Shown here: in pieces, positions 1-64,000 of the stretch | Layout: each line of letters opens with the position of its first letter | Numbering within the stretch: the first letter of the stretch is position 1 | NCBI GenBank assembly: GCA_036308125.1 | Contig: JAXJWH010000136.1 | Span: forward strand, 23,499 to 87,498 | Origin: Agathobacter sp. | Lineage (GTDB): Bacteria > Bacillota > Clostridia > Lachnospirales > Lachnospiraceae | Direction: 5' to 3' | DNA: 64,000 bases | The notes under the pieces: generated by a model | The model's database searches: none | The model's input: the letters and a program-made list of their open reading frames with translations, nothing else | What the model was told of the DNA's origin: nothing | Translations under genes and position numbers: made by a program

Positions 1-68
1 TTTAATCCCTTTTTATGAAATACATTAATTGTTGCATTTAAAATCTGTTCCTTACGTTCTACCATCAT
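1..68 (-). CDS. TetR/AcrR-family transcriptional regulator, N-terminal fragment; the gene runs off the left edge
   Basis: Reverse-strand ATG at 66-68 is preceded by AGAAGG. Translation MMVERKEQILNATINVFHKKGL resembles the start of a TetR HTH. Only 22 codons are visible. Confidence 0.4.
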   Translation of the reverse strand, partial: MMVERKEQILNATINVFHKKGL

Positions 69-281
69 GCACCGCCTTCTAAAATTGTCACTTTATATTT
101 TGTATATACTTTTTTTGTTCTCATTATAGCATATACCGGAAACTATTTACAAGAAACTATATTTACAAAATTGTTTCCATTTATTGTGCATATTAGCAAG
201 ACAAAATTGAAAATATTCGCTATAATTATAGTATATGTATTTTAACTATTTATTTTCAAATGAGAAATTCGGGAGGTTAAA

Positions 282-1628
282 ATGAAAACACTTTACATCG
301 AATGCAAAATGGGCGCTGCCGGCGATATGATTATGGGGGCATTATATGAGCTTTTAGACTCAGAACATAAGCAAAAATTCATAAATATGATGAATACTTT
401 GTTTGGTTCTGATATACATATTCATCCAATTCAGACAACTCAATGTGGAATAGCAGGAACTCACATGGATATCAGCGTTATCGGAAAAAAGGAACACGCA
501 AACAACTCATCCATTATTGAGATAACTAATCCAAATGGTGATTCATCTGTATCTGAAGATACCAGAAAATACGTTGAAATTACCACCGGACACATTCATA
601 CCCATTCTTTAGGAAAAACGGCTGAAACTGCCGAACACCACGAACATTATACATATGCAAGTATTTTGCGAAAATTAAAGATTTTACCACTTCCGGAATC
701 GATACGAGAAAATGCCACTTCAATTTACAAAACAATCGGAGAAGCTGAAGCCAGCGTTCACGATGTTGATTTAAAAGATATCCATTTTCATGAAGTAGGT
801 TCCATGGACGCAATTGCTGATGTCTTAGGATGCTGTATCCTGTTTTCAATGATAAATGCAGACCAGGTTATTGTTTCCCCAATTCATGTGGGTAACGGCG
901 TTGTCGAATGTCAGCATGGTATTCTTCCGGTACCTGCCCCTGCTACAGCAGAAATACTTAAAGGAATACCTTATTATACAGGCTCAATTGATTCAGAGCT
1001 TTGCACTCCAACAGGAGCTGCAATACTAAGACATTATGCAACTAGATTTTCAACAATGCCAATAATGACTGTTGCAAAAAGTGGAATAGGATTTGGCTCA
1101 AAAGAATTTCCGGTTGCAAATGCAGTTCGCACTTTTCTGGGTGAAACAATGAATATACAATTTTCCACAAAGGATGCCCAGGAGGAAAATTCAACAGATG
1201 ACGAAAAAGTTATAGAATTGCTTTGTAATATTGATGATATGACCGGAGAAGAAATCGGTTTCGTTATGGATATGCTGTTTCAAAATGGTGCTTTGGACGT
1301 ATATTATCAGCCAATTCAGATGAAGAAAAACAGACCGGGAATTATGTTAAGCTGTCTTACCAAAATGGATAAAAAAGAAGATTTGACAAATATATTACTA
1401 AAATATACCTCAACAAGGGGAGTCCGATTTCATACTTTCGGACGTACCAGTTTAGAATCCAAAATTGAAGAAATCCCCACTAAATATGGGACAATTCATA
1501 AGAAAATAAGCTATGGTCATGGCATAGAAAAATATAAATACGAATATGAAGATATTAAGGAAATAGCAATTAAAAATGATATTTCAATAGACACGCTTCT
1601 TAAAGAATTATATTCAGAAAATAAATAA
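282..1628 (+). CDS. larC: LarC-family nickel insertion protein (DUF111; pyridinium-3,5-bisthiocarboxylate mononucleotide nickel chelatase)
   Basis: N-terminus MKTLYIECKMGAAGDMIMGAL, a His-rich insert (HIHTHS..EHHEH) and the C-terminal MKKNRPG motif are typical of LarC. RBS GGGAGG lies upstream. Confidence 0.8.
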   Translation: MKTLYIECKMGAAGDMIMGALYELLDSEHKQKFINMMNTLFGSDIHIHPIQTTQCGIAGTHMDISVIGKKEHANNSSIIEITNPNGDSSVSEDTRKYVEITTGHIHTHSLGKTAETAEHHEHYTYASILRKLKILPLPESIRENATSIYKTIGEAEASVHDVDLKDIHFHEVGSMDAIADVLGCCILFSMINADQVIVSPIHVGNGVVECQHGILPVPAPATAEILKGIPYYTGSIDSELCTPTGAAILRHYATRFSTMPIMTVAKSGIGFGSKEFPVANAVRTFLGETMNIQFSTKDAQEENSTDDEKVIELLCNIDDMTGEEIGFVMDMLFQNGALDVYYQPIQMKKNRPGIMLSCLTKMDKKEDLTNILLKYTSTRGVRFHTFGRTSLESKIEEIPTKYGTIHKKISYGHGIEKYKYEYEDIKEIAIKNDISIDTLLKELYSENK

Positions 1629-1634
1629 ATTAAA

Positions 1635-1669
1635 ATGCGTAGTAACCACAAGTTACTACGCATTTTGTT
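1635..1669. terminator. Bidirectional rho-independent terminator between convergent larC and the amylase gene
   Basis: Perfect 12-bp stem atgcgtagtaac / gttactacgcat with a 5-nt loop, flanked by an A-run and a T-run. Confidence 0.8.
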
Positions 1670-1680
1670 ATTTTAGCATT

Positions 1681-4600
1681 TTATTTCTTATACTGATCTT
1701 TTACATAAGTATTAAATATGTCCATTAATTTTGTGATATAAGATTTAAAATTAATTTTTGTTGATGGCTTATCATTTTTAACTAAGATGCTTGTACCACC
1801 CTTTGAAGTAGCTGGTATAGTAATCTTAACTTTTCCATTCTTATCAGTTGTGTATGTCTTTCCAGTATATAAATCTTTGTATTTAACACCCTTCTTGCTG
1901 TCTACCTTAACAGTAACTTCTTTATCTGTTGAGTTAAGATTTAAACCAACGTAGAGTGAATTCTTATATGATGTACGCTTGAATACTTCATACTTCTCTT
2001 CATCAGAAGCTACAACTTTTTCTCTGTTACCCTTTGTGAAGATATCTTTGTACTGGTTTCTGATCTTTAATAATTTCTTGTAGTGATTAAGCATACTATC
2101 CTGATCTTTTGCCTGTTTTTCTGCTTCATCCCAATCGAAATCATATCTGTTTGTCTGGTATGGATAATCATTTGCACCATACTGTCCAAGTTCTTCACCG
2201 TAGTAAATAATTGTCTGTCCCTTAGCTGTAAGCTGTAAGCTTGCTGCTACCTTGAATAAATCTAATGCTTCGTCTTCTTTAAAACCATTCTCATTGATAA
2301 GTTTATAAACAAGACCGTCCTCATCATGACTGCTTAAGAAAGAACCAAGAGTAGCTGTGTTATTAAGACTCTTATTTCTATTCTCTAAGAATGTCTCAAC
2401 AGATGAAATGTTTCCATTTACGAATGACTGTGCCTGATCATTAAAATCAAAGTCTAAAACTGAATCCATTCTACCTGTTCCAAGCATTTCTGCATTGTTT
2501 GCATATCCTGCTCCGGCATACTCACCAATCATCTTGAACTGTGGATCAATTGCTGTTAATTCATTTTTAAGAGCTGACCATGTTGTCTTGTCAACATGTT
2601 TTACAGTATCAATTCTGAAGTAATCAATACCATATTTCTCAACCCAGTTTGTCTGCCAGTCAATAAGCTGGTCTCTTACTGCTTCGTTTTCTGTAACAAA
2701 ATCAGGTAATCCTGAAAGTGATGAATAAACATCATCTCCTGTGATTGTGTTGCTGTCATCACGAATCATTGGAATGTAATTTCCATCATCGTCTTTTAAC
2801 AATGTGTTGAAGTAATCGCTTGTCTCATATCCTGCATGGTTAAGTACAACGTCTACCATTAACTTCATACCGTTCTTATGAACAGCTTTGATTAATGAAG
2901 AAAATTCCTTTTCTGTTCCTAAGTGTGGATTTAATTTTGTAAAATCATCAGCCCAGTATCCATGGTATCCTGTTGATTCAATTTCTTCATCTTCTTTTTC
3001 TGTTGTTGTATCGCTATTTGATACAATTGGAGTAATCCAGATTGTATTTACTCCTAGATCCTTTAAGTAGCTTAATTTCTTCTGTAATCCGGCAAAGTCA
3101 CCACCATGATAACTTAATGTACCTTCTTTATCTACGCCTTCGTTGTTGTTACTGTTTCCATCAAAGAATCTGTCAGTAACTGTGAAGTAAATGTTAGCTT
3201 CATCCCAGTCAAAATCGCTTGTAGTTTTGCTTACAACATTTACATAAGCATTAGCTTTGTAAACATTTCCGTAAATATCTGTTACAGTAACTGGAAGTTT
3301 CTTCTTACCATTTTTAACTGTATTTAATACTGAAATTGATAATTTCTTTAAAGAAATATCTACATCAGATGTAGCACCACCTAATGCCTTTAAATCAACC
3401 TTAATGCTCTTAATTTCATCATCTGTAATCTTTTTAGCATCATCGCCCTTGAATGAAACGCTAAGAACGTTATTTTCATCATAGCTCATGCCTTTATTCT
3501 TAACAGATGCTGAAACTGTTAATTTACTAAATTTCTTAAATGTTAATAACGAACATTCTTTTTCTTTGTATGTTGTTGTCTTGTCATTATATGCATCTAA
3601 AACAACATTTCCATTTACTAAATAATAGTATGCGTAATCACCTGTCTTGCAATTTGTTAATGAATAGTAATATCTTTCATTTTTGCTATCATATTTCATT
3701 GAATATGATTTTCCATTAATTACGACTTTAACTTTTCCTTCAAGTGATGACTCTTTGCAATCCTTTAAAAGCATGTCATCTCTATAGTAGAAATCAATCT
3801 TGTTGTCAGAACCTTTGATTTCATAACCTTTGTTATAAGCAAGTGTTGATACAACACCTTCGCCCTGAACGAATTTAGCCTTAACTACGTTCTGATCTGC
3901 TGGTACTGTTACGTAATGGTCACCGCCATCTTTTGACTCCCACATATTCTCTTCTGTAGAATGTCTCATACAAAAACCAAGGATGAATTCTTTTTCAGAA
4001 TCCTTAACAGGAACTACAAAATAATGCTTACCATCAATTTCTTCAGTGTAAATTTCTGTTCCACTTCCGAATCCGCTGTTCCATGAATAAATGTTCCATC
4101 CTGAATAATCGTTATCTGCTCTCTCATATTCAACTACAACATAACGATCTCTTAATTTCTTAATTTCAGGAAGAGTTGTATATGTATTTGAATCATCACC
4201 GTATACAATATAAAGATCAGTAACTGCTGCCTTATCTGTATTCTTGTAGTAATGATTTCCTGTCTGCCAAGACCATTCTCCGTAAGATCTTGGAATCATT
4301 CCTAAATCTGTAGCAGTTGTTTCAAAAGATGCCTTTAACCACTGTTTTCCATCTTCTAATGTCTCTAATGAAGTAAACTCAATGGCTCCAATATTTCCAG
4401 CGCCTTCTTCCCAAACCCATAAATCAGTGCTGTCTGTTGCCATATGACTTAAATTAGTATCATAGTAATATACATTATATGTATATTTTTCAGGTTCCTT
4501 ATTTGGATCATAATCAGGATCTAATGTATCAATAATAGTTGTATACTCCTTGTCAAGATACCATGTTGGAACATTGTCTGTTTCTTTATCGAACTTACAA

Positions 4601-5010
4601 TATAAATCTGTAGGCTCATCACCTGTGCAAAATTCCATAGCTTTTGAATAGCCTTTTCCTGCTGTGTTAGCATCAGGATTTGCATAATCTAAAAACTGAA
4701 ATCCGCTAAAATCTTTACCTTTGATTGTAAGTGTATACCATCCGTCACCTTCACTTTTAAGTTTAGTAACGTCTACGCCCCATGACTCAAGTGTTGTAGT
4801 TTCACCTGAAACTTCAGCAGTTCCTATTGGCCAAAACTGCAATGCTGGTTCAGCCCAATCATAGGTGTTGTAAAAATGTAATCTGAGATTTTTCTCGCCA
4901 CTTTCAGCTGCATAAGCTGTTGTGTTAACTCCTGCTGGAAACAGGGAAACAACCATAGCAAGTATTAGCAGACATGCTAAAACTTTTCCTTTCCTAAATA
5001 ATCTTCTCAT
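1681..5010 (-). CDS. Secreted multidomain GH13 alpha-amylase/pullulanase-like enzyme with long N-terminal accessory (CBM/Ig-like) region
   Basis: Signal peptide ends in AYA-AE. GH13 conserved regions are DVVLNHAG, YFRIDTVKHV, MIGEYAG and FLSSHDE. There is no C-terminal cell-wall sorting signal. RBS GGAGGTAGG. Confidence 0.85.
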   Translation of the reverse strand: MRRLFRKGKVLACLLILAMVVSLFPAGVNTTAYAAESGEKNLRLHFYNTYDWAEPALQFWPIGTAEVSGETTTLESWGVDVTKLKSEGDGWYTLTIKGKDFSGFQFLDYANPDANTAGKGYSKAMEFCTGDEPTDLYCKFDKETDNVPTWYLDKEYTTIIDTLDPDYDPNKEPEKYTYNVYYYDTNLSHMATDSTDLWVWEEGAGNIGAIEFTSLETLEDGKQWLKASFETTATDLGMIPRSYGEWSWQTGNHYYKNTDKAAVTDLYIVYGDDSNTYTTLPEIKKLRDRYVVVEYERADNDYSGWNIYSWNSGFGSGTEIYTEEIDGKHYFVVPVKDSEKEFILGFCMRHSTEENMWESKDGGDHYVTVPADQNVVKAKFVQGEGVVSTLAYNKGYEIKGSDNKIDFYYRDDMLLKDCKESSLEGKVKVVINGKSYSMKYDSKNERYYYSLTNCKTGDYAYYYLVNGNVVLDAYNDKTTTYKEKECSLLTFKKFSKLTVSASVKNKGMSYDENNVLSVSFKGDDAKKITDDEIKSIKVDLKALGGATSDVDISLKKLSISVLNTVKNGKKKLPVTVTDIYGNVYKANAYVNVVSKTTSDFDWDEANIYFTVTDRFFDGNSNNNEGVDKEGTLSYHGGDFAGLQKKLSYLKDLGVNTIWITPIVSNSDTTTEKEDEEIESTGYHGYWADDFTKLNPHLGTEKEFSSLIKAVHKNGMKLMVDVVLNHAGYETSDYFNTLLKDDDGNYIPMIRDDSNTITGDDVYSSLSGLPDFVTENEAVRDQLIDWQTNWVEKYGIDYFRIDTVKHVDKTTWSALKNELTAIDPQFKMIGEYAGAGYANNAEMLGTGRMDSVLDFDFNDQAQSFVNGNISSVETFLENRNKSLNNTATLGSFLSSHDEDGLVYKLINENGFKEDEALDLFKVAASLQLTAKGQTIIYYGEELGQYGANDYPYQTNRYDFDWDEAEKQAKDQDSMLNHYKKLLKIRNQYKDIFTKGNREKVVASDEEKYEVFKRTSYKNSLYVGLNLNSTDKEVTVKVDSKKGVKYKDLYTGKTYTTDKNGKVKITIPATSKGGTSILVKNDKPSTKINFKSYITKLMDIFNTYVKDQYKK

Positions 5011-5022
5011 ATCCTACCTCCG

Positions 5023-5049
5023 TTTTCGTACTTTTCGTACTTTTTCGTA
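5023..5049 (-). repeat. Three direct copies of TTTTCGTA (mRNA sense TACGAAAA) at 9-10 nt spacing in the amylase 5' leader
   Basis: Copies start at 5023, 5032 and 5042, directly upstream of the RBS of the 1681-5010 gene. Function unknown. Confidence 0.5.
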
Positions 5050-5213
5050 ATTTATTATAATCTATTTTTTTACAGCTTAATAGTGGTATAATACAAGAAA
5101 ATGAATCAATTTTTTTGTATATTTTTACCAAATTTTATCTATTTTAACTTTCTTTTACTATTTCTGCACACCAAATTAAATCCTGAAATAATCAATATTA
5201 TATGCATGTTAAC

Positions 5214-5243
5214 AAAAAAAAGCCTGCTAATGCAGACTTTTTT
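5214..5243. terminator. Probable terminator at the end of fibre operon 1
   Basis: A-run, imperfect 7-bp stem (agcctgc/gcagact, one mismatch), 4-nt loop and T-run. It overlaps the stop codon of the 5227-5697 ORF. The stem is weak. Confidence 0.4.
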
Positions 5244-5697
5244 GTGTAATATCATCTTCAATTTCAAATTTTCTTGGACTCATGTCTATAGAAATATTCT
5301 CCGGATATCTTTCGTGTGCCTCTAAAATAGTAAGCCACAAAGAATGTATACTATAAATTAACATATTAGATGCTTCCACTGAAAAATTCAATAATGCCTC
5401 TAATTCGAATACTCTTATTCCAAGCGGAGGAAGAAATACTAAATTGTTGCTTTTCTCCTCTTCACCATTACTGTGTATCATCTCATAAGTAATAATCAGA
5501 AATTCTTTTCCTTTAAATGTACAATTGTATGATACAAATACCTCATCTACCACCCACTTTGTTCCGTCTTCTTCTACGGTAACTTTCTCTTCATTATACT
5601 CAGATGTCTGTCCAATTATCTTCCATGACAATTTTCCTAACTTTGTTTCTTTAATCATTTCCTGAAGATCTCTTTGTAATTCTTCTTCTTTCTTCAT
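5227..5697 (-). CDS. Hypothetical protein, no signal peptide; last gene of fibre operon 1
   Basis: 156-aa ORF, 27 nt downstream of the peptidase-sortase fusion gene. No family recognised by eye. Confidence 0.5.
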   Translation of the reverse strand: MKKEEELQRDLQEMIKETKLGKLSWKIIGQTSEYNEEKVTVEEDGTKWVVDEVFVSYNCTFKGKEFLIITYEMIHSNGEEEKSNNLVFLPPLGIRVFELEALLNFSVEASNMLIYSIHSLWLTILEAHERYPENISIDMSPRKFEIEDDITQKSLH

Positions 5698-5724
5698 TCC
5701 CCTTCTCCTTACCTGTCTATTATA

Positions 5725-6945
5725 TTAATATATATATGAATCTATCAACACGCCATGCACAACAAATCTTTCTTCCCCATTTGTGCATGTGGACAATGTT
5801 ACTATTTTATCGTCAACTGATACATTCACTCCAGTATTATTATACGAAATTTTATTTAGGTAATCAATATAACTTTCAAACTCCCGATCGTTTTTTTCAA
5901 ACAAAGTATATACTTTATCGGAATTTAAAACTTTTTCATAACCAAAAATCTGATATCTGTATTTCTTACCATCTAATACAATTTGAAAATACTGATGATT
6001 CTTGTAATACTCCTCATCCTGATAATAGTATCTTAATTTTCCAAACATGGAAAGATCCTTCATGTTATGACCATATAATATCGTATGTAAATCCATAAAA
6101 TCAGTTTTATTTCCTGCTTCCATAAAAATAGAACCCGTTCTTGAACTTCTATTATCCACTGAAGTATACAAATATCTTTCATTATCTCCGGAATAAAGCA
6201 CCGGATAACTGATATCTTCATCCTCGAAAAATATCCATCCTATTATATCCTGATTTTCTTTTTTCAAATCACTTATATCGATATCTATATAATTATACCA
6301 TTCTTTTTCCTTTTTTGAATTATCCGATACCTCATCATTCATGGTTTCGTATACATCATTTGATTTTTTTAAATCACTTATATAATCAATCACCTTATAT
6401 GCCGAAAAACAAATTAATGCTATTCCTGCAATAAAACACAGCGTATGTACAATTTCTTTATTATTGCTTCCTTTATTTATCTTTTTGATATCAGACGAAA
6501 TAAGTAAAATCGAACCTAGCAAAAATACCACAGCCATGAAGATTTTGCCGTTTGCACTGTTAAATAAAAAAAGCCAAACCGCTGAATTTCTCACACAAAA
6601 TCTTACTTTTCCAATTACATGCGAAAAATGTACCTTGTCAGCATCAAACTCATCATTACCATCACCTTTGGTAATAAGTAATCCGTCATCATCATCAACC
6701 TGACATACTCTGTGGCTTACAACATTATTTCTATCTGTTCCAATATAAAATGCCACCACATCTCCTGACTCAATTTCCTTTGGAGCAGTGCTATCAACAA
6801 AAATAACACTGCCCTTTGGAATGGTTGGCTCCATACTTGAAGTTTTTACTTCATATATGTTCCATCCTATTATGTGAGGTATTGAAAAAGGTATGGCACA
6901 TACACATATAAACAAAAGACATATTTTTCCAATTAACTTTTTCAT
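5725..6945 (-). CDS. Fusion protein: SipW-type (S26B, archaeal/ER-type) signal peptidase I domain + two TM segments + class B sortase domain
   Basis: The N-terminal half has TSSMEP (Ser), VSHRV (His) and KGDGN. The C-terminal half has IIGWI..ISYPV..DNERYL..GSIFME..ILYGHNM..MFGKL, then TLSTC (Cys) and ERFVVHG (Arg). A K-rich loop between TM2 and TM3 fits both domains facing outward. RBS AAGAAGG. Confidence 0.75.
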   Translation of the reverse strand: MKKLIGKICLLFICVCAIPFSIPHIIGWNIYEVKTSSMEPTIPKGSVIFVDSTAPKEIESGDVVAFYIGTDRNNVVSHRVCQVDDDDGLLITKGDGNDEFDADKVHFSHVIGKVRFCVRNSAVWLFLFNSANGKIFMAVVFLLGSILLISSDIKKINKGSNNKEIVHTLCFIAGIALICFSAYKVIDYISDLKKSNDVYETMNDEVSDNSKKEKEWYNYIDIDISDLKKENQDIIGWIFFEDEDISYPVLYSGDNERYLYTSVDNRSSRTGSIFMEAGNKTDFMDLHTILYGHNMKDLSMFGKLRYYYQDEEYYKNHQYFQIVLDGKKYRYQIFGYEKVLNSDKVYTLFEKNDREFESYIDYLNKISYNNTGVNVSVDDKIVTLSTCTNGEERFVVHGVLIDSYIY

Positions 6946-6955
6946 ACCTTCTTAA

Positions 6956-7567
6956 TTACCAACCAATTATTTCATTTTCACTATTAACCACCGGCTCAAA
7001 ATTCTCACTTTGAACAGCTTCAGCCTGAATAGTTACCTTAAATGATTTACCAACTTCTTTTTCATCCCATTCGCATGGAATAAATGTCTTGGTAAATACA
7101 GGAACATTAACATTCTTATTCTCATTACTTTCTACTATATCATTGTAATAATAATATCCGTCAGAACTTAATGTCCATCCGCTTTCTTCGGTATTTAATT
7201 TAATCTTATCCAATTCATCTTTAAGACCATCTTCTTTAGAAAAATCTTCGCCAACTCCTTCGATAGATATTTTTGCTCTGATATACACATCTTCTGAGTC
7301 TGATTTTACAATAACTAATGGTTCTTTGCTTATTTCATCTCCAGGTAAGATATCATTATATATGATTGATTTAACCAGATTATTTTTTCTTTTAATAATC
7401 TTAGCACTCTCATCTGTAGTCTTTTCTGTAATATCAATATCAACCTTACCTGCTACTATCTCACTTTTTTGTTCATCAGTATCCGTAAAATATGCAAGTG
7501 TACCACCTAATGATATTGTGGCAACAACTGCTGCCGCCAAGGCAATAACAACTACTTTCTTTTTCAT
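6956..7567 (-). CDS. TasA/CalY (camelysin, Peptidase_M73)-like secreted protein with SipW-cognate signal peptide
   Basis: MKKKVVVIALAAAVVATISLGGTLAYFTDTDE followed by AGKVDIDI. No C-terminal anchor. Confidence 0.7.
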   Translation of the reverse strand: MKKKVVVIALAAAVVATISLGGTLAYFTDTDEQKSEIVAGKVDIDITEKTTDESAKIIKRKNNLVKSIIYNDILPGDEISKEPLVIVKSDSEDVYIRAKISIEGVGEDFSKEDGLKDELDKIKLNTEESGWTLSSDGYYYYNDIVESNENKNVNVPVFTKTFIPCEWDEKEVGKSFKVTIQAEAVQSENFEPVVNSENEIIGW

Positions 7568-7582
7568 ATTACATCTCCAAAT

Positions 7583-8386
7583 TTATTTATTATTTAATTT
7601 TGTTCCACCAGACAGCTTTAATAATTCTTCCTTTGCCAAATCATAATCTACATTTCTTGCCTGTATCATATAACCATCTACATCAATGTTAAATGAAGGA
7701 AGTCTGCCAACAACACTTTCTACCAGTTTTCCATCTTTTAATACATAATACTTATTTGAAGAACTATAATTTTCTGTTGTTACATTTGTAAGTATATAAT
7801 ATTTTCCATCAACTGTTTTTTTCTCAACTGTAGCCTTGTCATATTCACTCTTTGTTACCTGAGTATAATATTTTTTACCTGAATTTGAAGAACTAATTGT
7901 AGTTTTTATACCAGTATTGATTAATACCTTGTCAAAAATCGGATTTGTTCTTTCATTAGGTTTCAACGTAGACTTATACATATATATTCTATCGTTTCCA
8001 TTTACTCCGATTAATTCATAATCTTTTGTATTAAATCCTTCTTTTCCGTTGGATGTCACAGTCGCATAATCACTTTGGAATTTCTCATATGTTATACTTT
8101 CATTCTCTAAAGAAATTGATACCTTTACCGCAACCCATGCCTCAATGGAATTGTTATCATTTATAATCTGAGGATCTTTATTAATCAAAGTTCCTGGTAC
8201 ATATGAACTTGCCTTTTCTTCATCATAATTTGGTTCTTCTAATTCACCATGTATTCTGTTATCCATAGTGATTATATTCTCAACCTCAGACGTTTCATCT
8301 GTAAAATATGCCATTGTCCCGCCTACAGACAATACTGCAACTAAAGCTACCGAGCAGGCAACTACTTTTAAATTTCTCTTTTTCAT
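7583..8386 (-). CDS. TasA/CalY-like secreted protein with SipW-cognate signal peptide
   Basis: MKKRNLKVVACSVALVAVLSVGGTMAYFTDETSE. RBS GGGGAGG. No C-terminal anchor. Confidence 0.7.
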   Translation of the reverse strand: MKKRNLKVVACSVALVAVLSVGGTMAYFTDETSEVENIITMDNRIHGELEEPNYDEEKASSYVPGTLINKDPQIINDNNSIEAWVAVKVSISLENESITYEKFQSDYATVTSNGKEGFNTKDYELIGVNGNDRIYMYKSTLKPNERTNPIFDKVLINTGIKTTISSSNSGKKYYTQVTKSEYDKATVEKKTVDGKYYILTNVTTENYSSSNKYYVLKDGKLVESVVGRLPSFNIDVDGYMIQARNVDYDLAKEELLKLSGGTKLNNK

Positions 8387-8399
8387 AATAATGCCTCCC

Positions 8400-9044
8400 C
8401 TAGTTCTGATAAATTAATTTTCCACCTGATGTCGGATTACTCCATGCATCATTTGCTGCACCTGAAGTTGTCTGTATTGCATCTACTAAAACATCCATTT
8501 CCAAATGTCCCTCATCCGGTAAATCTGATTTATCTACACCCTCTTTAAGCTCTACCGAACTTAAAAGATAATCTGTATAGCAATCAACATCAACAATTCC
8601 TGTAAAATAAAAATATCCGTCATCGCCTTTTACCCATTCACCGTCAACATCACTGGCATCACCTTTGTAAATGGAATTATTCAGGTTCAAATTATATTTA
8701 AGTAAAGATTCTGCATCAACAGGAGCGATTACTTCTTTACCGTCCTTTGTAGTTACCCATGTTGCTACATATTTTGCTCTTACATAAATAGGTACAAGTG
8801 AAAGTTCGCCATCCAAAGTATCATTCTTATACCTTACAACCTTATTCACTGAACCATCTCTTATGTCGCCTGATTCAAATTTTTCATCAATTGTGACATT
8901 TACGATTGCATGTTTAAATATATTGTGAAGTCCATTTGTTTTAAATGTTAAATATGCAAGTGTTCCACTAAAACTAACTATTAAAATACCAATTACAGCT
9001 AAAACCGATAAACTCAGTTTCCGCTTTTTTGTGGCCTTAGACAT
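8400..9044 (-). CDS. TasA/CalY-like secreted protein with variant SipW-cognate signal peptide
   Basis: K-rich n-region, hydrophobic core, then FSGTLAYLTFKTN and VNVTIDEKF. It overlaps the upstream sipW by 31 nt. Confidence 0.6.
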   Translation of the reverse strand: MSKATKKRKLSLSVLAVIGILIVSFSGTLAYLTFKTNGLHNIFKHAIVNVTIDEKFESGDIRDGSVNKVVRYKNDTLDGELSLVPIYVRAKYVATWVTTKDGKEVIAPVDAESLLKYNLNLNNSIYKGDASDVDGEWVKGDDGYFYFTGIVDVDCYTDYLLSSVELKEGVDKSDLPDEGHLEMDVLVDAIQTTSGAANDAWSNPTSGGKLIYQN

Positions 9045-9541
9045 TTCTTCTTTCCTTTCTCTGATTCTTCACCCCAAATCAAATCGCCTATATACATTAG
9101 AATTACCAAACATATAATTGCAGTAATATATAATATCTTTCCTGATTTGTGATTAATTTTATCAGCAAAAAAACCTATTTTCGGAATACAAATTATTGGT
9201 TTTCCAATTACAGAACTAAATCGTACTGTTGAAGCATCCACTGTTTCATTTGCATCTCCTTTTGTTACATAACACTTATTTTCTTCATCTATAGAAGCCA
9301 CCCTGTGTGTTACAAGTGTCTCGTCATTAACATAAAAAGTAATTGTATCTCCTACTTCAATTTCATCTGAAGACACAGGTTTAACAAATACCATGGAACC
9401 TATAGGATAATTAGGTTCCATACTTCCGCTTAATACAATTAAAGGCTCAATTTTGAATATCATTGGCACATACATCACTGCCACCAGAATAATTAGTATT
9501 GATAATGCCAAACCTGTTGTATAATTCCATATTTTTTTCAT
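9014..9541 (-). CDS. sipW: SipW-type signal peptidase I (S26B)
   Basis: LSGSMEPNYPIGSMVFV, VTHRV and KGDANE, with N- and C-terminal TM segments. Size (175 aa) is typical of SipW. Confidence 0.8.
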   Translation of the reverse strand: MKKIWNYTTGLALSILIILVAVMYVPMIFKIEPLIVLSGSMEPNYPIGSMVFVKPVSSDEIEVGDTITFYVNDETLVTHRVASIDEENKCYVTKGDANETVDASTVRFSSVIGKPIICIPKIGFFADKINHKSGKILYITAIICLVILMYIGDLIWGEESEKGKKKCLRPQKSGN

Positions 9542-9545
9542 AACT

Positions 9546-17496: not shown

Positions 17497-18198
17497 TTAT
17501 TTTGAATCCTCTGAAATGTAATTAATTACTTTATTATTACACGAATCAACTGAAAACTGAGGGTAAACTCCCCACTCCGCAGCTATAGCATCTTCTTCAT
17601 TATTGACCTGTACAGCATTTACCTCTGTTTCGATGTTCAATTTTGCCTTGGAATATTTATTATCCATGTCACTGTTACATGAAATCATACTTAAAAAGTC
17701 CTGAGACTGTGAATCACTGCTAATTGGTTTTGTATAATACATTTGTAATTGCTCATTGTCATAATATGTTACAATCCAATCCCCTACTTTAATCTGCTCA
17801 TCATATGAACCTATATATACATCTGAACCATTTTTAGGTATTTCAACGTAATTGGCATTTTTCTTGTTACCGGTATTGATATATAACGAGAGCATATCTT
17901 CATCTTTATCAATTTTTGCTTCTTTATTATTTTGTTCCCAATCAAATGTCACATACACTTTGGCATACACGTCGTACCCGCCTACATTCTTAACTTTATA
18001 AGAAACCTCTGATTCGCCACCAGGCATAATCTTGATGTCATCATCAATATCTGATACTGTTTTAACCTTGAGAGATCTTTCAGATATTTTCTCTATAATT
18101 GATGAACTGTAATCCGACTTAGTTGCCATTGTTCCACCTATCAAAGCTGTTACTGCAACAACAGCTGTTGTTAACATTAATAAATACTTCTTTTTCAC
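17497..18198 (-). CDS. TasA/CalY-like secreted protein with variant SipW-cognate signal peptide
   Basis: Start moved to a GTG (VKKKYLLML), because GGAGGA lies 7 nt upstream and falls inside the longer ORF. Motifs: VTALIGGTMATKSD and IKIMPGGESEVSYKVKN. The next gene starts 14 nt downstream. Confidence 0.6.
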   Translation of the reverse strand: MKKKYLLMLTTAVVAVTALIGGTMATKSDYSSSIIEKISERSLKVKTVSDIDDDIKIMPGGESEVSYKVKNVGGYDVYAKVYVTFDWEQNNKEAKIDKDEDMLSLYINTGNKKNANYVEIPKNGSDVYIGSYDEQIKVGDWIVTYYDNEQLQMYYTKPISSDSQSQDFLSMISCNSDMDNKYSKAKLNIETEVNAVQVNNEEDAIAAEWGVYPQFSVDSCNNKVINYISEDSK

Positions 18199-18262
18199 TC
18201 TAAATTCCTCCATGTATAGGGATAAAATTACTTATTGACTGAGTGAATTATATACTTCTAAT

Positions 18263-18289
18263 GTCACATAGATGTCACACGATGTAACA
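18263..18289 (-). promoter_or_regulatory. Three direct (A)TGTCACA-like repeats at 11- and 10-bp spacing, upstream of fibre operon 2
   Basis: GTCACA at 18263 and 18274, GTAACA at 18284; these lie 65-91 nt upstream of the GTG start. Same motif as at 12517-12533. Confidence 0.5.
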
Positions 18290-18303
18290 CTAACGGCATA
18301 TAT

Positions 18304-18330
18304 TAAAAAAGATGACACAAATGTCATCTT
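18304..18330 (-). terminator. greA terminator
   Basis: 9-bp stem aagatgaca/tgtcatctt overlapping the greA stop codon, followed on the minus strand by T6. Confidence 0.7.
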
Positions 18331-18832
18331 AAAATTTCTTTAATACATCCTGATCTTCATCATCTGTATTTTCTATTCTTTTTATTACTACGAAATATGA
18401 ATAATCATCATTTACTTTAACTTCGCATCTGTCGCCAACTTTATGTCCAAATATTGCTGCACCAAGAGGAGATTCCTTACTTATAAGATTCTTTAATGAA
18501 TTTCCTCTGATTGTTGTAACAATTCTATATGTTTCGATTTCATCGTCTTCTTCAAAATAAACATCAACCGTATTGTTCATTCCAACTTCATCACTCTTTG
18601 ATTCATCATCTATTATAATAGCGGTCTTTATCATATTTTCGAGATATCTAATTCTGCTTTCATTTGCATTCTTAAATTTCTTGGCAGCTTTATACTCAAA
18701 ATTCTCACTTAAATCCCCCTGAGCCCTTGCTTCCTTTACATCCTCTAATGCCTGTTTCCTTACAACCAGCTTTCGATGTTCTATCTCCTCTTCCATTTTC
18801 TTAATATCCTGTCTTGTTAATTCATCATGCAT
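18329..18832 (-). CDS. greA: Transcription elongation factor GreA
   Basis: EARAQGDLSENFEYKAAK motif. Start moved to the second ATG (MHDELT), 8 nt downstream of AGGAG. Confidence 0.9.
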   Translation of the reverse strand: MHDELTRQDIKKMEEEIEHRKLVVRKQALEDVKEARAQGDLSENFEYKAAKKFKNANESRIRYLENMIKTAIIIDDESKSDEVGMNNTVDVYFEEDDEIETYRIVTTIRGNSLKNLISKESPLGAAIFGHKVGDRCEVKVNDDYSYFVVIKRIENTDDEDQDVLKKF

Positions 18833-18855
18833 TTTACACACTCCTAACATTATAT

Positions 18856-19485
18856 CTATAAATCTGACACATCCACTTTAATTATATTTGTGTCCATAAC
18901 ATTTTTATCGTCAGAACAGACACTTAACTGCATGTTTTCTTGAATCTGATAATCATAAAAATAATTTATATTCATGGTATCAATATTTTTAAAATCCAAT
19001 CTCATTCCTAATCCTTTTTGCTTGGAATAGGCCTCTTTTCTTGTCCATACAACTGCGCATTTTTCCTCAAAATGAGAAGTGTCTTCTGATACAAATTCCT
19101 GTTCTCTTTGAGTATAACATCTCTTTATAAAATTAACCTTTTCAAATCTGTCAATTTTTTCTATATCGACACCTATTGCCGTATCCGATAAGGCACATGC
19201 CGCAAATCCATTAGAATGACTGATGCTTATAAATAAATCCGTCACATTATCTATTCTGATTGCGCCATATTCATCATTAAAAAAATTAAGATTATCATAA
19301 CGATAACCCGCATTTTCCAGTGCATAACGCAATAATAATCCAGCTCCTAAGGAATTAACCTTGTTTTCCGGATTCTTACATTTATTTACCTTTATTCTCC
19401 TGTTTTCATTTACCTTCCCAAGCCCATTTTCAATAAATGAGCCATAGGAAGACAAATGTAAATCACAATAATAAACTTTTATCAT
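18856..19485 (-). CDS. 4'-phosphopantetheinyl transferase, Sfp type
   Basis: GVDIEKI and WTRKEAYSKQKG motifs. Confidence 0.75.
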   Translation of the reverse strand: MIKVYYCDLHLSSYGSFIENGLGKVNENRRIKVNKCKNPENKVNSLGAGLLLRYALENAGYRYDNLNFFNDEYGAIRIDNVTDLFISISHSNGFAACALSDTAIGVDIEKIDRFEKVNFIKRCYTQREQEFVSEDTSHFEEKCAVVWTRKEAYSKQKGLGMRLDFKNIDTMNINYFYDYQIQENMQLSVCSDDKNVMDTNIIKVDVSDL

Positions 19486-19491
19486 ATGTAT

Positions 19492-20370
19492 TTATAATAA
19501 ACCGTAAGCTAATACAATAATTCCAAGGATAATTCGATACCATCCAAATACTTTGAAATCATGCTTCTTAATATATCCCATTAAAAATTTGATTACAATT
19601 AAAGATACAACAAATGCCACAACCATTCCAAGTATCAGAATAATGAATTCTTCTGAAGTAAAACTAAGTCCAAATTTAAGTAATTTAAGCAGACTTGCTC
19701 CAAACATAACCGGAATTGCAAGGAAAAAAGTATATTCAGCGGCAACAGTTCTTGATACTCCAATCATTAATGCTCCGACAATTGTTGCCCCTGATCTTGA
19801 AGTTCCTGGGAAAACTGCTGCAATTACCTGAAATAATCCAATTAACAGTGCTGTGTTATAACTAATCTCCTTTAATGAATTAATTTTGAATATTTTTCCT
19901 TTGTTTTTTGTCTCGATTACAATAAAGGCAATTCCAAATAAGATTAACATTATTGAAACAGTCTGGTAATTGTAAAATAATTCCTCAAGTTTTTCATCAA
20001 ATGCAATACCTATTATTGCTGCTGGAACACATGAAACTAAAATATGAAACCATAATGAGAAAATATCTGTTTTAATCCATTTTCCAATTTTATTCAAAGT
20101 TCCATTTCCTTTAATTTCTAATGGTGCATTGTTGTTTTTCTTACCAAATGGCCAGATTTCATTCCAAAATAAAATTACAACGGCAAGAATTGCTCCCAAC
20201 TGAATAACAACCTCAAACATGCTGTAAAATGCATCGGGTGTATCGCCTACTTTAAGGGGAAGAATCTCATTTAATAAAATCATATGCCCTGTACTGCTTA
20301 CCGGAAGCCATTCTGTTATTCCTTCCACAATTCCAAACAAAATAGCTGTTAAAATAACTATAGTATCCAT
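19492..20370 (-). CDS. uppP: Undecaprenyl-diphosphate phosphatase (BacA/UppP)
   Basis: GITEWLPVSSTGHMIL and PGTSRSGATI motifs; polytopic membrane protein. Confidence 0.9.
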   Translation of the reverse strand: MDTIVILTAILFGIVEGITEWLPVSSTGHMILLNEILPLKVGDTPDAFYSMFEVVIQLGAILAVVILFWNEIWPFGKKNNNAPLEIKGNGTLNKIGKWIKTDIFSLWFHILVSCVPAAIIGIAFDEKLEELFYNYQTVSIMLILFGIAFIVIETKNKGKIFKINSLKEISYNTALLIGLFQVIAAVFPGTSRSGATIVGALMIGVSRTVAAEYTFFLAIPVMFGASLLKLLKFGLSFTSEEFIILILGMVVAFVVSLIVIKFLMGYIKKHDFKVFGWYRIILGIIVLAYGLL

Positions 20371-20519
20371 TTTCTCTCTCTTTCCTTTTAATTTTACTTA
20401 TATTATACTACCAAATAATCTTTTATTTTTCAATATATGTATGATATAATAAGAACAGTTGGTACAATACTGTATATAATTTAAATTAATATAAATAATA
20501 TAAATTGGAGGTAAAGCGC

Positions 20520-20672
20520 ATGTCTGAAAAAGCATACAAAGAAATGGGCGTAGCAGGTGCATTTAACCTTGCCATTGGAATATGTACTTTAGTCGGCGGA
20601 ATCGCATCAGGGATTTTACTTATTGTTCATGGTGCTAAATTATTAGCCAACAAGAAAAACATATTGTTTTAA
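20520..20672 (+). CDS. 50-aa small membrane protein, absent from the ORF track; paralog of 37714-37866
   Basis: RBS GGAGGT lies 7 nt upstream of the ATG. Translation is MSEKAYKEMGVAGAFNLAIGICTLVGGIASGILLIVHGAKLLANKKNILF. It shares 26/50 residues (my count) with the second copy and is followed by a terminator. Confidence 0.6.
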   Translation: MSEKAYKEMGVAGAFNLAIGICTLVGGIASGILLIVHGAKLLANKKNILF

Positions 20673-20673
20673 T

Positions 20674-20699
20674 AAAAGCCAGCAATAACGCTGGCTTTT
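20674..20699. terminator. Bidirectional terminator between the small ORF and the end of the Che-like operon
   Basis: aaaagccagc-aataac-gctggctttt forms a perfect stem with A/T flanks. Confidence 0.8.
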
Positions 20700-20710
20700 A
20701 TTCTGTTATT

Positions 20711-23389
20711 TTATTTTTCAACTACAAAAGCAATTCCCACAGTTCCAAAACCTGAAAAGCATGCATTGGTTACTGAACATTTCTGCATAACCACTTTTTC
20801 AAATCTGACACACTTTAATATTTCTTTCTGAAGAATTTCCTGTTGTTTTACTGAAAGTCCCGCATGTGTAATGTAAATAATATCCGTAAGCGGCGGTTTC
20901 CTAAATTTAATTTGTTTCTTAACAAATCTCACTATAGTCTTATCGTATTTTCCTATTCCAAATCCAACAATCTGTAATTCACTTTGCTTTGTTTTCAAAA
21001 CCGGATGTAATTGCAGTAAATTATATATTTTTGCCACAACTTTATTGGTATATCCATTACTATAGAAGGTATTTATGTTTGGAAGCATGAATGAAGAACA
21101 AATGCGTTTCTTAACCCGTTCTATTTCATTCATTATCTCACTAACCCCGGCTCCTTTCATTCTCATCTGTCCTGCCGCAAGTACAACTAATGCCATTCCT
21201 CCTGATATAAAACCTGAATCAACAACGTGAACATGTCCAAAACCTTTTGAAGCATTGAAAGCATTCTCGTAGCTTTTTCCCATATTCATACCAAGTGAAA
21301 TATGTATAACATCTTCGGATTCTACCAGCCTTGATGCAAAAAAATTTTCATAATCTTCTACTGTTGCAGCCTCAGTCCATATATTGTCTCCTTTTATCAG
21401 TAAATCAGAAATACTTTCAGAATTTACTTCCTGCTGGTCTTTAAACCTGCTTTTATCAGTATTTATATATAGATGAATTTGCTTAATATTGTACTTTTCT
21501 ACCCACTCTTCCTTCAGATCGCAAACGCAATCACAGGTAATGCATACCTTTGCCTTGTTTCGCTCAGAAAAAAGTATTGTTTCTCCCGGCAGCAGTTTAT
21601 TCTTTTGGTTCAAATCCAGTCTGTATTCCAAAATGTCATCAGGCAGAAAATTCAAAATTGCCTGTTCAAGCTGAATTCCCCTGAAGGGTTTTTCAATCAT
21701 TCCGTCAAATCCAAATTCCACAAATCTTTTACCAAGATTTAATGTCTGGTCAGCGGTAAGGACAATCACCGGACTGTCTTTACACAAACCATTTTCCTGC
21801 TTTCTAATATTCTTTAATGTTTGTAATCCATCCATCTCCGGCATCATGTAATCCATTAAAATTACATTATAATATTTTTCCTTTGTTTTTTTCAGACATT
21901 CCTTTCCACTGGATACAGTATCTAACTGCAATTTTGTTTCCTTTAATAATTTTGAAACAACAACCCTGTTCATGTCATTATCATCAACCACCAGAATTCT
22001 TGCCTCCGGCGCTTCAAACAAGTGCTGATAAAAATCATTTCTTTTACTCTTATGAATTGCAAATTCAACAACTCCCATTGAGGATTTATCTATTACCTGC
22101 TGTTCCAAAATAACTGTAAATGTTGAACCTCTTGTATATATACTGTCAACTGTCAGTTCTCCACCCATAAGATCCACAAGTTTCTTTGAAAGTGACAAGC
22201 CAAGTCCTGCTCCCTCGCCTTTTTGTTTGTCTGAATATTTTAAATCCATGTAAGAATTAAATAAAGTCTCCAGACGCTCTGTCTTAATTCCAACACCTGT
22301 ATCTTCTACTGAAATAATTAATTTACACCATTCTTCACCAATTTTTTCTGACCTTGCAGATAATGTAACAGCACCTTCTTTTGTATATTTTACGGCATTT
22401 GTTAAAATATTAATTAATATTTGCTTAATTCGTCTTTCATCTCCATACAAAATCGCCGGAATATCACTGTCAATATTTACTATAAAATCAAGTTCTTTTT
22501 CCTTTACCGGCACTTGTGCCATGTCAACTATACTTTCAAATAGTTCTTTTGTTTCATATGAAACAGGGACTATTTCCATCTTCTGTCCTTCGATTAATGA
22601 AATATCCAGTATGTCATTAACTAAGGATAAAAGCATATTTCCAGAACTTTGTATCGTGGTCACATTTTCCATTACTTCATCTGAAATATCCGGCTGACGT
22701 AATATGGTTTCAACCAATCCCATTATCGTATTAATTGGTGTTCTGATTTCATGACTCATGCTTGCAAAGAAATCATTTTTGCTGTTACTGAATTTTGCTA
22801 TTTCATCCTTTTGCTCTAATGCCTGCTTTCTTTCCATGTCATATGCTTTAAGCTGATATTTTGTTACAACTCCCAGCAATATTCCCACAAGAATAACTCC
22901 ATATAATGAATCCAGATAAACCTGTGCCTTATTATCCATCGGAATTATGTACTGTGGATATCTGTATCCAATATAGTATGTTACACAATATACTGTAACA
23001 GCCATGCCAAGCATTAACCTCATAGCTCTGCCGTTATACATTCCTATTGCATAAAATATTCCAAGGCTAAACCATATGGTAGCTCCCCCTTCAATTCCAC
23101 CACTTAAGAAAAATACACTTGGAAATGCTATAAAAATACACGCAATTTCAACTAATGCTGCTGCAATTTCTATTTTTCTATATTTATATGTCAGAATCAA
23201 TGCAACAAGTAACGATATTGTCACTACAGAAATAGGAATAAGTGTATAATATGCACTTGTGGCTAACAATATTTCCCCACATGAAAAAATGCAAAAAATA
23301 AATCCAAATAAAACAATTTTTCTTATTAATCTCTCCCTGAGGCTGAATTCATTTGTTTCTTCATGAAATATTTTTGATACTTTGCCCAT
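20711..23389 (-). CDS. Hybrid sensor histidine kinase: polytopic membrane N-terminus + HisKA/HATPase + receiver + C-terminal DegV-like domain
   Basis: SHEIRTPINTIMG is the H-box; G-boxes are present. The receiver has VVDDNDMN..MDYMMPEMDG. The last about 281 aa align to the DegV/FakB pattern (VCITCDCVCDL..IHISLGMNMGKSYENA..VVDSGFISGG..LHPVL..GFGTVGIAF). Confidence 0.75.
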   Translation of the reverse strand: MGKVSKIFHEETNEFSLRERLIRKIVLFGFIFCIFSCGEILLATSAYYTLIPISVVTISLLVALILTYKYRKIEIAAALVEIACIFIAFPSVFFLSGGIEGGATIWFSLGIFYAIGMYNGRAMRLMLGMAVTVYCVTYYIGYRYPQYIIPMDNKAQVYLDSLYGVILVGILLGVVTKYQLKAYDMERKQALEQKDEIAKFSNSKNDFFASMSHEIRTPINTIMGLVETILRQPDISDEVMENVTTIQSSGNMLLSLVNDILDISLIEGQKMEIVPVSYETKELFESIVDMAQVPVKEKELDFIVNIDSDIPAILYGDERRIKQILINILTNAVKYTKEGAVTLSARSEKIGEEWCKLIISVEDTGVGIKTERLETLFNSYMDLKYSDKQKGEGAGLGLSLSKKLVDLMGGELTVDSIYTRGSTFTVILEQQVIDKSSMGVVEFAIHKSKRNDFYQHLFEAPEARILVVDDNDMNRVVVSKLLKETKLQLDTVSSGKECLKKTKEKYYNVILMDYMMPEMDGLQTLKNIRKQENGLCKDSPVIVLTADQTLNLGKRFVEFGFDGMIEKPFRGIQLEQAILNFLPDDILEYRLDLNQKNKLLPGETILFSERNKAKVCITCDCVCDLKEEWVEKYNIKQIHLYINTDKSRFKDQQEVNSESISDLLIKGDNIWTEAATVEDYENFFASRLVESEDVIHISLGMNMGKSYENAFNASKGFGHVHVVDSGFISGGMALVVLAAGQMRMKGAGVSEIMNEIERVKKRICSSFMLPNINTFYSNGYTNKVVAKIYNLLQLHPVLKTKQSELQIVGFGIGKYDKTIVRFVKKQIKFRKPPLTDIIYITHAGLSVKQQEILQKEILKCVRFEKVVMQKCSVTNACFSGFGTVGIAFVVEK

Positions 23390-23403
23390 ATTCTAACGTC
23401 TCC

Positions 23404-26184
23404 TTATTTACCATCAACCTTTATTTTAATTCGTTTTAGTGCTTCATATGCAGACATATAATCTGACATATCCACCTTCTTATATATTGGTTCAAGTAAA
23501 CTACTTATTCGTTTTTCTTTGTATTTATATTTTGTCAGTTCTTTTAATATTGATAACATATTTTCATCTTCCCATGTGTATACTGCATTTTCAAACTCAT
23601 CAATGTATCTTTCAAATTCTTCAGGTGCAAGTTCTTCTAATTCTGATACATCATCTTCCATTTGCTCATTAATGCTAAAATTATGTCCTAATACATCCAT
23701 AACTTTATCATATTCCTGAATCATTTTATCGTGATTTTCCTTTATGAAATCAATTCTTTTTTCTTTGCCTGCATATTCTAATTCTTTACACATATCTGAA
23801 AGCTTGTTTATACCAATACTTTTCATGGAACTTTTTATTCCATGAACAAATATAACATAATTATCCCAATCTTCCTTATTATAAAAGTCAATAATTTTAT
23901 TTCTGTTTTCCTGACTGTCTTCATATTGAAGTCTTAAAATGTCTATATAATCTTCCTTGGTTCCACAATATGTTATTCCTTGCTTAATATCAATCTGCAA
24001 ATCTTCAAAATCCAGTTCCACGTCAATATCCACATTTTTTTCTTTATCCTTTGGTTTTTCTTCGATTACAGTTTCTTCTTCTGCTTTATCATCAGGTTCT
24101 TCAACAGGCTTGTCTATTGGAATAAGTTTATCCTCTGGAAGAAATTCTCTAAGAACCCTGTCAAGCACAGATATCTCAATTGGCTTTGCAACAAATTCCT
24201 GAAAACCTTCTTTCAAAAACATCTCTCTTGCACCTGCAACCGCATTTGCAGTTAATGCAATAATCGGAACTTCTCTATAATACAATTCATTCTTCTTTCT
24301 GATTCTATGAAGAGTTTCTACTCCATCCATCTCAGGCATCATATGATCCATGAAAATAATATCGTATTTTTTGCTTTCAATTTTTTCTAGCACTTCCGCT
24401 CCACTAAGAGCTGTTGAAATATTCATCTTATATGTTTTAAGCAGTGAACTAGCCACTTTTAGATTCAGATAATTATCATCAACAATCATTACATTTGCAT
24501 TCGGAGCAATAAAATGTCCTATACTTATATTTTTACCACTATATTCTTTTGAAATTGCAACGCCTTTGATAATAGAAACAATCGGCAAAATATAAAACGG
24601 CTTATATAATCTTATTAATGAATCATTTTTTAATTCCTTTTCTCTTGCCTTATCTATAACAATTATTAATTTATGCTTTTGGCTTAACTCATCAAAATAT
24701 TCTTTGTCCTCACAGTATGATTCCCAACTGATAAACAAATCACTAAAATATTCTCTTTCTACACGCCTTTGAAATTCTGCTAAATTCCTGCACCTGTGAA
24801 AACGAACATTTAACTGTTCTGCCATGTGCGATATGTTATTAAGATATGCATCCCTTATGGCTATCATATCAAACTGTTCCATATTAATGTATAAAAGTAC
24901 ATTGACTCTGTTTAAATTTTCTAATTCAATAAGAGGCGCTTTATCCTGAACTTTCTGTGGAATTACAAACTGAAATTCACTTCCCTTTCCTAATTCACTC
25001 TTAACATTTATAAAACCGCCCATTTGCTCAACAATCTTTTTGGAAATGGCAAGTCCAAGTCCAATACCGCCTTCCTGCCTGTTTCTTTTTGTGTCAACCT
25101 GGTTAAAACTTGTAAATAATTTTTCCCTGCTTGTATCATCAAGACCAATTCCTGTATCCTTAACCGAAACACACAAATTTATTCCGTAATATTCTTCTCT
25201 ATATGTAAATGTAATGGTAATACATCCATCGTTCGTAAATTTAATTGCATTGCTTAGAAAATTTAAAATCAATCGTCTGATTTTCTGTTCATCCCCTACC
25301 AGTTCTCTTGGAATTGTTGCATCACAGTCCACAACAAGCTCTATATTTTTATTAGATTTCCATGCATTTGCAAGATTAATTACATCATTTATCGTTGAAG
25401 CCAAATTATAAGATACTTCCGTTATTGTCTGTTTCCCTGAATTAAGTTCCGAAAAATCAAGTAAATCATTTACTACTGTAAGCAGTTTTCTTCCGGATGT
25501 CTGAATATCTTCGATTTTTTCCTTTAAATCAGGACTTAATTCATCATGCAATATCACTTCGCTCATACCTGAAATTGTATTAATAGGTGTTCGAATTTCA
25601 TGACTTACGTTTGCCAGAAAATCATCTTTGCTGTGTTCTGCTTTTTTTAATTCCTTGATGGCATCATCTACTTCCTTTTTATTCTTTATCCTATTAATGA
25701 TATCTTTCCATACATATATGATGATAACGTACATATTTATAATAGAAGTGAAATTGTAATAATAGTCAGTAAAGGAATTAAGAATAATGGTTTTTTTCAC
25801 AAAATAATGGTAGAGCACTATAATCGTAAAGGATATAATTGGCAGAAATAGTAAATCCGGAATAGTATAAAGACTCATAAAGAAAACGATTCCCACAAAT
25901 GGCAGTGCTATCAGAAGATAGTTATCTATATTAAATGCATATATAACAACACAACATTCTACCAGCACAGATATATATAATGCCCTTCCTTTAACATCCC
26001 ATCTATTTGTTGCATAAATAATTACATTAGAAACCACCACAAAAATATTAAAATAAACTATTAATCTGTCCCAATTGAAATGTAAAACGCCAATAGTCAT
26101 ACATACTATATGGAATGAATATGCCACTAAAATAAACAGCTCTCTTTTTCGATTTATACTATCCAGACATACCTTTTCTTCCAT
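23404..26184 (-). CDS. Hybrid sensor histidine kinase: polytopic membrane N-terminus + HisKA/HATPase + receiver + HPt
   Basis: Start moved to MEEKVCLDS (GGAGG 5 nt upstream). H-box SHEIRTPINTISG; receiver MIVDDNYLN..MDHMMPEMDG; C-terminal HPt motif VHGIKSSMKSIG. Confidence 0.8.
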   Translation of the reverse strand: MEEKVCLDSINRKRELFILVAYSFHIVCMTIGVLHFNWDRLIVYFNIFVVVSNVIIYATNRWDVKGRALYISVLVECCVVIYAFNIDNYLLIALPFVGIVFFMSLYTIPDLLFLPIISFTIIVLYHYFVKKTIILNSFTDYYYNFTSIINMYVIIIYVWKDIINRIKNKKEVDDAIKELKKAEHSKDDFLANVSHEIRTPINTISGMSEVILHDELSPDLKEKIEDIQTSGRKLLTVVNDLLDFSELNSGKQTITEVSYNLASTINDVINLANAWKSNKNIELVVDCDATIPRELVGDEQKIRRLILNFLSNAIKFTNDGCITITFTYREEYYGINLCVSVKDTGIGLDDTSREKLFTSFNQVDTKRNRQEGGIGLGLAISKKIVEQMGGFINVKSELGKGSEFQFVIPQKVQDKAPLIELENLNRVNVLLYINMEQFDMIAIRDAYLNNISHMAEQLNVRFHRCRNLAEFQRRVEREYFSDLFISWESYCEDKEYFDELSQKHKLIIVIDKAREKELKNDSLIRLYKPFYILPIVSIIKGVAISKEYSGKNISIGHFIAPNANVMIVDDNYLNLKVASSLLKTYKMNISTALSGAEVLEKIESKKYDIIFMDHMMPEMDGVETLHRIRKKNELYYREVPIIALTANAVAGAREMFLKEGFQEFVAKPIEISVLDRVLREFLPEDKLIPIDKPVEEPDDKAEEETVIEEKPKDKEKNVDIDVELDFEDLQIDIKQGITYCGTKEDYIDILRLQYEDSQENRNKIIDFYNKEDWDNYVIFVHGIKSSMKSIGINKLSDMCKELEYAGKEKRIDFIKENHDKMIQEYDKVMDVLGHNFSINEQMEDDVSELEELAPEEFERYIDEFENAVYTWEDENMLSILKELTKYKYKEKRISSLLEPIYKKVDMSDYMSAYEALKRIKIKVDGK

Positions 26185-26243
26185 AAAAACCTCCGTTTTT
26201 AAAATGACCAGCATCACCAAAGGACACTGGTCATTCATCTGCG

Positions 26244-27608
26244 TTAATATTTTCCAAAATCATCTCCAAGAGAAATTATCAATTCATTTGGATTCTTTTC
26301 ATTATCATTTATAACTGCATTGTCATTTCTGTCAATTGTATTAAACATACTATCATGCTCTTCTTCTTTGCCAAGATTATATATTGACAGCAATTCTCTC
26401 ATGTGAACAGCCTGATTTGATAATTCTTCACTTGCTGCTGCACATTCCTGGCTTGTTGCCGAATTATTCTGCACAACCTGAGAAACCTGACCTATTGCCT
26501 GATTAATCTGTGCCACTGAAGTTGCCTGATAATTTGAAGACTCCGCAATCTCTTTTATGTAAACCTCACTTTCAGAAACAACCTTAGTTATTGCATCCAA
26601 TGCATTTGATGTTTCATTGGCAATTTTTGAACCTGCTTCAACCTTCAAAATTGAATCTTCAATTAATTCTGCTGTTTCAGATGCAGCATCTGCACTTTTG
26701 GCAGCTAAATTTCTTACTTCCTCTGCTACAACTGCAAATCCTTTTCCAGCTTCTCCGGCTCTTGCAGCTTCTACTGCTGCATTAAGGGCAAGGATATTTG
26801 TCTGAAATGCAATATCATCAATAACTTTTATTATGTTCGAAATACTTTCTGATGCTTTATTAATATCCTGCATTGCATTCATCATTTCATGCATCTGTTT
26901 GTTGCCCTGCTTTACATCAACAATTGCCTTTGATACTAATGAAGCAGCTTCATTTGCCTGATTTGCATTTTGCTTTGTTTTTTCGGCAATTTCACTTATT
27001 GACGCTGTAATTTCTTCTATCGCACTTGCCTGCTGTGTTGAACCCTGTGCCAATGCTTCGCTTGCAGTTGCAACCTGTGAAGAACTTGTCATAACCTGAT
27101 ATGCCGATTCACTAATATTTCCAAGTGTGGTCTTATTTCTGTCTACCATACTTTTTAAAGCATTTCCTAAAAGGTCTTTATCTCCACGAGGTGATACTTT
27201 AATTGTAAGATTGCCGTTCGCCACATCTTCTGCTATCTGGGCCTGAACAAGACTTTCGTTAATTAAATTATTTAATTCATCAATTAATTCTCCAAACTCA
27301 TCTTCTCTTTCCTTAGGTATTTCAAATTCAATATCACCTATGGAAAGTTTTTTAGTTGCATCTTTTACTGTTCCAAAGCCTTCTTTTAAACTTTTAAGTA
27401 TTGTAATTGGAAAATATATCATAATCACAATCATAATAACAAGCATAACAATACATACTATATTATAATATCTTAAGAAAACCTCCGGGTCATTTGCCTG
27501 TACTACTTTCCTTGCTGTTGAGTATCCACAATAAAGCAGGAAAACCATTACAACATCCATAACCACAAAAACTATCCCTAGTTTCTTCTGTATCCCCAAA
27601 TCCTTCAT
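26244..27608 (-). CDS. Methyl-accepting chemotaxis protein with two TM segments, a loop of about 20 aa instead of a sensor domain, and a HAMP domain
   Basis: Signalling-domain motif [39 protein letters not shown]1 and TM2 are separated only by [20 protein letters not shown]. Confidence 0.85.
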
Positions 27609-27613
27609 ATATA

Positions 27614-28111
27614 TTATTCTCCCTCCACTTCTTTTGTACCTTTTCCTTTATCTGTAAGTCCAAGTTCTTCGTCTGCCAAAAGTCTTTCCGGATCAAGCAA
27701 CAATTTTACTTCATCTCCAACTCTTCCGATTCCATATACATACTTACTGTGAGTATTATCGTTTTTATTTATGGTAGGCGATGGAATTACATTTTCTTCA
27801 AGAATTTCAACCACCTCTGCTATTTTTTCTACTATAAGCCCTACAACCATATCCTTGATATTTAAAACAATAATACATGTTCGGTCTGTATATTCAAATG
27901 GCTCCTGAACAAATCTAAGCCTTACATCCACAACAGGAATAATCTTTCCTCGTAAATTTATAAGTCCTTTTATATAGCTTTCAGTCTCTGGTACTTCTGT
28001 TATATCCTGATAACAAATTATCTCATTGACATATTCTATTTTTAAACCATAAGTTTCATTTCCGGACTTAAAGGTAACGTATTTGTCCTTTTGTGTTATA
28101 TGTTCAACCAT
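27614..28111 (-). CDS. cheW: Chemotaxis coupling protein CheW
   Basis: 165 aa with the CheW-like pattern YGLKIEYVNEI..INLRGKIIPVVDVR. It sits between the MCP and cheA. Confidence 0.8.
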   Translation of the reverse strand: MVEHITQKDKYVTFKSGNETYGLKIEYVNEIICYQDITEVPETESYIKGLINLRGKIIPVVDVRLRFVQEPFEYTDRTCIIVLNIKDMVVGLIVEKIAEVVEILEENVIPSPTINKNDNTHSKYVYGIGRVGDEVKLLLDPERLLADEELGLTDKGKGTKEVEGE

Positions 28112-28131
28112 ATTATGTCAGTCCTTTCTAC

Positions 28132-30279
28132 TTATTCACAAATAGTTCCAGGATCAAGAATTAATGCAATACTGCCATCTCCTAACTGTGTACAGCCTGA
28201 TAATCCTTTTACCTTTTTAACATAAGATGGAATAGGTTTTACAACTATCTCCTGTTTTCCTACCAGCCTGTCAACGAAAAGACAGATATTTTTTCCGTCA
28301 ACTTCCAAAATAACCATCATGCCATCCTCGACATTTCGCTGATATTCTGATAACCCATACCATTCTCCCAATCTTCTTACAGGGTAACATTCACCTCGTA
28401 TCATTACGCCTTCTTCGCCGCCAGGCTCATGTATCATCATTTTTTCTGTGACACTTACGAACTCCTTAACAACACCGGTTTCAATTACAAACGAAGAATG
28501 TCCTACCTGCATAACGATTCCATCAACAATAGCAAGTGTTAATGGGATTTTTAAATTCATTACACTTCCTTTTCCTGACTCGCTTTCAATTTCCAAAGTT
28601 CCACCGATTTCCTGAAGGTTCGATACTACAACATCCATACCTACACCTCTTCCTGAATATTCGGTAACTTTTTCATTTGTTGAAAAACCTGGAAGTGTAA
28701 TAAACTGATATACTTCCTTATCTGAATATGCACTGTCTGGCTTTGCAGGATCTAAAATTCCCTGTCTTCTAGCCTTTTCCATAATTTTTTCTCTGTCTAA
28801 GCCGGCTCCGTTGTCTGCTACTCCAATCCATACCTTTCCAGATTCAGTCTTGGCAGATAATGTGATTTTTCCTCGCTCAGATTTTCCTGCTGCAATACGT
28901 TCTTCCTTTGATTCAATTCCATGATCCACTGAATTTCTTACAAGATGCATTAAAGGATCAGATATATGCTCTATAATATTTTTATCTACTTCAGTGTTCT
29001 CGCCAATCATTTCAAATTCAATGTCTTTTCCCAATTTTCTTGAAACATCAAATACAATTCGATTCATTTTCTGGAAAGTATTTGCAAGAGGTACCATTCT
29101 CATAGACATAATTACATTTTGTAAATCTGTCGAGATTTTTGACATTTGTGCTGCTGCCTTGTTAAAATTATCTAACTTTAATCCAGGAACTTTCAAATCC
29201 TGATTCTGTAAAACTACTGATTCAGAGATTACCAATTCTCCAATTAAATCCATAAGCATATCCATTTTAGCAATATCAACACTTATAAATGATGTTTTTT
29301 CCTGTTTTGTTTTCTTGTCCTTTGCAAGTTTCTTGCCTTTACCAGGTACTTTTGACTGAACAACATAGTCACCTGGCGCAGGTTTTTTTACTTCCTGAAT
29401 ATTGTTGCTATTATTTTGAGCATTACTTTCAATTTCTTCAACTGAAGAATCCAAATCAATTCGGATTTCAGAACCAATTCCATCAAAACCTTGCATATAC
29501 TCACGTTCAGTACATTCGTATATGTCAACCTTCTTGATATCATATCCAGGTTTAATTATTTTGTGCAATTCACTTTCTTCTTTTTGAGAATGAAGTAAAA
29601 TTTTAAATCCATCCTCTAATATTGTGAGCGCACTTCCTTCATTAGAGATAATATCATCAGGCATATACATTATTTCTTTGGCAATTTCTTTCAAAGCATA
29701 AACAATCTTATATGCATGAACATTTGCTAATTCAATTTCAGGATAATATTCAATATATATCCTATAATAATGACTTTCACCTACCACTGCAGGAGGTATG
29801 TAAAACTGCTGCTTTGATGTTGCAATTTCCCCGGTACTTTCCTCATTATCCTGATTCTTAGCTGTTTTTTCCCCCTTCAAGCCATTTAAAAATTCATCTA
29901 ATCGCTTTATAATCTCTGATGAATCTCCATCAGCTTCATCACCATTTTGAATTTTGTCCATTTCAGCAGTTATAAAATCTGCTACTTCCAAAACATGCTC
30001 CACAAGCTCCACATGCTCCACATTTTTAGGGTGTGATTCTCTTAAATAATAAAACACGTCCTCCAATTTATGTGCAACTGCAGTAATATCATCATACATC
30101 ATAATTGCTGATGAACCTTTTATTGTATGCATTGTTCTGAAAATTTCATTAATACTGTCTTCATCAAAATATTCTTCATCTTTTTGATCTAAAACTATTT
30201 CCTGAAGATTTTCTAACAATTGAGTATTCTCAAATAAATATGTATCAAGCATATCCTCAGTATTGAATTCAACGCCCAT
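28132..30279 (-). CDS. cheA: Chemotaxis histidine kinase CheA
   Basis: HPt motif HTIKGSSAIM, HATPase region DHGIE..DNGAGLD..GRGVGMDVV, and a C-terminal CheW-like domain. Confidence 0.9.
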   Translation of the reverse strand: MGVEFNTEDMLDTYLFENTQLLENLQEIVLDQKDEEYFDEDSINEIFRTMHTIKGSSAIMMYDDITAVAHKLEDVFYYLRESHPKNVEHVELVEHVLEVADFITAEMDKIQNGDEADGDSSEIIKRLDEFLNGLKGEKTAKNQDNEESTGEIATSKQQFYIPPAVVGESHYYRIYIEYYPEIELANVHAYKIVYALKEIAKEIMYMPDDIISNEGSALTILEDGFKILLHSQKEESELHKIIKPGYDIKKVDIYECTEREYMQGFDGIGSEIRIDLDSSVEEIESNAQNNSNNIQEVKKPAPGDYVVQSKVPGKGKKLAKDKKTKQEKTSFISVDIAKMDMLMDLIGELVISESVVLQNQDLKVPGLKLDNFNKAAAQMSKISTDLQNVIMSMRMVPLANTFQKMNRIVFDVSRKLGKDIEFEMIGENTEVDKNIIEHISDPLMHLVRNSVDHGIESKEERIAAGKSERGKITLSAKTESGKVWIGVADNGAGLDREKIMEKARRQGILDPAKPDSAYSDKEVYQFITLPGFSTNEKVTEYSGRGVGMDVVVSNLQEIGGTLEIESESGKGSVMNLKIPLTLAIVDGIVMQVGHSSFVIETGVVKEFVSVTEKMMIHEPGGEEGVMIRGECYPVRRLGEWYGLSEYQRNVEDGMMVILEVDGKNICLFVDRLVGKQEIVVKPIPSYVKKVKGLSGCTQLGDGSIALILDPGTICE

Positions 30280-30312
30280 ACCCTTCTCCTTCCCCCTTTT
30301 CCCTTATATTAT

Positions 30313-30714
30313 CTATTCTACAAATCCTAATTTCTTAAGAGCCTGTTCGAATCTGTTTTGGTCAATTGGTTTTCCTGAATATATTGTGCATCCAAGTTCA
30401 AAAGCCATCTTAACATTTTTTTCTTCATTCAAGGCTGTTGCCATTATTACTTTTACCTGCTTATCTTCTGGAATATTTCTTTCTTTTTCCAGATTTCTAA
30501 TCCCCATTAAAGCCTGATAACCATCCATAACAGGCATCATAATATCAAGACAAACCAAATCATAAGGTTCATCTTCTTCCAATGCAAGCATAAATGCATC
30601 TACAGCTTCACTTCCATCCACTGTTACATCGCATTCTCCATATTTTGATAAAAAATTTGCCATAAATTTTCTAGTAACAAAATCATCCTCTGCCAATAAT
30701 ATCTTCATCTTCAA
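30313..30714 (-). CDS. Single-domain response regulator (CheY-like)
   Basis: 133 aa. LAEDD, CLDIMMPVMDG, MATA and GKP positions are all present. Confidence 0.8.
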   Translation of the reverse strand: MKMKILLAEDDFVTRKFMANFLSKYGECDVTVDGSEAVDAFMLALEEDEPYDLVCLDIMMPVMDGYQALMGIRNLEKERNIPEDKQVKVIMATALNEEKNVKMAFELGCTIYSGKPIDQNRFEQALKKLGFVE

Positions 30715-30720
30715 TTCTCC

Positions 30721-31743
30721 TTACATTTGATTTAATAAATTATATGTTCTCTTAGGAATATCGGTTAGTTTCTCCTGATACTGTACAGCTCCTATATCAT
30801 ATGCTACCTTTGGCATCCCATAAACAACACATGTGCTTTCATCCTGACCAATGGTTTTTGCTCCCATCTGCCGCATATTTAAAAGTCCTCTTGCTCCGTC
30901 AGCCCCCATCCCCGTCAGAAGTATACCTATGGCATTACTTTGTGCAACCGAGGCAACTGACTCAAATAAAACATCAACTGACGGACAATGTCCGTTAATT
31001 TTTGGACCTTTTCTCAAATCAATTTTATAATTTTTACCAGATTTACAAATCCTCATTTGACAATTTCCCCCAGGAGCAATTAAAACCTGTCCTGGTAAAA
31101 CCAAATCCCCATTTACCGCTTCCTTAACTGTCACCCTGCACTGGTCATTCAATCGCTTTGCATACATCTGTGTAAATCCTGGTGGCATATGCTGAACCAC
31201 AACCACCCCCGGAATGTCAACTCCAAATTCCTTAACTACACTTGCAATTGCTTCTGTTCCTCCAGTGGATGCTCCAATTGCTATAAGCAACTCTCTTTTA
31301 TTTTCAGCCACAAATCTTTTTGCCGGATTTTTCTTTTTTATAAAACTAATTCTGGCAGTTGAAGCAATTTTAATTTTCACTGGAAGTTCTCTTTTGATAA
31401 ATCTTTCCAACGCACTTTTTTCAGAAACAACAGGTTTTGCTACAAAATCAACTGCCCCTGCCTGCATTGCATCGAATACTTTATCATTCAGTGAACTAAT
31501 AACAACCACCGGAATCGGATATTGAGGAATTAATTTTCTTAAAAAATCTATTCCATTCATCTTGGGTAACTCTATATCCAAAGTCATAACATCCGGCTGA
31601 TATTCTATGATTTTATCTCTGGCTTCATATGGGTCAACAGCTGTTGCAACTACTTCTATGGAAGAATCGCTATTTAATCCATTTACCAGCAATTCCCTGA
31701 ATACAGCTGAGTCCTCAACCACCAATACTCGAATTTTTCTCAT
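30721..31743 (-). CDS. cheB: Protein-glutamate methylesterase CheB (receiver + esterase)
   Basis: VLVVEDS receiver; esterase motifs GASTGG, VQHMP and TGMGADG. Confidence 0.9.
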   Translation of the reverse strand: MRKIRVLVVEDSAVFRELLVNGLNSDSSIEVVATAVDPYEARDKIIEYQPDVMTLDIELPKMNGIDFLRKLIPQYPIPVVVISSLNDKVFDAMQAGAVDFVAKPVVSEKSALERFIKRELPVKIKIASTARISFIKKKNPAKRFVAENKRELLIAIGASTGGTEAIASVVKEFGVDIPGVVVVQHMPPGFTQMYAKRLNDQCRVTVKEAVNGDLVLPGQVLIAPGGNCQMRICKSGKNYKIDLRKGPKINGHCPSVDVLFESVASVAQSNAIGILLTGMGADGARGLLNMRQMGAKTIGQDESTCVVYGMPKVAYDIGAVQYQEKLTDIPKRTYNLLNQM

Positions 31744-31754
31744 ATTATATCCCC

Positions 31755-32558
31755 CTATTTAATAAAAATAGACGGACTTACCAATTTAAATGGCACCACG
31801 TTTCTATTTAATGTTTCTGTTTTGCCAAGAAACAAATATCCTCCCGGCTCTAAACAGTCATATATCTTTTTTAATATTTTATTTTTAGTCGGCTCATCAA
31901 AATATATCAATACATTTCTCAAAAACACAACATTCATTTTTTTCTTAAAAGGAAAATTACTCATTAAATTAAATTTCCTAAACAAAACTTCTTTTTTCAG
32001 TTCCTCTTTAACCTCAAATTCATTTGTGCCGGGAATCTGCTTAAAAAATCGTCTTTTCCAATTGTCCGGAACAGGAGCTATCTGCTCATCAGTATAAATT
32101 CCCTTTATCGCCTGAAGCAATACTTCTGTTGACACATCCGTTGCAAGAACCGTTGTATCCCATTTCCCAAATTCCAATCCAAAAAAATCACTTAATATCA
32201 TTGCTATGGTATAAGGTTCTTCTCCTGATGATGCCGCCGCACACCATATCCTTATATCTTTGGATGCTTCTTCTTTCCTTTTTAGTTCTGGCAGTACTTT
32301 ATTTTTTAAAAAATCAAAATGCTCAGCTTCTCTCATAAAATATGTATGATTAGTAGTCAGATGGTCAACCAGCTTTTTTTCCAATTCTCCGGTTATATCT
32401 TTTTCCACATCATTCATATATGCAGTATAGCTTGTCCAGCCTTCAAACCTAAGATAATTATCCAGTCTGCCTTCTATGATTTTTTGTTTATTGGATAAAT
32501 CTATACCATAATGTTTTTTTACAAAATCCCTAATCCTTATATATTCCTGCTCCGTCAT
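31755..32558 (-). CDS. cheR: Chemotaxis protein methyltransferase CheR
   Basis: TNHTYFMRE and IWCAAASSGEEPYT motifs. Confidence 0.9.
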   Translation of the reverse strand: MTEQEYIRIRDFVKKHYGIDLSNKQKIIEGRLDNYLRFEGWTSYTAYMNDVEKDITGELEKKLVDHLTTNHTYFMREAEHFDFLKNKVLPELKRKEEASKDIRIWCAAASSGEEPYTIAMILSDFFGLEFGKWDTTVLATDVSTEVLLQAIKGIYTDEQIAPVPDNWKRRFFKQIPGTNEFEVKEELKKEVLFRKFNLMSNFPFKKKMNVVFLRNVLIYFDEPTKNKILKKIYDCLEPGGYLFLGKTETLNRNVVPFKLVSPSIFIK

Positions 32559-32569
32559 AACTTCCCCAC

Positions 32570-33640
32570 CTATCGAAATTGTCTTGATATCTTTTTACAT
32601 ATATCAAAAATGTCTGAATTAAATGTTTGTCCCGAAGATTTTTCCATTATTTCTAACGCTTCTTCCCTTGTATATGCATCCCTGTATAATCTTTTCTCTG
32701 TTAATGCACAATATGTACTTATCATACTGACAATTTGTGCCGAAAGTGGAATTTCATCTCCTTTAAGTCCACATGGATAGCCTGTTCCATCCCATTTTTC
32801 ATGATGATAATTGGCTATATCTATGGACATCTGAACGAAATCGTTGTAATCCCCATGAGTTCTTATATCCTTTAAAATCTTTGCCCCTCTGGTGGTATGG
32901 GTTTCCATGATTTTTCTTTCTGATTCTGACAATTCACCATTTTTTTGAAGTATTTCCGTAGGGATTGCCACATTACCTAAATCACAAAGAGGAGCTGCAA
33001 GCTCTATCGTTTCTACAAATGTATCTGATATAATCTGCTCGTAATTTGGTGATAATTGCAACGCCTGGGACAATATTTTGCAGTTGAATTGCAATCTTTC
33101 CATGTGTTCTTCATCATAACAGGCATTTTCCCTTGCAACACTTACAAGCGCATATAGCACGTTTTTCTTTTCCTGCTCCATCTGTTTTAATTGTTCCTGC
33201 ACCGATGCAACAAGCTGTCTGTTAACACTTTGCAATGTATTTGTGGCATCTGCAAGTTTTAGATGAACACTAACCCTTGCCTGAACAACTTCCTGAATAA
33301 AAGGTTTTGTTATATAATCTTCTCCACCAAGTGTAAACCCCTTAATAATATCCTCAGGTTCATCAAATGCAGAAATAAAAATAATTGGAATATCCCTTGT
33401 TTCCGGCTTATTTTTTATAATTCCACAGAATTCATATCCATCCATTTCAGGCATTGCAACATCTAGAAGAATTAAACTTGGAATTACTTTTTCTAGAATT
33501 TTTAAAGCCTGAATTCCATTTTCTGCCAGAATAGGTTTATTTCCCATATCTGATATTATATTTCGAAGCACAAAACGATTAGTTTCAACATCATCTACTA
33601 TTAGAATTTTTTTTGAATTAACGCTTTGAACATTATCCAT
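32570..33640 (-). CDS. Response regulator with HD-GYP domain (predicted c-di-GMP phosphodiesterase)
   Basis: Receiver ILIVDDVETN..LLDVAMPEMDG; HD-GYP signature HHEKWDGTGYP. Confidence 0.85.
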   Translation of the reverse strand: MDNVQSVNSKKILIVDDVETNRFVLRNIISDMGNKPILAENGIQALKILEKVIPSLILLDVAMPEMDGYEFCGIIKNKPETRDIPIIFISAFDEPEDIIKGFTLGGEDYITKPFIQEVVQARVSVHLKLADATNTLQSVNRQLVASVQEQLKQMEQEKKNVLYALVSVARENACYDEEHMERLQFNCKILSQALQLSPNYEQIISDTFVETIELAAPLCDLGNVAIPTEILQKNGELSESERKIMETHTTRGAKILKDIRTHGDYNDFVQMSIDIANYHHEKWDGTGYPCGLKGDEIPLSAQIVSMISTYCALTEKRLYRDAYTREEALEIMEKSSGQTFNSDIFDICKKISRQFR

Positions 33641-33651
33641 GAAACTCTCCC

Positions 33652-35067
33652 CTAACCATCTATAAGTACCTTCAACTGTTCATAAACGGCATTTATTTTA
33701 TCAGAATCCGCCTTTTGAACTGCCATCTTCAATCGTAATGCTGCTGTTTTAATTTCTTTTGGCGCATTAGATGTCAACTGCTTAAGTGATTCACTGAAAT
33801 TTTCTGCCTTCTCCCAATTATCCATATCAACACACAAAATAATCTTTGAAAGCTGTGTTCTTATTTCTTCTAAATTCTCCACAGAACCATACACCAGCAT
33901 ATTATCTTCTTCCTGCGACATATCTTTAAAACCAGCTGGCTTAAAATCATTAAGACTGTTCTTTACAGAATCCATCTCGTCATCAGGTATCTCAACCCAG
34001 ATTGAAAAGGAAAACATTGTTCCTTTATTTTTTTCACTATCAACTGTTATATTTCCACCCATTAAGGTAACAAGCTGTTTTGATATATTTAACCCTAATC
34101 CCGTTCCGCCATATTTTCTGGAAATCGATGCATCTACCTGACTAAAACTTTTGAATAATTTGTCTAAATCGCTCTTGTCAATTCCTATTCCAGTATCCAA
34201 AACCATAAAGAACAACTCTATTCTGTTATTATCCTGAGCCGTCTTTAAAACTTCCAGAGAAACTTTTCCGACATGCGTAAATTTACACGCATTCGACAAT
34301 AAATTATTAAGTACCTGACCGATTCTTAACTCATCACCTATTACAAACTCCGGCACTTCTGGCGAAACCGTCACGAAAAACTTTAATCCTTTTTCTGTAA
34401 TTTTAGGCATATGCGTTGACTTTACATAATCAATCATACTTCTAAATTCAAATTTTCTATATTCTAATGTGAATTTTCCGGCCTCAAGTTTCGAAAAATC
34501 CAAAATACTGTTAATCAGATTATTCATCTCTTTGCACCCATGCTCAATGGTATGCAAAATCTTTATTTTTTCTGTATCTTCCTCTGATTCTAACAAAATG
34601 TTAGTATTACCAAGAATTCCATTAACCGGTGTACGCAATTCATGGGTTACATTAGCAACAAACTCATTCTTTACTTTGTCAACATCTGTTGACTCCTGTT
34701 TCACTTGTTCAATTTCTTTTTTTAGAGAATACACCCCGGATATGTTAATTATCATTATTAGAAATGGATATTCAAAGTCCCCCGTTTTAATCCCCTTAAC
34801 CTGAGCCCTGAAACATGTTTTATTTTTTCTGTAAACCATCATCTCATGAATCGAACCATCATAATGTAATATATCATCAAGATTAGTATTTCCCCCTGAT
34901 GTGCCCTCAGGAAGCACAACATTCAAATCTAACCCTCTCATATCATCATATCCAAGTTCAAGACATGCACTTTTATTTGATAAAATAACTCTTTTTTTGC
35001 TATCATGAATTATCACATATTCCAGTGACTCTTCCATCATGCACTTCCAAAATATGCTATTTGTCAT
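33652..35067 (-). CDS. PAS-domain histidine kinase with C-terminal helical HPt-like tail
   Basis: H-box THELRTPVNGILG and G-boxes are present. No TM segment, so it is probably cytoplasmic. First gene of the Che-like operon. Confidence 0.8.
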   Translation of the reverse strand: MTNSIFWKCMMEESLEYVIIHDSKKRVILSNKSACLELGYDDMRGLDLNVVLPEGTSGGNTNLDDILHYDGSIHEMMVYRKNKTCFRAQVKGIKTGDFEYPFLIMIINISGVYSLKKEIEQVKQESTDVDKVKNEFVANVTHELRTPVNGILGNTNILLESEEDTEKIKILHTIEHGCKEMNNLINSILDFSKLEAGKFTLEYRKFEFRSMIDYVKSTHMPKITEKGLKFFVTVSPEVPEFVIGDELRIGQVLNNLLSNACKFTHVGKVSLEVLKTAQDNNRIELFFMVLDTGIGIDKSDLDKLFKSFSQVDASISRKYGGTGLGLNISKQLVTLMGGNITVDSEKNKGTMFSFSIWVEIPDDEMDSVKNSLNDFKPAGFKDMSQEEDNMLVYGSVENLEEIRTQLSKIILCVDMDNWEKAENFSESLKQLTSNAPKEIKTAALRLKMAVQKADSDKINAVYEQLKVLIDG

Positions 35068-35139
35068 AAAATATCTCCCAATAAATAAAATACACCTATA
35101 TTCTTAATTATAAATTTTATAATAAAGTTTTGCAAGCAT

Positions 35140-35148
35140 ATTATAACA
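35140..35148 (-). promoter_or_regulatory. Candidate extended -10 promoter element (TGTTATAAT) for the Che-like operon
   Basis: The reverse complement of attataaca reads TGTTATAAT, about 70 nt upstream of the ATG at 35067. The -35 is weak (TGTGAA). No other support. Confidence 0.35.
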
Positions 35149-35283
35149 CTTTAGTACTATTTTTCACATTATGATGGTACTTTAGCTCTATTTTACCACA
35201 TTTTAATATAATATAGCAATATATTTGTAATTTTTATTTAGTACTTTTGACAAATTTTTATTCATCCCTTCAACTAATGTGCA

Positions 35284-35320
35284 TAAAAAATATCCGAAAC
35301 AATAATATTATTTCGGATAT
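35284..35320 (-). terminator. Terminator of the small Cys-rich protein gene
   Basis: 10-bp stem atatccgaaa/tttcggatat, followed on the minus strand by a T-run. Confidence 0.7.
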
Positions 35321-35331
35321 CTATAGTCATT

Positions 35332-35487
35332 TTATTCATTTTTTGATTTATTACAATTGCATCCTCCACTACACTGTGAAGAATTAGGGCAACCTATACA
35401 AGCGCCATTTTTCTTAGCTTTAACAATATATCTGATTGCAAAAAATAATACAACACATAAAATCAGAACAACAATAATATCTGCCAT
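35332..35487 (-). CDS. 51-aa FeoB-associated Cys-rich membrane protein family (absent from the ORF track)
   Basis: Translation MADIIVVLILCVVLFFAIRYIVKAKKNGACIGCPNSSQCSGGCNCNKSKNE: an N-terminal TM segment plus a Cys-rich tail. RBS AGGAGGA. Confidence 0.6.
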   Translation of the reverse strand: MADIIVVLILCVVLFFAIRYIVKAKKNGACIGCPNSSQCSGGCNCNKSKNE

Positions 35488-35579
35488 ATAAATCCTCCTG
35501 GATACTTCCAACTATGTTAGTTACATATAACTAAGCTTAGAATACACTATCCTTCAATCAAAGTCAATAAATATTTTTC

Positions 35580-36995
35580 TTACAACAGATATCTAAAAGG
35601 TTTCGTAACAACCTTTAGAATATTATAATCTCGTTCCTTTTTGGCACTTAATTTTCTTTCTTTATAATTTTCCCCCTCTATTTCTGTCCCATTTGATAAA
35701 ACCTGCAGACTTTTTCCTTTATAATCTTTTGAAATCTCTTTGATGTGAGAATTCAGTTCTTCACTATCTATCACAATCATTAATTCTGTATCAAGATAAG
35801 TACTTCGCATATCAAGATTATAAGAACCAACAACTGAAATATTATCATCCAGTAAAACAGTTTTTGTATGCACTGCATACTCATTCATCAATTCATAAAT
35901 GTCAATTCCGGTTTTTAATAAATCACCTTTATTATTTAAATAATCCGTACACCCCCAAGGATTAGAACCTTTCTCTACTGCATTAATTATTACTTCAATT
36001 TCTGAGTTTTTTTCTATATTATTAAAAACTTTATACATTTTATCGTTACATATTGCATAAGGAGTCTGTATCATAATTGATTCTCTTTTTAATGCCAGTT
36101 GTTCTATTGCATAAAGAATACGTGGTTCTTTATTTTTTGCAAAAGTTTCATTGGAAATCAATGTTATTTTATTTGCATCAAATGTATCTTTCTCCCAATC
36201 ATTATATTTATCAAAATCTTCATATTTATCTATTAACTTAATATATTTTTCATCAAGCAATCTGCCTGCTTTTTCTTTCCTTTGGTCATTAATTTTATCA
36301 TTTACATTTTCTACGCAGGATTCATTCCATATTATATTGAAATAATCTAATAACTGTCTGTAGGATTCACCTTCCCCATCAACTGTATTATATACCAATA
36401 TATCTCTATCTACATTTGAACCCTTATGCAATTCTCCAAGAAAAATATCATTAGTATTTCTTCCACCCAGTAAATACATCTTATCATCTATAATAATGTA
36501 CTTATCATGCATTCTATAATTCAATTTATATATGTTACTAATTCGAACCGGATTATAAAATCGTGCTTCCACATTCTGATGCTGACACAATGTTTTGAAA
36601 ATATCACAATCTTTCAGATATATTTTTTCATACGCACCATCAATCAACAATCGAACTTTAACACCTTTTTGAGCTGAATTATATAATGCCGACATAACCG
36701 CACTTCCACTTTCATCCCCACGCAAATCAAAAGTAGCCATTATAATTGATTTCTTCGCATTAGAAATCATTCTCAATCTCCACAAAAGTGCCTCATCATT
36801 ATCGTCTATACTAAGAATTTTCTCTGTACCTTCAGACTCACTTTCGAAATTCAGCTGTGACAAATATTCTTTATAAGATGAATCTACATCTTTATGAAAT
36901 GCCGGCCAGACAATATTAACACACAAAACGGATAGTATAAAAAACACTAACACATACTTAACCATCTTAGTTACATTAACTTTCATATTTCTCAA
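35580..36995 (-). CDS. Phospholipase D / cardiolipin synthase-like protein (two HKD-type motifs), N-terminal TM anchor
   Basis: HDKYIIIDD...GGRN and HTKTVLLDD...GSYN motifs. Its start overlaps the upstream gene's stop by 4 nt. Confidence 0.75.
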   Translation of the reverse strand: MRNMKVNVTKMVKYVLVFFILSVLCVNIVWPAFHKDVDSSYKEYLSQLNFESESEGTEKILSIDDNDEALLWRLRMISNAKKSIIMATFDLRGDESGSAVMSALYNSAQKGVKVRLLIDGAYEKIYLKDCDIFKTLCQHQNVEARFYNPVRISNIYKLNYRMHDKYIIIDDKMYLLGGRNTNDIFLGELHKGSNVDRDILVYNTVDGEGESYRQLLDYFNIIWNESCVENVNDKINDQRKEKAGRLLDEKYIKLIDKYEDFDKYNDWEKDTFDANKITLISNETFAKNKEPRILYAIEQLALKRESIMIQTPYAICNDKMYKVFNNIEKNSEIEVIINAVEKGSNPWGCTDYLNNKGDLLKTGIDIYELMNEYAVHTKTVLLDDNISVVGSYNLDMRSTYLDTELMIVIDSEELNSHIKEISKDYKGKSLQVLSNGTEIEGENYKERKLSAKKERDYNILKVVTKPFRYLL

Positions 36996-37567
36996 AAACT
37001 TTCTAAATTATTTTCTTTTATCCTTTTAAAATTTGTAACTGTATATATAAACATAGAAATAATCATCATACACATGCATATTATTATCAGACAATTTGAC
37101 AGGTAAGCAGGTATATTCCCCCATATAACATGCAATACCATTATCGCATACAACAAACAGGTATTAATTTTACCATGCAAGTCTGCGCCATAAACTTTAC
37201 CTGTTTTTTTCATTACAATTAGATTTAATGTGCCATTTAAAATTTCCTTAACCACAAGAAGTCCAAAAAGCAACAAAATATTAGGAAATTTAGTAATCAG
37301 GCAAAAAAGCATAATGCCTTGCGTTAGCTTATCCGCAATCGGATCTAACGCTTTTCCAAGATTACTTACCATATTGAACTTTCTGGCTATATATCCATCT
37401 GTCACATCTGTAAAACCTGACAACATAATAACTGCCATTGTCCATAAATATTCCCCTTTAATGCAATAACACCACACCATAACCGGTATCAAAAGTAACC
37501 TAAACACAGTCAGAATATTAGGTATTGTTATGATCTTATTACTAGCTTCCTTACTATCTGTATTCAT
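36992..37567 (-). CDS. CDP-alcohol phosphatidyltransferase family protein
   Basis: DVTDGYIARKFNMVSNLGKALDPIADK matches the D-G-x2-A-R..G..D-x3-D motif. Polytopic membrane protein. Confidence 0.8.
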   Translation of the reverse strand: MNTDSKEASNKIITIPNILTVFRLLLIPVMVWCYCIKGEYLWTMAVIMLSGFTDVTDGYIARKFNMVSNLGKALDPIADKLTQGIMLFCLITKFPNILLLFGLLVVKEILNGTLNLIVMKKTGKVYGADLHGKINTCLLYAIMVLHVIWGNIPAYLSNCLIIICMCMMIISMFIYTVTNFKRIKENNLESF

Positions 37568-37577
37568 TTAATTCCAC

Positions 37578-37781
37578 CTACAACACTATTTATAATTTAT
37601 CCAGCAGTAACATTCTGCCACTTTAAATCATAATTATACTTTCATCTACAACATTATTTATGATTCATCTGGCAATAACATTCTGCCACTTTAAATCATT
37701 ATTATACTTTCATCTACAACATTATTTTCGATTTGCTTGCCAATAACTTTCCGCCACTTATAATCATAATGATTCCTCCGG
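37578..37781 (-). repeat. Three tandem 68-bp units; the third is the authentic 3' end of the small ORF 37714-37866
   Basis: Units are 37578-37645, 37646-37713 and 37714-37781. Units 1 and 2 differ at 7/68 positions (my count); units 2 and 3 are roughly three-quarters identical. Confidence 0.8.
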
Positions 37782-37866
37782 CAATTCCTGCAACTATGCA
37801 TACGATTCCTGCAACAATATTAAACGAACCTGCCCTTTTCATTGTTTTATAAACTTTTTCTTCCAT
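37714..37866 (-). CDS. 50-aa small membrane protein, absent from the ORF track; paralog of 20520-20672
   Basis: Translation MEEKVYKTMKRAGSFNIVAGIVCIVAGIAGGIIMIISGGKLLASKSKIML. Same length and architecture as the other copy. Confidence 0.55.
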   Translation of the reverse strand: MEEKVYKTMKRAGSFNIVAGIVCIVAGIAGGIIMIISGGKLLASKSKIML

Positions 37867-38002
37867 AATCACTTTTCTCTTTTTTCAATTTATACTTAAT
37901 GCAAAATGTCCAAGACAGATAATACAAAAGTAATCTCAACCCTACCTCAACTAAACCTCAACTTTTGTTGAGAAAACTAATTTATATTTCTGATTATTAT
38001 AA

Positions 38003-39028
38003 TTATTCTTTTACTTTTATTAGTTTCACAATAAACCTGCACCCTTTTGGTGTTACATCTTCAACAAAAACCTGCCCACCACATAAATCAAGAATTTGCT
38101 TTACAAGAGCTAATCCCAATCCGTTACCCTCTTGCTTTCGTGAGCTGTCCGTCTGATAAAACTTATTAAAAACTTTTTTCTGCAAATCTTTTGGAATTCC
38201 CATACCTTCATCTTCAATATCAAATACATAGAAACTGCCCTCACTTGTCAAACTCATTTTTATTATTCCATTTTGAGGACTAAACTTTATTGCATTATCA
38301 ATCAAATTATTCCAAACATGTTGTAATAAATATTCGTTGCCATCATATGTGACAGATTCAAATTCCACATCAAATTCAATTCCTTTTTCCAGCCATTTAG
38401 GCTCCATCAGTAAAATAGACTGTCTTATCTGCTCATCCAGTCTGAATGCTTTTTTCTTAGTTTCAATAACCTGATTTTCAATCTTTGATAAAAGCAAAAT
38501 ATTACCAACAAGTTCTGAAAGTCTTCTCGTATTATATAATATTTTATTAATAAATTCCTTCTTATTTTCTTCCGAAATTTCATCATCCTGAAGCAACATT
38601 GTATATCCTTCAATAGATGTAATTGGTGTCTTAATCTCATGGGATACATTTGACACAAAATCACTTTGCAAAATTTCTGTAGAACGAAGCTCTTTTGTCA
38701 TAATATTAAATTTATCATAAATATTTTTTATTTCCCTTATTCGATTTTCCGACTCCAAGTGAATATCAAAATTTCCATTTGCAACCTCATCCATGGCATC
38801 ACTTAATCTTTCAATCGGTTTAAGCAAAATTTTATTTACAAACCACGACATTGTACCCCCGATCATAACTGCGAGAATCCAAATCAAAACATTTGCGGAT
38901 ATATTATTTTGAGGAATTTCCAGCAAATATGAAAAAAAAGCTATTATAAGAAAAACAATCAATATTTCAATAACTGCCGCAACAGTAAATAAAATACTTA
39001 CACCTAATCTTATTTTTTCCTTTTTCAT
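38003..39028 (-). CDS. Sensor histidine kinase (two TM segments, HAMP, HisKA, HATPase)
   Basis: H-box SHEIKTPITSIEGY; N/G boxes DNAIKF and GNGLGLALVK. It overlaps the upstream regulator gene by 4 nt. Confidence 0.85.
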   Translation of the reverse strand: MKKEKIRLGVSILFTVAAVIEILIVFLIIAFFSYLLEIPQNNISANVLIWILAVMIGGTMSWFVNKILLKPIERLSDAMDEVANGNFDIHLESENRIREIKNIYDKFNIMTKELRSTEILQSDFVSNVSHEIKTPITSIEGYTMLLQDDEISEENKKEFINKILYNTRRLSELVGNILLLSKIENQVIETKKKAFRLDEQIRQSILLMEPKWLEKGIEFDVEFESVTYDGNEYLLQHVWNNLIDNAIKFSPQNGIIKMSLTSEGSFYVFDIEDEGMGIPKDLQKKVFNKFYQTDSSRKQEGNGLGLALVKQILDLCGGQVFVEDVTPKGCRFIVKLIKVKE

Positions 39029-39696
39029 CTCTTAACCACCTTATAACCTATTCCTCTCATAGTTACAATTTCAAAATCCTCATTTTCTTTAAATTTTTCT
39101 CTTAATCTGCTTATGTGAACCTCTACCGTATGAGTATCAGTTTCACTTTCATATCCCCATATATCATCCATCAATTGTTGACGTGTAAAAATTTTTCCAG
39201 GATATGAAGCCATTTTATAAAGAAGCATAAACTCTTTTTGTGGTAAAATGATTTTTTCCTGACCAGTTATCACTGTAAAAGTATCCATTTCCATAACTGT
39301 ATTCCCCAAAGACTGCTTTCTTTCATTATTAATTTTTGCACGCCTTAATAATGCCCCAACTCTCAAAAGCATTTCATTGACATTAATTGGTTTAACCATA
39401 TAATCATCAGTTCCAGATAAAAATCCCTCCTGCATGTCATCAAAGGCATCCTTTGCTGTAATCATCAAAACCGGAGTTTGGTCGTTCGACTCTCTCATAG
39501 TCCGAACCAATTCAAACCCGTCCATAACCGGCATCATTACATCTGAAATAAGTAAATCAAATTTTTCTTTATTCATCGCCTCTAAAGCTTCTCTTCCATC
39601 TGAAACAGTAACAACACTGTATCCTTTTTGCAATAAAACATGCTTAAATAATTGACTTACATCATAATCATCCTCCGCAATTAATATCCTAATCAT
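39025..39696 (-). CDS. OmpR/PhoB-family response regulator
   Basis: Receiver ILIAEDD..LISDVMMPVMDG; winged-helix C-terminus VEVHISRLREK..IVTMRGIGYK. Confidence 0.9.
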   Translation of the reverse strand: MIRILIAEDDYDVSQLFKHVLLQKGYSVVTVSDGREALEAMNKEKFDLLISDVMMPVMDGFELVRTMRESNDQTPVLMITAKDAFDDMQEGFLSGTDDYMVKPINVNEMLLRVGALLRRAKINNERKQSLGNTVMEMDTFTVITGQEKIILPQKEFMLLYKMASYPGKIFTRQQLMDDIWGYESETDTHTVEVHISRLREKFKENEDFEIVTMRGIGYKVVKR

Positions 39697-39764
39697 AAGC
39701 CCCTCCTTTTAATTTTTTCCAGTATTTCACTATCAAATCTGACAATTTAAAAGAATTATAAAAA

Positions 39765-39796
39765 ATCCTCATATCAGTAAAAACTGATATGAGGAT
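39765..39796 (-). terminator. ppdK terminator
   Basis: Perfect 13-bp stem atcctcatatcag/ctgatatgaggat, followed on the minus strand by a T-run. Confidence 0.85.
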
Positions 39797-39846
39797 TCAA
39801 ATACTAACTTATGTATCATAAGTTAAGCATATAAATTTCCGTTCTA

Positions 39847-42483
39847 TTATTTGTTAGAAATAGCAGCCTGAGCAGCAGCAAGTCTAGCGATTGGTACACG
39901 GAATGGTGAACATGATACATAATCAAGACCAATCTTGTGGCAGAACTCAACTGATGAAGGATCTCCACCGTGCTCTCCACAGATACCAACGTGAAGGTTA
40001 GGATTAACTGGTTTTCCAAGCTTAATAGCTGTCTCCATTAATTTACCAACACCTGTCTGATCTAACTTAGCAAATGGATCGTTCTCGAAGATCTTTGTAT
40101 CATAGTAAGCATCTAAGAACTTACCAGCATCATCACGAGAGAATCCAAATGTCATCTGTGTAAGATCGTTTGTACCGAAGCAGAAGAAATCAGCCTCAGA
40201 AGCGATCTCATCAGCTGTAAGAGCAGCTCTTGGGATCTCGATCATTGTACCTACATGATACTTAAGCTCAACACCTGCAGCAGCGATTTCAGCATCAGCT
40301 GTCTCTACTACTACCTTCTTAACATATTTAAGCTCTTTAACTTCACATACAAGTGGAATCATGATTTCTGGCTCAACAGCCCAATCTGGATGAGCAGCTT
40401 TAACTTCGATTGCTGCACGGATAACAGCCTTTGTCTGCATCTTAGCGATTTCTGGATAAGTTACAGCAAGACGACATCCTCTGTGTCCCATCATTGGGTT
40501 GAACTCATGAAGGCTATCGATGATAGTCTTGATATCTTCTACACTCTTGCCCTGAGCCTTAGCAAGCTTCTCGATATCTTCCTCTTCTGTAGGAACGAAC
40601 TCATGAAGTGGTGGATCAAGGAAACGAATTGTAACTGGGTTACCTTCAAGTGCTTCATAAAGAGCCTTGAAATCTCCCTGCTGGTATGGAAGAATCTTCT
40701 CAAGAGCAGCTTCTCTTTCTTCTACTGTATCAGCACAAATCATCTCACGGAATGCAGCAATTCTGTCTTCCTCGAAGAACATATGCTCTGTACGGCAAAG
40801 TCCGATTCCTTCTGCACCAAGCTCACGAGCCTTCTTAGCATCTGCTGGAGTATCTGCATTTGTACGAACCTTAAGAGTTCTATACTTGTCAGCCCAAGCC
40901 ATAACACGTCCAAACTCACCTGCGATCTGAGCGTCAACAGTTGGGATAAGACCTGCGTAGATGTTACCTGTTGTTCCATCGATAGAGATTTCAGATCCCT
41001 CTGTGAATGTCTGACCAGCTAATGTGAACTTCTTGTTCTCTTCGTCCATAGCGATGTCACCACATCCAGATACACAACATGTTCCCATTCCACGAGCAAC
41101 TACGGCAGCGTGTGATGTCATACCACCACGAACTGTAAGGATACCCTGAGCAGCCTTCATTCCTGTGATATCTTCTGGAGATGTTTCAAGACGTACAAGA
41201 ACTACTTTCTCTCCTCTTTCAGCCCATTCTACAGCATCATCAGCTGTAAATACAACTTTACCACAAGCAGCTCCTGGAGAAGCTCCAAGTCCCTTTCCAA
41301 GTGGTGTTGCAGCTTTAAGAGCAGCAGCATCAAACTGTGGATGTAATAATGTATCTAAGTTACGAGGATCAATCATTAATACAGCTTCTTCCTCTGTCTT
41401 ATGTCCTTCATCAACAAGGTCACAAGCAATCTTAAGAGCAGCTGGAGCTGTTCTCTTACCGTTACGGCACTGAAGCATATAAAGTTTCTTGTTCTCAACA
41501 GTAAACTCCATATCCTGCATGTCATGGTAATGATTCTCAAGTGTCTCACATACTTTAAGGAATTCAGCATATGCTTCTGGGAATTCCTTCTCCATCTCAG
41601 CGATTGGCATTGGTGTACGAACACCAGCAACTACGTCTTCACCCTGAGCATTGATAAGGAACTCACCCATAAGTTTGTTCTCACCTGTAGCTGGATCACG
41701 AGTAAATGCAACACCTGTACCTGATTCATTATTTAAGTTACCGAATACCATTGGCATTACGTTAACAGCTGTTCCCCATGAATATGGGATATCGTTATCA
41801 CGACGGTAAACATTAGCACGTGGGTTATCCCATGACTTAAATACAGCCTCAATAGCAAGCTTTAACTGCTCTACTGGATCTGAAGGGAAATCCTGTCCTA
41901 ACTGTTTCTTGTACTCAGCCTTGAACTGTCCAGCAAGTTCCTTAAGGTCAGCTGCTGTAAGGTCAACGTCGTACTTAACACCCTTCTTCTCTTTCATCTC
42001 GTCGATAAGCTGCTCGAAGTACTTCTTACCAACTTCCATAACTACGTCAGAGAACATCTGGATAAATCTTCTATATGAGTCATATACGAAACGCTCGAAA
42101 GCTGGATCTGGGTTACCCTTGATCATAGCTTCTACTACTTCGTCATTTAATCCAAGGTTAAGGATAGTATCCATCATACCAGGCATAGATGCTCTAGCTC
42201 CAGAACGAACTGAAACTAATAATGGATTCTGAAGGTCTCCGAATTTCTTTCCGTTAACTTCTTCCATCCACTTAACACCTTCCATAGTCTGAGCCATGAT
42301 TTCGTCGTTAATTTTACGACCATCCTCATAGTACTGTGTACAAGCTTCTGTTGTAATTGTGAATCCCTGTGGTACAGGAAGACCGATTTCTGTCATCTCT
42401 GCAAGGTTTGCGCCCTTACCACCAAGTAAGTTACGCATAGACATATTACCCTCTTTAAAGGTATATACCCACTTGTTTGCCAT
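39847..42483 (-). CDS. ppdK: Pyruvate, phosphate dikinase
   Basis: MANKWVYTFKEG..GGKGANLAEM, the phospho-His region GGMTSHAAVVARG and the C-terminal PEP-utilising domain. Start set at MANK (AGGAGG upstream). Confidence 0.95.
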   Translation of the reverse strand: MANKWVYTFKEGNMSMRNLLGGKGANLAEMTEIGLPVPQGFTITTEACTQYYEDGRKINDEIMAQTMEGVKWMEEVNGKKFGDLQNPLLVSVRSGARASMPGMMDTILNLGLNDEVVEAMIKGNPDPAFERFVYDSYRRFIQMFSDVVMEVGKKYFEQLIDEMKEKKGVKYDVDLTAADLKELAGQFKAEYKKQLGQDFPSDPVEQLKLAIEAVFKSWDNPRANVYRRDNDIPYSWGTAVNVMPMVFGNLNNESGTGVAFTRDPATGENKLMGEFLINAQGEDVVAGVRTPMPIAEMEKEFPEAYAEFLKVCETLENHYHDMQDMEFTVENKKLYMLQCRNGKRTAPAALKIACDLVDEGHKTEEEAVLMIDPRNLDTLLHPQFDAAALKAATPLGKGLGASPGAACGKVVFTADDAVEWAERGEKVVLVRLETSPEDITGMKAAQGILTVRGGMTSHAAVVARGMGTCCVSGCGDIAMDEENKKFTLAGQTFTEGSEISIDGTTGNIYAGLIPTVDAQIAGEFGRVMAWADKYRTLKVRTNADTPADAKKARELGAEGIGLCRTEHMFFEEDRIAAFREMICADTVEEREAALEKILPYQQGDFKALYEALEGNPVTIRFLDPPLHEFVPTEEEDIEKLAKAQGKSVEDIKTIIDSLHEFNPMMGHRGCRLAVTYPEIAKMQTKAVIRAAIEVKAAHPDWAVEPEIMIPLVCEVKELKYVKKVVVETADAEIAAAGVELKYHVGTMIEIPRAALTADEIASEADFFCFGTNDLTQMTFGFSRDDAGKFLDAYYDTKIFENDPFAKLDQTGVGKLMETAIKLGKPVNPNLHVGICGEHGGDPSSVEFCHKIGLDYVSCSPFRVPIARLAAAQAAISNK

Positions 42484-42766
42484 TTTGCAATTCCTCCTAA
42501 AAATATATTTTGAATGGTAAACCATTCATTTACTATTTTATTTATAGTGCAACTCCTTCTCAAGTCGCACATAAAATATTTTAACACATATTTTTCAAAT
42601 TACAACACATATTAGAGAAATTAACAAGCAATTTTTCGAAAAAATTTATATTTGGTACGCTATATATATAAATTTATGCATATGCGTATACCAAATATTG
42701 TGCCTTTAACCAATCGATCAAATGAATTTATCTATGCAATCAAAAGTTTATGTCTGCATATAAAAA

Positions 42767-42793
42767 CCTGCACCGAAATATTCCCGGTACAGG
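42767..42793 (-). terminator. glyQS terminator
   Basis: Stem cctgcaccg/cggtacagg (8 of 9 pairs), followed on the minus strand by TTTTTA. Located 16 nt after the stop codon. Confidence 0.65.
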
Positions 42794-42808
42794 CTTAAAA
42801 TTTAATTA

Positions 42809-44206
42809 TTAAAATTCAAATTTCTTTGCAAAATATGCATCTAAATCTTCAATCTTAACTCTGTCCTGCTGCATTGTGTCACGATCTCTTACTGTAACAC
42901 AACCATCTTCCTGTGAATCAAAATCATATGTTACACAGAATGGAGTTCCAATCTCATCCTGACGACGGTAACGCTTACCGATAGTTCCTCTATCGTCATA
43001 TTCACAGTTGTATGTCTTTGAAAGATGTGCAAATACCTTCTCAGCATCTTCATTTAATTTCTTCGATAATGGAAGAACACCAATCTTAACAGGAGCAAGT
43101 GCTGGATGGAAATGGAATACTGTTCTTACATCAGGTTTTTCCTCTGTTCCAATATTCTCTTCATCATATGCTGCACATAAGAATGCAAGTACAACTCGGT
43201 CTGCTCCAAGTGATGGCTCGATAACATATGGAACATATCTTTCACCCTTCTGGTCGTCAAAGTATGTAAGATCCTCGCCTGATACATTCTGATGCTGTGT
43301 AAGGTCATAATCTGTTCTATCAGCAATTCCCCAAAGTTCTCCCCAGCCAAATGGGAATTTAAATTCAATATCTGTTGTTCCCTTTGAATAGAAACATAAT
43401 TCTTCTGGTGAATGGTCACGAAGTCTCATCTCATCCTCTTTGATTCCAAGGGAAAGTAACCAGTCTCTGCAGAATCCTCTCCAATACTGGAACCATTCCA
43501 AATCTGTTCCAGGCTCACAGAAAAATTCAAGCTCCATCTGCTCAAATTCTCTTGTACGGAATGTAAAGTTACCTGGAGTAATCTCATTACGGAATGATTT
43601 ACCAATCTGTCCAATTCCAAATGGAATCTTCTTTCTTGACGTACGCTGAACATTCTTGAAGTTAACGAAAATACCCTGAGCAGTCTCAGGTCTTAAATAT
43701 ACAGTATTTTTAGCATCTTCTGTTACACCCTGGAATGTCTTAAACATAAGGTTGAACTGACGAATATCTGTAAAATTGTGTTTTCCACATGAAGGACAGC
43801 ATACGTTATGCTCTTCGATAAAGTTTACCATTTGCTCATTTGTCCATCCATCTACAGAACCGCCTAAATCAATTCCGTTTTCCTCTGCGAAATCTTCAAT
43901 AATCTTATCTGCCCTAAAGCGCTCATGACACTCTTTACAATCCATAAGTGGATCTGAGAAACCACCTAAATGACCAGATGCAACCCAAGTCTGAGGATTC
44001 ATAAGAATCGCACAATCAACTCCTACATTGTAAGGATTTTCCTGAATAAATTTCTTCCACCATGCCTTTTTTACATTGTTTTTTAATTCAACTCCAAGAT
44101 TTCCATAATCCCATGTATTAGCAAGTCCGCCATAAATTTCTGAACCCGGATATACAAATCCTCTTGCTTTTGCCACCTGAACAATTTTTTCCATGGTCTT
44201 TTCCAT
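42809..44206 (-). CDS. glyQS: Glycine--tRNA ligase (dimeric class II GlyQS type)
   Basis: [22 protein letters not shown] and [25 protein letters not shown] motifs. Confidence 0.95.
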
Positions 44207-44226
44207 TTTCTTGTTCCTCCTAAACG

Positions 44227-45000
44227 TTATTTATATATTATGTATGTATATGTCTGCTTTAAAGCAGTTTCATTATCATCATTAAAATTAAATACAACTT
44301 CCTGCTGTGCCTCAGTGTCAAGCTCTAACAATTCATCTTCACTTACACTGGTATCAGCCATCTCACTTTGAGAACTTTCTTCAGTAACAACGCTCTCCGT
44401 TCCTTCCTGCTCCTCTTGTCCTAAGAGATTTTCGCCATCACATATAGCTATTGTATTCTCATCCACAAGTTTTGTATTAACAGCTGAGGCATATACAATA
44501 GTCCCATCTACCTTAACATTCACATTTCCCTTGATAACTACAACTTTAAGTCCATCCTCATTGATAAAATCATCCTTACTGCACTCACTTACGTTATCAC
44601 CGTCAATTTTTGCAAATTTTTCAGCAAAATCATATTTATTTGCAAGTGCTTCAGCCATAGTACCGGCAAACAATTCCTCTCCGTCAAAGGATGAATAATC
44701 TAATGCATTATCATATTCCAAAGTCAATGTTGCATTTCCATCTTCTACTTTAAGTGATTTCATTTTTACACTGTTTTTGCCGTTTTTGTCTGTGTAATCT
44801 TCTATCTGATCTTTTACATAATCTTTAAATTCATCTTCGCTATATGTATCTTTATCAAATTTTTCAACACTTGTTGATACAATTTTTCCATCATCCAATA
44901 TAAAAACAGTATTTTGCTTTGCTTCATAATTTTTTCCGCACCCTGACATCAGTCCAAGACATAAAGCAAGAACCAAGCCATTCGCCATTATCTTTTTCAT
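44227..45000 (-). CDS. Lipoprotein of unknown function with acidic C-terminal tail
   Basis: Start set at MKKIMANG (GAGGAGG 7 nt upstream). Lipobox LMSGC. Confidence 0.65.
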
Positions 45001-45068
45001 ATAATTCCTCCTCATATCAAATAACAATCTTAACTATTATACACTTTAATATGAATGATTTCAAGAAG

Positions 45069-45818
45069 CTATAAAAATACTTTGGTATCTTTCATAATTT
45101 CCAGCGATTTAAAATCATGATGCACATAAAATTTTATATATTCATCAACAATTTGTATTAACTGACTAAGTACTTCTTCTGATACAGAAAAATTGAATAA
45201 TTTTTCCGGTTTCGAAGCCACTATATATTGCAATGTATATCTTGTTGCTTCAGAAATCTCTATTCCATTTTCCATGCCAGAACACCTATCGCAATATAAC
45301 CCAGCCCTTTTCACAGAAAATCTACGCAGATTTTCTGTTCCATGGCAGTTCACACAATAAAATACATTAGGTCCTTCACCATTAATTGTTATTGCTTTCA
45401 ATTCAAATATTGCTTTAACCAGACTGTTGTCAAAGGACTGACTTTCAAGCGCCCTAAGAGACTGATATAGTAATTTCAACATCTCAATTTCATCATTATT
45501 TTCCTGACAGAAATAATCTGCAAATTCCAGAAAATAGAAACCAATATATACAGCGTCAAGATTGTTTGTTAATTCCCTGAAATATTTTTTGATAGATGCT
45601 TTTGATAAATTATATGCATTTTTTCCTTCAAATAACTCAAATTCACCAAACGAAAAGGGGGCAGTTGCTGCAAGAAGCTGACTATTCTGCCGTCTTGCTC
45701 CCCTTGCAAACGCAACTATCTTCCCCCTTTCCTTTGTTAATATAGTTATTCTTTTATCGTAATCTCCCACAGGCATCGCTTTTAACACAATGCCTGTCAA
45801 CACAACTGACTGCGTCAT
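45069..45818 (-). CDS. recO: DNA repair protein RecO
   Basis: N-terminal OB-fold pattern GIVLKAMPVGDYDKRITILTKERGKI and a zinc-finger CxxC...CxxC. The era-yqzL-recO synteny is conserved. Confidence 0.9.
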   Translation of the reverse strand: MTQSVVLTGIVLKAMPVGDYDKRITILTKERGKIVAFARGARRQNSQLLAATAPFSFGEFELFEGKNAYNLSKASIKKYFRELTNNLDAVYIGFYFLEFADYFCQENNDEIEMLKLLYQSLRALESQSFDNSLVKAIFELKAITINGEGPNVFYCVNCHGTENLRRFSVKRAGLYCDRCSGMENGIEISEATRYTLQYIVASKPEKLFNFSVSEEVLSQLIQIVDEYIKFYVHHDFKSLEIMKDTKVFL

Positions 45819-45927
45819 TTGTCTTGTATTCCTTCTTTACTATATTTTCTTCCTGCTTATCCTTGCAATAAACTAAATAGTCTGTAATCTTTCCTGTTGC
45901 CCAAAATTCTTCCCAGGTTTTCTCCAT
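45754..45927 (-). CDS. YqzL-like small protein
   Basis: MEKTWEEFWATGKITDYLVY resembles the YqzL family, which is encoded between era and recO in Bacilli. Start set at the third ATG (GGAGGG 7 nt upstream). The 3' end overlaps recO by 65 nt. Confidence 0.45.
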   Translation of the reverse strand: MEKTWEEFWATGKITDYLVYCKDKQEENIVKKEYKTNDAVSCVDRHCVKSDACGRLR

Positions 45928-46024
45928 ATGCATACCCTCCATTTACAACGTAAATCAATACATTTTGTAATGTTAGAATCTGCATTCTACCTGACTATAT
46001 ACCCGAAAAAATATGGTAGGAAAA

Positions 46025-46933
46025 CTACTTATCCTCGTCTCTGTAGCCGAAGTTTTTAATTAAAAAGTCACTATCTCTCCAGTCCTTTTTAACTTTAACC
46101 CATAATTTTAAATTTACTTTTGCATCAAGCAATTTTTCCATTTCATATCGTGCGTTTGAGCCTATCTTTTTAAGCATAGACCCTTGCTTACCAATGATAA
46201 TTCCCTTATGAGATTCTCTCTCACATACAATTGTTGCATCTATATCTAGCATATTACCCTTTTTTCTTGCCTTCATCTGGTCAATTGAAACAGCAATTCC
46301 ATGTGGTACTTCATCATTTAATGCATGCAATGCTTTTTCACGAATTATTTCCGCACATATAGCTCTCTCCGGCTGGTCTGTTATTGTATCCTCATCATAG
46401 AATAAAGGACCGTATGGCAGGTATTTAAAAATCGAATCAATAACATCATCCATATTCTGACCTCTCAAGGCCGATGTTGGTATTATTTCATCAAAATCAT
46501 ACAATTTACGATAAGTATCAATGTATTCAAGAACTTTATCTTTTTCAATTGTATCCATTTTATTAATTATTAAAATAACCGGTGTCGTACACTTTTTCAA
46601 CTGTTCAATTATATGCTGTTCACCTGCACCAACAAAATTACTAGGTTCTACAAGCCATAAAATAACATCAACTTCCTTTAATGTTCTCTCAGCAACATTA
46701 ACCATGTATTCACCAAGTTTGTTTTTTGCCTTATGAATACCAGGAGTATCAACAAATACAATCTGTCCCTTATCCATATCAGTATATACAGTCTGAATTC
46801 TGTTTCTGGTAGTTTGTGGCTTATTTGATGTAATAGCAATCTTTTGACCTATTAACCTGTTCATCAATGTGGATTTTCCAACATTTGGTCTTCCAATAAT
46901 TGTTACAAATCCTGACTTAAAATTCTCTGTCAT
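46025..46933 (-). CDS. era: GTPase Era
   Basis: GRPNVGKST, DTPG and NKMD G-motifs plus a C-terminal KH domain. Confidence 0.95.
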   Translation of the reverse strand: MTENFKSGFVTIIGRPNVGKSTLMNRLIGQKIAITSNKPQTTRNRIQTVYTDMDKGQIVFVDTPGIHKAKNKLGEYMVNVAERTLKEVDVILWLVEPSNFVGAGEQHIIEQLKKCTTPVILIINKMDTIEKDKVLEYIDTYRKLYDFDEIIPTSALRGQNMDDVIDSIFKYLPYGPLFYDEDTITDQPERAICAEIIREKALHALNDEVPHGIAVSIDQMKARKKGNMLDIDATIVCERESHKGIIIGKQGSMLKKIGSNARYEMEKLLDAKVNLKLWVKVKKDWRDSDFLIKNFGYRDEDK

Positions 46934-46948
46934 ATAGCACTCCTATTC

Positions 46949-49867
46949 TTAGTACAATTTCTCTGTAGTATCAAAAAGAGATTTGTTCTCCTTAACCATG
47001 TTTTCGTTACCTATAACGCACAAATTATTCTCATCCAAAACGGATTGAATCAAATCTGCAAGACTATTTATATCTTTGCTTGTGGCATTTAATATCTCAT
47101 CTCTTTCCTTTTGGATAACATCAAATTCCAATCCTTCAATATATGCAGACATTGAGCGTGTACCCTTTGCCTCTGGATTCAATGGTGTATCAATATTACT
47201 AAATGTTCCAATAATATATTTTGTCATATCCCTCTCATCAGGATTGAAATTTCTAATATATTCTGGAATTCCATTATATACTTCATTAGTTTTTTCCAGA
47301 TTTGGATCTCTGTATGAAACAAAATATGTCTCACCACTTCTTGAAAAGGCATTCATGCATCCATATGCGCCGCCTTTAACACGAACATTAATCCACAAAT
47401 AATCATATCCTAATATAACTTTTAGTAATTTAAGCAATCCCGTATACTCATATCCATTAGAAATAAAGTTACCACTTCTTGCAACATACTGAATCTGTGA
47501 TGCATCCAAAAATCCTTCTTTCTTCTTAGAAAGTATGATATCGGCTTTCTTACCTTTAACGCCTGTTTTTGGAAGTTTCTTTGTATATTCATCCAATAAT
47601 GCAACTGAATCATTATATATTTTTTCATCTGACGTAAAACTGATTGTAAGTCTGTCCTGAACAAAAATTTTAGCAGCCAGCGCTTTTATCTTTGAAATCA
47701 CTTCCTGAGGATTTTCTTTTAAAGTCTTCTCAATCTCACATATAAATCTATAATATGAAATTCCATGAACTCTGTCATAAATATTAGCATATTTTGAAAC
47801 TGATGATAAAGATCTCATAGCCGCAACAGTATGACCAGAACTGCTAAGGGCAACCTGTAATCTCGACTTTGTCTGTGTGACAATCTCACTTAATCTCTTT
47901 ACATCTGAAAAATCTGACATTCTGACAATCTCATCAAACAATTCCATTGCTTTCTTTAAATTTTCATTCAAAACTTTAATTCTGACTTCATATTTGACCA
48001 AAACATCATTTTTATTGTTTAAATCATGGTAAAGACTGCTTCCTGTATATATACCGCCTGTATACATATTTATCTTATTTGATAAATCCGAATATTTATA
48101 TGATTTTGTATCCACAAATCCTAATGTAAGAGCAAGCAAACCAAGATAACTTATCTCCTCTTCATCAATATCATCAATATCATATATAAAATTAATATAG
48201 TCAATTCCATTTGTTGAAATATCATGTCTTACAACTTTAATATCATTAACTGAAGTCTCTATATTCGAAAATTCAAGTGCATTCTTTTTTAAATCTTCTC
48301 TCTTTAGCATAGGAAGCTTGCTTAAATCTTCTTCAGATGAAGGTTCTTCCTGATATTTTCTCAAATGCTTTGTCTCAAAAATTAAGTTTTCAATCTCATC
48401 ATCTGACAAACTGTTTTTGTATTCTTCCAGTTTCTTCCTTAATTCTTCTTCCTCTTTTGCATTTTTTCCTTTTTTAGGCTCAACTATAACAAGAGAACCA
48501 TGATTGTTATTCAAAAGATATTCTTTGATTAAATTTTCAAAATAATCTGTTTCTACTTTCTTCTTCAAAGATGCATAAGTATCAAGACACTCAAGATGTA
48601 AAAATGGTTTATTATCATCAAAAAGCCAGCTATCAAGGCACTGCAAACCGTACAATAATCCCTTAGGGAATTGTCCAAAATCAGCCTCTCTGAATCTAAA
48701 TTCAAGACTATTTAAACCTGCAAAAATAGCTTCTTTATTTATTCCATTTTCAACAATTTCAGTAAGTTTTGCGTTTACAATCTCTAAAAATTTATCTTTG
48801 TCTGATTTATTTGCATTTTTTGCTACAATCGAAAATACAGGCTGTTTAATACCACTGTCAAAAGAACCATATACATCCTCTCCAATTCCTGCATCGATTA
48901 ATGCCTGTCTTATTGGAGCTCCTGGAGAACTTACCAAGGCATAATCCAAAACATCAAATGCTATATATAATTCCTTATCCAAAGAATCTCCGATTACTCT
49001 GTTATACGATAAATATGTTTTATTCTCATCTGAATCATCAGAAGCAATAGAATAATCTACGCTTACCTCTGCCACTTCTGAAAAAGCCTCCTGTGTATTA
49101 ATAGACGAATCCACATCTAAATATTCATATTTACTTAAATATTCTTCATCCAGCCATTTTAATTTCTCAACCATATCCATATCGCCGTATAAATATATAT
49201 ACGAATTTGATGGATGATAATACTTACGATAAAATTCTAAATATGCTTCATATGTTAATTCCGGAATATGAACAGGATTTCCTCCTGAGTCCTTGCTATA
49301 AGTATTGTCAGGAAACAGTGAACTAAAAATCGCACTTTGTAAAACCTCATCAGGTGAAGAATATGCCCCCTTCATCTCATTGTAGACTACACCATTAATC
49401 TGTATAGGTTCATCCTTTGATTCTAACTCGTAATGCCATCCTTCCTGCTTAAAAATCTCTTCATATTTAGTAATATTAGGATGAAAAACAGCATCCAGAT
49501 AAACATCCATTAAATTTTTAAAATCCTGGTCATTACAACTTGCCACCGGATATACTGTCTTATCCGGATAAGTCATCGCATTTAAAAATGTATTAAGAGA
49601 ACCCTTTGCCAGTTCAATAAATGGATCTTTAACTGGAAATTTTTCAGAACCACATAAAGTAGTATGTTCAATAATGTGAGGCACACCTGTTTCATCAGAA
49701 GGTGTTGTCCTAAACCCAATATAAAACACCTTATTTTCATCATCATTCGATAAAAGAGCTACCTTTGCTCCACTTTTTTTGTGTTTCAATATATATCCTT
49801 TTGATTTAATATCCAAAATTTCTCGTTCTTCAATCAATTCATATGAATCTACATCACGAATCGTCAT
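46949..49867 (-). CDS. M16-family (insulinase/PreP-like) zinc metallopeptidase
   Basis: HIIEHTTLCGSEKFP contains the inverted HxxEH zinc motif. The size of about 970 aa is typical of the M16C subfamily. Confidence 0.85.
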   Translation of the reverse strand: MTIRDVDSYELIEEREILDIKSKGYILKHKKSGAKVALLSNDDENKVFYIGFRTTPSDETGVPHIIEHTTLCGSEKFPVKDPFIELAKGSLNTFLNAMTYPDKTVYPVASCNDQDFKNLMDVYLDAVFHPNITKYEEIFKQEGWHYELESKDEPIQINGVVYNEMKGAYSSPDEVLQSAIFSSLFPDNTYSKDSGGNPVHIPELTYEAYLEFYRKYYHPSNSYIYLYGDMDMVEKLKWLDEEYLSKYEYLDVDSSINTQEAFSEVAEVSVDYSIASDDSDENKTYLSYNRVIGDSLDKELYIAFDVLDYALVSSPGAPIRQALIDAGIGEDVYGSFDSGIKQPVFSIVAKNANKSDKDKFLEIVNAKLTEIVENGINKEAIFAGLNSLEFRFREADFGQFPKGLLYGLQCLDSWLFDDNKPFLHLECLDTYASLKKKVETDYFENLIKEYLLNNNHGSLVIVEPKKGKNAKEEEELRKKLEEYKNSLSDDEIENLIFETKHLRKYQEEPSSEEDLSKLPMLKREDLKKNALEFSNIETSVNDIKVVRHDISTNGIDYINFIYDIDDIDEEEISYLGLLALTLGFVDTKSYKYSDLSNKINMYTGGIYTGSSLYHDLNNKNDVLVKYEVRIKVLNENLKKAMELFDEIVRMSDFSDVKRLSEIVTQTKSRLQVALSSSGHTVAAMRSLSSVSKYANIYDRVHGISYYRFICEIEKTLKENPQEVISKIKALAAKIFVQDRLTISFTSDEKIYNDSVALLDEYTKKLPKTGVKGKKADIILSKKKEGFLDASQIQYVARSGNFISNGYEYTGLLKLLKVILGYDYLWINVRVKGGAYGCMNAFSRSGETYFVSYRDPNLEKTNEVYNGIPEYIRNFNPDERDMTKYIIGTFSNIDTPLNPEAKGTRSMSAYIEGLEFDVIQKERDEILNATSKDINSLADLIQSVLDENNLCVIGNENMVKENKSLFDTTEKLY

Positions 49868-49935
49868 ACAATATCCTCCAAAATAAAAAACTATTTCTAG
49901 TATATATTAATTTTCTTAATTTGAAAAGAAAAAAA

Positions 49936-49961
49936 CTACCACTGAATAAAATCAGTGGTAG
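49936..49961. terminator. Terminator downstream of csp
   Basis: Perfect 10-bp stem ctaccactga/tcagtggtag, flanked by an A-run and a T-run. Confidence 0.85.
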
Positions 49962-50013
49962 ATTTTTTGTTCTCACAAATCAGATTATCGATATTTAACT
50001 ATCAAAAGATCTA

Positions 50014-50217
50014 TTAAGCAAGACGAGTAACATTAGCTGCCTGTGGACCTTTGTCTCCGTCAACAACATCGAACTCAACGTTCTCGCCATCTTTTAACTC
50101 TTTGAATCCATCCATGTTAAGAGCTGAAAAATGAACAAATACATCGTTACCGCCCTCATCAGAGATAAAACCATAACCCTTCTTTGCATTAAACCATTTA
50201 ACTGTTCCCTGCTGCAT
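50014..50217 (-). CDS. csp: Cold-shock protein (CspA family)
   Basis: [25 protein letters not shown] carries the RNP1 and RNP2 motifs. The longer ORF is an upstream extension. Confidence 0.95.
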
Positions 50218-50362
50218 AACTATAATTCCTCCTAATACCTTAAACTTATGAACACAATCGTTCATACAAGAATAAGATTAGCACATTCAACTAATAGTGT
50301 CAATGTTTTTTAAAAATTATTGTTATAATACACAAAAATTCAGCTAAAAATATTACATAATG

Positions 50363-51271
50363 CTAATTATTCATGTGAATATCCATTTGTGGAAATGGTA
50401 TATCTATTCCATTATCATCTAATGCATTCTTAATATCTTCTGTAAGTTTCCACTTTGCAGGCCAATAATCATCATTATTAACCCAGACTCTTACACCCAT
50501 ATTAACAGAACTATCACCTAAATCTGATACAAAAATATTAATTGGATGTTCCTCATCATTTTTTAATACATTATCCTGATTCATCACAACTGTTTCTAAA
50601 ACTCTTTTTGTTTCCGACAAATTGGCACTGTACGAAACACCTATTATCAAATCAATTCTTCTATAATCCATCTTAGAAACATTTGTTATTGTAGAATTTG
50701 ACAATTCACCATTTGGCAATAACACAACTTTATTATCTATTGTTTTTAATTTCGTGTAAAAAATAGTAATCGCCGAAACAGTTCCTTCCTGATTTTCCAC
50801 ATGGGTAATAATATAATCACCCACAACAAATGGTTTCAAAATTAAAATTAAAACACCACCTATAAAATTTGACAAACTTCCCTGTAAAGCTAAACCTGCT
50901 GTAATACCTGCAGAACCTAAAACTGCCACTATTGTCGAACTGATTGCTGATATTCCTAAACATGATAATGTCAGCATCACTAAAAGAAAATACATTACAT
51001 ATTTTCCCATGGAACACAGAAAAGTTATCACTCCACTCTCAACATTTCCACGTTCCAGTGATTTTTTGAAGATTTTTAATACAAATCTTAGTAATCTTCT
51101 TCCTGCAAAAAATACAACTAGTGCAACAACAAGTCTTATGCCAAAGGAAAACAATGTAGGCAGAAAATCCAAAATGTATTCTTTAATTATATTTGGATGT
51201 TCTACAACATTTTTTATTGCTTCCTGCTCTGTTGTTAATTCCAAAGAATTTGTTAACAAAATATTACCCAT
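50363..51271 (-). CDS. mscS: Small-conductance mechanosensitive channel (MscS family)
   Basis: Three TM segments followed by LILKPFVVGDYI..G.V..I....T.L...DN pattern. Confidence 0.8.
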   Translation of the reverse strand: MGNILLTNSLELTTEQEAIKNVVEHPNIIKEYILDFLPTLFSFGIRLVVALVVFFAGRRLLRFVLKIFKKSLERGNVESGVITFLCSMGKYVMYFLLVMLTLSCLGISAISSTIVAVLGSAGITAGLALQGSLSNFIGGVLILILKPFVVGDYIITHVENQEGTVSAITIFYTKLKTIDNKVVLLPNGELSNSTITNVSKMDYRRIDLIIGVSYSANLSETKRVLETVVMNQDNVLKNDEEHPINIFVSDLGDSSVNMGVRVWVNNDDYWPAKWKLTEDIKNALDDNGIDIPFPQMDIHMNN

Positions 51272-51290
51272 CTAACAAAAACTCCTATTA

Positions 51291-52535
51291 CTAAATTTCA
51301 TGAATAAAAAGACCACTTCTTAATTTTGGCTCAAACCATGTTGACTTTGGTGGCATAAGTAAATTTGCATCAGCAACAGAAAATAATTCATTAATTGAAG
51401 TTGGATACATAGCAAATGCAACTTTACAATCTTCCTTACATCTTCTTTCTAATTCTTCTAAACCTCTGATTCCACCTACAAAATCAATTCTTTTATCTGT
51501 CTTAGGATCCAGAATTCCTAATACAGGATTTAATAATTTGTTTTGTAATATAGATACATCAAGACTTTCCACAGGATCATCAGGAATATCTTCAGGTTTC
51601 ATTTTGCATAAATACCATTCATCGTTGATATACATTGTGAATTCACCCTTTTTTGAAGGTCTGTTATTCTCTTTGTCTACTTTTGATACTTCAAAAAGTT
51701 CGTTCATCTTATTAATAAATTCCTCATCTGAAAGTCCATTTAAATCCTTAACAACTCGGTTATAATCCATAATCATCAATTCTTCATCTGGGAAAAGTAC
51801 TGATAAGAAATAATTAAATTCTTCATCTCCGGTATATTCTGGATGTTCCTGTCTTCTCTTGAAACCAACCTTAACAGCAGATGCTGCTCTATGGTGACCA
51901 TCTGCAATATAGACAGATTCCATTTCTTCAAAATTCTTTTTTATTCCTGCAATATGTGCAGGATTATCAATTCTGTAAACAGTATGTCTTATTCCATCAT
52001 CTGCTTCAAAATCATAAATTGCATGACCTTTTTGTTCTTCAAAGACTTCTTTCATAACCGCCTTCATGGAATCATTATTTCTATATGCCAGGAAAATTGG
52101 TCCTGTCTGTGCACTACATGTATCAACATGGTTGATTCTGTCTAACTCTTTATCTGCTCTTGTGTTTTCATGTTTCTTAATTACACCATTAGCATAGTCA
52201 TCAATTGATGCACATGCTACAATTCCGTTTTGTACTCTTCCATTCATTGTAAGGGAATATATATAATAACATTCTTCTTCATCTCTTATGAATGAACCGT
52301 TTGCAATCCACTCCTGAATCATGCTTGCAGCTTTTTCATATACTTTCTTATCGTACATATCTACATCATCTGAAAACTGTGTCTCAGCTCTGTCTATTGC
52401 AAGAAACGACTGTGGATTCTTCTTAACAACTTCCTTTGCTTCTTTTCGATTATAGACATCATATGGAAGCGCCGCAATTGTCGAAGCCTTCTCACTTGAT
52501 GGTCTAACACATTTAAATGCCCTAATATCTGCCAT
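51291..52535 (-). CDS. DUF1015 domain-containing protein
   Basis: MADIRAFKCVRP...ALPYDV N-terminus and a DGHHR motif typical of DUF1015. Confidence 0.75.
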   Translation of the reverse strand: MADIRAFKCVRPSSEKASTIAALPYDVYNRKEAKEVVKKNPQSFLAIDRAETQFSDDVDMYDKKVYEKAASMIQEWIANGSFIRDEEECYYIYSLTMNGRVQNGIVACASIDDYANGVIKKHENTRADKELDRINHVDTCSAQTGPIFLAYRNNDSMKAVMKEVFEEQKGHAIYDFEADDGIRHTVYRIDNPAHIAGIKKNFEEMESVYIADGHHRAASAVKVGFKRRQEHPEYTGDEEFNYFLSVLFPDEELMIMDYNRVVKDLNGLSDEEFINKMNELFEVSKVDKENNRPSKKGEFTMYINDEWYLCKMKPEDIPDDPVESLDVSILQNKLLNPVLGILDPKTDKRIDFVGGIRGLEELERRCKEDCKVAFAMYPTSINELFSVADANLLMPPKSTWFEPKLRSGLFIHEI

Positions 52536-52705
52536 AACTTCCTCCTATTTTGTATTTTACACATACTATATATTATATACTATTTTTCTATTGATTTATA
52601 TAGTCAAATGGGGCAACCATTAAGGTCACCCCACTTTCTCGATTTCAAAATATACTAATTCAATTTCAAAATCCATTATTTATAATTTATATATTAAGTT
52701 GATTA

Positions 52706-53869
52706 TTATTTAACCACACGTACTCTGAGAACACCATCAATAGATTTTAATTTCTCAACTACATCTTCTGATACCTTTGAATCTACATCTAAAAGAGCAT
52801 ATGCATAATCACCTTTAGCCTTATTTGTCATGTCAGAAACATTAACATCAGCATCAGCTAAAATTGTTGTATACTGTCCAATCATACCCTTTACATTCTT
52901 ATGTAAAATAGCAATTCTTCCAGCTGTTGTACAAGCACCCATGTTGCAATCAGGGTAGTTAACTGAATGAGTAATATTTCCATTCTCAAGGTAATCTCTA
53001 ATTTCACGAACTGCCATAATTGCACAATTGTCTTCAGACTCTGCAGTTGATGCTCCTAAATGAGGAGTAACAATACATCCCTTTGCTCCTACAGTTGTTG
53101 TATTAGGGAAATCAGATACATATTTCTTAATCTTTCCAGCTGCAAGTGCATCTACCATAGCTTCCTCGTCAACAAGAAGATCTCTTGCAAAATTCAATAC
53201 GATAGCTGTTGGCTTCATAAGTGCAATTGCATCAGCATTAATCATCTTCTTAGTAGAATCTAAAAGTGGTACATGAATTGTAATAAAATCACACTCACGA
53301 TAAATATCTTCTACGTTGCTGATGTGCTTTACGCTTCTTGAAAGATTCCATGCTGCATTTACTGAAATATATGGATCATATCCGTATACATCCATTCCCA
53401 TATGTGTAGCTGCGTTAGCAACAAGAACACCGATTGCACCAAGACCGATTACACCAAGTTTCTTACCAGAAATTTCTGTTCCTGCAAAATTCTTTTTCTG
53501 TTTCTCTGCTGTCTTAGCAATGTTCTCATCATTTTGATTATCAAGACACCAATCAATTCCACCAACGATGTCACGAGATGCATAAAGCATTCCAGCGAAA
53601 ACTAATTCTTTAACACCATTTGCATTAGCACCAGGTGTGTTAAATACAACAACACCTTCTTCAGCACATTTATCAAGAGGAATATTGTTAACTCCTGCTC
53701 CTGCTCTTGCGATAGCTAAAACATTATCGCCAAGCTCCATATCATGCATAGCTGCACTTCTAACTAAAGCAGCATCAGCATCTTTAATTTCTTCAACTTT
53801 CTTATAATCATCTGAAAATAAATTAAGTCCAACTCCTGCAATTGGATTTAAACATGTATAATTGTACAT
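52706..53869 (-). CDS. serA: D-3-phosphoglycerate dehydrogenase (with C-terminal ACT domain)
   Basis: NAD-binding GVIGLGAIG and the 2-hydroxyacid dehydrogenase signature. It sits downstream of serC. Confidence 0.85.
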   Translation of the reverse strand: MYNYTCLNPIAGVGLNLFSDDYKKVEEIKDADAALVRSAAMHDMELGDNVLAIARAGAGVNNIPLDKCAEEGVVVFNTPGANANGVKELVFAGMLYASRDIVGGIDWCLDNQNDENIAKTAEKQKKNFAGTEISGKKLGVIGLGAIGVLVANAATHMGMDVYGYDPYISVNAAWNLSRSVKHISNVEDIYRECDFITIHVPLLDSTKKMINADAIALMKPTAIVLNFARDLLVDEEAMVDALAAGKIKKYVSDFPNTTTVGAKGCIVTPHLGASTAESEDNCAIMAVREIRDYLENGNITHSVNYPDCNMGACTTAGRIAILHKNVKGMIGQYTTILADADVNVSDMTNKAKGDYAYALLDVDSKVSEDVVEKLKSIDGVLRVRVVK

Positions 53870-53901
53870 TTTTATTCCTTACCCTTTCCGATTCAAATGC
53901 A

Positions 53902-54984
53902 TTATGCATTCTCAGCTTCAAACTTTTTCATGAATTCTACTAATTTCTCAACACCCTCTTTTGGCATTGCATTGTAGATAGATGCTCTCATTCCACCAAC
54001 TGTTCTGTGTCCTTTTAAATTAACAAAACCAGCTTCTGTAGCTTCTTTAACAAATTTAGCATCAAGATCAGCATCACCTGTTATGAATGGAACATTCATA
54101 AGAGAACGATCCTCTTTTCTAACAGTTCCCTTGAATAACTTGCTCTCATCAAGAAAATCGTAAAGAATCTTTGCCTTTTCGATGTTATGCTTCTGCATAG
54201 CCTCTAATCCGCCCATCTTCTTTAACCATTTGAATACTTTTCCGCAGATATAAATTCCATAGCATGGTGGTGTATTGTAAAGTGAGTCATTGTCAGCCTG
54301 TGTCTTCCATTTTAACATTGTTGGTGTACCTTCAAGTACATCATCAGTAATTAAATCTTCTCTTGCAATTACAATAACAACACCTGCAGGTCCGATATTC
54401 TTCTGAACTCCACCGTAGATTACTCCATATTTAGAAACATCTACTGGCTCTGATAAGAAACATGATGAAACGTCTGCAACAAGATCCTTACCCTTAGTGT
54501 TAGGAAGTGTCTTAAATTTTGTTCCATAAATTGTGTTGTTTTCGCAAATATATACATAGTCAAGATCATCAGGAATATCAAGATCTGAACAATCTGGAAT
54601 GTATGAAAAAGTCTCATCTGCAGATGAAGCTAATTCAATAGCCTCTCCGTATAATTTTGCTTCCTGGAAAGCTTTCTTTGCCCACTGTCCAGTTACAATA
54701 TATCCAGCTTTTTTGTTTTTCATTAAGTTCATTGGAACTGCAGCAAACTGCTGTGATGCTCCACCCTGTAAAAACATAACTTTGTAATTATCTGGAATAT
54801 TCATAAGATCTCTAAGATCAGCTTCTGCCTCTTTAATAATAGTATCATAAACCTTGGATCTATGACTCATCTCCATAACGGACATTCCGCTTCCCTTATA
54901 ATCTAACATTTCATCTGCTGCTTCCTGTAATACCTCCTCTGGTAATACTGCAGGTCCTGCTGAAAAATTGTAAACTCTGCTCAT
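53902..54984 (-). CDS. serC: Phosphoserine aminotransferase
   Basis: YNFSAGPAVLP N-terminus and a class V aminotransferase body. Start set at the second ATG (AGGAGG 9 nt upstream). Confidence 0.9.
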   Translation of the reverse strand: MSRVYNFSAGPAVLPEEVLQEAADEMLDYKGSGMSVMEMSHRSKVYDTIIKEAEADLRDLMNIPDNYKVMFLQGGASQQFAAVPMNLMKNKKAGYIVTGQWAKKAFQEAKLYGEAIELASSADETFSYIPDCSDLDIPDDLDYVYICENNTIYGTKFKTLPNTKGKDLVADVSSCFLSEPVDVSKYGVIYGGVQKNIGPAGVVIVIAREDLITDDVLEGTPTMLKWKTQADNDSLYNTPPCYGIYICGKVFKWLKKMGGLEAMQKHNIEKAKILYDFLDESKLFKGTVRKEDRSLMNVPFITGDADLDAKFVKEATEAGFVNLKGHRTVGGMRASIYNAMPKEGVEKLVEFMKKFEAENA

Positions 54985-55040
54985 TCTCATATTCCTCCTG
55001 TTTTAATTAAATCTAAAAATATATATACAATTATTCATTG

Positions 55041-56714
55041 TTATTTCTCGTTGTAATCTTTCTCATCAATTGCTTCTTTGATTGAAGCTCCAGGTATAAC
55101 CATTGGCCATACTTTATCATCTGAGTCAATAATACAATCTATAACATATGGAACGTCTGATTCCAATGCTTCCGCAAATGCTGTCTCAAACTCTTCCTGA
55201 GACATAACTCTCTTTGCTTTAGCCCCCATTGCTTCTGATAATTTTACATAATCAACACCATCATCTAAAACTGTTGCTGAATAGTGCTTATCATAAAGTA
55301 ATGTCTGCCATTGTCTAACCATTCCAAGCACATGATTATTGATAATAATCTCAATTAAAGGTAATTTTTCTCTTGCCGCAGTTGCGATTTCATTCATGTT
55401 CATTCTAAAGCAACCATCTCCTGCAATATTAATTACCTGCTTATCTCTGTTAGCAGTCTGTGCACCAATGGCAGCACCTAAGCCATATCCCATAGTTCCC
55501 AGACCACCTGATGTAAGAAGTGTTCTTGGCTTACTGAATTTGAAATACTGAGCTGCCCACATCTGATGCTGTCCTACCTCAGTAACAATAATTGCATCCT
55601 TTGCCATATCGTATACTTTCTCGATAACATACGGACCTGATAAGCCAGCTTTATTATATTCTAATGGGAATTTCTTTGTATAATCTACAATATGTTCATT
55701 CCACTCTTTATGCGACTGCTGCTCTAATTTGGCATTTAATCTTCTTAAAACTTCCTTTAAATCTCCAACCACATTGGCTGTAACTCGGATATTCTTATTG
55801 ATTTCAGCAGCATCAACATCAATATGAAGAATCTTTGCCTGCTTTGCAAATCTCTTTGAATCTCCAAGTACTCTGTCAGAAAAACGTGTTCCAAGCGCAA
55901 TCAAAAGATCACATTCACTTACTCCCAGATTGGAAGCCTTAGTTCCATGCATTCCCAACATTCCTGTATAATTTTCAGAAGTTCCATCGTATGCTCCCTT
56001 TCCCATTAATGTATCACATACCGGAGCATCAACTTTGTCTACAAATTCTTTTAATTCATCTGTAGCTTCTGATAATACAGCACCTCCACCAACAAAAATG
56101 TATGGTTTTTTAGATTTTTCAATAAGCTCAATTGCCTTATCAATATCACTGTCTAAAATTGTTTCTACCTTTGGTGCAGGCTTTTCAATAACTTTCTTAA
56201 CATAGTCTGTTTTATTTGCTGTTACGTCTTTTGTAATATCAACTAAAACCGGACCTGGTCTTCCCTTTCTTGCAATATCGAATGCTCTTCTAAGGGTATC
56301 TGCAAGAGATTTGACATCCTTAACTATAAAACTATATTTTGTAATTGGAGTTGTCACACCTGCAATATCAATTTCCTGAAAACTGTCTTTTCCCAGTAAA
56401 GAAACTCCAACATTACATGTTATTGCTACCATTGGAATTGAATCCATATAAGCCGTTGCTATTCCTGTAACTAAATTAGTAGCTCCCGGACCACTTGTAG
56501 CAAAGCATACCCCCACTTTACCAGTGCTTCTTGCATAACCGTCTGCTGCGTGAGAAGCCCCCTGTTCGTGGGAAGTAAGCACATGCTTAATTTCCGGATG
56601 TTTATACAATTCATCATATACATTTAAAATAGCTCCACCCGGATATCCAAATACTGTATTTACATCTTGTTCTTTTAAACACTCAATAATTATCTGAGAT
56701 CCTGTTAATTGCAT
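55041..56714 (-). CDS. ilvB: Acetolactate synthase (biosynthetic type), large subunit
   Basis: VFGYPGGAIL, ATSGPGATNL and the ThDP motif GDGCFRMN. Confidence 0.9.
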   Translation of the reverse strand: MQLTGSQIIIECLKEQDVNTVFGYPGGAILNVYDELYKHPEIKHVLTSHEQGASHAADGYARSTGKVGVCFATSGPGATNLVTGIATAYMDSIPMVAITCNVGVSLLGKDSFQEIDIAGVTTPITKYSFIVKDVKSLADTLRRAFDIARKGRPGPVLVDITKDVTANKTDYVKKVIEKPAPKVETILDSDIDKAIELIEKSKKPYIFVGGGAVLSEATDELKEFVDKVDAPVCDTLMGKGAYDGTSENYTGMLGMHGTKASNLGVSECDLLIALGTRFSDRVLGDSKRFAKQAKILHIDVDAAEINKNIRVTANVVGDLKEVLRRLNAKLEQQSHKEWNEHIVDYTKKFPLEYNKAGLSGPYVIEKVYDMAKDAIIVTEVGQHQMWAAQYFKFSKPRTLLTSGGLGTMGYGLGAAIGAQTANRDKQVINIAGDGCFRMNMNEIATAAREKLPLIEIIINNHVLGMVRQWQTLLYDKHYSATVLDDGVDYVKLSEAMGAKAKRVMSQEEFETAFAEALESDVPYVIDCIIDSDDKVWPMVIPGASIKEAIDEKDYNEK

Positions 56715-56751
56715 TTTCTAATCCTCTATCTTTATCTAACCTTAAGTATTA

Positions 56752-58419
56752 CTATTTAGGAATTTCTAAAATTGCTCCTCTGTTTCCTGAAGTAACCATA
56801 GATGCATAACGCTTAAGATATCCTGTTGTTACCTTTGGCTCTCTAGGAGTCCATTTCTTACGTCTTTCTTCTAATTCTTCATCAGATACATCTAACTCTA
56901 ACTTCAATCCTGGAATATCAATCTTAATGATATCTCCCTCTTCAACTAATGCAATAGGACCACCAACTGCTGCCTCTGGAGAAACATGACCGATTGATGC
57001 TCCTCTTGATGCACCTGAGAAACGTCCGTCTGTAATAAGTGCAACTGAACTTCCAAGTCCCATACCTGCAATCGCAGATGTTGGATTAAGCATCTCTCTC
57101 ATTCCAGGGCCACCTTTTGGTCCTTCGTATCTGATAACTACAACATCACCTTCTACGATCTTTCCACCTTTGATTGCTGCGATTGCATCTTCTTCACAGT
57201 CAAATACTCTGGCTGGACCTTCATGTACAAGCATCTCATCAACAACTGCTGAACGCTTAACAACAGAACCGTCTGGTGCAAGATTTCCCTTTAATACTGC
57301 TAAACCACCTGTTTTACTATATGCATTATCAACTGTTCTGATTACTTCTGGATTACGATTGCGAGCATTTGCAATGTTCTCACCAATTGTCTTTCCTGAT
57401 ACTGTCATACATTCTGTATTAAGTAATCCAATATCAGCAAGTTCCTTCATAACCGCATATACACCACCTGCTTCATTTAAATCTTCCATATATGTAGGAC
57501 CTGCTGGTGCAAGGTGACAAAGATTTGGAGTTTTCTCACTAATAGGGTTAGCAAAGCTAATATCAAAATCAAATCCAATTTCATGTGCAATTGCTGGAAG
57601 ATGAAGCATTGAATTTGTAGAACATCCCAATGCCATATCTACAGTAAGTGCATTCATGATTGCATCTTTTGTCATGATATCCCTTGCTGTAATTCCTTTA
57701 CGCCATAAATCCATTACTGCCATTCCTGCATGCTTTGCAAGTCTTATTCTCTCAGAGTAAACAGCTGGAATAGTGCCGTTTCCACCCAATCCCATTCCAA
57801 GTGCTTCTGTAAGACAGTTCATGGAATTTGCTGTATACATACCTGAACATGAACCGCATGTAGGACAAACCTTCTCTACGAATTCCTGAACATCATCTTC
57901 TGTCATTGTTCCTGCTGCATATGAACCAACAGCTTCAAACATTGATGAAAGACTTCTCTTTTGTCCTTTAACTCTTCCTGCAAGCATTGGTCCGCCTGAT
58001 ACGAATACTGTTGGAAGATCCAATCTTGCAGCAGCCATTAATAAACCAGGTACATTCTTATCGCAATTTGGCACCATAACAAGAGCGTCAAACTGATGAG
58101 CAATAGCCATACATTCTGTTGAATCAGCAATTAAATCTCTTGTTACCAAGGAATATTTCATTCCTACGTGTCCCATTGCAATTCCGTCACATACTGCGAT
58201 GGCAGGAAATACTACAGGAACACCACCTGCTTCTGCTACTCCTAATTTAACTGCATCAACTATTTTATCAATATTCATGTGACCAGGTACAATCTCATTG
58301 TACGAACTCACAATACCAACCATAGGTTTTTTTAATTCTTCCGGTGTAAAACCTAAAGCGTTAAACAAACTTCTTGCTGGTGCCTGTTGCATACCAGCTC
58401 TTGCATTATCACTCTTCAT
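56752..58419 (-). CDS. ilvD: Dihydroxy-acid dehydratase
   Basis: [15 protein letters not shown] and LITDGRFSG motifs. Confidence 0.95.
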
Positions 58420-58517
58420 GCTCTTTTCCTCTCTTCTAATCTAAAAATTATACATAGTGTAGATTATATCAAATTTTCCAGATTTTGTAACCCATTATTG
58501 CATTAAAACAAATAAAA

Positions 58518-59618
58518 TTATACTCTTTCTGCAATTAAATCTCCCATTTCAGAAGTTCCAACCTGTTTAATTCCTTCAACACTCTGTCCTTTCTGTGGCA
58601 TAATGTCAATAGTTCTGTATCCTTCCTCTAAAACACGCTGTACAGCATTCTCTATTGCATTAGCCTCTTCATCCAAATCAAATGTATATCTTAACATCAT
58701 TGCAGCGCTTAAAATTGTAGCAATAGGATTTGCAATTCCTTTTCCTGCAATATCTGGTGCTGATCCGCCGCTTGGCTCATAAAGGCCGAATTTTGTATCA
58801 TTTAAACTTGCGGATGATAACATACCAATGGATCCTGTTACCATACTTGCCTCATCTGATAAGATATCTCCAAACATATTCTCTGTAAGAATAACATCAA
58901 ACTGCTTAGGATCTTTAACAAGCTGCATTGCACAGTTATCAACAAGCATATGCTCATATGTTACTTCTTCATAATCCTTAGCAACTTCTTCTACTACTTT
59001 TCTCCATAATCTTGAAGAATCTAATACATTTGCCTTATCTACTGAAGTTACTTTCTTTCTTCTCTTCATTGCAATGTCAAATGCTCTCTTGGCAATTCTT
59101 CTGATTTCATCTTCGTTATATGTTAATGTATCAGTTGCTGTTAACACACCATCTACTTCTCTTGTCTGTCTGTCACCAAAATACAAACCGCCTGTGAGTT
59201 CTCTCATAATCATCATATCAAATCCATCACCGATAATATCATCTCTGAGAGGACATGCAGCTTTAAGCTCTTTGTATAAATATGCTGGTCTTAAATTTGC
59301 AAATAAATTAAGTTCTTTACGCAATTTTAATAATCCTGCTTCTGGTCTAAGCTCTGGCGGAAGCTTATACCAAGGAGATGTTGAAGTATTTCCACCGATC
59401 GAACCCATAAGAACTGCATCACTGTCTAATGCTGTCTTAATTGCCTCATCTGTAAGTGGAACTCCTGTTGCATCAATTGAGCAACCTCCCATAAGAATCT
59501 CTGTATAATCAAACTCATGACCATATTTACTTCCGACTTTATCTAACACTTTCTTTGCTTCTGCTACGATCTCTGGACCTATTCCGTCACCTGAAATAAC
59601 ACCCACTCGACAATTCAT
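58518..59618 (-). CDS. leuB: 3-isopropylmalate dehydrogenase
   Basis: Start set at [16 protein letters not shown]. Also [13 protein letters not shown] and [14 protein letters not shown] motifs. Confidence 0.9.
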
Positions 59619-59812
59619 AACGCTACCTCTTTTCCGTATATATTTAAATTTACTATTCTTTTTTATATTAACAATATAATATAGTATGACGAAACATTTT
59701 TCAATGGATTGCAATATTGTACTTTTTCATATTTTTTATAACTCAATGTTATAAATACTCATAACTGTCATTACTTACTTTCATAAAAAAGCCTTATTTC
59801 CAATATTAGCAA

Positions 59813-59848
59813 AAACCGGTCTATCATAATTACATGATAAAACCGGTT
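59813..59848 (-). terminator. yajC terminator
   Basis: Long hairpin aaccggtctatcat-aattac-atgataaaaccggtt, followed on the minus strand by TTTTTG. Confidence 0.7.
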
Positions 59849-59874
59849 CTATAATCAATAATATATCTTAGAAA

Positions 59875-60213
59875 TTATTCTCCAACTGAATCTTTTACAT
59901 GCTCAAGTTCAACAATTGAAGACTTCTTCATTGGAATACGACAGTTCTTATTGTTACCAAATTCAACGATAACTGTATCATCATCTGGAATATCTATGAT
60001 AGTTCCATAAAATCCAGCAGTTGTAAGGACTGTATCTCCTGTTACAACTTCACTTAACATTAACTGCTTCTTCTGTTCTTCTTTCTTCTGTGGGCGAATC
60101 ATAAAAAAGTAAAAAACCGCAATTACAACAACCCACAATATAATTGCAAAAAGCATATTTGATCCGCTGGCCGCCTGTGCGTCACCAGATAATAAAATTG
60201 TGTTCATCAACAA
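59875..60213 (-). CDS. yajC: Preprotein translocase subunit YajC
   Basis: Single TM segment, then FFMIRPQKK and GDTVLTTAGFYGTI motifs. Downstream of tgt, as in many bacteria. Confidence 0.85.
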   Translation of the reverse strand: MLMNTILLSGDAQAASGSNMLFAIILWVVVIAVFYFFMIRPQKKEEQKKQLMLSEVVTGDTVLTTAGFYGTIIDIPDDDTVIVEFGNNKNCRIPMKKSSIVELEHVKDSVGE

Positions 60214-60301
60214 TTCCTCCTCTTAAAATTCCTAATGATATTCTACACAACACAACGAATTTGAGCAAGTAGAAATCAAAATTTTAGATTTTTTTAATCA
60301 A

Positions 60302-61453
60302 TTAATACAATTTTTTATGAGATTCCTGTCCCATTCCATACAATTTTTCTTCCTTGTATGAACTAAAACGACCTTCATCAAGTGCATCTCTTATTTCTTC
60401 CATCATGGTGTTATAGAAATATAAATTGTGAAGCACACATAATCTCATACCTAACATTTCTTTTGCTTTTAAAAGATGTCTTATGTATGCTCTGCTGTAT
60501 TTCTGACACGCAGGACATCCACAACCTTCTTCTATTGGTCTCATATCTTTTTCGTATTTCTGATTGAATAAATTTAATTTTCCCTGATTTGTATACACAT
60601 GTCCATGTCTTCCGTTTCTGCTAGGGTAAACACAATCAAAAAAGTCTACACCTCTTTCAACTCCTTCTAAAATGTTGGCTGGTGTTCCAACTCCCATAAG
60701 GTATGTAGGCTTGTTTTCTGGTAAATGTGGCACTGTAACATCAAGTATTCTATACATCTCTTCATGCGATTCACCTACTGCAAGACCTCCGATTGCATAT
60801 CCATCGAGATCCATTTCTGCAATTCTTTTTGCATGATCAATTCGAATATCTTCATATACAGCTCCCTGGTTAATTCCAAATAAAAGCTGTTCTTTGTTCA
60901 AAGTATCTTCCAGACTGTTTAATCTATTCATTTCTTTTTTGCATCTATCAAGCCATCTGGTAGTTCTGTTAACTGAGTCCGTAACATATTTTCTATCAGC
61001 AACACTGGATGGACATTCATCAAATGCCATGGCAATAGTCGAACCCAGATTTGACTGTATCTGCATACTTTCCTCTGGTCCCATAAAGATTTTTGCACCA
61101 TCAATGTGTGACCTGAAATGAACGCCTTCTTCTTTAATTTTTCTAAGTCCGGCCAGAGAAAAAACCTGAAATCCGCCTGAATCAGTCAAAATCGGACGAT
61201 CCCATACCATAAATTTATGCAATCCACCAACTTCTTTTATTAGCTTATCACCTGTTCTTACATGTAAGTGATAAGTATTTGATAATTCTACCTGACATTT
61301 AATATTTTTTAAATCTTCTGTTGAAACTGCACCTTTAATCGCACCTACCGTTCCAACATTCATAAATACAGGAGTCTGTATATCTCCATGTACTGTATGA
61401 AAAACACCTCTTTTTGCGCGTCCTTCTTTTTTCAGTAAATCATACTTTGCCAT
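60302..61453 (-). CDS. tgt: tRNA-guanine transglycosylase (queuine tRNA-ribosyltransferase)
   Basis: TPVFMNVGT, LTDSGGFQV and the zinc site CGCPAC..H. Confidence 0.95.
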   Translation of the reverse strand: MAKYDLLKKEGRAKRGVFHTVHGDIQTPVFMNVGTVGAIKGAVSTEDLKNIKCQVELSNTYHLHVRTGDKLIKEVGGLHKFMVWDRPILTDSGGFQVFSLAGLRKIKEEGVHFRSHIDGAKIFMGPEESMQIQSNLGSTIAMAFDECPSSVADRKYVTDSVNRTTRWLDRCKKEMNRLNSLEDTLNKEQLLFGINQGAVYEDIRIDHAKRIAEMDLDGYAIGGLAVGESHEEMYRILDVTVPHLPENKPTYLMGVGTPANILEGVERGVDFFDCVYPSRNGRHGHVYTNQGKLNLFNQKYEKDMRPIEEGCGCPACQKYSRAYIRHLLKAKEMLGMRLCVLHNLYFYNTMMEEIRDALDEGRFSSYKEEKLYGMGQESHKKLY

Positions 61454-61471
61454 TGTTCTTTCACTTTCTTA

Positions 61472-63241
61472 CTAATTTTTTTTAACTCTTCTTATTAAGA
61501 TTCCATTTTGTAGCAGTGTTGTATCAATATAATGACGTTCTAACAGTATCTCTCCATTTTTGGGAACTTCCACATCTTCCTGCGAACAGTTAATAATAAC
61601 TTCCAGATAGTCATCCTCCCAGTATACTTTTCTAAACTGTATAACCCTTGGATTTTCAGATATATTATTAGGAAAATGAAAATCTCTGCTCTTTAACAAA
61701 GGTTCTTCTCTTCTAAGATGTATAAGTCTTGAAATAATGCTCTTTCTCTCATCATACTTTCCTTCATCTATATCAGCCCAAGGCATACATCTTCTACAAT
61801 CGGGATCATAGCTTCCTTCCATCGCAACTTCCGTTCCATAAAAAATACATGGACTTCCAGGCATTGCAAATAATACAACAAGCTGTGCGAAATATTCGTC
61901 AAGATTTTTTACATCACTTCTTAATCTCTTTGTATCATGAGAATCTAAAAGATTAAATAAAACATCATTTGTCTGCTGCATATACATAGTATAACAGCGA
62001 TTAATTGTATATTCAAAGTCCTTATTTGTCAACTGTTTATCAATCCAGAAATCCTTAATACTTTCTCCTAAAGGATAATTCATAACAGCATCAAATTCAT
62101 CTCCCCTTAACCAAGGAAGGGAATTATGCCATATTTCTCCCAGAATATATATTTCTGGATTAATCTCTTTTAATCTAAGGTGTAATTCCTTACAAAATCT
62201 GTGTGAAACTTCATTTGCCACATCTAATCTTAGTCCATCAATTTTATATTCTCTTACCCATTTTTCACAGACACTGATAAAATAATCCCTTACTTCAACA
62301 TTATTTGTATTCAATTTTGGCATTCCATCAAAAAATGCAAATGTATATAATTGTTTTTTCCTTGATGCCTGACCATTTTTATCAATTGGCCACTCATTAA
62401 TCATAAACCAGTCATAATATTTAGATTTCGGTCCGTTCTTTAAAACATCCTGCCATGGTTTGAAATAGTATCCGCAATGATTGAATACTCCGTCAAGCAT
62501 TACTCTTATTCCTCTGGCATGAGCCTCTTCCACTAATTCCTTGAAAACCTCTTCGTCACCAAAGTTTGGATCAATTTTTTCATAATCTGATGTATCGTAT
62601 TTGTGATTTGAAGGCGATTCATTAATTGGTGTAAGATATATTCCGTTTATTCCGAGTTCAACGAGATAATCCAGCTTATTAATAATACCTCTTAAATCAC
62701 CACCAAAACACTCCTCATTTTTCACTACGCTCCTGCAATCTCTCCATTCCTTGACATTGTCAGGATCAACGGAATGATCTCCATTGCAAAATCTGTCTGG
62801 GAAAATCTGATACCACACTGTATCATTTACCCACTTAGGAGTTTTAGGCACATCACAAGGATTCATCCAAGGAAAAACAAAACACTGACGGCTTCTTCCT
62901 TCCAGTTCCATCTGTGATTTACTTACAATTCCATCCTCAAAATAATACCAGCTGTCATCACCTGATATAAGTTCGAAATAATATTTTAATCTCTTATATT
63001 CCGGTCTTACAGTTGTAGTCCACCATATTTGATTTTTAAGCTCTTTCTTAAAAATTATAGCCTCTCTGTGTCCGCTCCATTCGCCGGAACCACCAAGTAT
63101 ACCTGCACTAAATGGATCACCTAAAATAATATTAACTCTGTCGACGTCATATCCCGTCTTTATATTGATTATTAATTCATCTTCATTTATTGGATAGCAA
63201 TAATTATCATACGCCTGATGATATACCCCATTAAAGTCCAT
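61472..63241 (-). CDS. Cytoplasmic GH13 enzyme (neopullulanase/cyclomaltodextrinase/maltogenic amylase type)
   Basis: No signal peptide. GH13 regions DGVFNH, GLRLDVANE, LGEIWH and LLDSHD. Confidence 0.85.
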   Translation of the reverse strand: MDFNGVYHQAYDNYCYPINEDELIINIKTGYDVDRVNIILGDPFSAGILGGSGEWSGHREAIIFKKELKNQIWWTTTVRPEYKRLKYYFELISGDDSWYYFEDGIVSKSQMELEGRSRQCFVFPWMNPCDVPKTPKWVNDTVWYQIFPDRFCNGDHSVDPDNVKEWRDCRSVVKNEECFGGDLRGIINKLDYLVELGINGIYLTPINESPSNHKYDTSDYEKIDPNFGDEEVFKELVEEAHARGIRVMLDGVFNHCGYYFKPWQDVLKNGPKSKYYDWFMINEWPIDKNGQASRKKQLYTFAFFDGMPKLNTNNVEVRDYFISVCEKWVREYKIDGLRLDVANEVSHRFCKELHLRLKEINPEIYILGEIWHNSLPWLRGDEFDAVMNYPLGESIKDFWIDKQLTNKDFEYTINRCYTMYMQQTNDVLFNLLDSHDTKRLRSDVKNLDEYFAQLVVLFAMPGSPCIFYGTEVAMEGSYDPDCRRCMPWADIDEGKYDERKSIISRLIHLRREEPLLKSRDFHFPNNISENPRVIQFRKVYWEDDYLEVIINCSQEDVEVPKNGEILLERHYIDTTLLQNGILIRRVKKN

Positions 63242-63401
63242 GTGTGTTCTCCTTTTCGTATCATTTCATTAGTCTACATAAATAAAAATATAACATATAA
63301 AACTTGACGATTCAATATATGTTTTCTTATAATAATAATGCATTGTTATTAACATAAATTATAAATGACTTTGTAATTGTACTATCGAAAGGAAACAAAT
63401 T

Positions 63402-64000
63402 ATGGCCGGATCATCTTTTGGAAATATATTCAGAATAACAACCTGGGGAGAATCCCACGGAAAAGGACTTGGTGTCGTTGTTGACGGCTGTCCTGCCGGA
63501 CTTCCGTTAACAGAAGAAGACATTCAATTATACCTTAACAGGAGAAAACCAGGACAATCTAAATTCTCCACACCTCGTAAAGAGGATGACTGCGTAGAAA
63601 TTTTATCTGGTGTATTCGAAGGAAAAACAACCGGAACTCCAATCTCCATGGTTGTATTTAATAAAAATCAAAAATCTAAAGATTATAGCGAAATTGCTTC
63701 TTATTACAGACCTGGACATGCAGATTTCTGCTTTGATGAAAAATACGGTTTTCGTGATTATCGCGGAGGCGGTCGTTCATCAGGACGAGAAACAATCGGC
63801 AGAGTTGCAGGTGGAGCAATTGCAGCAAAAATATTAAATGAAATGGGTATCACATTCACAACATATTCTAAATCAATAGGACCTGTTTCTATTGATATGA
63901 ACAATTTTGACAAAAACGAAATGGAAAATAATGCCCTTTATATGCCTGATGCCGCTGCTGCAAAAGAGGCTGAAGCATATCTTGAGGACTGTATTCATTC
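63402..64000 (+). CDS. aroC: Chorismate synthase, 5' part; the gene runs off the right edge
   Basis: ATG at 63402. Translation MAGSSFGNIFRITTWGESHGKGLGVVVDGCPAG...YRGGGRSSGRET is canonical AroC. It is absent from the ORF track because there is no stop codon in the window. Confidence 0.9.
   Translation, partial: MAGSSFGNIFRITTWGESHGKGLGVVVDGCPAGLPLTEEDIQLYLNRRKPGQSKFSTPRKEDDCVEILSGVFEGKTTGTPISMVVFNKNQKSKDYSEIASYYRPGHADFCFDEKYGFRDYRGGGRSSGRETIGRVAGGAIAAKILNEMGITFTTYSKSIGPVSIDMNNFDKNEMENNALYMPDAAAAKEAEAYLEDCIH

Follow-up and report, generated by a model that had tools for sequence, protein, structure and literature searches.

A SipW-type signal peptidase fused to a class B sortase in Lachnospiraceae, with a probable role in processing and wall-anchoring TasA-type fibres

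A 64-kb window of DNA (the whole stretch analysed) from a gut or rumen Lachnospiraceae bacterium contains a minus-strand gene whose 406-aa product joins a SipW-type signal peptidase to a class B sortase, which raises the questions of whether the joined protein is genuine, how it arose, and whether its two halves work on one substrate or on different parts of one system. The reading frame at 5725–6945 has no interruption (Table 1). An identical 406-aa ORF was found on at least 13 contigs, and the eight contigs that were read came from eight different sequencing runs. Both domains were present in 115 of the 120 best 90%-identity clusters and in 52 of the 150 best 50%-identity clusters, and the fusion is also encoded by isolate genomes, e.g. 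those of Lachnobacterium bovis and Pseudobutyrivibrio sp. 49. Short chimeric fragments of the fusion protein do occur in metagenome assemblies (P0121, P0126 and P0175), but against the evidence of contigs and runs, clusters and isolates there is next to no chance that an assembly, frameshift or gene-calling artefact merged two genes, and such an origin was ruled out; the initial annotation was right to treat the fusion as one genuine polypeptide. Its claim that the gene has its own ribosome-binding site stood only in part. A purine run, AAGAAGG, is present in the 10-nt spacer that separates the fusion gene from the stop codon of the TasA-like gene upstream of it, with a single nucleotide between the run and the ATG. 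An independent Shine-Dalgarno site is no likelier here than translational coupling.

Table 1. Features of the fusion gene and its neighbourhood in the window
Feature	Position	Strand	Basis
156-aa protein, directly downstream of sortase	5227..5697	-	Conserved position
SipW-type (S26B) signal peptidase and class B sortase fusion gene, 406 aa	5725..6945	-	ORF and translation, domain calls
Sortase B catalytic domain, aa ~216-406	5728..6300	-	TIGR03064, Foldseek, triad conservation
TM3, membrane anchor N-terminal to sortase half, aa ~165-186	6388..6453	-	AF2 helix 164-206; hydropathy segment 165-183
Lys-rich cytoplasmic loop DIKKINKGSNNKE, aa 153-165, between TM2 and TM3	6451..6489	-	Translation
Peptidase half, aa 1-160	6466..6945	-	TIGR02228, SEC11A/C matches, residue conservation, helices
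TasA/BsaA-like protein 1, 203 aa, SipW-type signal peptide GGTLA/YFTD (cut at slash)	6956..7567	-	TIGR04088, Peptidase_M73
TasA/BsaA-like protein 2, 267 aa, SipW-type signal peptide GGTMA/YFTD (cut at slash)	7583..8386	-	TIGR04088 26.3 bits (cut-off 19); TIGR04090 E 3.7e-7
TasA/BsaA-like protein 3, 214 aa	8400..9044	-	TIGR04090 E 6.4e-13, 49 bits, below cut-off 60
Second SipW-type signal peptidase, stand-alone, 175 aa	9014..9541	-	TIGR02228 93.4 bits vs cut-off 51.85
Secreted 970-aa protein with fibro-slime, PA14-like and SpaA-fold domains	9546..12458	-	Domain searches
Regulator with winged-helix DNA-binding and BTAD domains and a weak, below-cut-off GGDEF region	14345..15559	-	Domain search
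589-aa protein, likely sortase substrate	15713..17482	-	Hydrophobic C-terminal stretch and basic tail
VKTSD, putative sortase B recognition motif, aa 217-221 of the 589-aa protein	16820..16834	-	DNA read
TasA/BsaA-like protein 4, 238 aa, directly upstream of the 589-aa protein	17497..18213	-	TIGR04090 E 8e-9

The peptidase half contains the motifs KTSSMEP (with Ser37, nt 6835–6837), SHRV (His78, 6712–6714) and KGDGN (residues 93–97), as well as Asp95 (6661–6663) and Asp101 (6643–6645). It scored 76.0 bits against TIGR02228 (sigpep_I_arch; cut-off 51.85; aa 9–154), indicating a signal peptidase I of the ER/archaeal type, and SEC11A/C (E 3e-5 to 1e-4) were the only non-sortase PDB sequence matches of the fusion. 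The Pfam models Peptidase_S24, Peptidase_S26 and Sortase each exceeded their gathering scores in the protein (for Sortase, PF04203, 42.4 versus 26.6). The equivalog model of Bacillus SipW, NF046067, gave 62.8 bits, below its cut-off of 190; judged by these scores, the peptidase half is SipW-like and not an orthologue of Bacillus SipW. We take the use of a Ser-His pair rather than Ser-Lys, and the roles of the Asp residues of the GDxN box, to be those assigned by mutagenesis of SipW and Sec11.

In the sortase half, the boxes IIGWI, YPV, DNERYL, GSIFME, YGHNM, MFGKL and TLSTC are followed by Arg393, so that all the motifs quoted for the two halves in the initial annotation were recovered from the translation. 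The triad consists of His293 (in YGHNM; 6067–6069), Cys387 (in TLSTC; 5785–5787) and Arg393 (5767–5769). TIGR03064 (sortase_srtB) matched aa 166–391 with 156.8 bits, a narrow margin over its cut-off of 153.75. PDB sequence matches were to SrtB of Listeria monocytogenes, Bacillus anthracis and Staphylococcus aureus (E 1e-29 to 1e-26), and Foldseek aligned this half to the SrtB structures 2OQW, 5JCV, 1NG5 and 5B23 with TM-scores of 0.77–0.87 (E ~1e-17). The fusion shares its fold and His-Cys-Arg triad with the SrtB enzymes of C. difficile, B. anthracis, S. aureus and L. monocytogenes; whereas those have a single N-terminal membrane anchor, the fusion adds a complete signal peptidase and two transmembrane helices upstream. 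Both catalytic sets that had been proposed, Ser-His and His-Cys-Arg, are present, and Ser37, His78, Asp95, Asp101, His293, Cys387 and Arg393 are each retained in 171–172 of 172 distinct full-length fusion proteins (26–45% identity to the window protein).

Where the initial annotation had counted two hydrophobic segments, AF2 helices and hydropathy gave three: TM1 (~8–26), TM2 (~125–156) and TM3, the earlier pair being TM2 and TM3. Exactly three such segments were found in 148 of the 172 fusion sequences. Across these homologues the loop between TM2 and TM3 varies from 7 to 136 aa and contains on average 7.1 Lys/Arg residues, and the N-terminal tail contains 2.5. From the three membrane helices and this distribution of charge, both catalytic domains are predicted to lie outside the cell, in agreement with the earlier proposal. 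The AF2 model of the fusion has a pLDDT of 82, with a pTM of 0.56 that bears on the relative orientation of the catalytic domains.

An unfused counterpart was identified in a Roseburia locus (L021), in which sipW (179 aa) and srtB (261 aa) are separate genes overlapping by 4 nt at the equivalent position of the operon, with products that each exceed the same family cut-offs as the fusion halves. The stop codon of this sipW and the start codon of this srtB map to the position of the Lys-rich loop, and by this alignment the loop is the junction of two ancestral genes. In a neighbour-joining tree, the fused/unfused state changed 27 times among 304 sequences, a figure from a rough tree that is inflated by metagenome fragments, and the corresponding count for 76 genome loci was about 5. 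Given these changes among the loci, the fusion is not essential to function, and we conclude only that the fused state is a labile trait. Locus L011, considered as a second split case, probably represents domain loss instead: a fused protein, P0002, shares 80% identity with the SrtB of this locus in its sortase half but only 41% with the adjacent SipW in its peptidase half. By eye, the SipW of L011 resembles the stand-alone type.

The fusion is common in Lachnospiraceae, to which all its named hosts belong except one loosely labelled MAG, and the public databases name these proteins 'class B sortase' or 'signal peptidase I'. No description of the architecture was found in the literature searched (most subscription journals lay outside its coverage), and within that same coverage the earlier remark that no characterised example is known held true. 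The novelty of the finding is nevertheless partial: the fusion is undescribed in that literature, but the architecture is common in databases, and TasA/BsaA genes had already been seen to occur together with genes for signal peptidases and sortases (PMC11580942). The fusion is a variant of known enzymes.

The genes around the fusion point to a fibre system. TIGR04088 was above its cut-off of 19 for both proteins encoded immediately upstream, 6956–7567 (29.3 bits) and 7583–8386; the former also matched Peptidase_M73 (camelysin/TasA family; 27.7, cut-off 22.5). TIGR04090, the BsaA family, gave E-values of ~1e-7 to 6e-13 for four window proteins, all below the cut-off of 60. None of the four TasA-like proteins (6956–7567, 7583–8386, 8400–9044 and 17497–18213) carries a C-terminal sorting signal, LPXTG or other. 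The secreted 970-aa protein also lacks a sorting signal; it has counterparts at the equivalent position in four loci (L003, L012, L016 and L021) and is a candidate tip or adhesin component. The winged-helix/BTAD regulator that accompanies the cluster is conserved in L003, L011, L016 and L021. The 156-aa protein has no signal peptide and no Pfam or NCBIfam match even at E 0.1; in 10 loci its homologues come after SrtB genes, whether these are fused or not. Loci L004–L010 (Blautia and Pseudobutyrivibrio) have TasA-like genes with AYFT-type leaders and, within 10 kb of these, no SipW-type peptidase other than the fusion. Lachnobacterium bovis (L001) also has the fusion, but within 10 kb of it neither a TasA-like gene nor one with a sorting signal.

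Among the ORFs of at least 100 aa across the 64 kb, that of the 589-aa protein alone encodes a hydrophobic stretch at the C-terminus with a basic tail behind it. The N-terminal half of the protein ends with VKTSD, a transmembrane segment and KKKN; the same frame then runs through an internal segment resembling a signal peptide into a second ectodomain, and closes with a transmembrane segment and RNKSKK at the C-terminus. The protein has an ordinary AxA-type leader, with no match to the SipW-type signal. Homologues have VKTGD, PKTGD, NPRTGD, NPITGD, NPLTSD, VMTGD or VQTGD at the position of VKTSD, giving a consensus sorting signal of x-K/P-x-T-G/S-D in which TGD is commoner than the variant of the window. 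In 10 of 14 fused loci, a protein with T-G/S-D just before a transmembrane segment and basic tail (xKTGD or NPxTGD) is encoded beside the fusion, so that a putative substrate with an NPxTG-like motif lies near it there as in the window. The motif resembles the (S/P)PKTG type, of which SPKTG/PPKTG is the proven signal of C. difficile SrtB (PMC5569036), and differs by the conserved Asp after T-G/S. In L004–L011 and L035 the two halves are encoded by separate adjacent genes next to the fusion, and in the Agathobacter locus L016 they are joined as in the window (613 aa; KYVKTGD..KNKKSKK..TVKA/AST, cut at slash). The pairing of the 589-aa protein with TasA/BsaA-like protein 4 recurs in L004–L011 and L016.

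The N-terminal half of the 589-aa protein looks TasA-like: hhalign gave a probability of 84.6% (below 90%) against TasA, and the top three Foldseek hits were the B. subtilis TasA structures 5OF1 and 5OF2, with TM-scores of ~0.4 from a model with pLDDT 64.6. A word-indexed homologue search gave only 8 matches, which is why this AF2 model is shallow and of low confidence. The C-terminal half showed no relation to TasA (hhalign 8.7%), and neither the whole protein nor either half had a usable Pfam or NCBIfam match even at E 0.1. A 361-aa homologue in locus L005 does have a MucBP match at threshold.

Taken together with the conserved neighbourhoods, these data make it probable that the fusion is a bifunctional, three-pass enzyme, derived from a sipW-srtB gene pair, that both processes and wall-anchors the adjacent TasA-type fibres. 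We infer both activities, the target protein of each half and peptidoglycan as the acceptor. Since the C-terminus of SipW and the N-terminus of the sortase are both cytoplasmic, loss of the stop codon between the neighbouring genes would have joined them with the topology unchanged, leaving both catalytic domains on the outer face of the membrane. The Ser37/His78 dyad with Asp95 and Asp101 would then remove the TasA-type signal peptides (GGTLA/YFTD) of the adjacent TasA/BsaA-like subunits, and the His293/Cys387/Arg393 triad would cleave the x-K/P-x-T-G/S-D signal of the TasA-like anchor subunit (in the window, VKTSD of the 589-aa protein) and transfer that subunit to a cell-wall precursor, tethering the fibre. 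The fusion would thereby co-localise two processing steps of one fibre system and fix them at 1:1, the steps being on different subunits and not at both ends of one protein. A functional partnership of the SipW-type peptidase and SrtB, as the initial annotation had supposed, is strongly indicated by gene arrangement, since in relatives sipW and srtB lie side by side as separate genes and the neighbourhoods are conserved. Several observations count against the bifunctional reading: the stand-alone SipW at 9014–9541 could perform all the leader cleavage, the window motif is VKTSD and not the commoner TGD form, the TasA-like assignment of the anchor is of low confidence, the L. bovis fusion has no such genes near it, the fused state is labile, and in C. 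perfringens a srtB beside sipW-bsaA was dispensable for the fibre (see below).

The initial annotation had further proposed that the peptidase half cuts the leader and the sortase half the sorting signal of the same substrate, which we consider unlikely. Within the window, the proteins with SipW-type leaders (the four TasA-like proteins) have no sorting signal and the sorting-signal protein at 15713–17482 has an AxA leader; since the two kinds of signal are on different proteins, each activity probably has its own target among the subunits of a single fibre system. In the fused loci, too, the sorting-signal proteins have AxA leaders (VFA/A, VYA/A) with no SipW-type match. In its sharpest form, the one-substrate proposal would have the 589-aa protein as a polyprotein cut at VKTSD and after the internal VNA/ADT, releasing two ectodomains, as its in-frame arrangement of sorting signal and signal-peptide-like segment and the joined layout of Agathobacter L016 would allow; other genomes have adjacent or overlapping genes instead, and most fused loci (L004–L010 and L035) encode the halves separately. 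Single proteins that combine a TasA-style leader with a sorting signal do exist in L051, L054 and L073, where a BsaA-like protein of 554–601 aa ends in (P/A)TKTGD and a transmembrane segment, its gene lying directly before a stand-alone SrtB gene in L051 and L054 and one gene before it in L073. The SrtB operons of these three loci hold TasA-like genes, and that of L051 starts with sipW, but they are exactly the loci in which the enzymes are unfused. A concerted reaction seems very unlikely. In it, SipW cleavage would expose an alpha-amine, either of a TasA-like subunit or of the second half of the 589-aa protein, and this amine would serve as nucleophile for the sortase acyl-enzyme; if it did occur, the product would be covalently end-linked, wall-tethered TasA-type fibres, made by an assembly chemistry without known precedent among Gram-positive fibres.

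In S. pyogenes and S. pneumoniae, fibre subunits are joined by class B pilus sortases, and the sortase half might likewise be a polymerase or ligase that links the T-G/S-D protein to a Lys or N-terminal amine of another subunit. The pilus-island class B sortases 3PSQ and 4Y4Q are among its structural matches, the co-encoded TasA-like paralogues, SpaA-fold and MucBP proteins would suit a heteropolymer, and loci L004–L007 and L010 (Blautia, Lachnospiraceae and Pseudobutyrivibrio) adjoin genes for LPxTG-type pilins; a scan of L005 alone showed its pilins to be of the SpaA fold and accompanied by two sortase genes. However, wall-anchoring SrtB enzymes are nearer in sequence (E 1e-29 to 1e-24) than is Spy0129 (E 1e-16), there is one sorting-signal subunit per module, as expected for an anchor, and TasA-type fibres need no sortase for their assembly, which proceeds by donor-strand exchange (PMC11580942), making a polymerase role unlikely. 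It is highly improbable that the peptidase-like half lacks catalysis and serves the sortase as a chaperone or docking module, in the manner of SipA (LepA) of S. pyogenes, which is encoded beside a class B sortase and essential for pilus polymerisation (PMC4049620). The window does have another complete SipW, but no other SipW was found near the TasA-like genes in L004–L010, SipA is of the bacterial type and the fusion domain of the ER/archaeal type, and an inactive, SipA-like domain was rejected on the near-complete conservation of Ser37, His78, Asp95 and Asp101.

The parallel drawn earlier with S. pyogenes applies only loosely. In its FCT region, as in the fusion, a peptidase-family protein and a class B sortase are co-encoded in one surface-fibre pathway, but SipA is a separate, LepB-like homologue of the bacterial type in which the catalytic Ser and Lys are gone (PMC4049620), whereas the fusion domain is of the S26B type, retains all its catalytic residues and is covalently joined to the sortase; the fibres of the fusion loci are, moreover, TasA-like rather than built of SpaA-type pilins. 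Other related systems are the tapA-sipW-tasA operon of B. subtilis and the sipW-bsaA-bsaB-bsaC operon of C. perfringens, which like the fusion locus combine an ER/archaeal-type peptidase with TasA-family subunits bearing a SipW-type leader. In C. perfringens a class B sortase gene also lies beside sipW, but it is separate, where here the two form one polypeptide. In strain 13 this srtB is divergently transcribed and without phenotype, and its deletion next to sipW-bsaA left BsaA polymers and pellicle unchanged (PMC7395162), so that a sortase beside such an operon can be dispensable for the fibre itself. Most C. perfringens strains have one BsaB orthologue with an LPXTG signal (PMC11580942). 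Compared with these sipW-linked TasA/BsaA operons, the fusion loci have the sorting motif x-K/P-x-T-G/S-D, and their clusters add the fibro-slime/SpaA-fold protein, a MucBP-type membrane protein and the BTAD regulator.

The link between peptidase and sortase has long been puzzling, the srtB of C. perfringens having no phenotype and SipA of S. pyogenes being needed by a class B sortase for reasons unknown. The fusion, with its unfused Roseburia sister, provides direct genetic evidence of the Rosetta-stone kind that a SipW-type peptidase and SrtB belong to one pathway, and the analysis singles out concrete candidate substrates together with a sorting motif, x-K/P-x-T-G/S-D, carried by a TasA-like anchor subunit. 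A compact enzyme that combined the two activities could find use in surface display. These data suggest that abundant gut and rumen bacteria of the genera Agathobacter, Roseburia, Blautia, Pseudobutyrivibrio and Lachnobacterium make wall-anchored TasA-type fibres, which could matter in adhesion to plant fibre or mucus.

The uninterrupted 406-aa ORF joining a SipW-type signal peptidase to a class B sortase was confirmed on the minus strand at 5725–6945, and all motifs quoted in the initial annotation were found in its translation. Among NCBIfam models, aa 9–154 matched TIGR02228 (archaeal/ER-type signal peptidase I; 76.0 bits, cut-off 51.85) and aa 166–391 matched TIGR03064 (class B sortase; 156.8 bits, cut-off 153.75), while the Pfam families Sortase, Peptidase_S24 and Peptidase_S26 each exceeded the gathering score. 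Against PDB sequences, the C-terminal half matched SrtB of L. monocytogenes, B. anthracis, S. aureus and C. difficile (E 1e-29 to 1e-24) and the N-terminal half matched human SEC11A/C (E 3e-5 to 1e-4). An AlphaFold2 model, built with 20 homologues as input, had a mean pLDDT of 82, its sortase half giving TM-scores of 0.77–0.87 with solved SrtB structures. The separate RBS earlier ascribed to the gene needs qualifying: since an AAGAAGG run lies within the 10-nt spacer past the stop codon of the upstream gene and ends 1 nt short of the ATG, translational coupling appears at least as likely.

The fusion is neither an artefact nor rare. At least 13 contigs encode the identical protein, and the eight contigs read, from eight different sequencing runs, each carried one ORF with the same neighbours, which excludes an assembly artefact. 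A search of 5.8 billion proteins yielded more than 100 clusters of full-length homologues (407–466 aa, 33–44% identity, about 99% coverage), including those of Lachnobacterium bovis, Blautia and Pseudobutyrivibrio; their database names are 'class B sortase' or 'signal peptidase I'. Using domain profiles built for this analysis, both domains were detected in 115 of the 120 best clusters at 90% identity and in 52 of the 150 best at 50% identity. GTDB species representatives with the fused gene belong to Blautia, Pseudobutyrivibrio (five loci), Agathobacter, Acetatifactor and unnamed Lachnospiraceae, with one more MAG labelled only 'Clostridia'. The representative library also held three short proteins (P0121, P0126 and P0175) that share 97–99% identity with parts of the fusion before running into unrelated sequence; most likely they come from chimeric or broken metagenome contigs rather than from naturally split forms.

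In an alignment of 172 distinct fusion proteins, Ser37 and His78 (the ER-type Ser/His pair), Asp95 and Asp101 (the two Asp of the GDxN region) and the sortase residues His293, Cys387 and Arg393 were each kept in 171–172 proteins. The catalytic residues reported for both domains are thus present, and both active sites are under selection. The catalytic Ser and Lys are missing from S. pyogenes SipA (PMC4049620), whereas the peptidase half of the fusion keeps its catalytic residues, which argues against a SipA-like dead peptidase. The AlphaFold2 model has helices at residues 2–26, 131–156 and 164–206, and a hydropathy scan found exactly three hydrophobic segments in 148 of the 172 homologues. Since the N-tail (mean 2.5 K/R) and the TM2–TM3 loop (mean 7.1 K/R; length 7 to 136 aa) are basic, the positive-inside rule predicts that both catalytic domains are extracytoplasmic, so that helices and K/R distribution back the outward orientation previously proposed.

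The fusion point is the cytoplasmic TM2–TM3 loop. As the C-terminus of SipW and the N-terminus of sortase B are both cytoplasmic, gene joining keeps the topology. At the equivalent operon position of a Roseburia locus (L021), sipW (179 aa) and srtB (261 aa) are separate, with a 4-nt overlap, in different frames, between the stop of the former and the start of the latter; both products score above the same family cut-offs as the fusion halves. An Agathobacter locus (L011) encodes a 252-aa SrtB that shares 80% identity with the sortase half of the fused protein P0002, and an adjoining SipW that shares only 41% with the peptidase half of P0002; this locus therefore looks like a recent domain loss. 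The fused/unfused state changed five times among 76 genome loci in a rough NJ tree, which suggests several fusion or fission events. Given the Roseburia pair, L011 and these changes of state, the fusion represents a gene pair in a labile 'Rosetta stone' form rather than a novel catalytic entity.

Proteins of 1500–1850 aa with a C-terminal class B sortase domain were also observed (Butyrivibrio loci L018 and L022; P0160, P0164, P0166, P0169, P0170, P0172, P0186, P0189, P0190 and P0218), with Listeria-Bacteroides (Flg_new) repeats in the two that were scanned, P0160 and P0166. Shorter sortase fusions comprise a 583-aa protein with Flg_new and a 665-aa protein whose weak match to SH3_3 falls below the Pfam cut-off. 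Within the Lachnospiraceae, sortase B thus has several fusion partners.

Features of the fusion locus and homologues of the downstream protein (window coordinates unless a locus is named)
Feature	Position	Strand	Remark
150–168-aa protein downstream of sortase	5227–5697	-	without signal peptide or TM segment
Homologues of this protein	L001 11324–11797; L005 11629–12114; L011 11267–11719; L016 10767–11237
Fusion ORF	5725–6945	-	single uninterrupted reading frame, 406 codons
TasA/BsaA-like protein	6956–7567		upstream operon of fusion
TasA/BsaA-like protein	7583–8386		upstream operon of fusion
TasA/BsaA-like protein	8400–9044		upstream operon of fusion
Second SipW, stand-alone	9014–9541		upstream operon of fusion
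970-aa protein, fibro-slime and SpaA-fold domains	9546–12458		upstream operon of fusion
589-aa ORF	15713–17482	-	junction at about 16670–16834

In the upstream operon, two of the three TasA/BsaA-like proteins passed the SipW-dependent signal-peptide model TIGR04088, and a C-terminal sorting signal was absent from all three, from the stand-alone SipW and from the 970-aa protein. Farther upstream are a regulator that combines winged-helix and BTAD domains with a weak GGDEF-like region, the 589-aa protein and a fourth TasA-like gene. The stand-alone sipW ORF and the TasA-like ORF downstream of it overlap by 31 nt as listed (9014–9044); two further assemblies of this organism (L086, L087) have sipW called at 153 aa versus 175 aa. 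Two minus-strand ORFs between the regulator and 970-aa adhesin genes (12621–14181) look by eye like L-serine dehydratase alpha and beta subunits; since nothing separates the regulator gene from the adhesin gene in the syntenic Agathobacter locus L016, these candidate dehydratase ORFs look like an insertion into the cluster. The 150–168-aa protein, for which neither Pfam nor NCBIfam gave a match, is encoded immediately after the sortase both where the locus is fused and where SrtB is unfused (L013, L026, L052, L064), and may serve this clade of sortases as a cytoplasmic partner.

The sorting-signal proteins conserve T-G/S-D directly before a TM segment and basic tail, as VKTSD in the window and elsewhere as VKTGD, PKTGD, NPRTGD, NPITGD, NPVTGD, NPQTGD, NPLTSD, VMTGD or VQTGD. 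(P/A)TKTGD ends BsaA-like proteins of 554–601 aa in operons of TasA-like genes, directly before a stand-alone SrtB in L051 and L054 and one gene before it in L073; in the L051 operon, sipW comes first. The motif resembles SPKTG and PPKTG, the proven signals of C. difficile SrtB (PMC5569036). For the N-half of the 589-aa protein, a resemblance to TasA is apparent but not conclusive: hhalign gave a probability of 84.6% against TasA, and the three best PDB matches of a poor AF2 model (pLDDT 64.6) were B. subtilis TasA.

In the 589-aa ORF, two surface proteins seem to have been joined in frame. At the end of the first ectodomain stand VKTSD, a TM segment and KKKN, after which come a signal-peptide-like segment (IKIFSFLIAATCMLALVNTESVNA followed by ADT), a second ectodomain and its own C-terminal TM segment with RNKSKK. 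The same joined form occurs in L016 (613 aa), and the halves are adjacent or overlapping genes in L004–L011 and L035. At a distance of a few to about 20 residues ahead of the TM segment, both the T-G/S-D proteins and the membrane proteins of about 360 aa carry a second conserved motif, (D/E)-x-V/I/M-P-L/T/Q-A/S/G (L004–L008, L011, L016 and window 15713–15800; e.g. EELVPLAPKTGD, DEEVPLAAQ and PEVPKIS). One such tail weakly matched NCBIfam NF033073, 'doubled motif LPXTG anchor' (E 1.4e-5, below cut-off).

Two gene layouts recurred among 16 fused or split loci: A) a regulator, a large adhesin, SipW, 2–3 TasA-like genes and the fusion position (window, L003, L012, L016 and L021, the last with unfused sipW/srtB); and B) two TasA-like genes, a 240–308-aa sorting-signal protein, the membrane protein of about 360 aa and the fusion, which is the only SipW-type peptidase nearby (L004–L010; partly L011 and L035). 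The 589-aa protein, like its L016 counterpart, corresponds to the sorting-signal protein and the membrane protein of layout B in one ORF. In L005, the TasA-like/fusion module lies immediately 3' of a canonical pilus cluster (Pfam scan of 38–5127) with two SpaA-fold proteins bearing LPxTG-type tails, one matched by the Pfam anchor model, and two stand-alone sortases whose C-terminal membrane anchor is of the kind typical for class C. Proteins with LPxTG-type tails occupy this position in L004, L006, L007 and L010, the domain scan covering L005, and the two fibre systems appear to be physically linked in L004–L007 and L010. The L005 homologue of the C-half of the 589-aa protein (8379–9464, about 360 aa, membrane-anchored) matched the MucBP adhesin domain barely at threshold (23.5 bits, cut-off 23), which hints at a mucin- or carbohydrate-binding role for the fibre system.

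We propose that the peptidase half would mature the TasA-like subunits and that the sortase half would cut a TasA-like anchor subunit at its T-G/S-D signal and link this subunit to the wall, the fusion co-localising leader cleavage and anchoring. The initial annotation had coupled both reactions on the same substrate; this is not what the window shows, since SipW-type leaders and sorting signals sit there on different proteins. A weaker same-substrate version stands as a rival to this mechanism: the 589-aa ORF may be a polyprotein needing both a sortase cut and a signal-peptidase cut. As caveats to the co-localisation mechanism, the window has a second SipW, L. bovis carries the fusion without TasA-like or sorting-signal neighbours within 10 kb, and the C. 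perfringens srtB adjoining sipW-bsaA was without phenotype (PMC7395162).

Co-occurrence of TasA/BsaA genes with genes for signal peptidase, sortase, LPXTG and SpaA-domain proteins has already been reported (PMC11580942), and in streptococcal pili SipA is known to partner a class B sortase (PMC4049620). Since the enzymes and their association are already known and no description of a signal peptidase–sortase fusion was found in the full-text literature searched, the novelty lies in the single-chain form, which is widespread. With the fusion, a sorting motif and a set of candidate substrates are newly delineated.

Follow-up and report, generated by a model that had tools for sequence, protein, structure and literature searches.

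What might a DegV domain, the fold of the fatty-acid-binding FakB proteins, be doing at the end of a hybrid histidine kinase? The question is raised by an 892-aa protein, referred to below as HK2, which is encoded at 20711-23389 of a 64,000-nt stretch of DNA from Agathobacter sp., a gut bacterium of the Lachnospiraceae (contig JAXJWH010000136.1 of assembly GCA_036308125.1). This whole stretch is the window; all positions are given in its coordinates, and all genes and protein domains described here lie on its minus strand. To our knowledge, the only DegV/FakB proteins described so far are free-standing ones, which carry fatty acids and present them to FakA. In the literature that we searched, sensor kinases with a lipid-binding DegV-fold cytoplasmic input have not been described.

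A full-length DegV/FakB-type domain at the end of a hybrid kinase

HK2 opens with a membrane region (aa 1-185, 22835-23389) that consists of several hydrophobic segments with a conserved FFLSGGxEGGAxxWF motif, and that contains neither a large extracytoplasmic domain nor a Pfam family. The kinase core (22100-22783) comprises HisKA (aa 203-268; Pfam, 4e-17), with the phosphorylated histidine H213, and HATPase_c (aa 316-430; 1.5e-25); it is followed by a receiver (REC; aa 465-578, 21656-21997; Response_reg, 4.8e-25) with D469, D470, the phospho-acceptor D513, T545, and K567. The complete kinase and receiver that the original prediction had placed ahead of the DegV domain are thus matched part by part. 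Throughout the HK2 family (121 of 121 sequences), H213, N327/N331, the DTGxG and GxGLG motifs, D469, D470, D513, and K567 are retained, and a Pfam search of HK2 gives no match to a histidine phosphotransfer (Hpt) domain, the DegV domain occupying that C-terminal place. Judged from these residues, HK2 is a membrane-bound hybrid kinase that has kept its catalytic equipment; it has no Hpt domain.

The last 281 residues (aa 612-892, 20714-21556) coincide exactly with the stretch that had been predicted to form a DegV domain, and profile searches, structure prediction, and structural comparison all agree on the assignment. Both DegV profiles are above their cut-offs: Pfam PF02645 matches aa 614-889 at 7e-36 and 124.4 bits (cut-off 27), covering positions 1-278 of the 280 in the profile, and NCBIfam TIGR00762 scores 130.6 bits against 99.7. 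The AlphaFold2 (AF2) model of the domain has a pLDDT of 92 and a pTM of 0.90, and in a Foldseek comparison with the PDB the best 45 matches are all DegV/FakB structures, with TM scores of 0.80-0.88 and E-values down to 1.7e-25; model and matches both display the two-lobed fold, an EDD-type N-domain plus a C-domain. Each of the DegV motif blocks originally picked out by eye aligns with solved DegV/FakB chains. The end of HK2 is therefore a full-length, well-folded DegV/FakB-type domain. Every DegV structure in the Foldseek list of PDB matches whose title reports a ligand has a fatty acid bound.

Between receiver and DegV domain runs a linker (aa 590-611, 21557-21622) that is acidic and poorly conserved, with a mean pairwise identity of 22% in the HK2 family, and that ends in a conserved polybasic patch right before DegV strand beta1. 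In an AF2 model of the receiver and DegV domain together, the linker has a pLDDT below 50 and the pTM is 0.65. As modeled, the DegV domain appears to be flexibly tethered to the receiver via a disordered linker; the same pTM and linker disorder leave a rigid REC-DegV unit unsupported, and the two-domain model offers no confident contact surface between REC and DegV by which gating might be transmitted.

The head-group site and the residues of FakB

To ask what the domain has kept of FakB function, we mapped its residues by alignment to SaFakB2 (4x9x) and TtDegV (2dt8), using both single sequences and profiles, across the 121 family sequences. In a FakB study, the ligand carboxylate is described as coordinated by T61, S93, and H264; R170 lies at the tunnel mouth, and the R170A substitution abolishes Fak activity, as R202A abolishes FakA binding (PMC10848957). 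In SaFakB2 numbering, S93 corresponds to Gly704 in HK2 (Gly in 118 of 121 sequences), R170 to Tyr780 (Tyr in 90, Phe in 12, and Arg in 8 family members), and H266 to Phe878 (Asn in 79, Ser in 15, Phe in 12). The R202 position, K814 in HK2, is variable (Arg in 36, Lys in 29, Asn in 28). T61 aligns with Thr672 in HK2, in a variable-loop column that holds V, F, or H in the MAFFT alignment and A, S, or T in the HMM alignment, and the region equivalent to Leu-181, in the FakA-binding loop, is still hydrophobic in the family. The NCBIfam equivalog model for FakB1 (NF038249) has a cut-off of 350 bits, and HK2 scores 50.6.

The replacement of S93 by Gly, of R170 by Tyr, and of H266 by Asn or Phe, the unconserved R202 position, and the low FakB1 score make it unlikely that this domain presents fatty acid to FakA, and on the residues at those four positions we ruled out FakA docking and a true FakB role. 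By the evidence of these alignments, the domain is not a FakB; the residues for holding the carboxylate and for FakA phosphorylation have been lost in what reads as a derived signaling subclass. The earlier description of the domain as FakB-like accordingly holds for its fold and fails for its functional residues, which are replaced family-wide. With the carboxylate-binding residues gone, any ligand may be something other than a free fatty acid.

What has been lost is matched by a set of residues specific to the family. The TDS block reads T-C-D-C, as first noted, with the aspartate (D620) kept and the serine replaced by Cys621 (codon at 21527-21529), at the end of beta1; this position is Cys in 120 of 121 sequences. 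A second cysteine, Cys877 (codon at 20759-20761; Cys in 119 of 121), directly precedes the position of the canonical carboxylate-binding histidine (SaFakB2 H266). D620, H719, and H795 complete the group of new near-invariant residues, and the strongest family-specific conservation falls on positions around the FakB ligand head group, namely C621, G704, Y780, and C877/N878 (F878 in HK2 itself). Mean pairwise identity in the family is 0.53 for the DegV domain, 0.48 for the TM region, and 0.22 for the linker. The identity of the domain relative to that of the linker, together with its new invariant residues, indicates that the subclass is not decaying, and that purifying selection acts on a domain with invariant polar residues of its own.

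A widespread kinase pair with an HD-GYP regulator

Directly upstream of HK2, in 83 of 83 loci, is the gene for a second hybrid kinase, HK1 (23404-26238 in the window), a 944-aa BarA-type protein composed of a TM region, HisKA, HATPase, a 140-aa insert, REC, and an Hpt domain. The Hpt domain is matched by Pfam (E of 2.2e-4), the NCBIfam BarA-model alignment reaches aa 826, and the Hpt histidine is invariant (84/84). HK1 and HK2 have paralogous cores; their kinase parts are 38% identical, their receivers 42%. Further upstream, at the head of the operon, lies a REC-HD-GYP regulator (32570-33640, 356 aa) with an intact GYP motif and an HD dyad that reads CD; this replacement of the first His by Cys makes the catalytic activity of the HD-GYP protein uncertain. 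A REC-HD-GYP gene shares the strand of HK1 and HK2 in 44 of 87 loci, lies upstream of the pair in 42, and is present in the operon wherever the contig extends far enough; it is likely the output of the module. HK2 thus belongs to a widespread three-gene module of Hpt-bearing HK1, HK2, and REC-HD-GYP, the genes of which often overlap by 4 nt. A 471-aa non-hybrid histidine kinase, HK0 (33652-35067), opens the operon here and in a subset of loci. At the other end, 9 nt past the HK2 stop codon, a 13-bp hairpin with A/T runs on both sides (20671-20702) is likely the intrinsic terminator of the operon.

The space between HK1 and the REC-HD-GYP gene is filled in the window by a chemosensory cassette (26244-32558) that encodes MCP (26244-27608), CheW (27614-28111), CheA (28132-30279), CheY (30313-30714), CheB (30721-31743), and CheR (31755-32558). 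The original prediction had tied the DegV domain to a Che-like phosphorelay, and the cluster is indeed present upstream; it is not conserved, however, with a CheA-containing cassette in only 38 of 87 loci as against the constant presence of HK1, and about half of the loci have the kinase pair and REC-HD-GYP without any Che genes. We therefore dismissed the Che cluster as a defining context and regard the cassette as optional. Genes for PgsA-like, Cls-like, and UppP proteins flank the operon in the window, the PgsA-like and Cls-like ones just upstream of it. Some 35 other loci in which the contig leaves enough space ahead of the module lack these PgsA/Cls neighbors there, and a conserved linkage to phospholipid genes was dismissed on that ground as local synteny. 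The tie to membrane lipid status drawn in the original prediction is conjectural. A plasmid search with one neighboring gene returned no match and was uninformative.

The fusion itself is not rare. Using a family set built from full-length HK2 matches plus an exhaustive representative search, we found the HK-REC-DegV architecture in at least 241 GTDB species, essentially all of them Lachnospiraceae, with 120 near-full-length homologues that contain all four domains. One ORF of 874-925 aa covers TM region, kinase, REC, and DegV in 81 of the 87 independent loci; of the other six, two ORFs begin at a contig edge and four have other lengths or lack a TM-region match. As had been suspected, the literature searched contains no study of an HK-REC-DegV protein, making this a widespread yet uncharacterized fusion in that literature.

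Relatives of the domain, gathered by a profile search of a 1.84-billion-protein library (E ≤1e-60), occur in several other two-component architectures. Some stand at the N-terminus of HK-REC-Hpt kinases, in the sensor position, and others accompany dCache sensors; still others lie between REC and Hpt, or form DegV-Hpt and HATPase-DegV-Hpt fusions. At one locus (L089), where REC-HD-GYP again heads the operon, DegV is a separate gene that immediately follows one for HK-REC, and at another (L088) a related DegV gene lies upstream of a REC-GGDEF gene. The relatives in the N-terminal sensor position retain S10, S93, and R170, and relatives that are N-terminal or fused to Hpt have Ser rather than Cys at the C621 position.

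A putative cytoplasmic ligand sensor and its relation to known systems

The reading that we favor, and to which we give close to an even chance of being right, is that the DegV domain, on its flexible tether, senses a ligand in the cytoplasm and so gates a relay in which two kinases share one Hpt domain and which leads to the HD-GYP regulator. After autophosphorylation, HK1 and HK2 would each phosphorylate the receiver of their own chain; the one Hpt domain, that of HK1, would gather this phosphate and hand it to REC-HD-GYP, which would then change how c-di-GMP or a related nucleotide is turned over. The DegV domain would act as an input, not as an enzyme or FakA partner: a putative sensor of a hydrophobic (lipid or fatty-acid-like) ligand in the cytoplasm, with ligand occupancy as the gate on phosphate transfer at the REC/Hpt step. 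The sequence of transfers among HK1, HK2, CheA, CheY, and REC-HD-GYP is proposed from their domain content. Overall, the module probably brings c-di-GMP under the control of a lipid-like signal. Both an input and an output role had been envisaged for the domain at the outset, and the input is the better supported of the two, given that related DegV domains are found at the N-terminal sensor position, with dCache, near Hpt, and as a separate gene.

A broader version of this idea seems to us possible if somewhat doubtful: the DegV variant may represent an unrecognized class of sensor domain that reads lipids or fatty acids in the cytoplasm for two-component phosphorelays and that has been repeatedly recruited. 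In gut Lachnospiraceae that are dominant butyrate producers, it would couple the state of fatty acids or lipids inside the cell to c-di-GMP, and to the chemosensory pathway where Che genes are present, with a head-group site rebuilt on two invariant cysteines and recognizing something else than a free carboxylate. The positions of recruitment in that broader version are the N-terminal sensor, the gap between REC and Hpt, the place C-terminal to REC, the DegV-Hpt fusion, and the split gene.

Among the alternatives, a ligand-free scaffold fares best, and even this we consider unlikely. The DegV domain would here be kept as a docking module for HK1, its Hpt domain, or the HD-GYP regulator, with a vestigial lipid pocket, as might be suggested by the loss of the carboxylate network and the FakA-binding arginine, by the flexible tether and the occurrence of DegV as a separate protein, and by its repeated fusion beside Hpt. 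A scaffold would not lead one to expect the top family-specific conservation to surround the FakB head-group site, with no new surface patch identified; the fatty acid held by all ligand-titled DegV structures in the Foldseek list, and the S10, S93, and R170 of the N-terminal-sensor relatives, speak against it as well.

It is quite improbable that the domain is instead an output under receiver control, in which phosphorylation of D513 would alter the holding of fatty acid by DegV or its hand-over (e.g., to FakA or PlsX) and thereby regulate phospholipid synthesis. We note that response-regulator outputs normally sit C-terminal to the receiver, as DegV does, which counts for an output and against the input reading, and the phospholipid-type genes flanking the operon in the window would fit such a role. 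However, the R170 equivalent is Tyr, the R202 equivalent is unconserved, and H266 is lost; the PgsA/Cls neighborhood is missing at the other loci, homologous domains upstream of the kinase core elsewhere fit an output poorly, and no confident REC-DegV interface is predicted.

The near-invariance of C621, which replaces the TDS serine, and of C877 raises a further alternative, namely that these cysteines, with D620, H719, and H795, make up a sensor of redox state, metal, or electrophiles, a covalent ligand site, or a site of phospho-Cys or phosphatase chemistry in the relay. C621 occupies what we take to be the topological position of the phospho-His in the related EDD-fold protein EIIA-Man, and the existence of DegV-Hpt and HATPase-DegV-Hpt fusions is compatible with such chemistry. 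The Ser found at the first position in Hpt-fused or N-terminal members means that Cys chemistry cannot explain the whole clade, and the DegV domain contains no CX5R or similar catalytic motif; we regard this explanation as very unlikely. Finally, the chance that a stand-alone DegV gene was misjoined to a kinase gene by annotation or assembly is negligible: although stand-alone relatives do adjoin HK-REC genes, the artefact is refuted by the single uninterrupted ORF in the window, its counterparts in the 81 independent assemblies, and the 120 four-domain homologues.

If, as in the sensor reading that we favor, the domain senses lipid, two-component systems would gain a sensor domain of a new type. 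Lachnospiraceae include major human-gut butyrate producers (Roseburia, Agathobacter, and relatives), and a lipid sensor would offer a way for fatty acids in the gut, or for the state of the membrane, to govern motility, adhesion, or biofilm behavior in these commensals. The family-specific substitutions point to C621, C877, and Y780 as residues for mutation.

Comparison with known systems places the module beside several of them. With FakB/DegV proteins (PF02645; SaFakB2 4x9x, TtDegV 2dt8), the HK2 domain has in common the same two-lobed fold (TM 0.80-0.88) and the DS...SxG, NLL, P, and GxGxxG blocks; those proteins stand alone, whereas the HK2 domain is fused to a hybrid kinase and its TDS reads T-x-D-C. 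In the RpfC/RpfG system of Xanthomonas, which responds to DSF, the fatty-acid signal is sensed by an Hpt-bearing hybrid kinase, whose phosphorylation target is a c-di-GMP phosphodiesterase of the REC-HD-GYP type. The present module likewise has a multi-TM hybrid kinase with REC and Hpt, a co-encoded REC-HD-GYP, and plausibly a fatty-acid-type signal; it differs in the second, Hpt-less kinase that bears DegV, in the CD that stands for the HD dyad, and in its Gram-positive Lachnospiraceae host. The operon contains no gene for an RpfF-type (enoyl-CoA-hydratase-type) synthase, and NCBIfam matches are only generic and sub-threshold (BarA, 366 bits against 890; NosR-family, 129 against 400). Membership of the RpfC/RpfG family was therefore rejected, the resemblance being architectural, with no family-level match.

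The LadS/RetS/GacS proteins of Pseudomonas aeruginosa form a multikinase network that shares one Hpt domain. Here too a hybrid kinase that lacks an Hpt domain (HK2) has as its partner an unorthodox kinase that carries one (HK1), and their cores are paralogous; unlike in that network, the HK1 and HK2 genes are always adjacent and often overlap, the Hpt-less partner has a DegV domain, and the output is REC-HD-GYP instead of a GacA-type transcription factor. Wsp, a chemosensory system with an alternative function, leads through a CheA-type pathway to a c-di-GMP enzyme. The window resembles it in having a full CheA/W/Y/B/R/MCP set within an operon that also encodes a c-di-GMP-type response regulator; in the present module, by contrast, the Che cassette is dispensable, about half of the loci lacking it, and the output is HD-GYP, not GGDEF.

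HK2, a hybrid kinase ending in a DegV domain

The HK2 reading frame, 20711..23389 (-), is uninterrupted and encodes 892 aa, in which Pfam places HisKA at aa 203-268 (4e-17), HATPase_c at aa 316-430 (1.5e-25), Response_reg at aa 465-578 (4.8e-25) and DegV at aa 614-889 (7e-36, profile positions 1-278 of 280), and detects no Hpt domain. Across our family alignment (121 sequences), H213, the N/G1/G2 boxes, D469/D470, K567 and the phospho-acceptor D513 are each present in 121/121; HK2 is, judged from sequence, a functional hybrid kinase whose kinase and receiver parts are intact. No Pfam family matches the N-terminal 185 aa, a region with several hydrophobic stretches in which the motif FFLSGGxEGGAxxWF is conserved. 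The stop codon is followed, after 9 nt, by a 13-bp hairpin.

The original prediction placed a DegV domain at 20714-21556, exactly aa 612-892, and both profile and predicted fold bear this out. In addition to the Pfam match, the NCBIfam DegV domain model TIGR00762 scores 130.6 bits, above its cut-off of 99.7, and an AlphaFold2 model built from 32 homologous domains reaches pLDDT 92 and pTM 0.90. When the PDB is searched with this model by Foldseek, DegV/FakB fatty-acid-binding proteins take all of the first 45 places (TM 0.80-0.88, E to 1.7e-25), with FakA_C and DhaK, other EDD-fold proteins, ranking next and well behind. Aligned pairwise by HMMER with DegV/FakB chains of solved structure, the domain shows every motif block that had been pointed out, as well as the change of the TDS triad to T-C-D-C. 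The linker between receiver and DegV domain is poorly conserved and, as modelled, disordered (linker pLDDT <50; two-domain pTM 0.65). This stretch (window 21557-21622 (-), aa 590-614) is acidic, variable and predicted to be disordered, and is closed, directly before DegV strand beta1, by a polybasic patch that is conserved, with the consensus R-K-R-K-K in the family.

A FakB fold without FakB residues

In the fatty-acid-binding protein FakB2 of S. aureus (SaFakB2, PDB 4x9x), T61, S93 and H264/266 coordinate the carboxylate of the fatty acid, Fak activity depends strictly on R170, at the tunnel mouth, and L181 and R202 are required for binding of the fatty-acid kinase FakA (PMC10848957). We mapped these positions in three ways (single-sequence alignment, 121-sequence family alignment and profile-to-PDB alignment); SaFakB2 and domain numbering coincide over the first 105 residues. 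S93 corresponds to G704 (Gly in 118/121 of the family), R170 to Y780 (Y90, F12 and R8 among 121), H266 to F878 (N79, S15 and F12 among 121), R202 to K814 (R36, K29 and N28 among 121), and T61 to T672, in a loop that varies across the family. Against the NCBIfam FakB1 equivalog model the domain reaches 50.6 bits, where the cut-off is 350. The domain has the FakB fold but, on these residues, is not a FakB, the Fak-specific residues being lost, and by most measures applied it falls outside the functional FakB proteins. The family has gained near-invariant positions of its own: D620-C621, with Cys in place of the TDS serine in 120/121, H719 (120/121), H795 (114/121), and C877 (119/121), which directly precedes the old His position. 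With mean pairwise identity of 0.53 in the DegV domain, 0.22 in the linker, 0.48 in the membrane region and 0.62-0.72 in the catalytic domains, the alignment indicates a domain under purifying selection, not one that is decaying.

We searched a profile of this domain against 1.84 billion representative proteins, obtaining 11,741 matches at E<=1e-3 and 573 at E<=1e-30, and drew architectures other than the ~890-aa kinase from the best 150. These comprise DegV-(~220 aa)-HisKA-HATPase-REC-Hpt (P0187, P0246, P0252, P0256), DegV-dCache-HK-REC-Hpt (P0258), DegV-HK-REC (P0227), DegV-Hpt (P0217, 448 aa), REC-DegV-Hpt (P0221, P0237, P0262), HATPase-DegV-Hpt (P0234, 816 aa, in which HATPase and DegV lie too close for an intervening receiver), dCache-HK-REC-DegV (P0223) and stand-alone DegV proteins of ~285 aa. 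Hpt domains recurrently adjoin the DegV variant (e.g. P0234, P0217). Locus L089 (1-7832 of a metagenome contig) begins with REC-HD-GYP, continues with a protein of 868 aa that Pfam does not match and an HK-REC (591 aa), and has directly after the latter a stand-alone DegV protein (287 aa) belonging to this subclass; it is a split version of the window arrangement; at locus L088, a stand-alone member lies upstream of a REC-GGDEF gene. Nearly all clade members carry Asn at H266, often with a neighbouring Cys, and S10, S93 and R170 are kept in N-terminal-fusion and many stand-alone members; read from the aligned residues, these signatures form a gradient, with the ~890-aa family at its most derived end. 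The subclass is a mobile signalling module, reused modularly, including in sensor positions.

Distribution and gene neighbourhood

The best 120 database homologues of HK2 (44-59% identity, ~890 aa) all have the same four domains; their named sources are Roseburia, Blautia and Lachnospiraceae MAGs, and their sole annotation is 'DegV family EDD domain-containing protein'. When one genome per GTDB species was scanned, at least 241 species proved to have relatives, the best 80 of which belong to Agathobacter, Roseburia, Acetatifactor, Kineothrix, Lachnobacterium and other Lachnospiraceae. The nearest species representative is only 53% identical within the DegV domain, and the exact protein occurs in metagenome assemblies only. 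At 81 of the 87 loci surveyed, the reading frame is 874-925 aa long and includes TM, kinase, REC and DegV; of the remaining six, two start at contig edges (L014, L015) and four have another length or no TM-region match (L026, L041, L062, L086).

In the window, HK2 closes a series of co-directional genes that runs HK0 (a non-hybrid histidine kinase), REC-HD-GYP (32570-33640 (-)), CheR, CheB, CheY, CheA, CheW, MCP, HK1 and HK2. HK1 (23404..26238 (-); TM-HisKA-HATPase-insert-REC-Hpt) lies directly upstream of HK2 in 83/83 loci containing upstream sequence, frequently with a 4-nt overlap, and its Hpt histidine is invariant (84/84). The two kinases are 38% identical in the kinase core and 42% in REC, and on this similarity are paralogous in both. 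The unassigned HK1 insert (aa 436-575, ~140 aa between HATPase and REC), conserved enough for BLAST detection in nearly all loci, may be a pseudo-receiver. REC-HD-GYP heads the operon in every locus with a long enough contig; 38/87 loci have a Che cassette between it and HK1, and another arrangement, REC-HD-GYP without CheA, is found in 38/87, with HK1 then HK2 directly after in 34 of these. From these counts, REC-HD-GYP, HK1 with its Hpt and HK2 with its DegV domain form a conserved triad, with the Che-like pathway as an optional insert. The Che-like link of the original prediction is present in the window as gene linkage and is not the conserved element. REC-HD-GYP is 63-65% identical where HK2 is only 46-47% (P0041, P0066, P0086, P0102). 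It keeps HHExWDGxGYP, its HD dyad reads CD (PLCDLGN) in 5/5 sequences compared, and metal ligation may be altered in this HD-GYP variant. Against NCBIfam, HK1 and REC-HD-GYP gave generic sub-threshold matches only.

Directly upstream of the operon, at 35580-37567 (-), are genes for a PgsA-like CDP-alcohol phosphatidyltransferase (191 aa) and a cardiolipin-synthase-like (Cls-like) product with two PLD domains (471 aa); ~35 other loci show no such neighbourhood upstream of the module, so the adjacency is probably local synteny. After the operon, at 18329-20370 (-), come UppP (BacA), an Sfp-type 4'-phosphopantetheinyl transferase and GreA, all kept 3' of the kinase in nine loci near the window lineage (L007-L010, L013, L061, L066, L070), some labelled Agathobacter; elsewhere a few loci keep one or two, and most none. 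Further downstream, a secreted/surface protein cluster (5227-18213 (-)) includes genes for a camelysin/TasA-like protein (6956-7567), an S26 signal peptidase resembling SipW (9014-9541), a SpaA/PA14 adhesin of 970 aa (9546-12458), a BTAD/Trans_reg_C regulator (14345-15559) and two signal-peptide proteins outside any Pfam family (15713-18213). The cluster could be a locus for a matrix or fibre, and L007 has similar BTAD and SpaA/PA14 genes downstream. The pyruvate phosphate dikinase gene at 39847-42525 (-) has a local G+C of 0.43, against ~0.33 across the remaining window. A plasmid search with a gene from the window gave no match.

A candidate relay and its precedents

We tentatively favour, at somewhat less than an even chance, a two-kinase, one-Hpt relay to REC-HD-GYP gated by a DegV ligand sensor. 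HK1 and HK2 would both feed a single Hpt, that of HK1, which would phosphorylate REC-HD-GYP and so alter c-di-GMP-type nucleotide turnover; the DegV domain would be a tethered cytoplasmic sensor of a hydrophobic ligand, gating the REC/Hpt step. That the domain is instead a ligand-free docking scaffold seems unlikely. A receiver-controlled hand-off of fatty acid to FakA is more doubtful still, because R170, R202 and H266 are lost and DegV is placed N-terminally in other architectures. We give equally little credence to a thiol, redox, metal or phospho-Cys site on C621/C877, disfavoured as a general explanation because the first position is Ser in Hpt-fused and N-terminal members. An artefactual fusion is excluded for practical purposes by the uninterrupted window frame, the 120 four-domain homologues and the 81/87 loci alike.

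The original prediction was aware of no studied HK-REC-DegV protein, and our full-text literature searches likewise found no description of DegV fused to a histidine kinase or receiver, as a response-regulator output, or in two-component or c-di-GMP fusions; in the passages covered here, a network analysis of DegV domains from 2025 deals with FakB proteins alone. The architecture proved common, as the species scan shows, and visible in databases, yet it is uncharacterised. Among known systems, the module is alike in architecture only to RpfC/RpfG DSF signalling, which pairs a hybrid kinase bearing Hpt with REC-HD-GYP and responds to a fatty-acid signal, to LadS/GacS-type multikinase networks, in which one Hpt is common to several kinases, and to Wsp-type chemosensory control of c-di-GMP.
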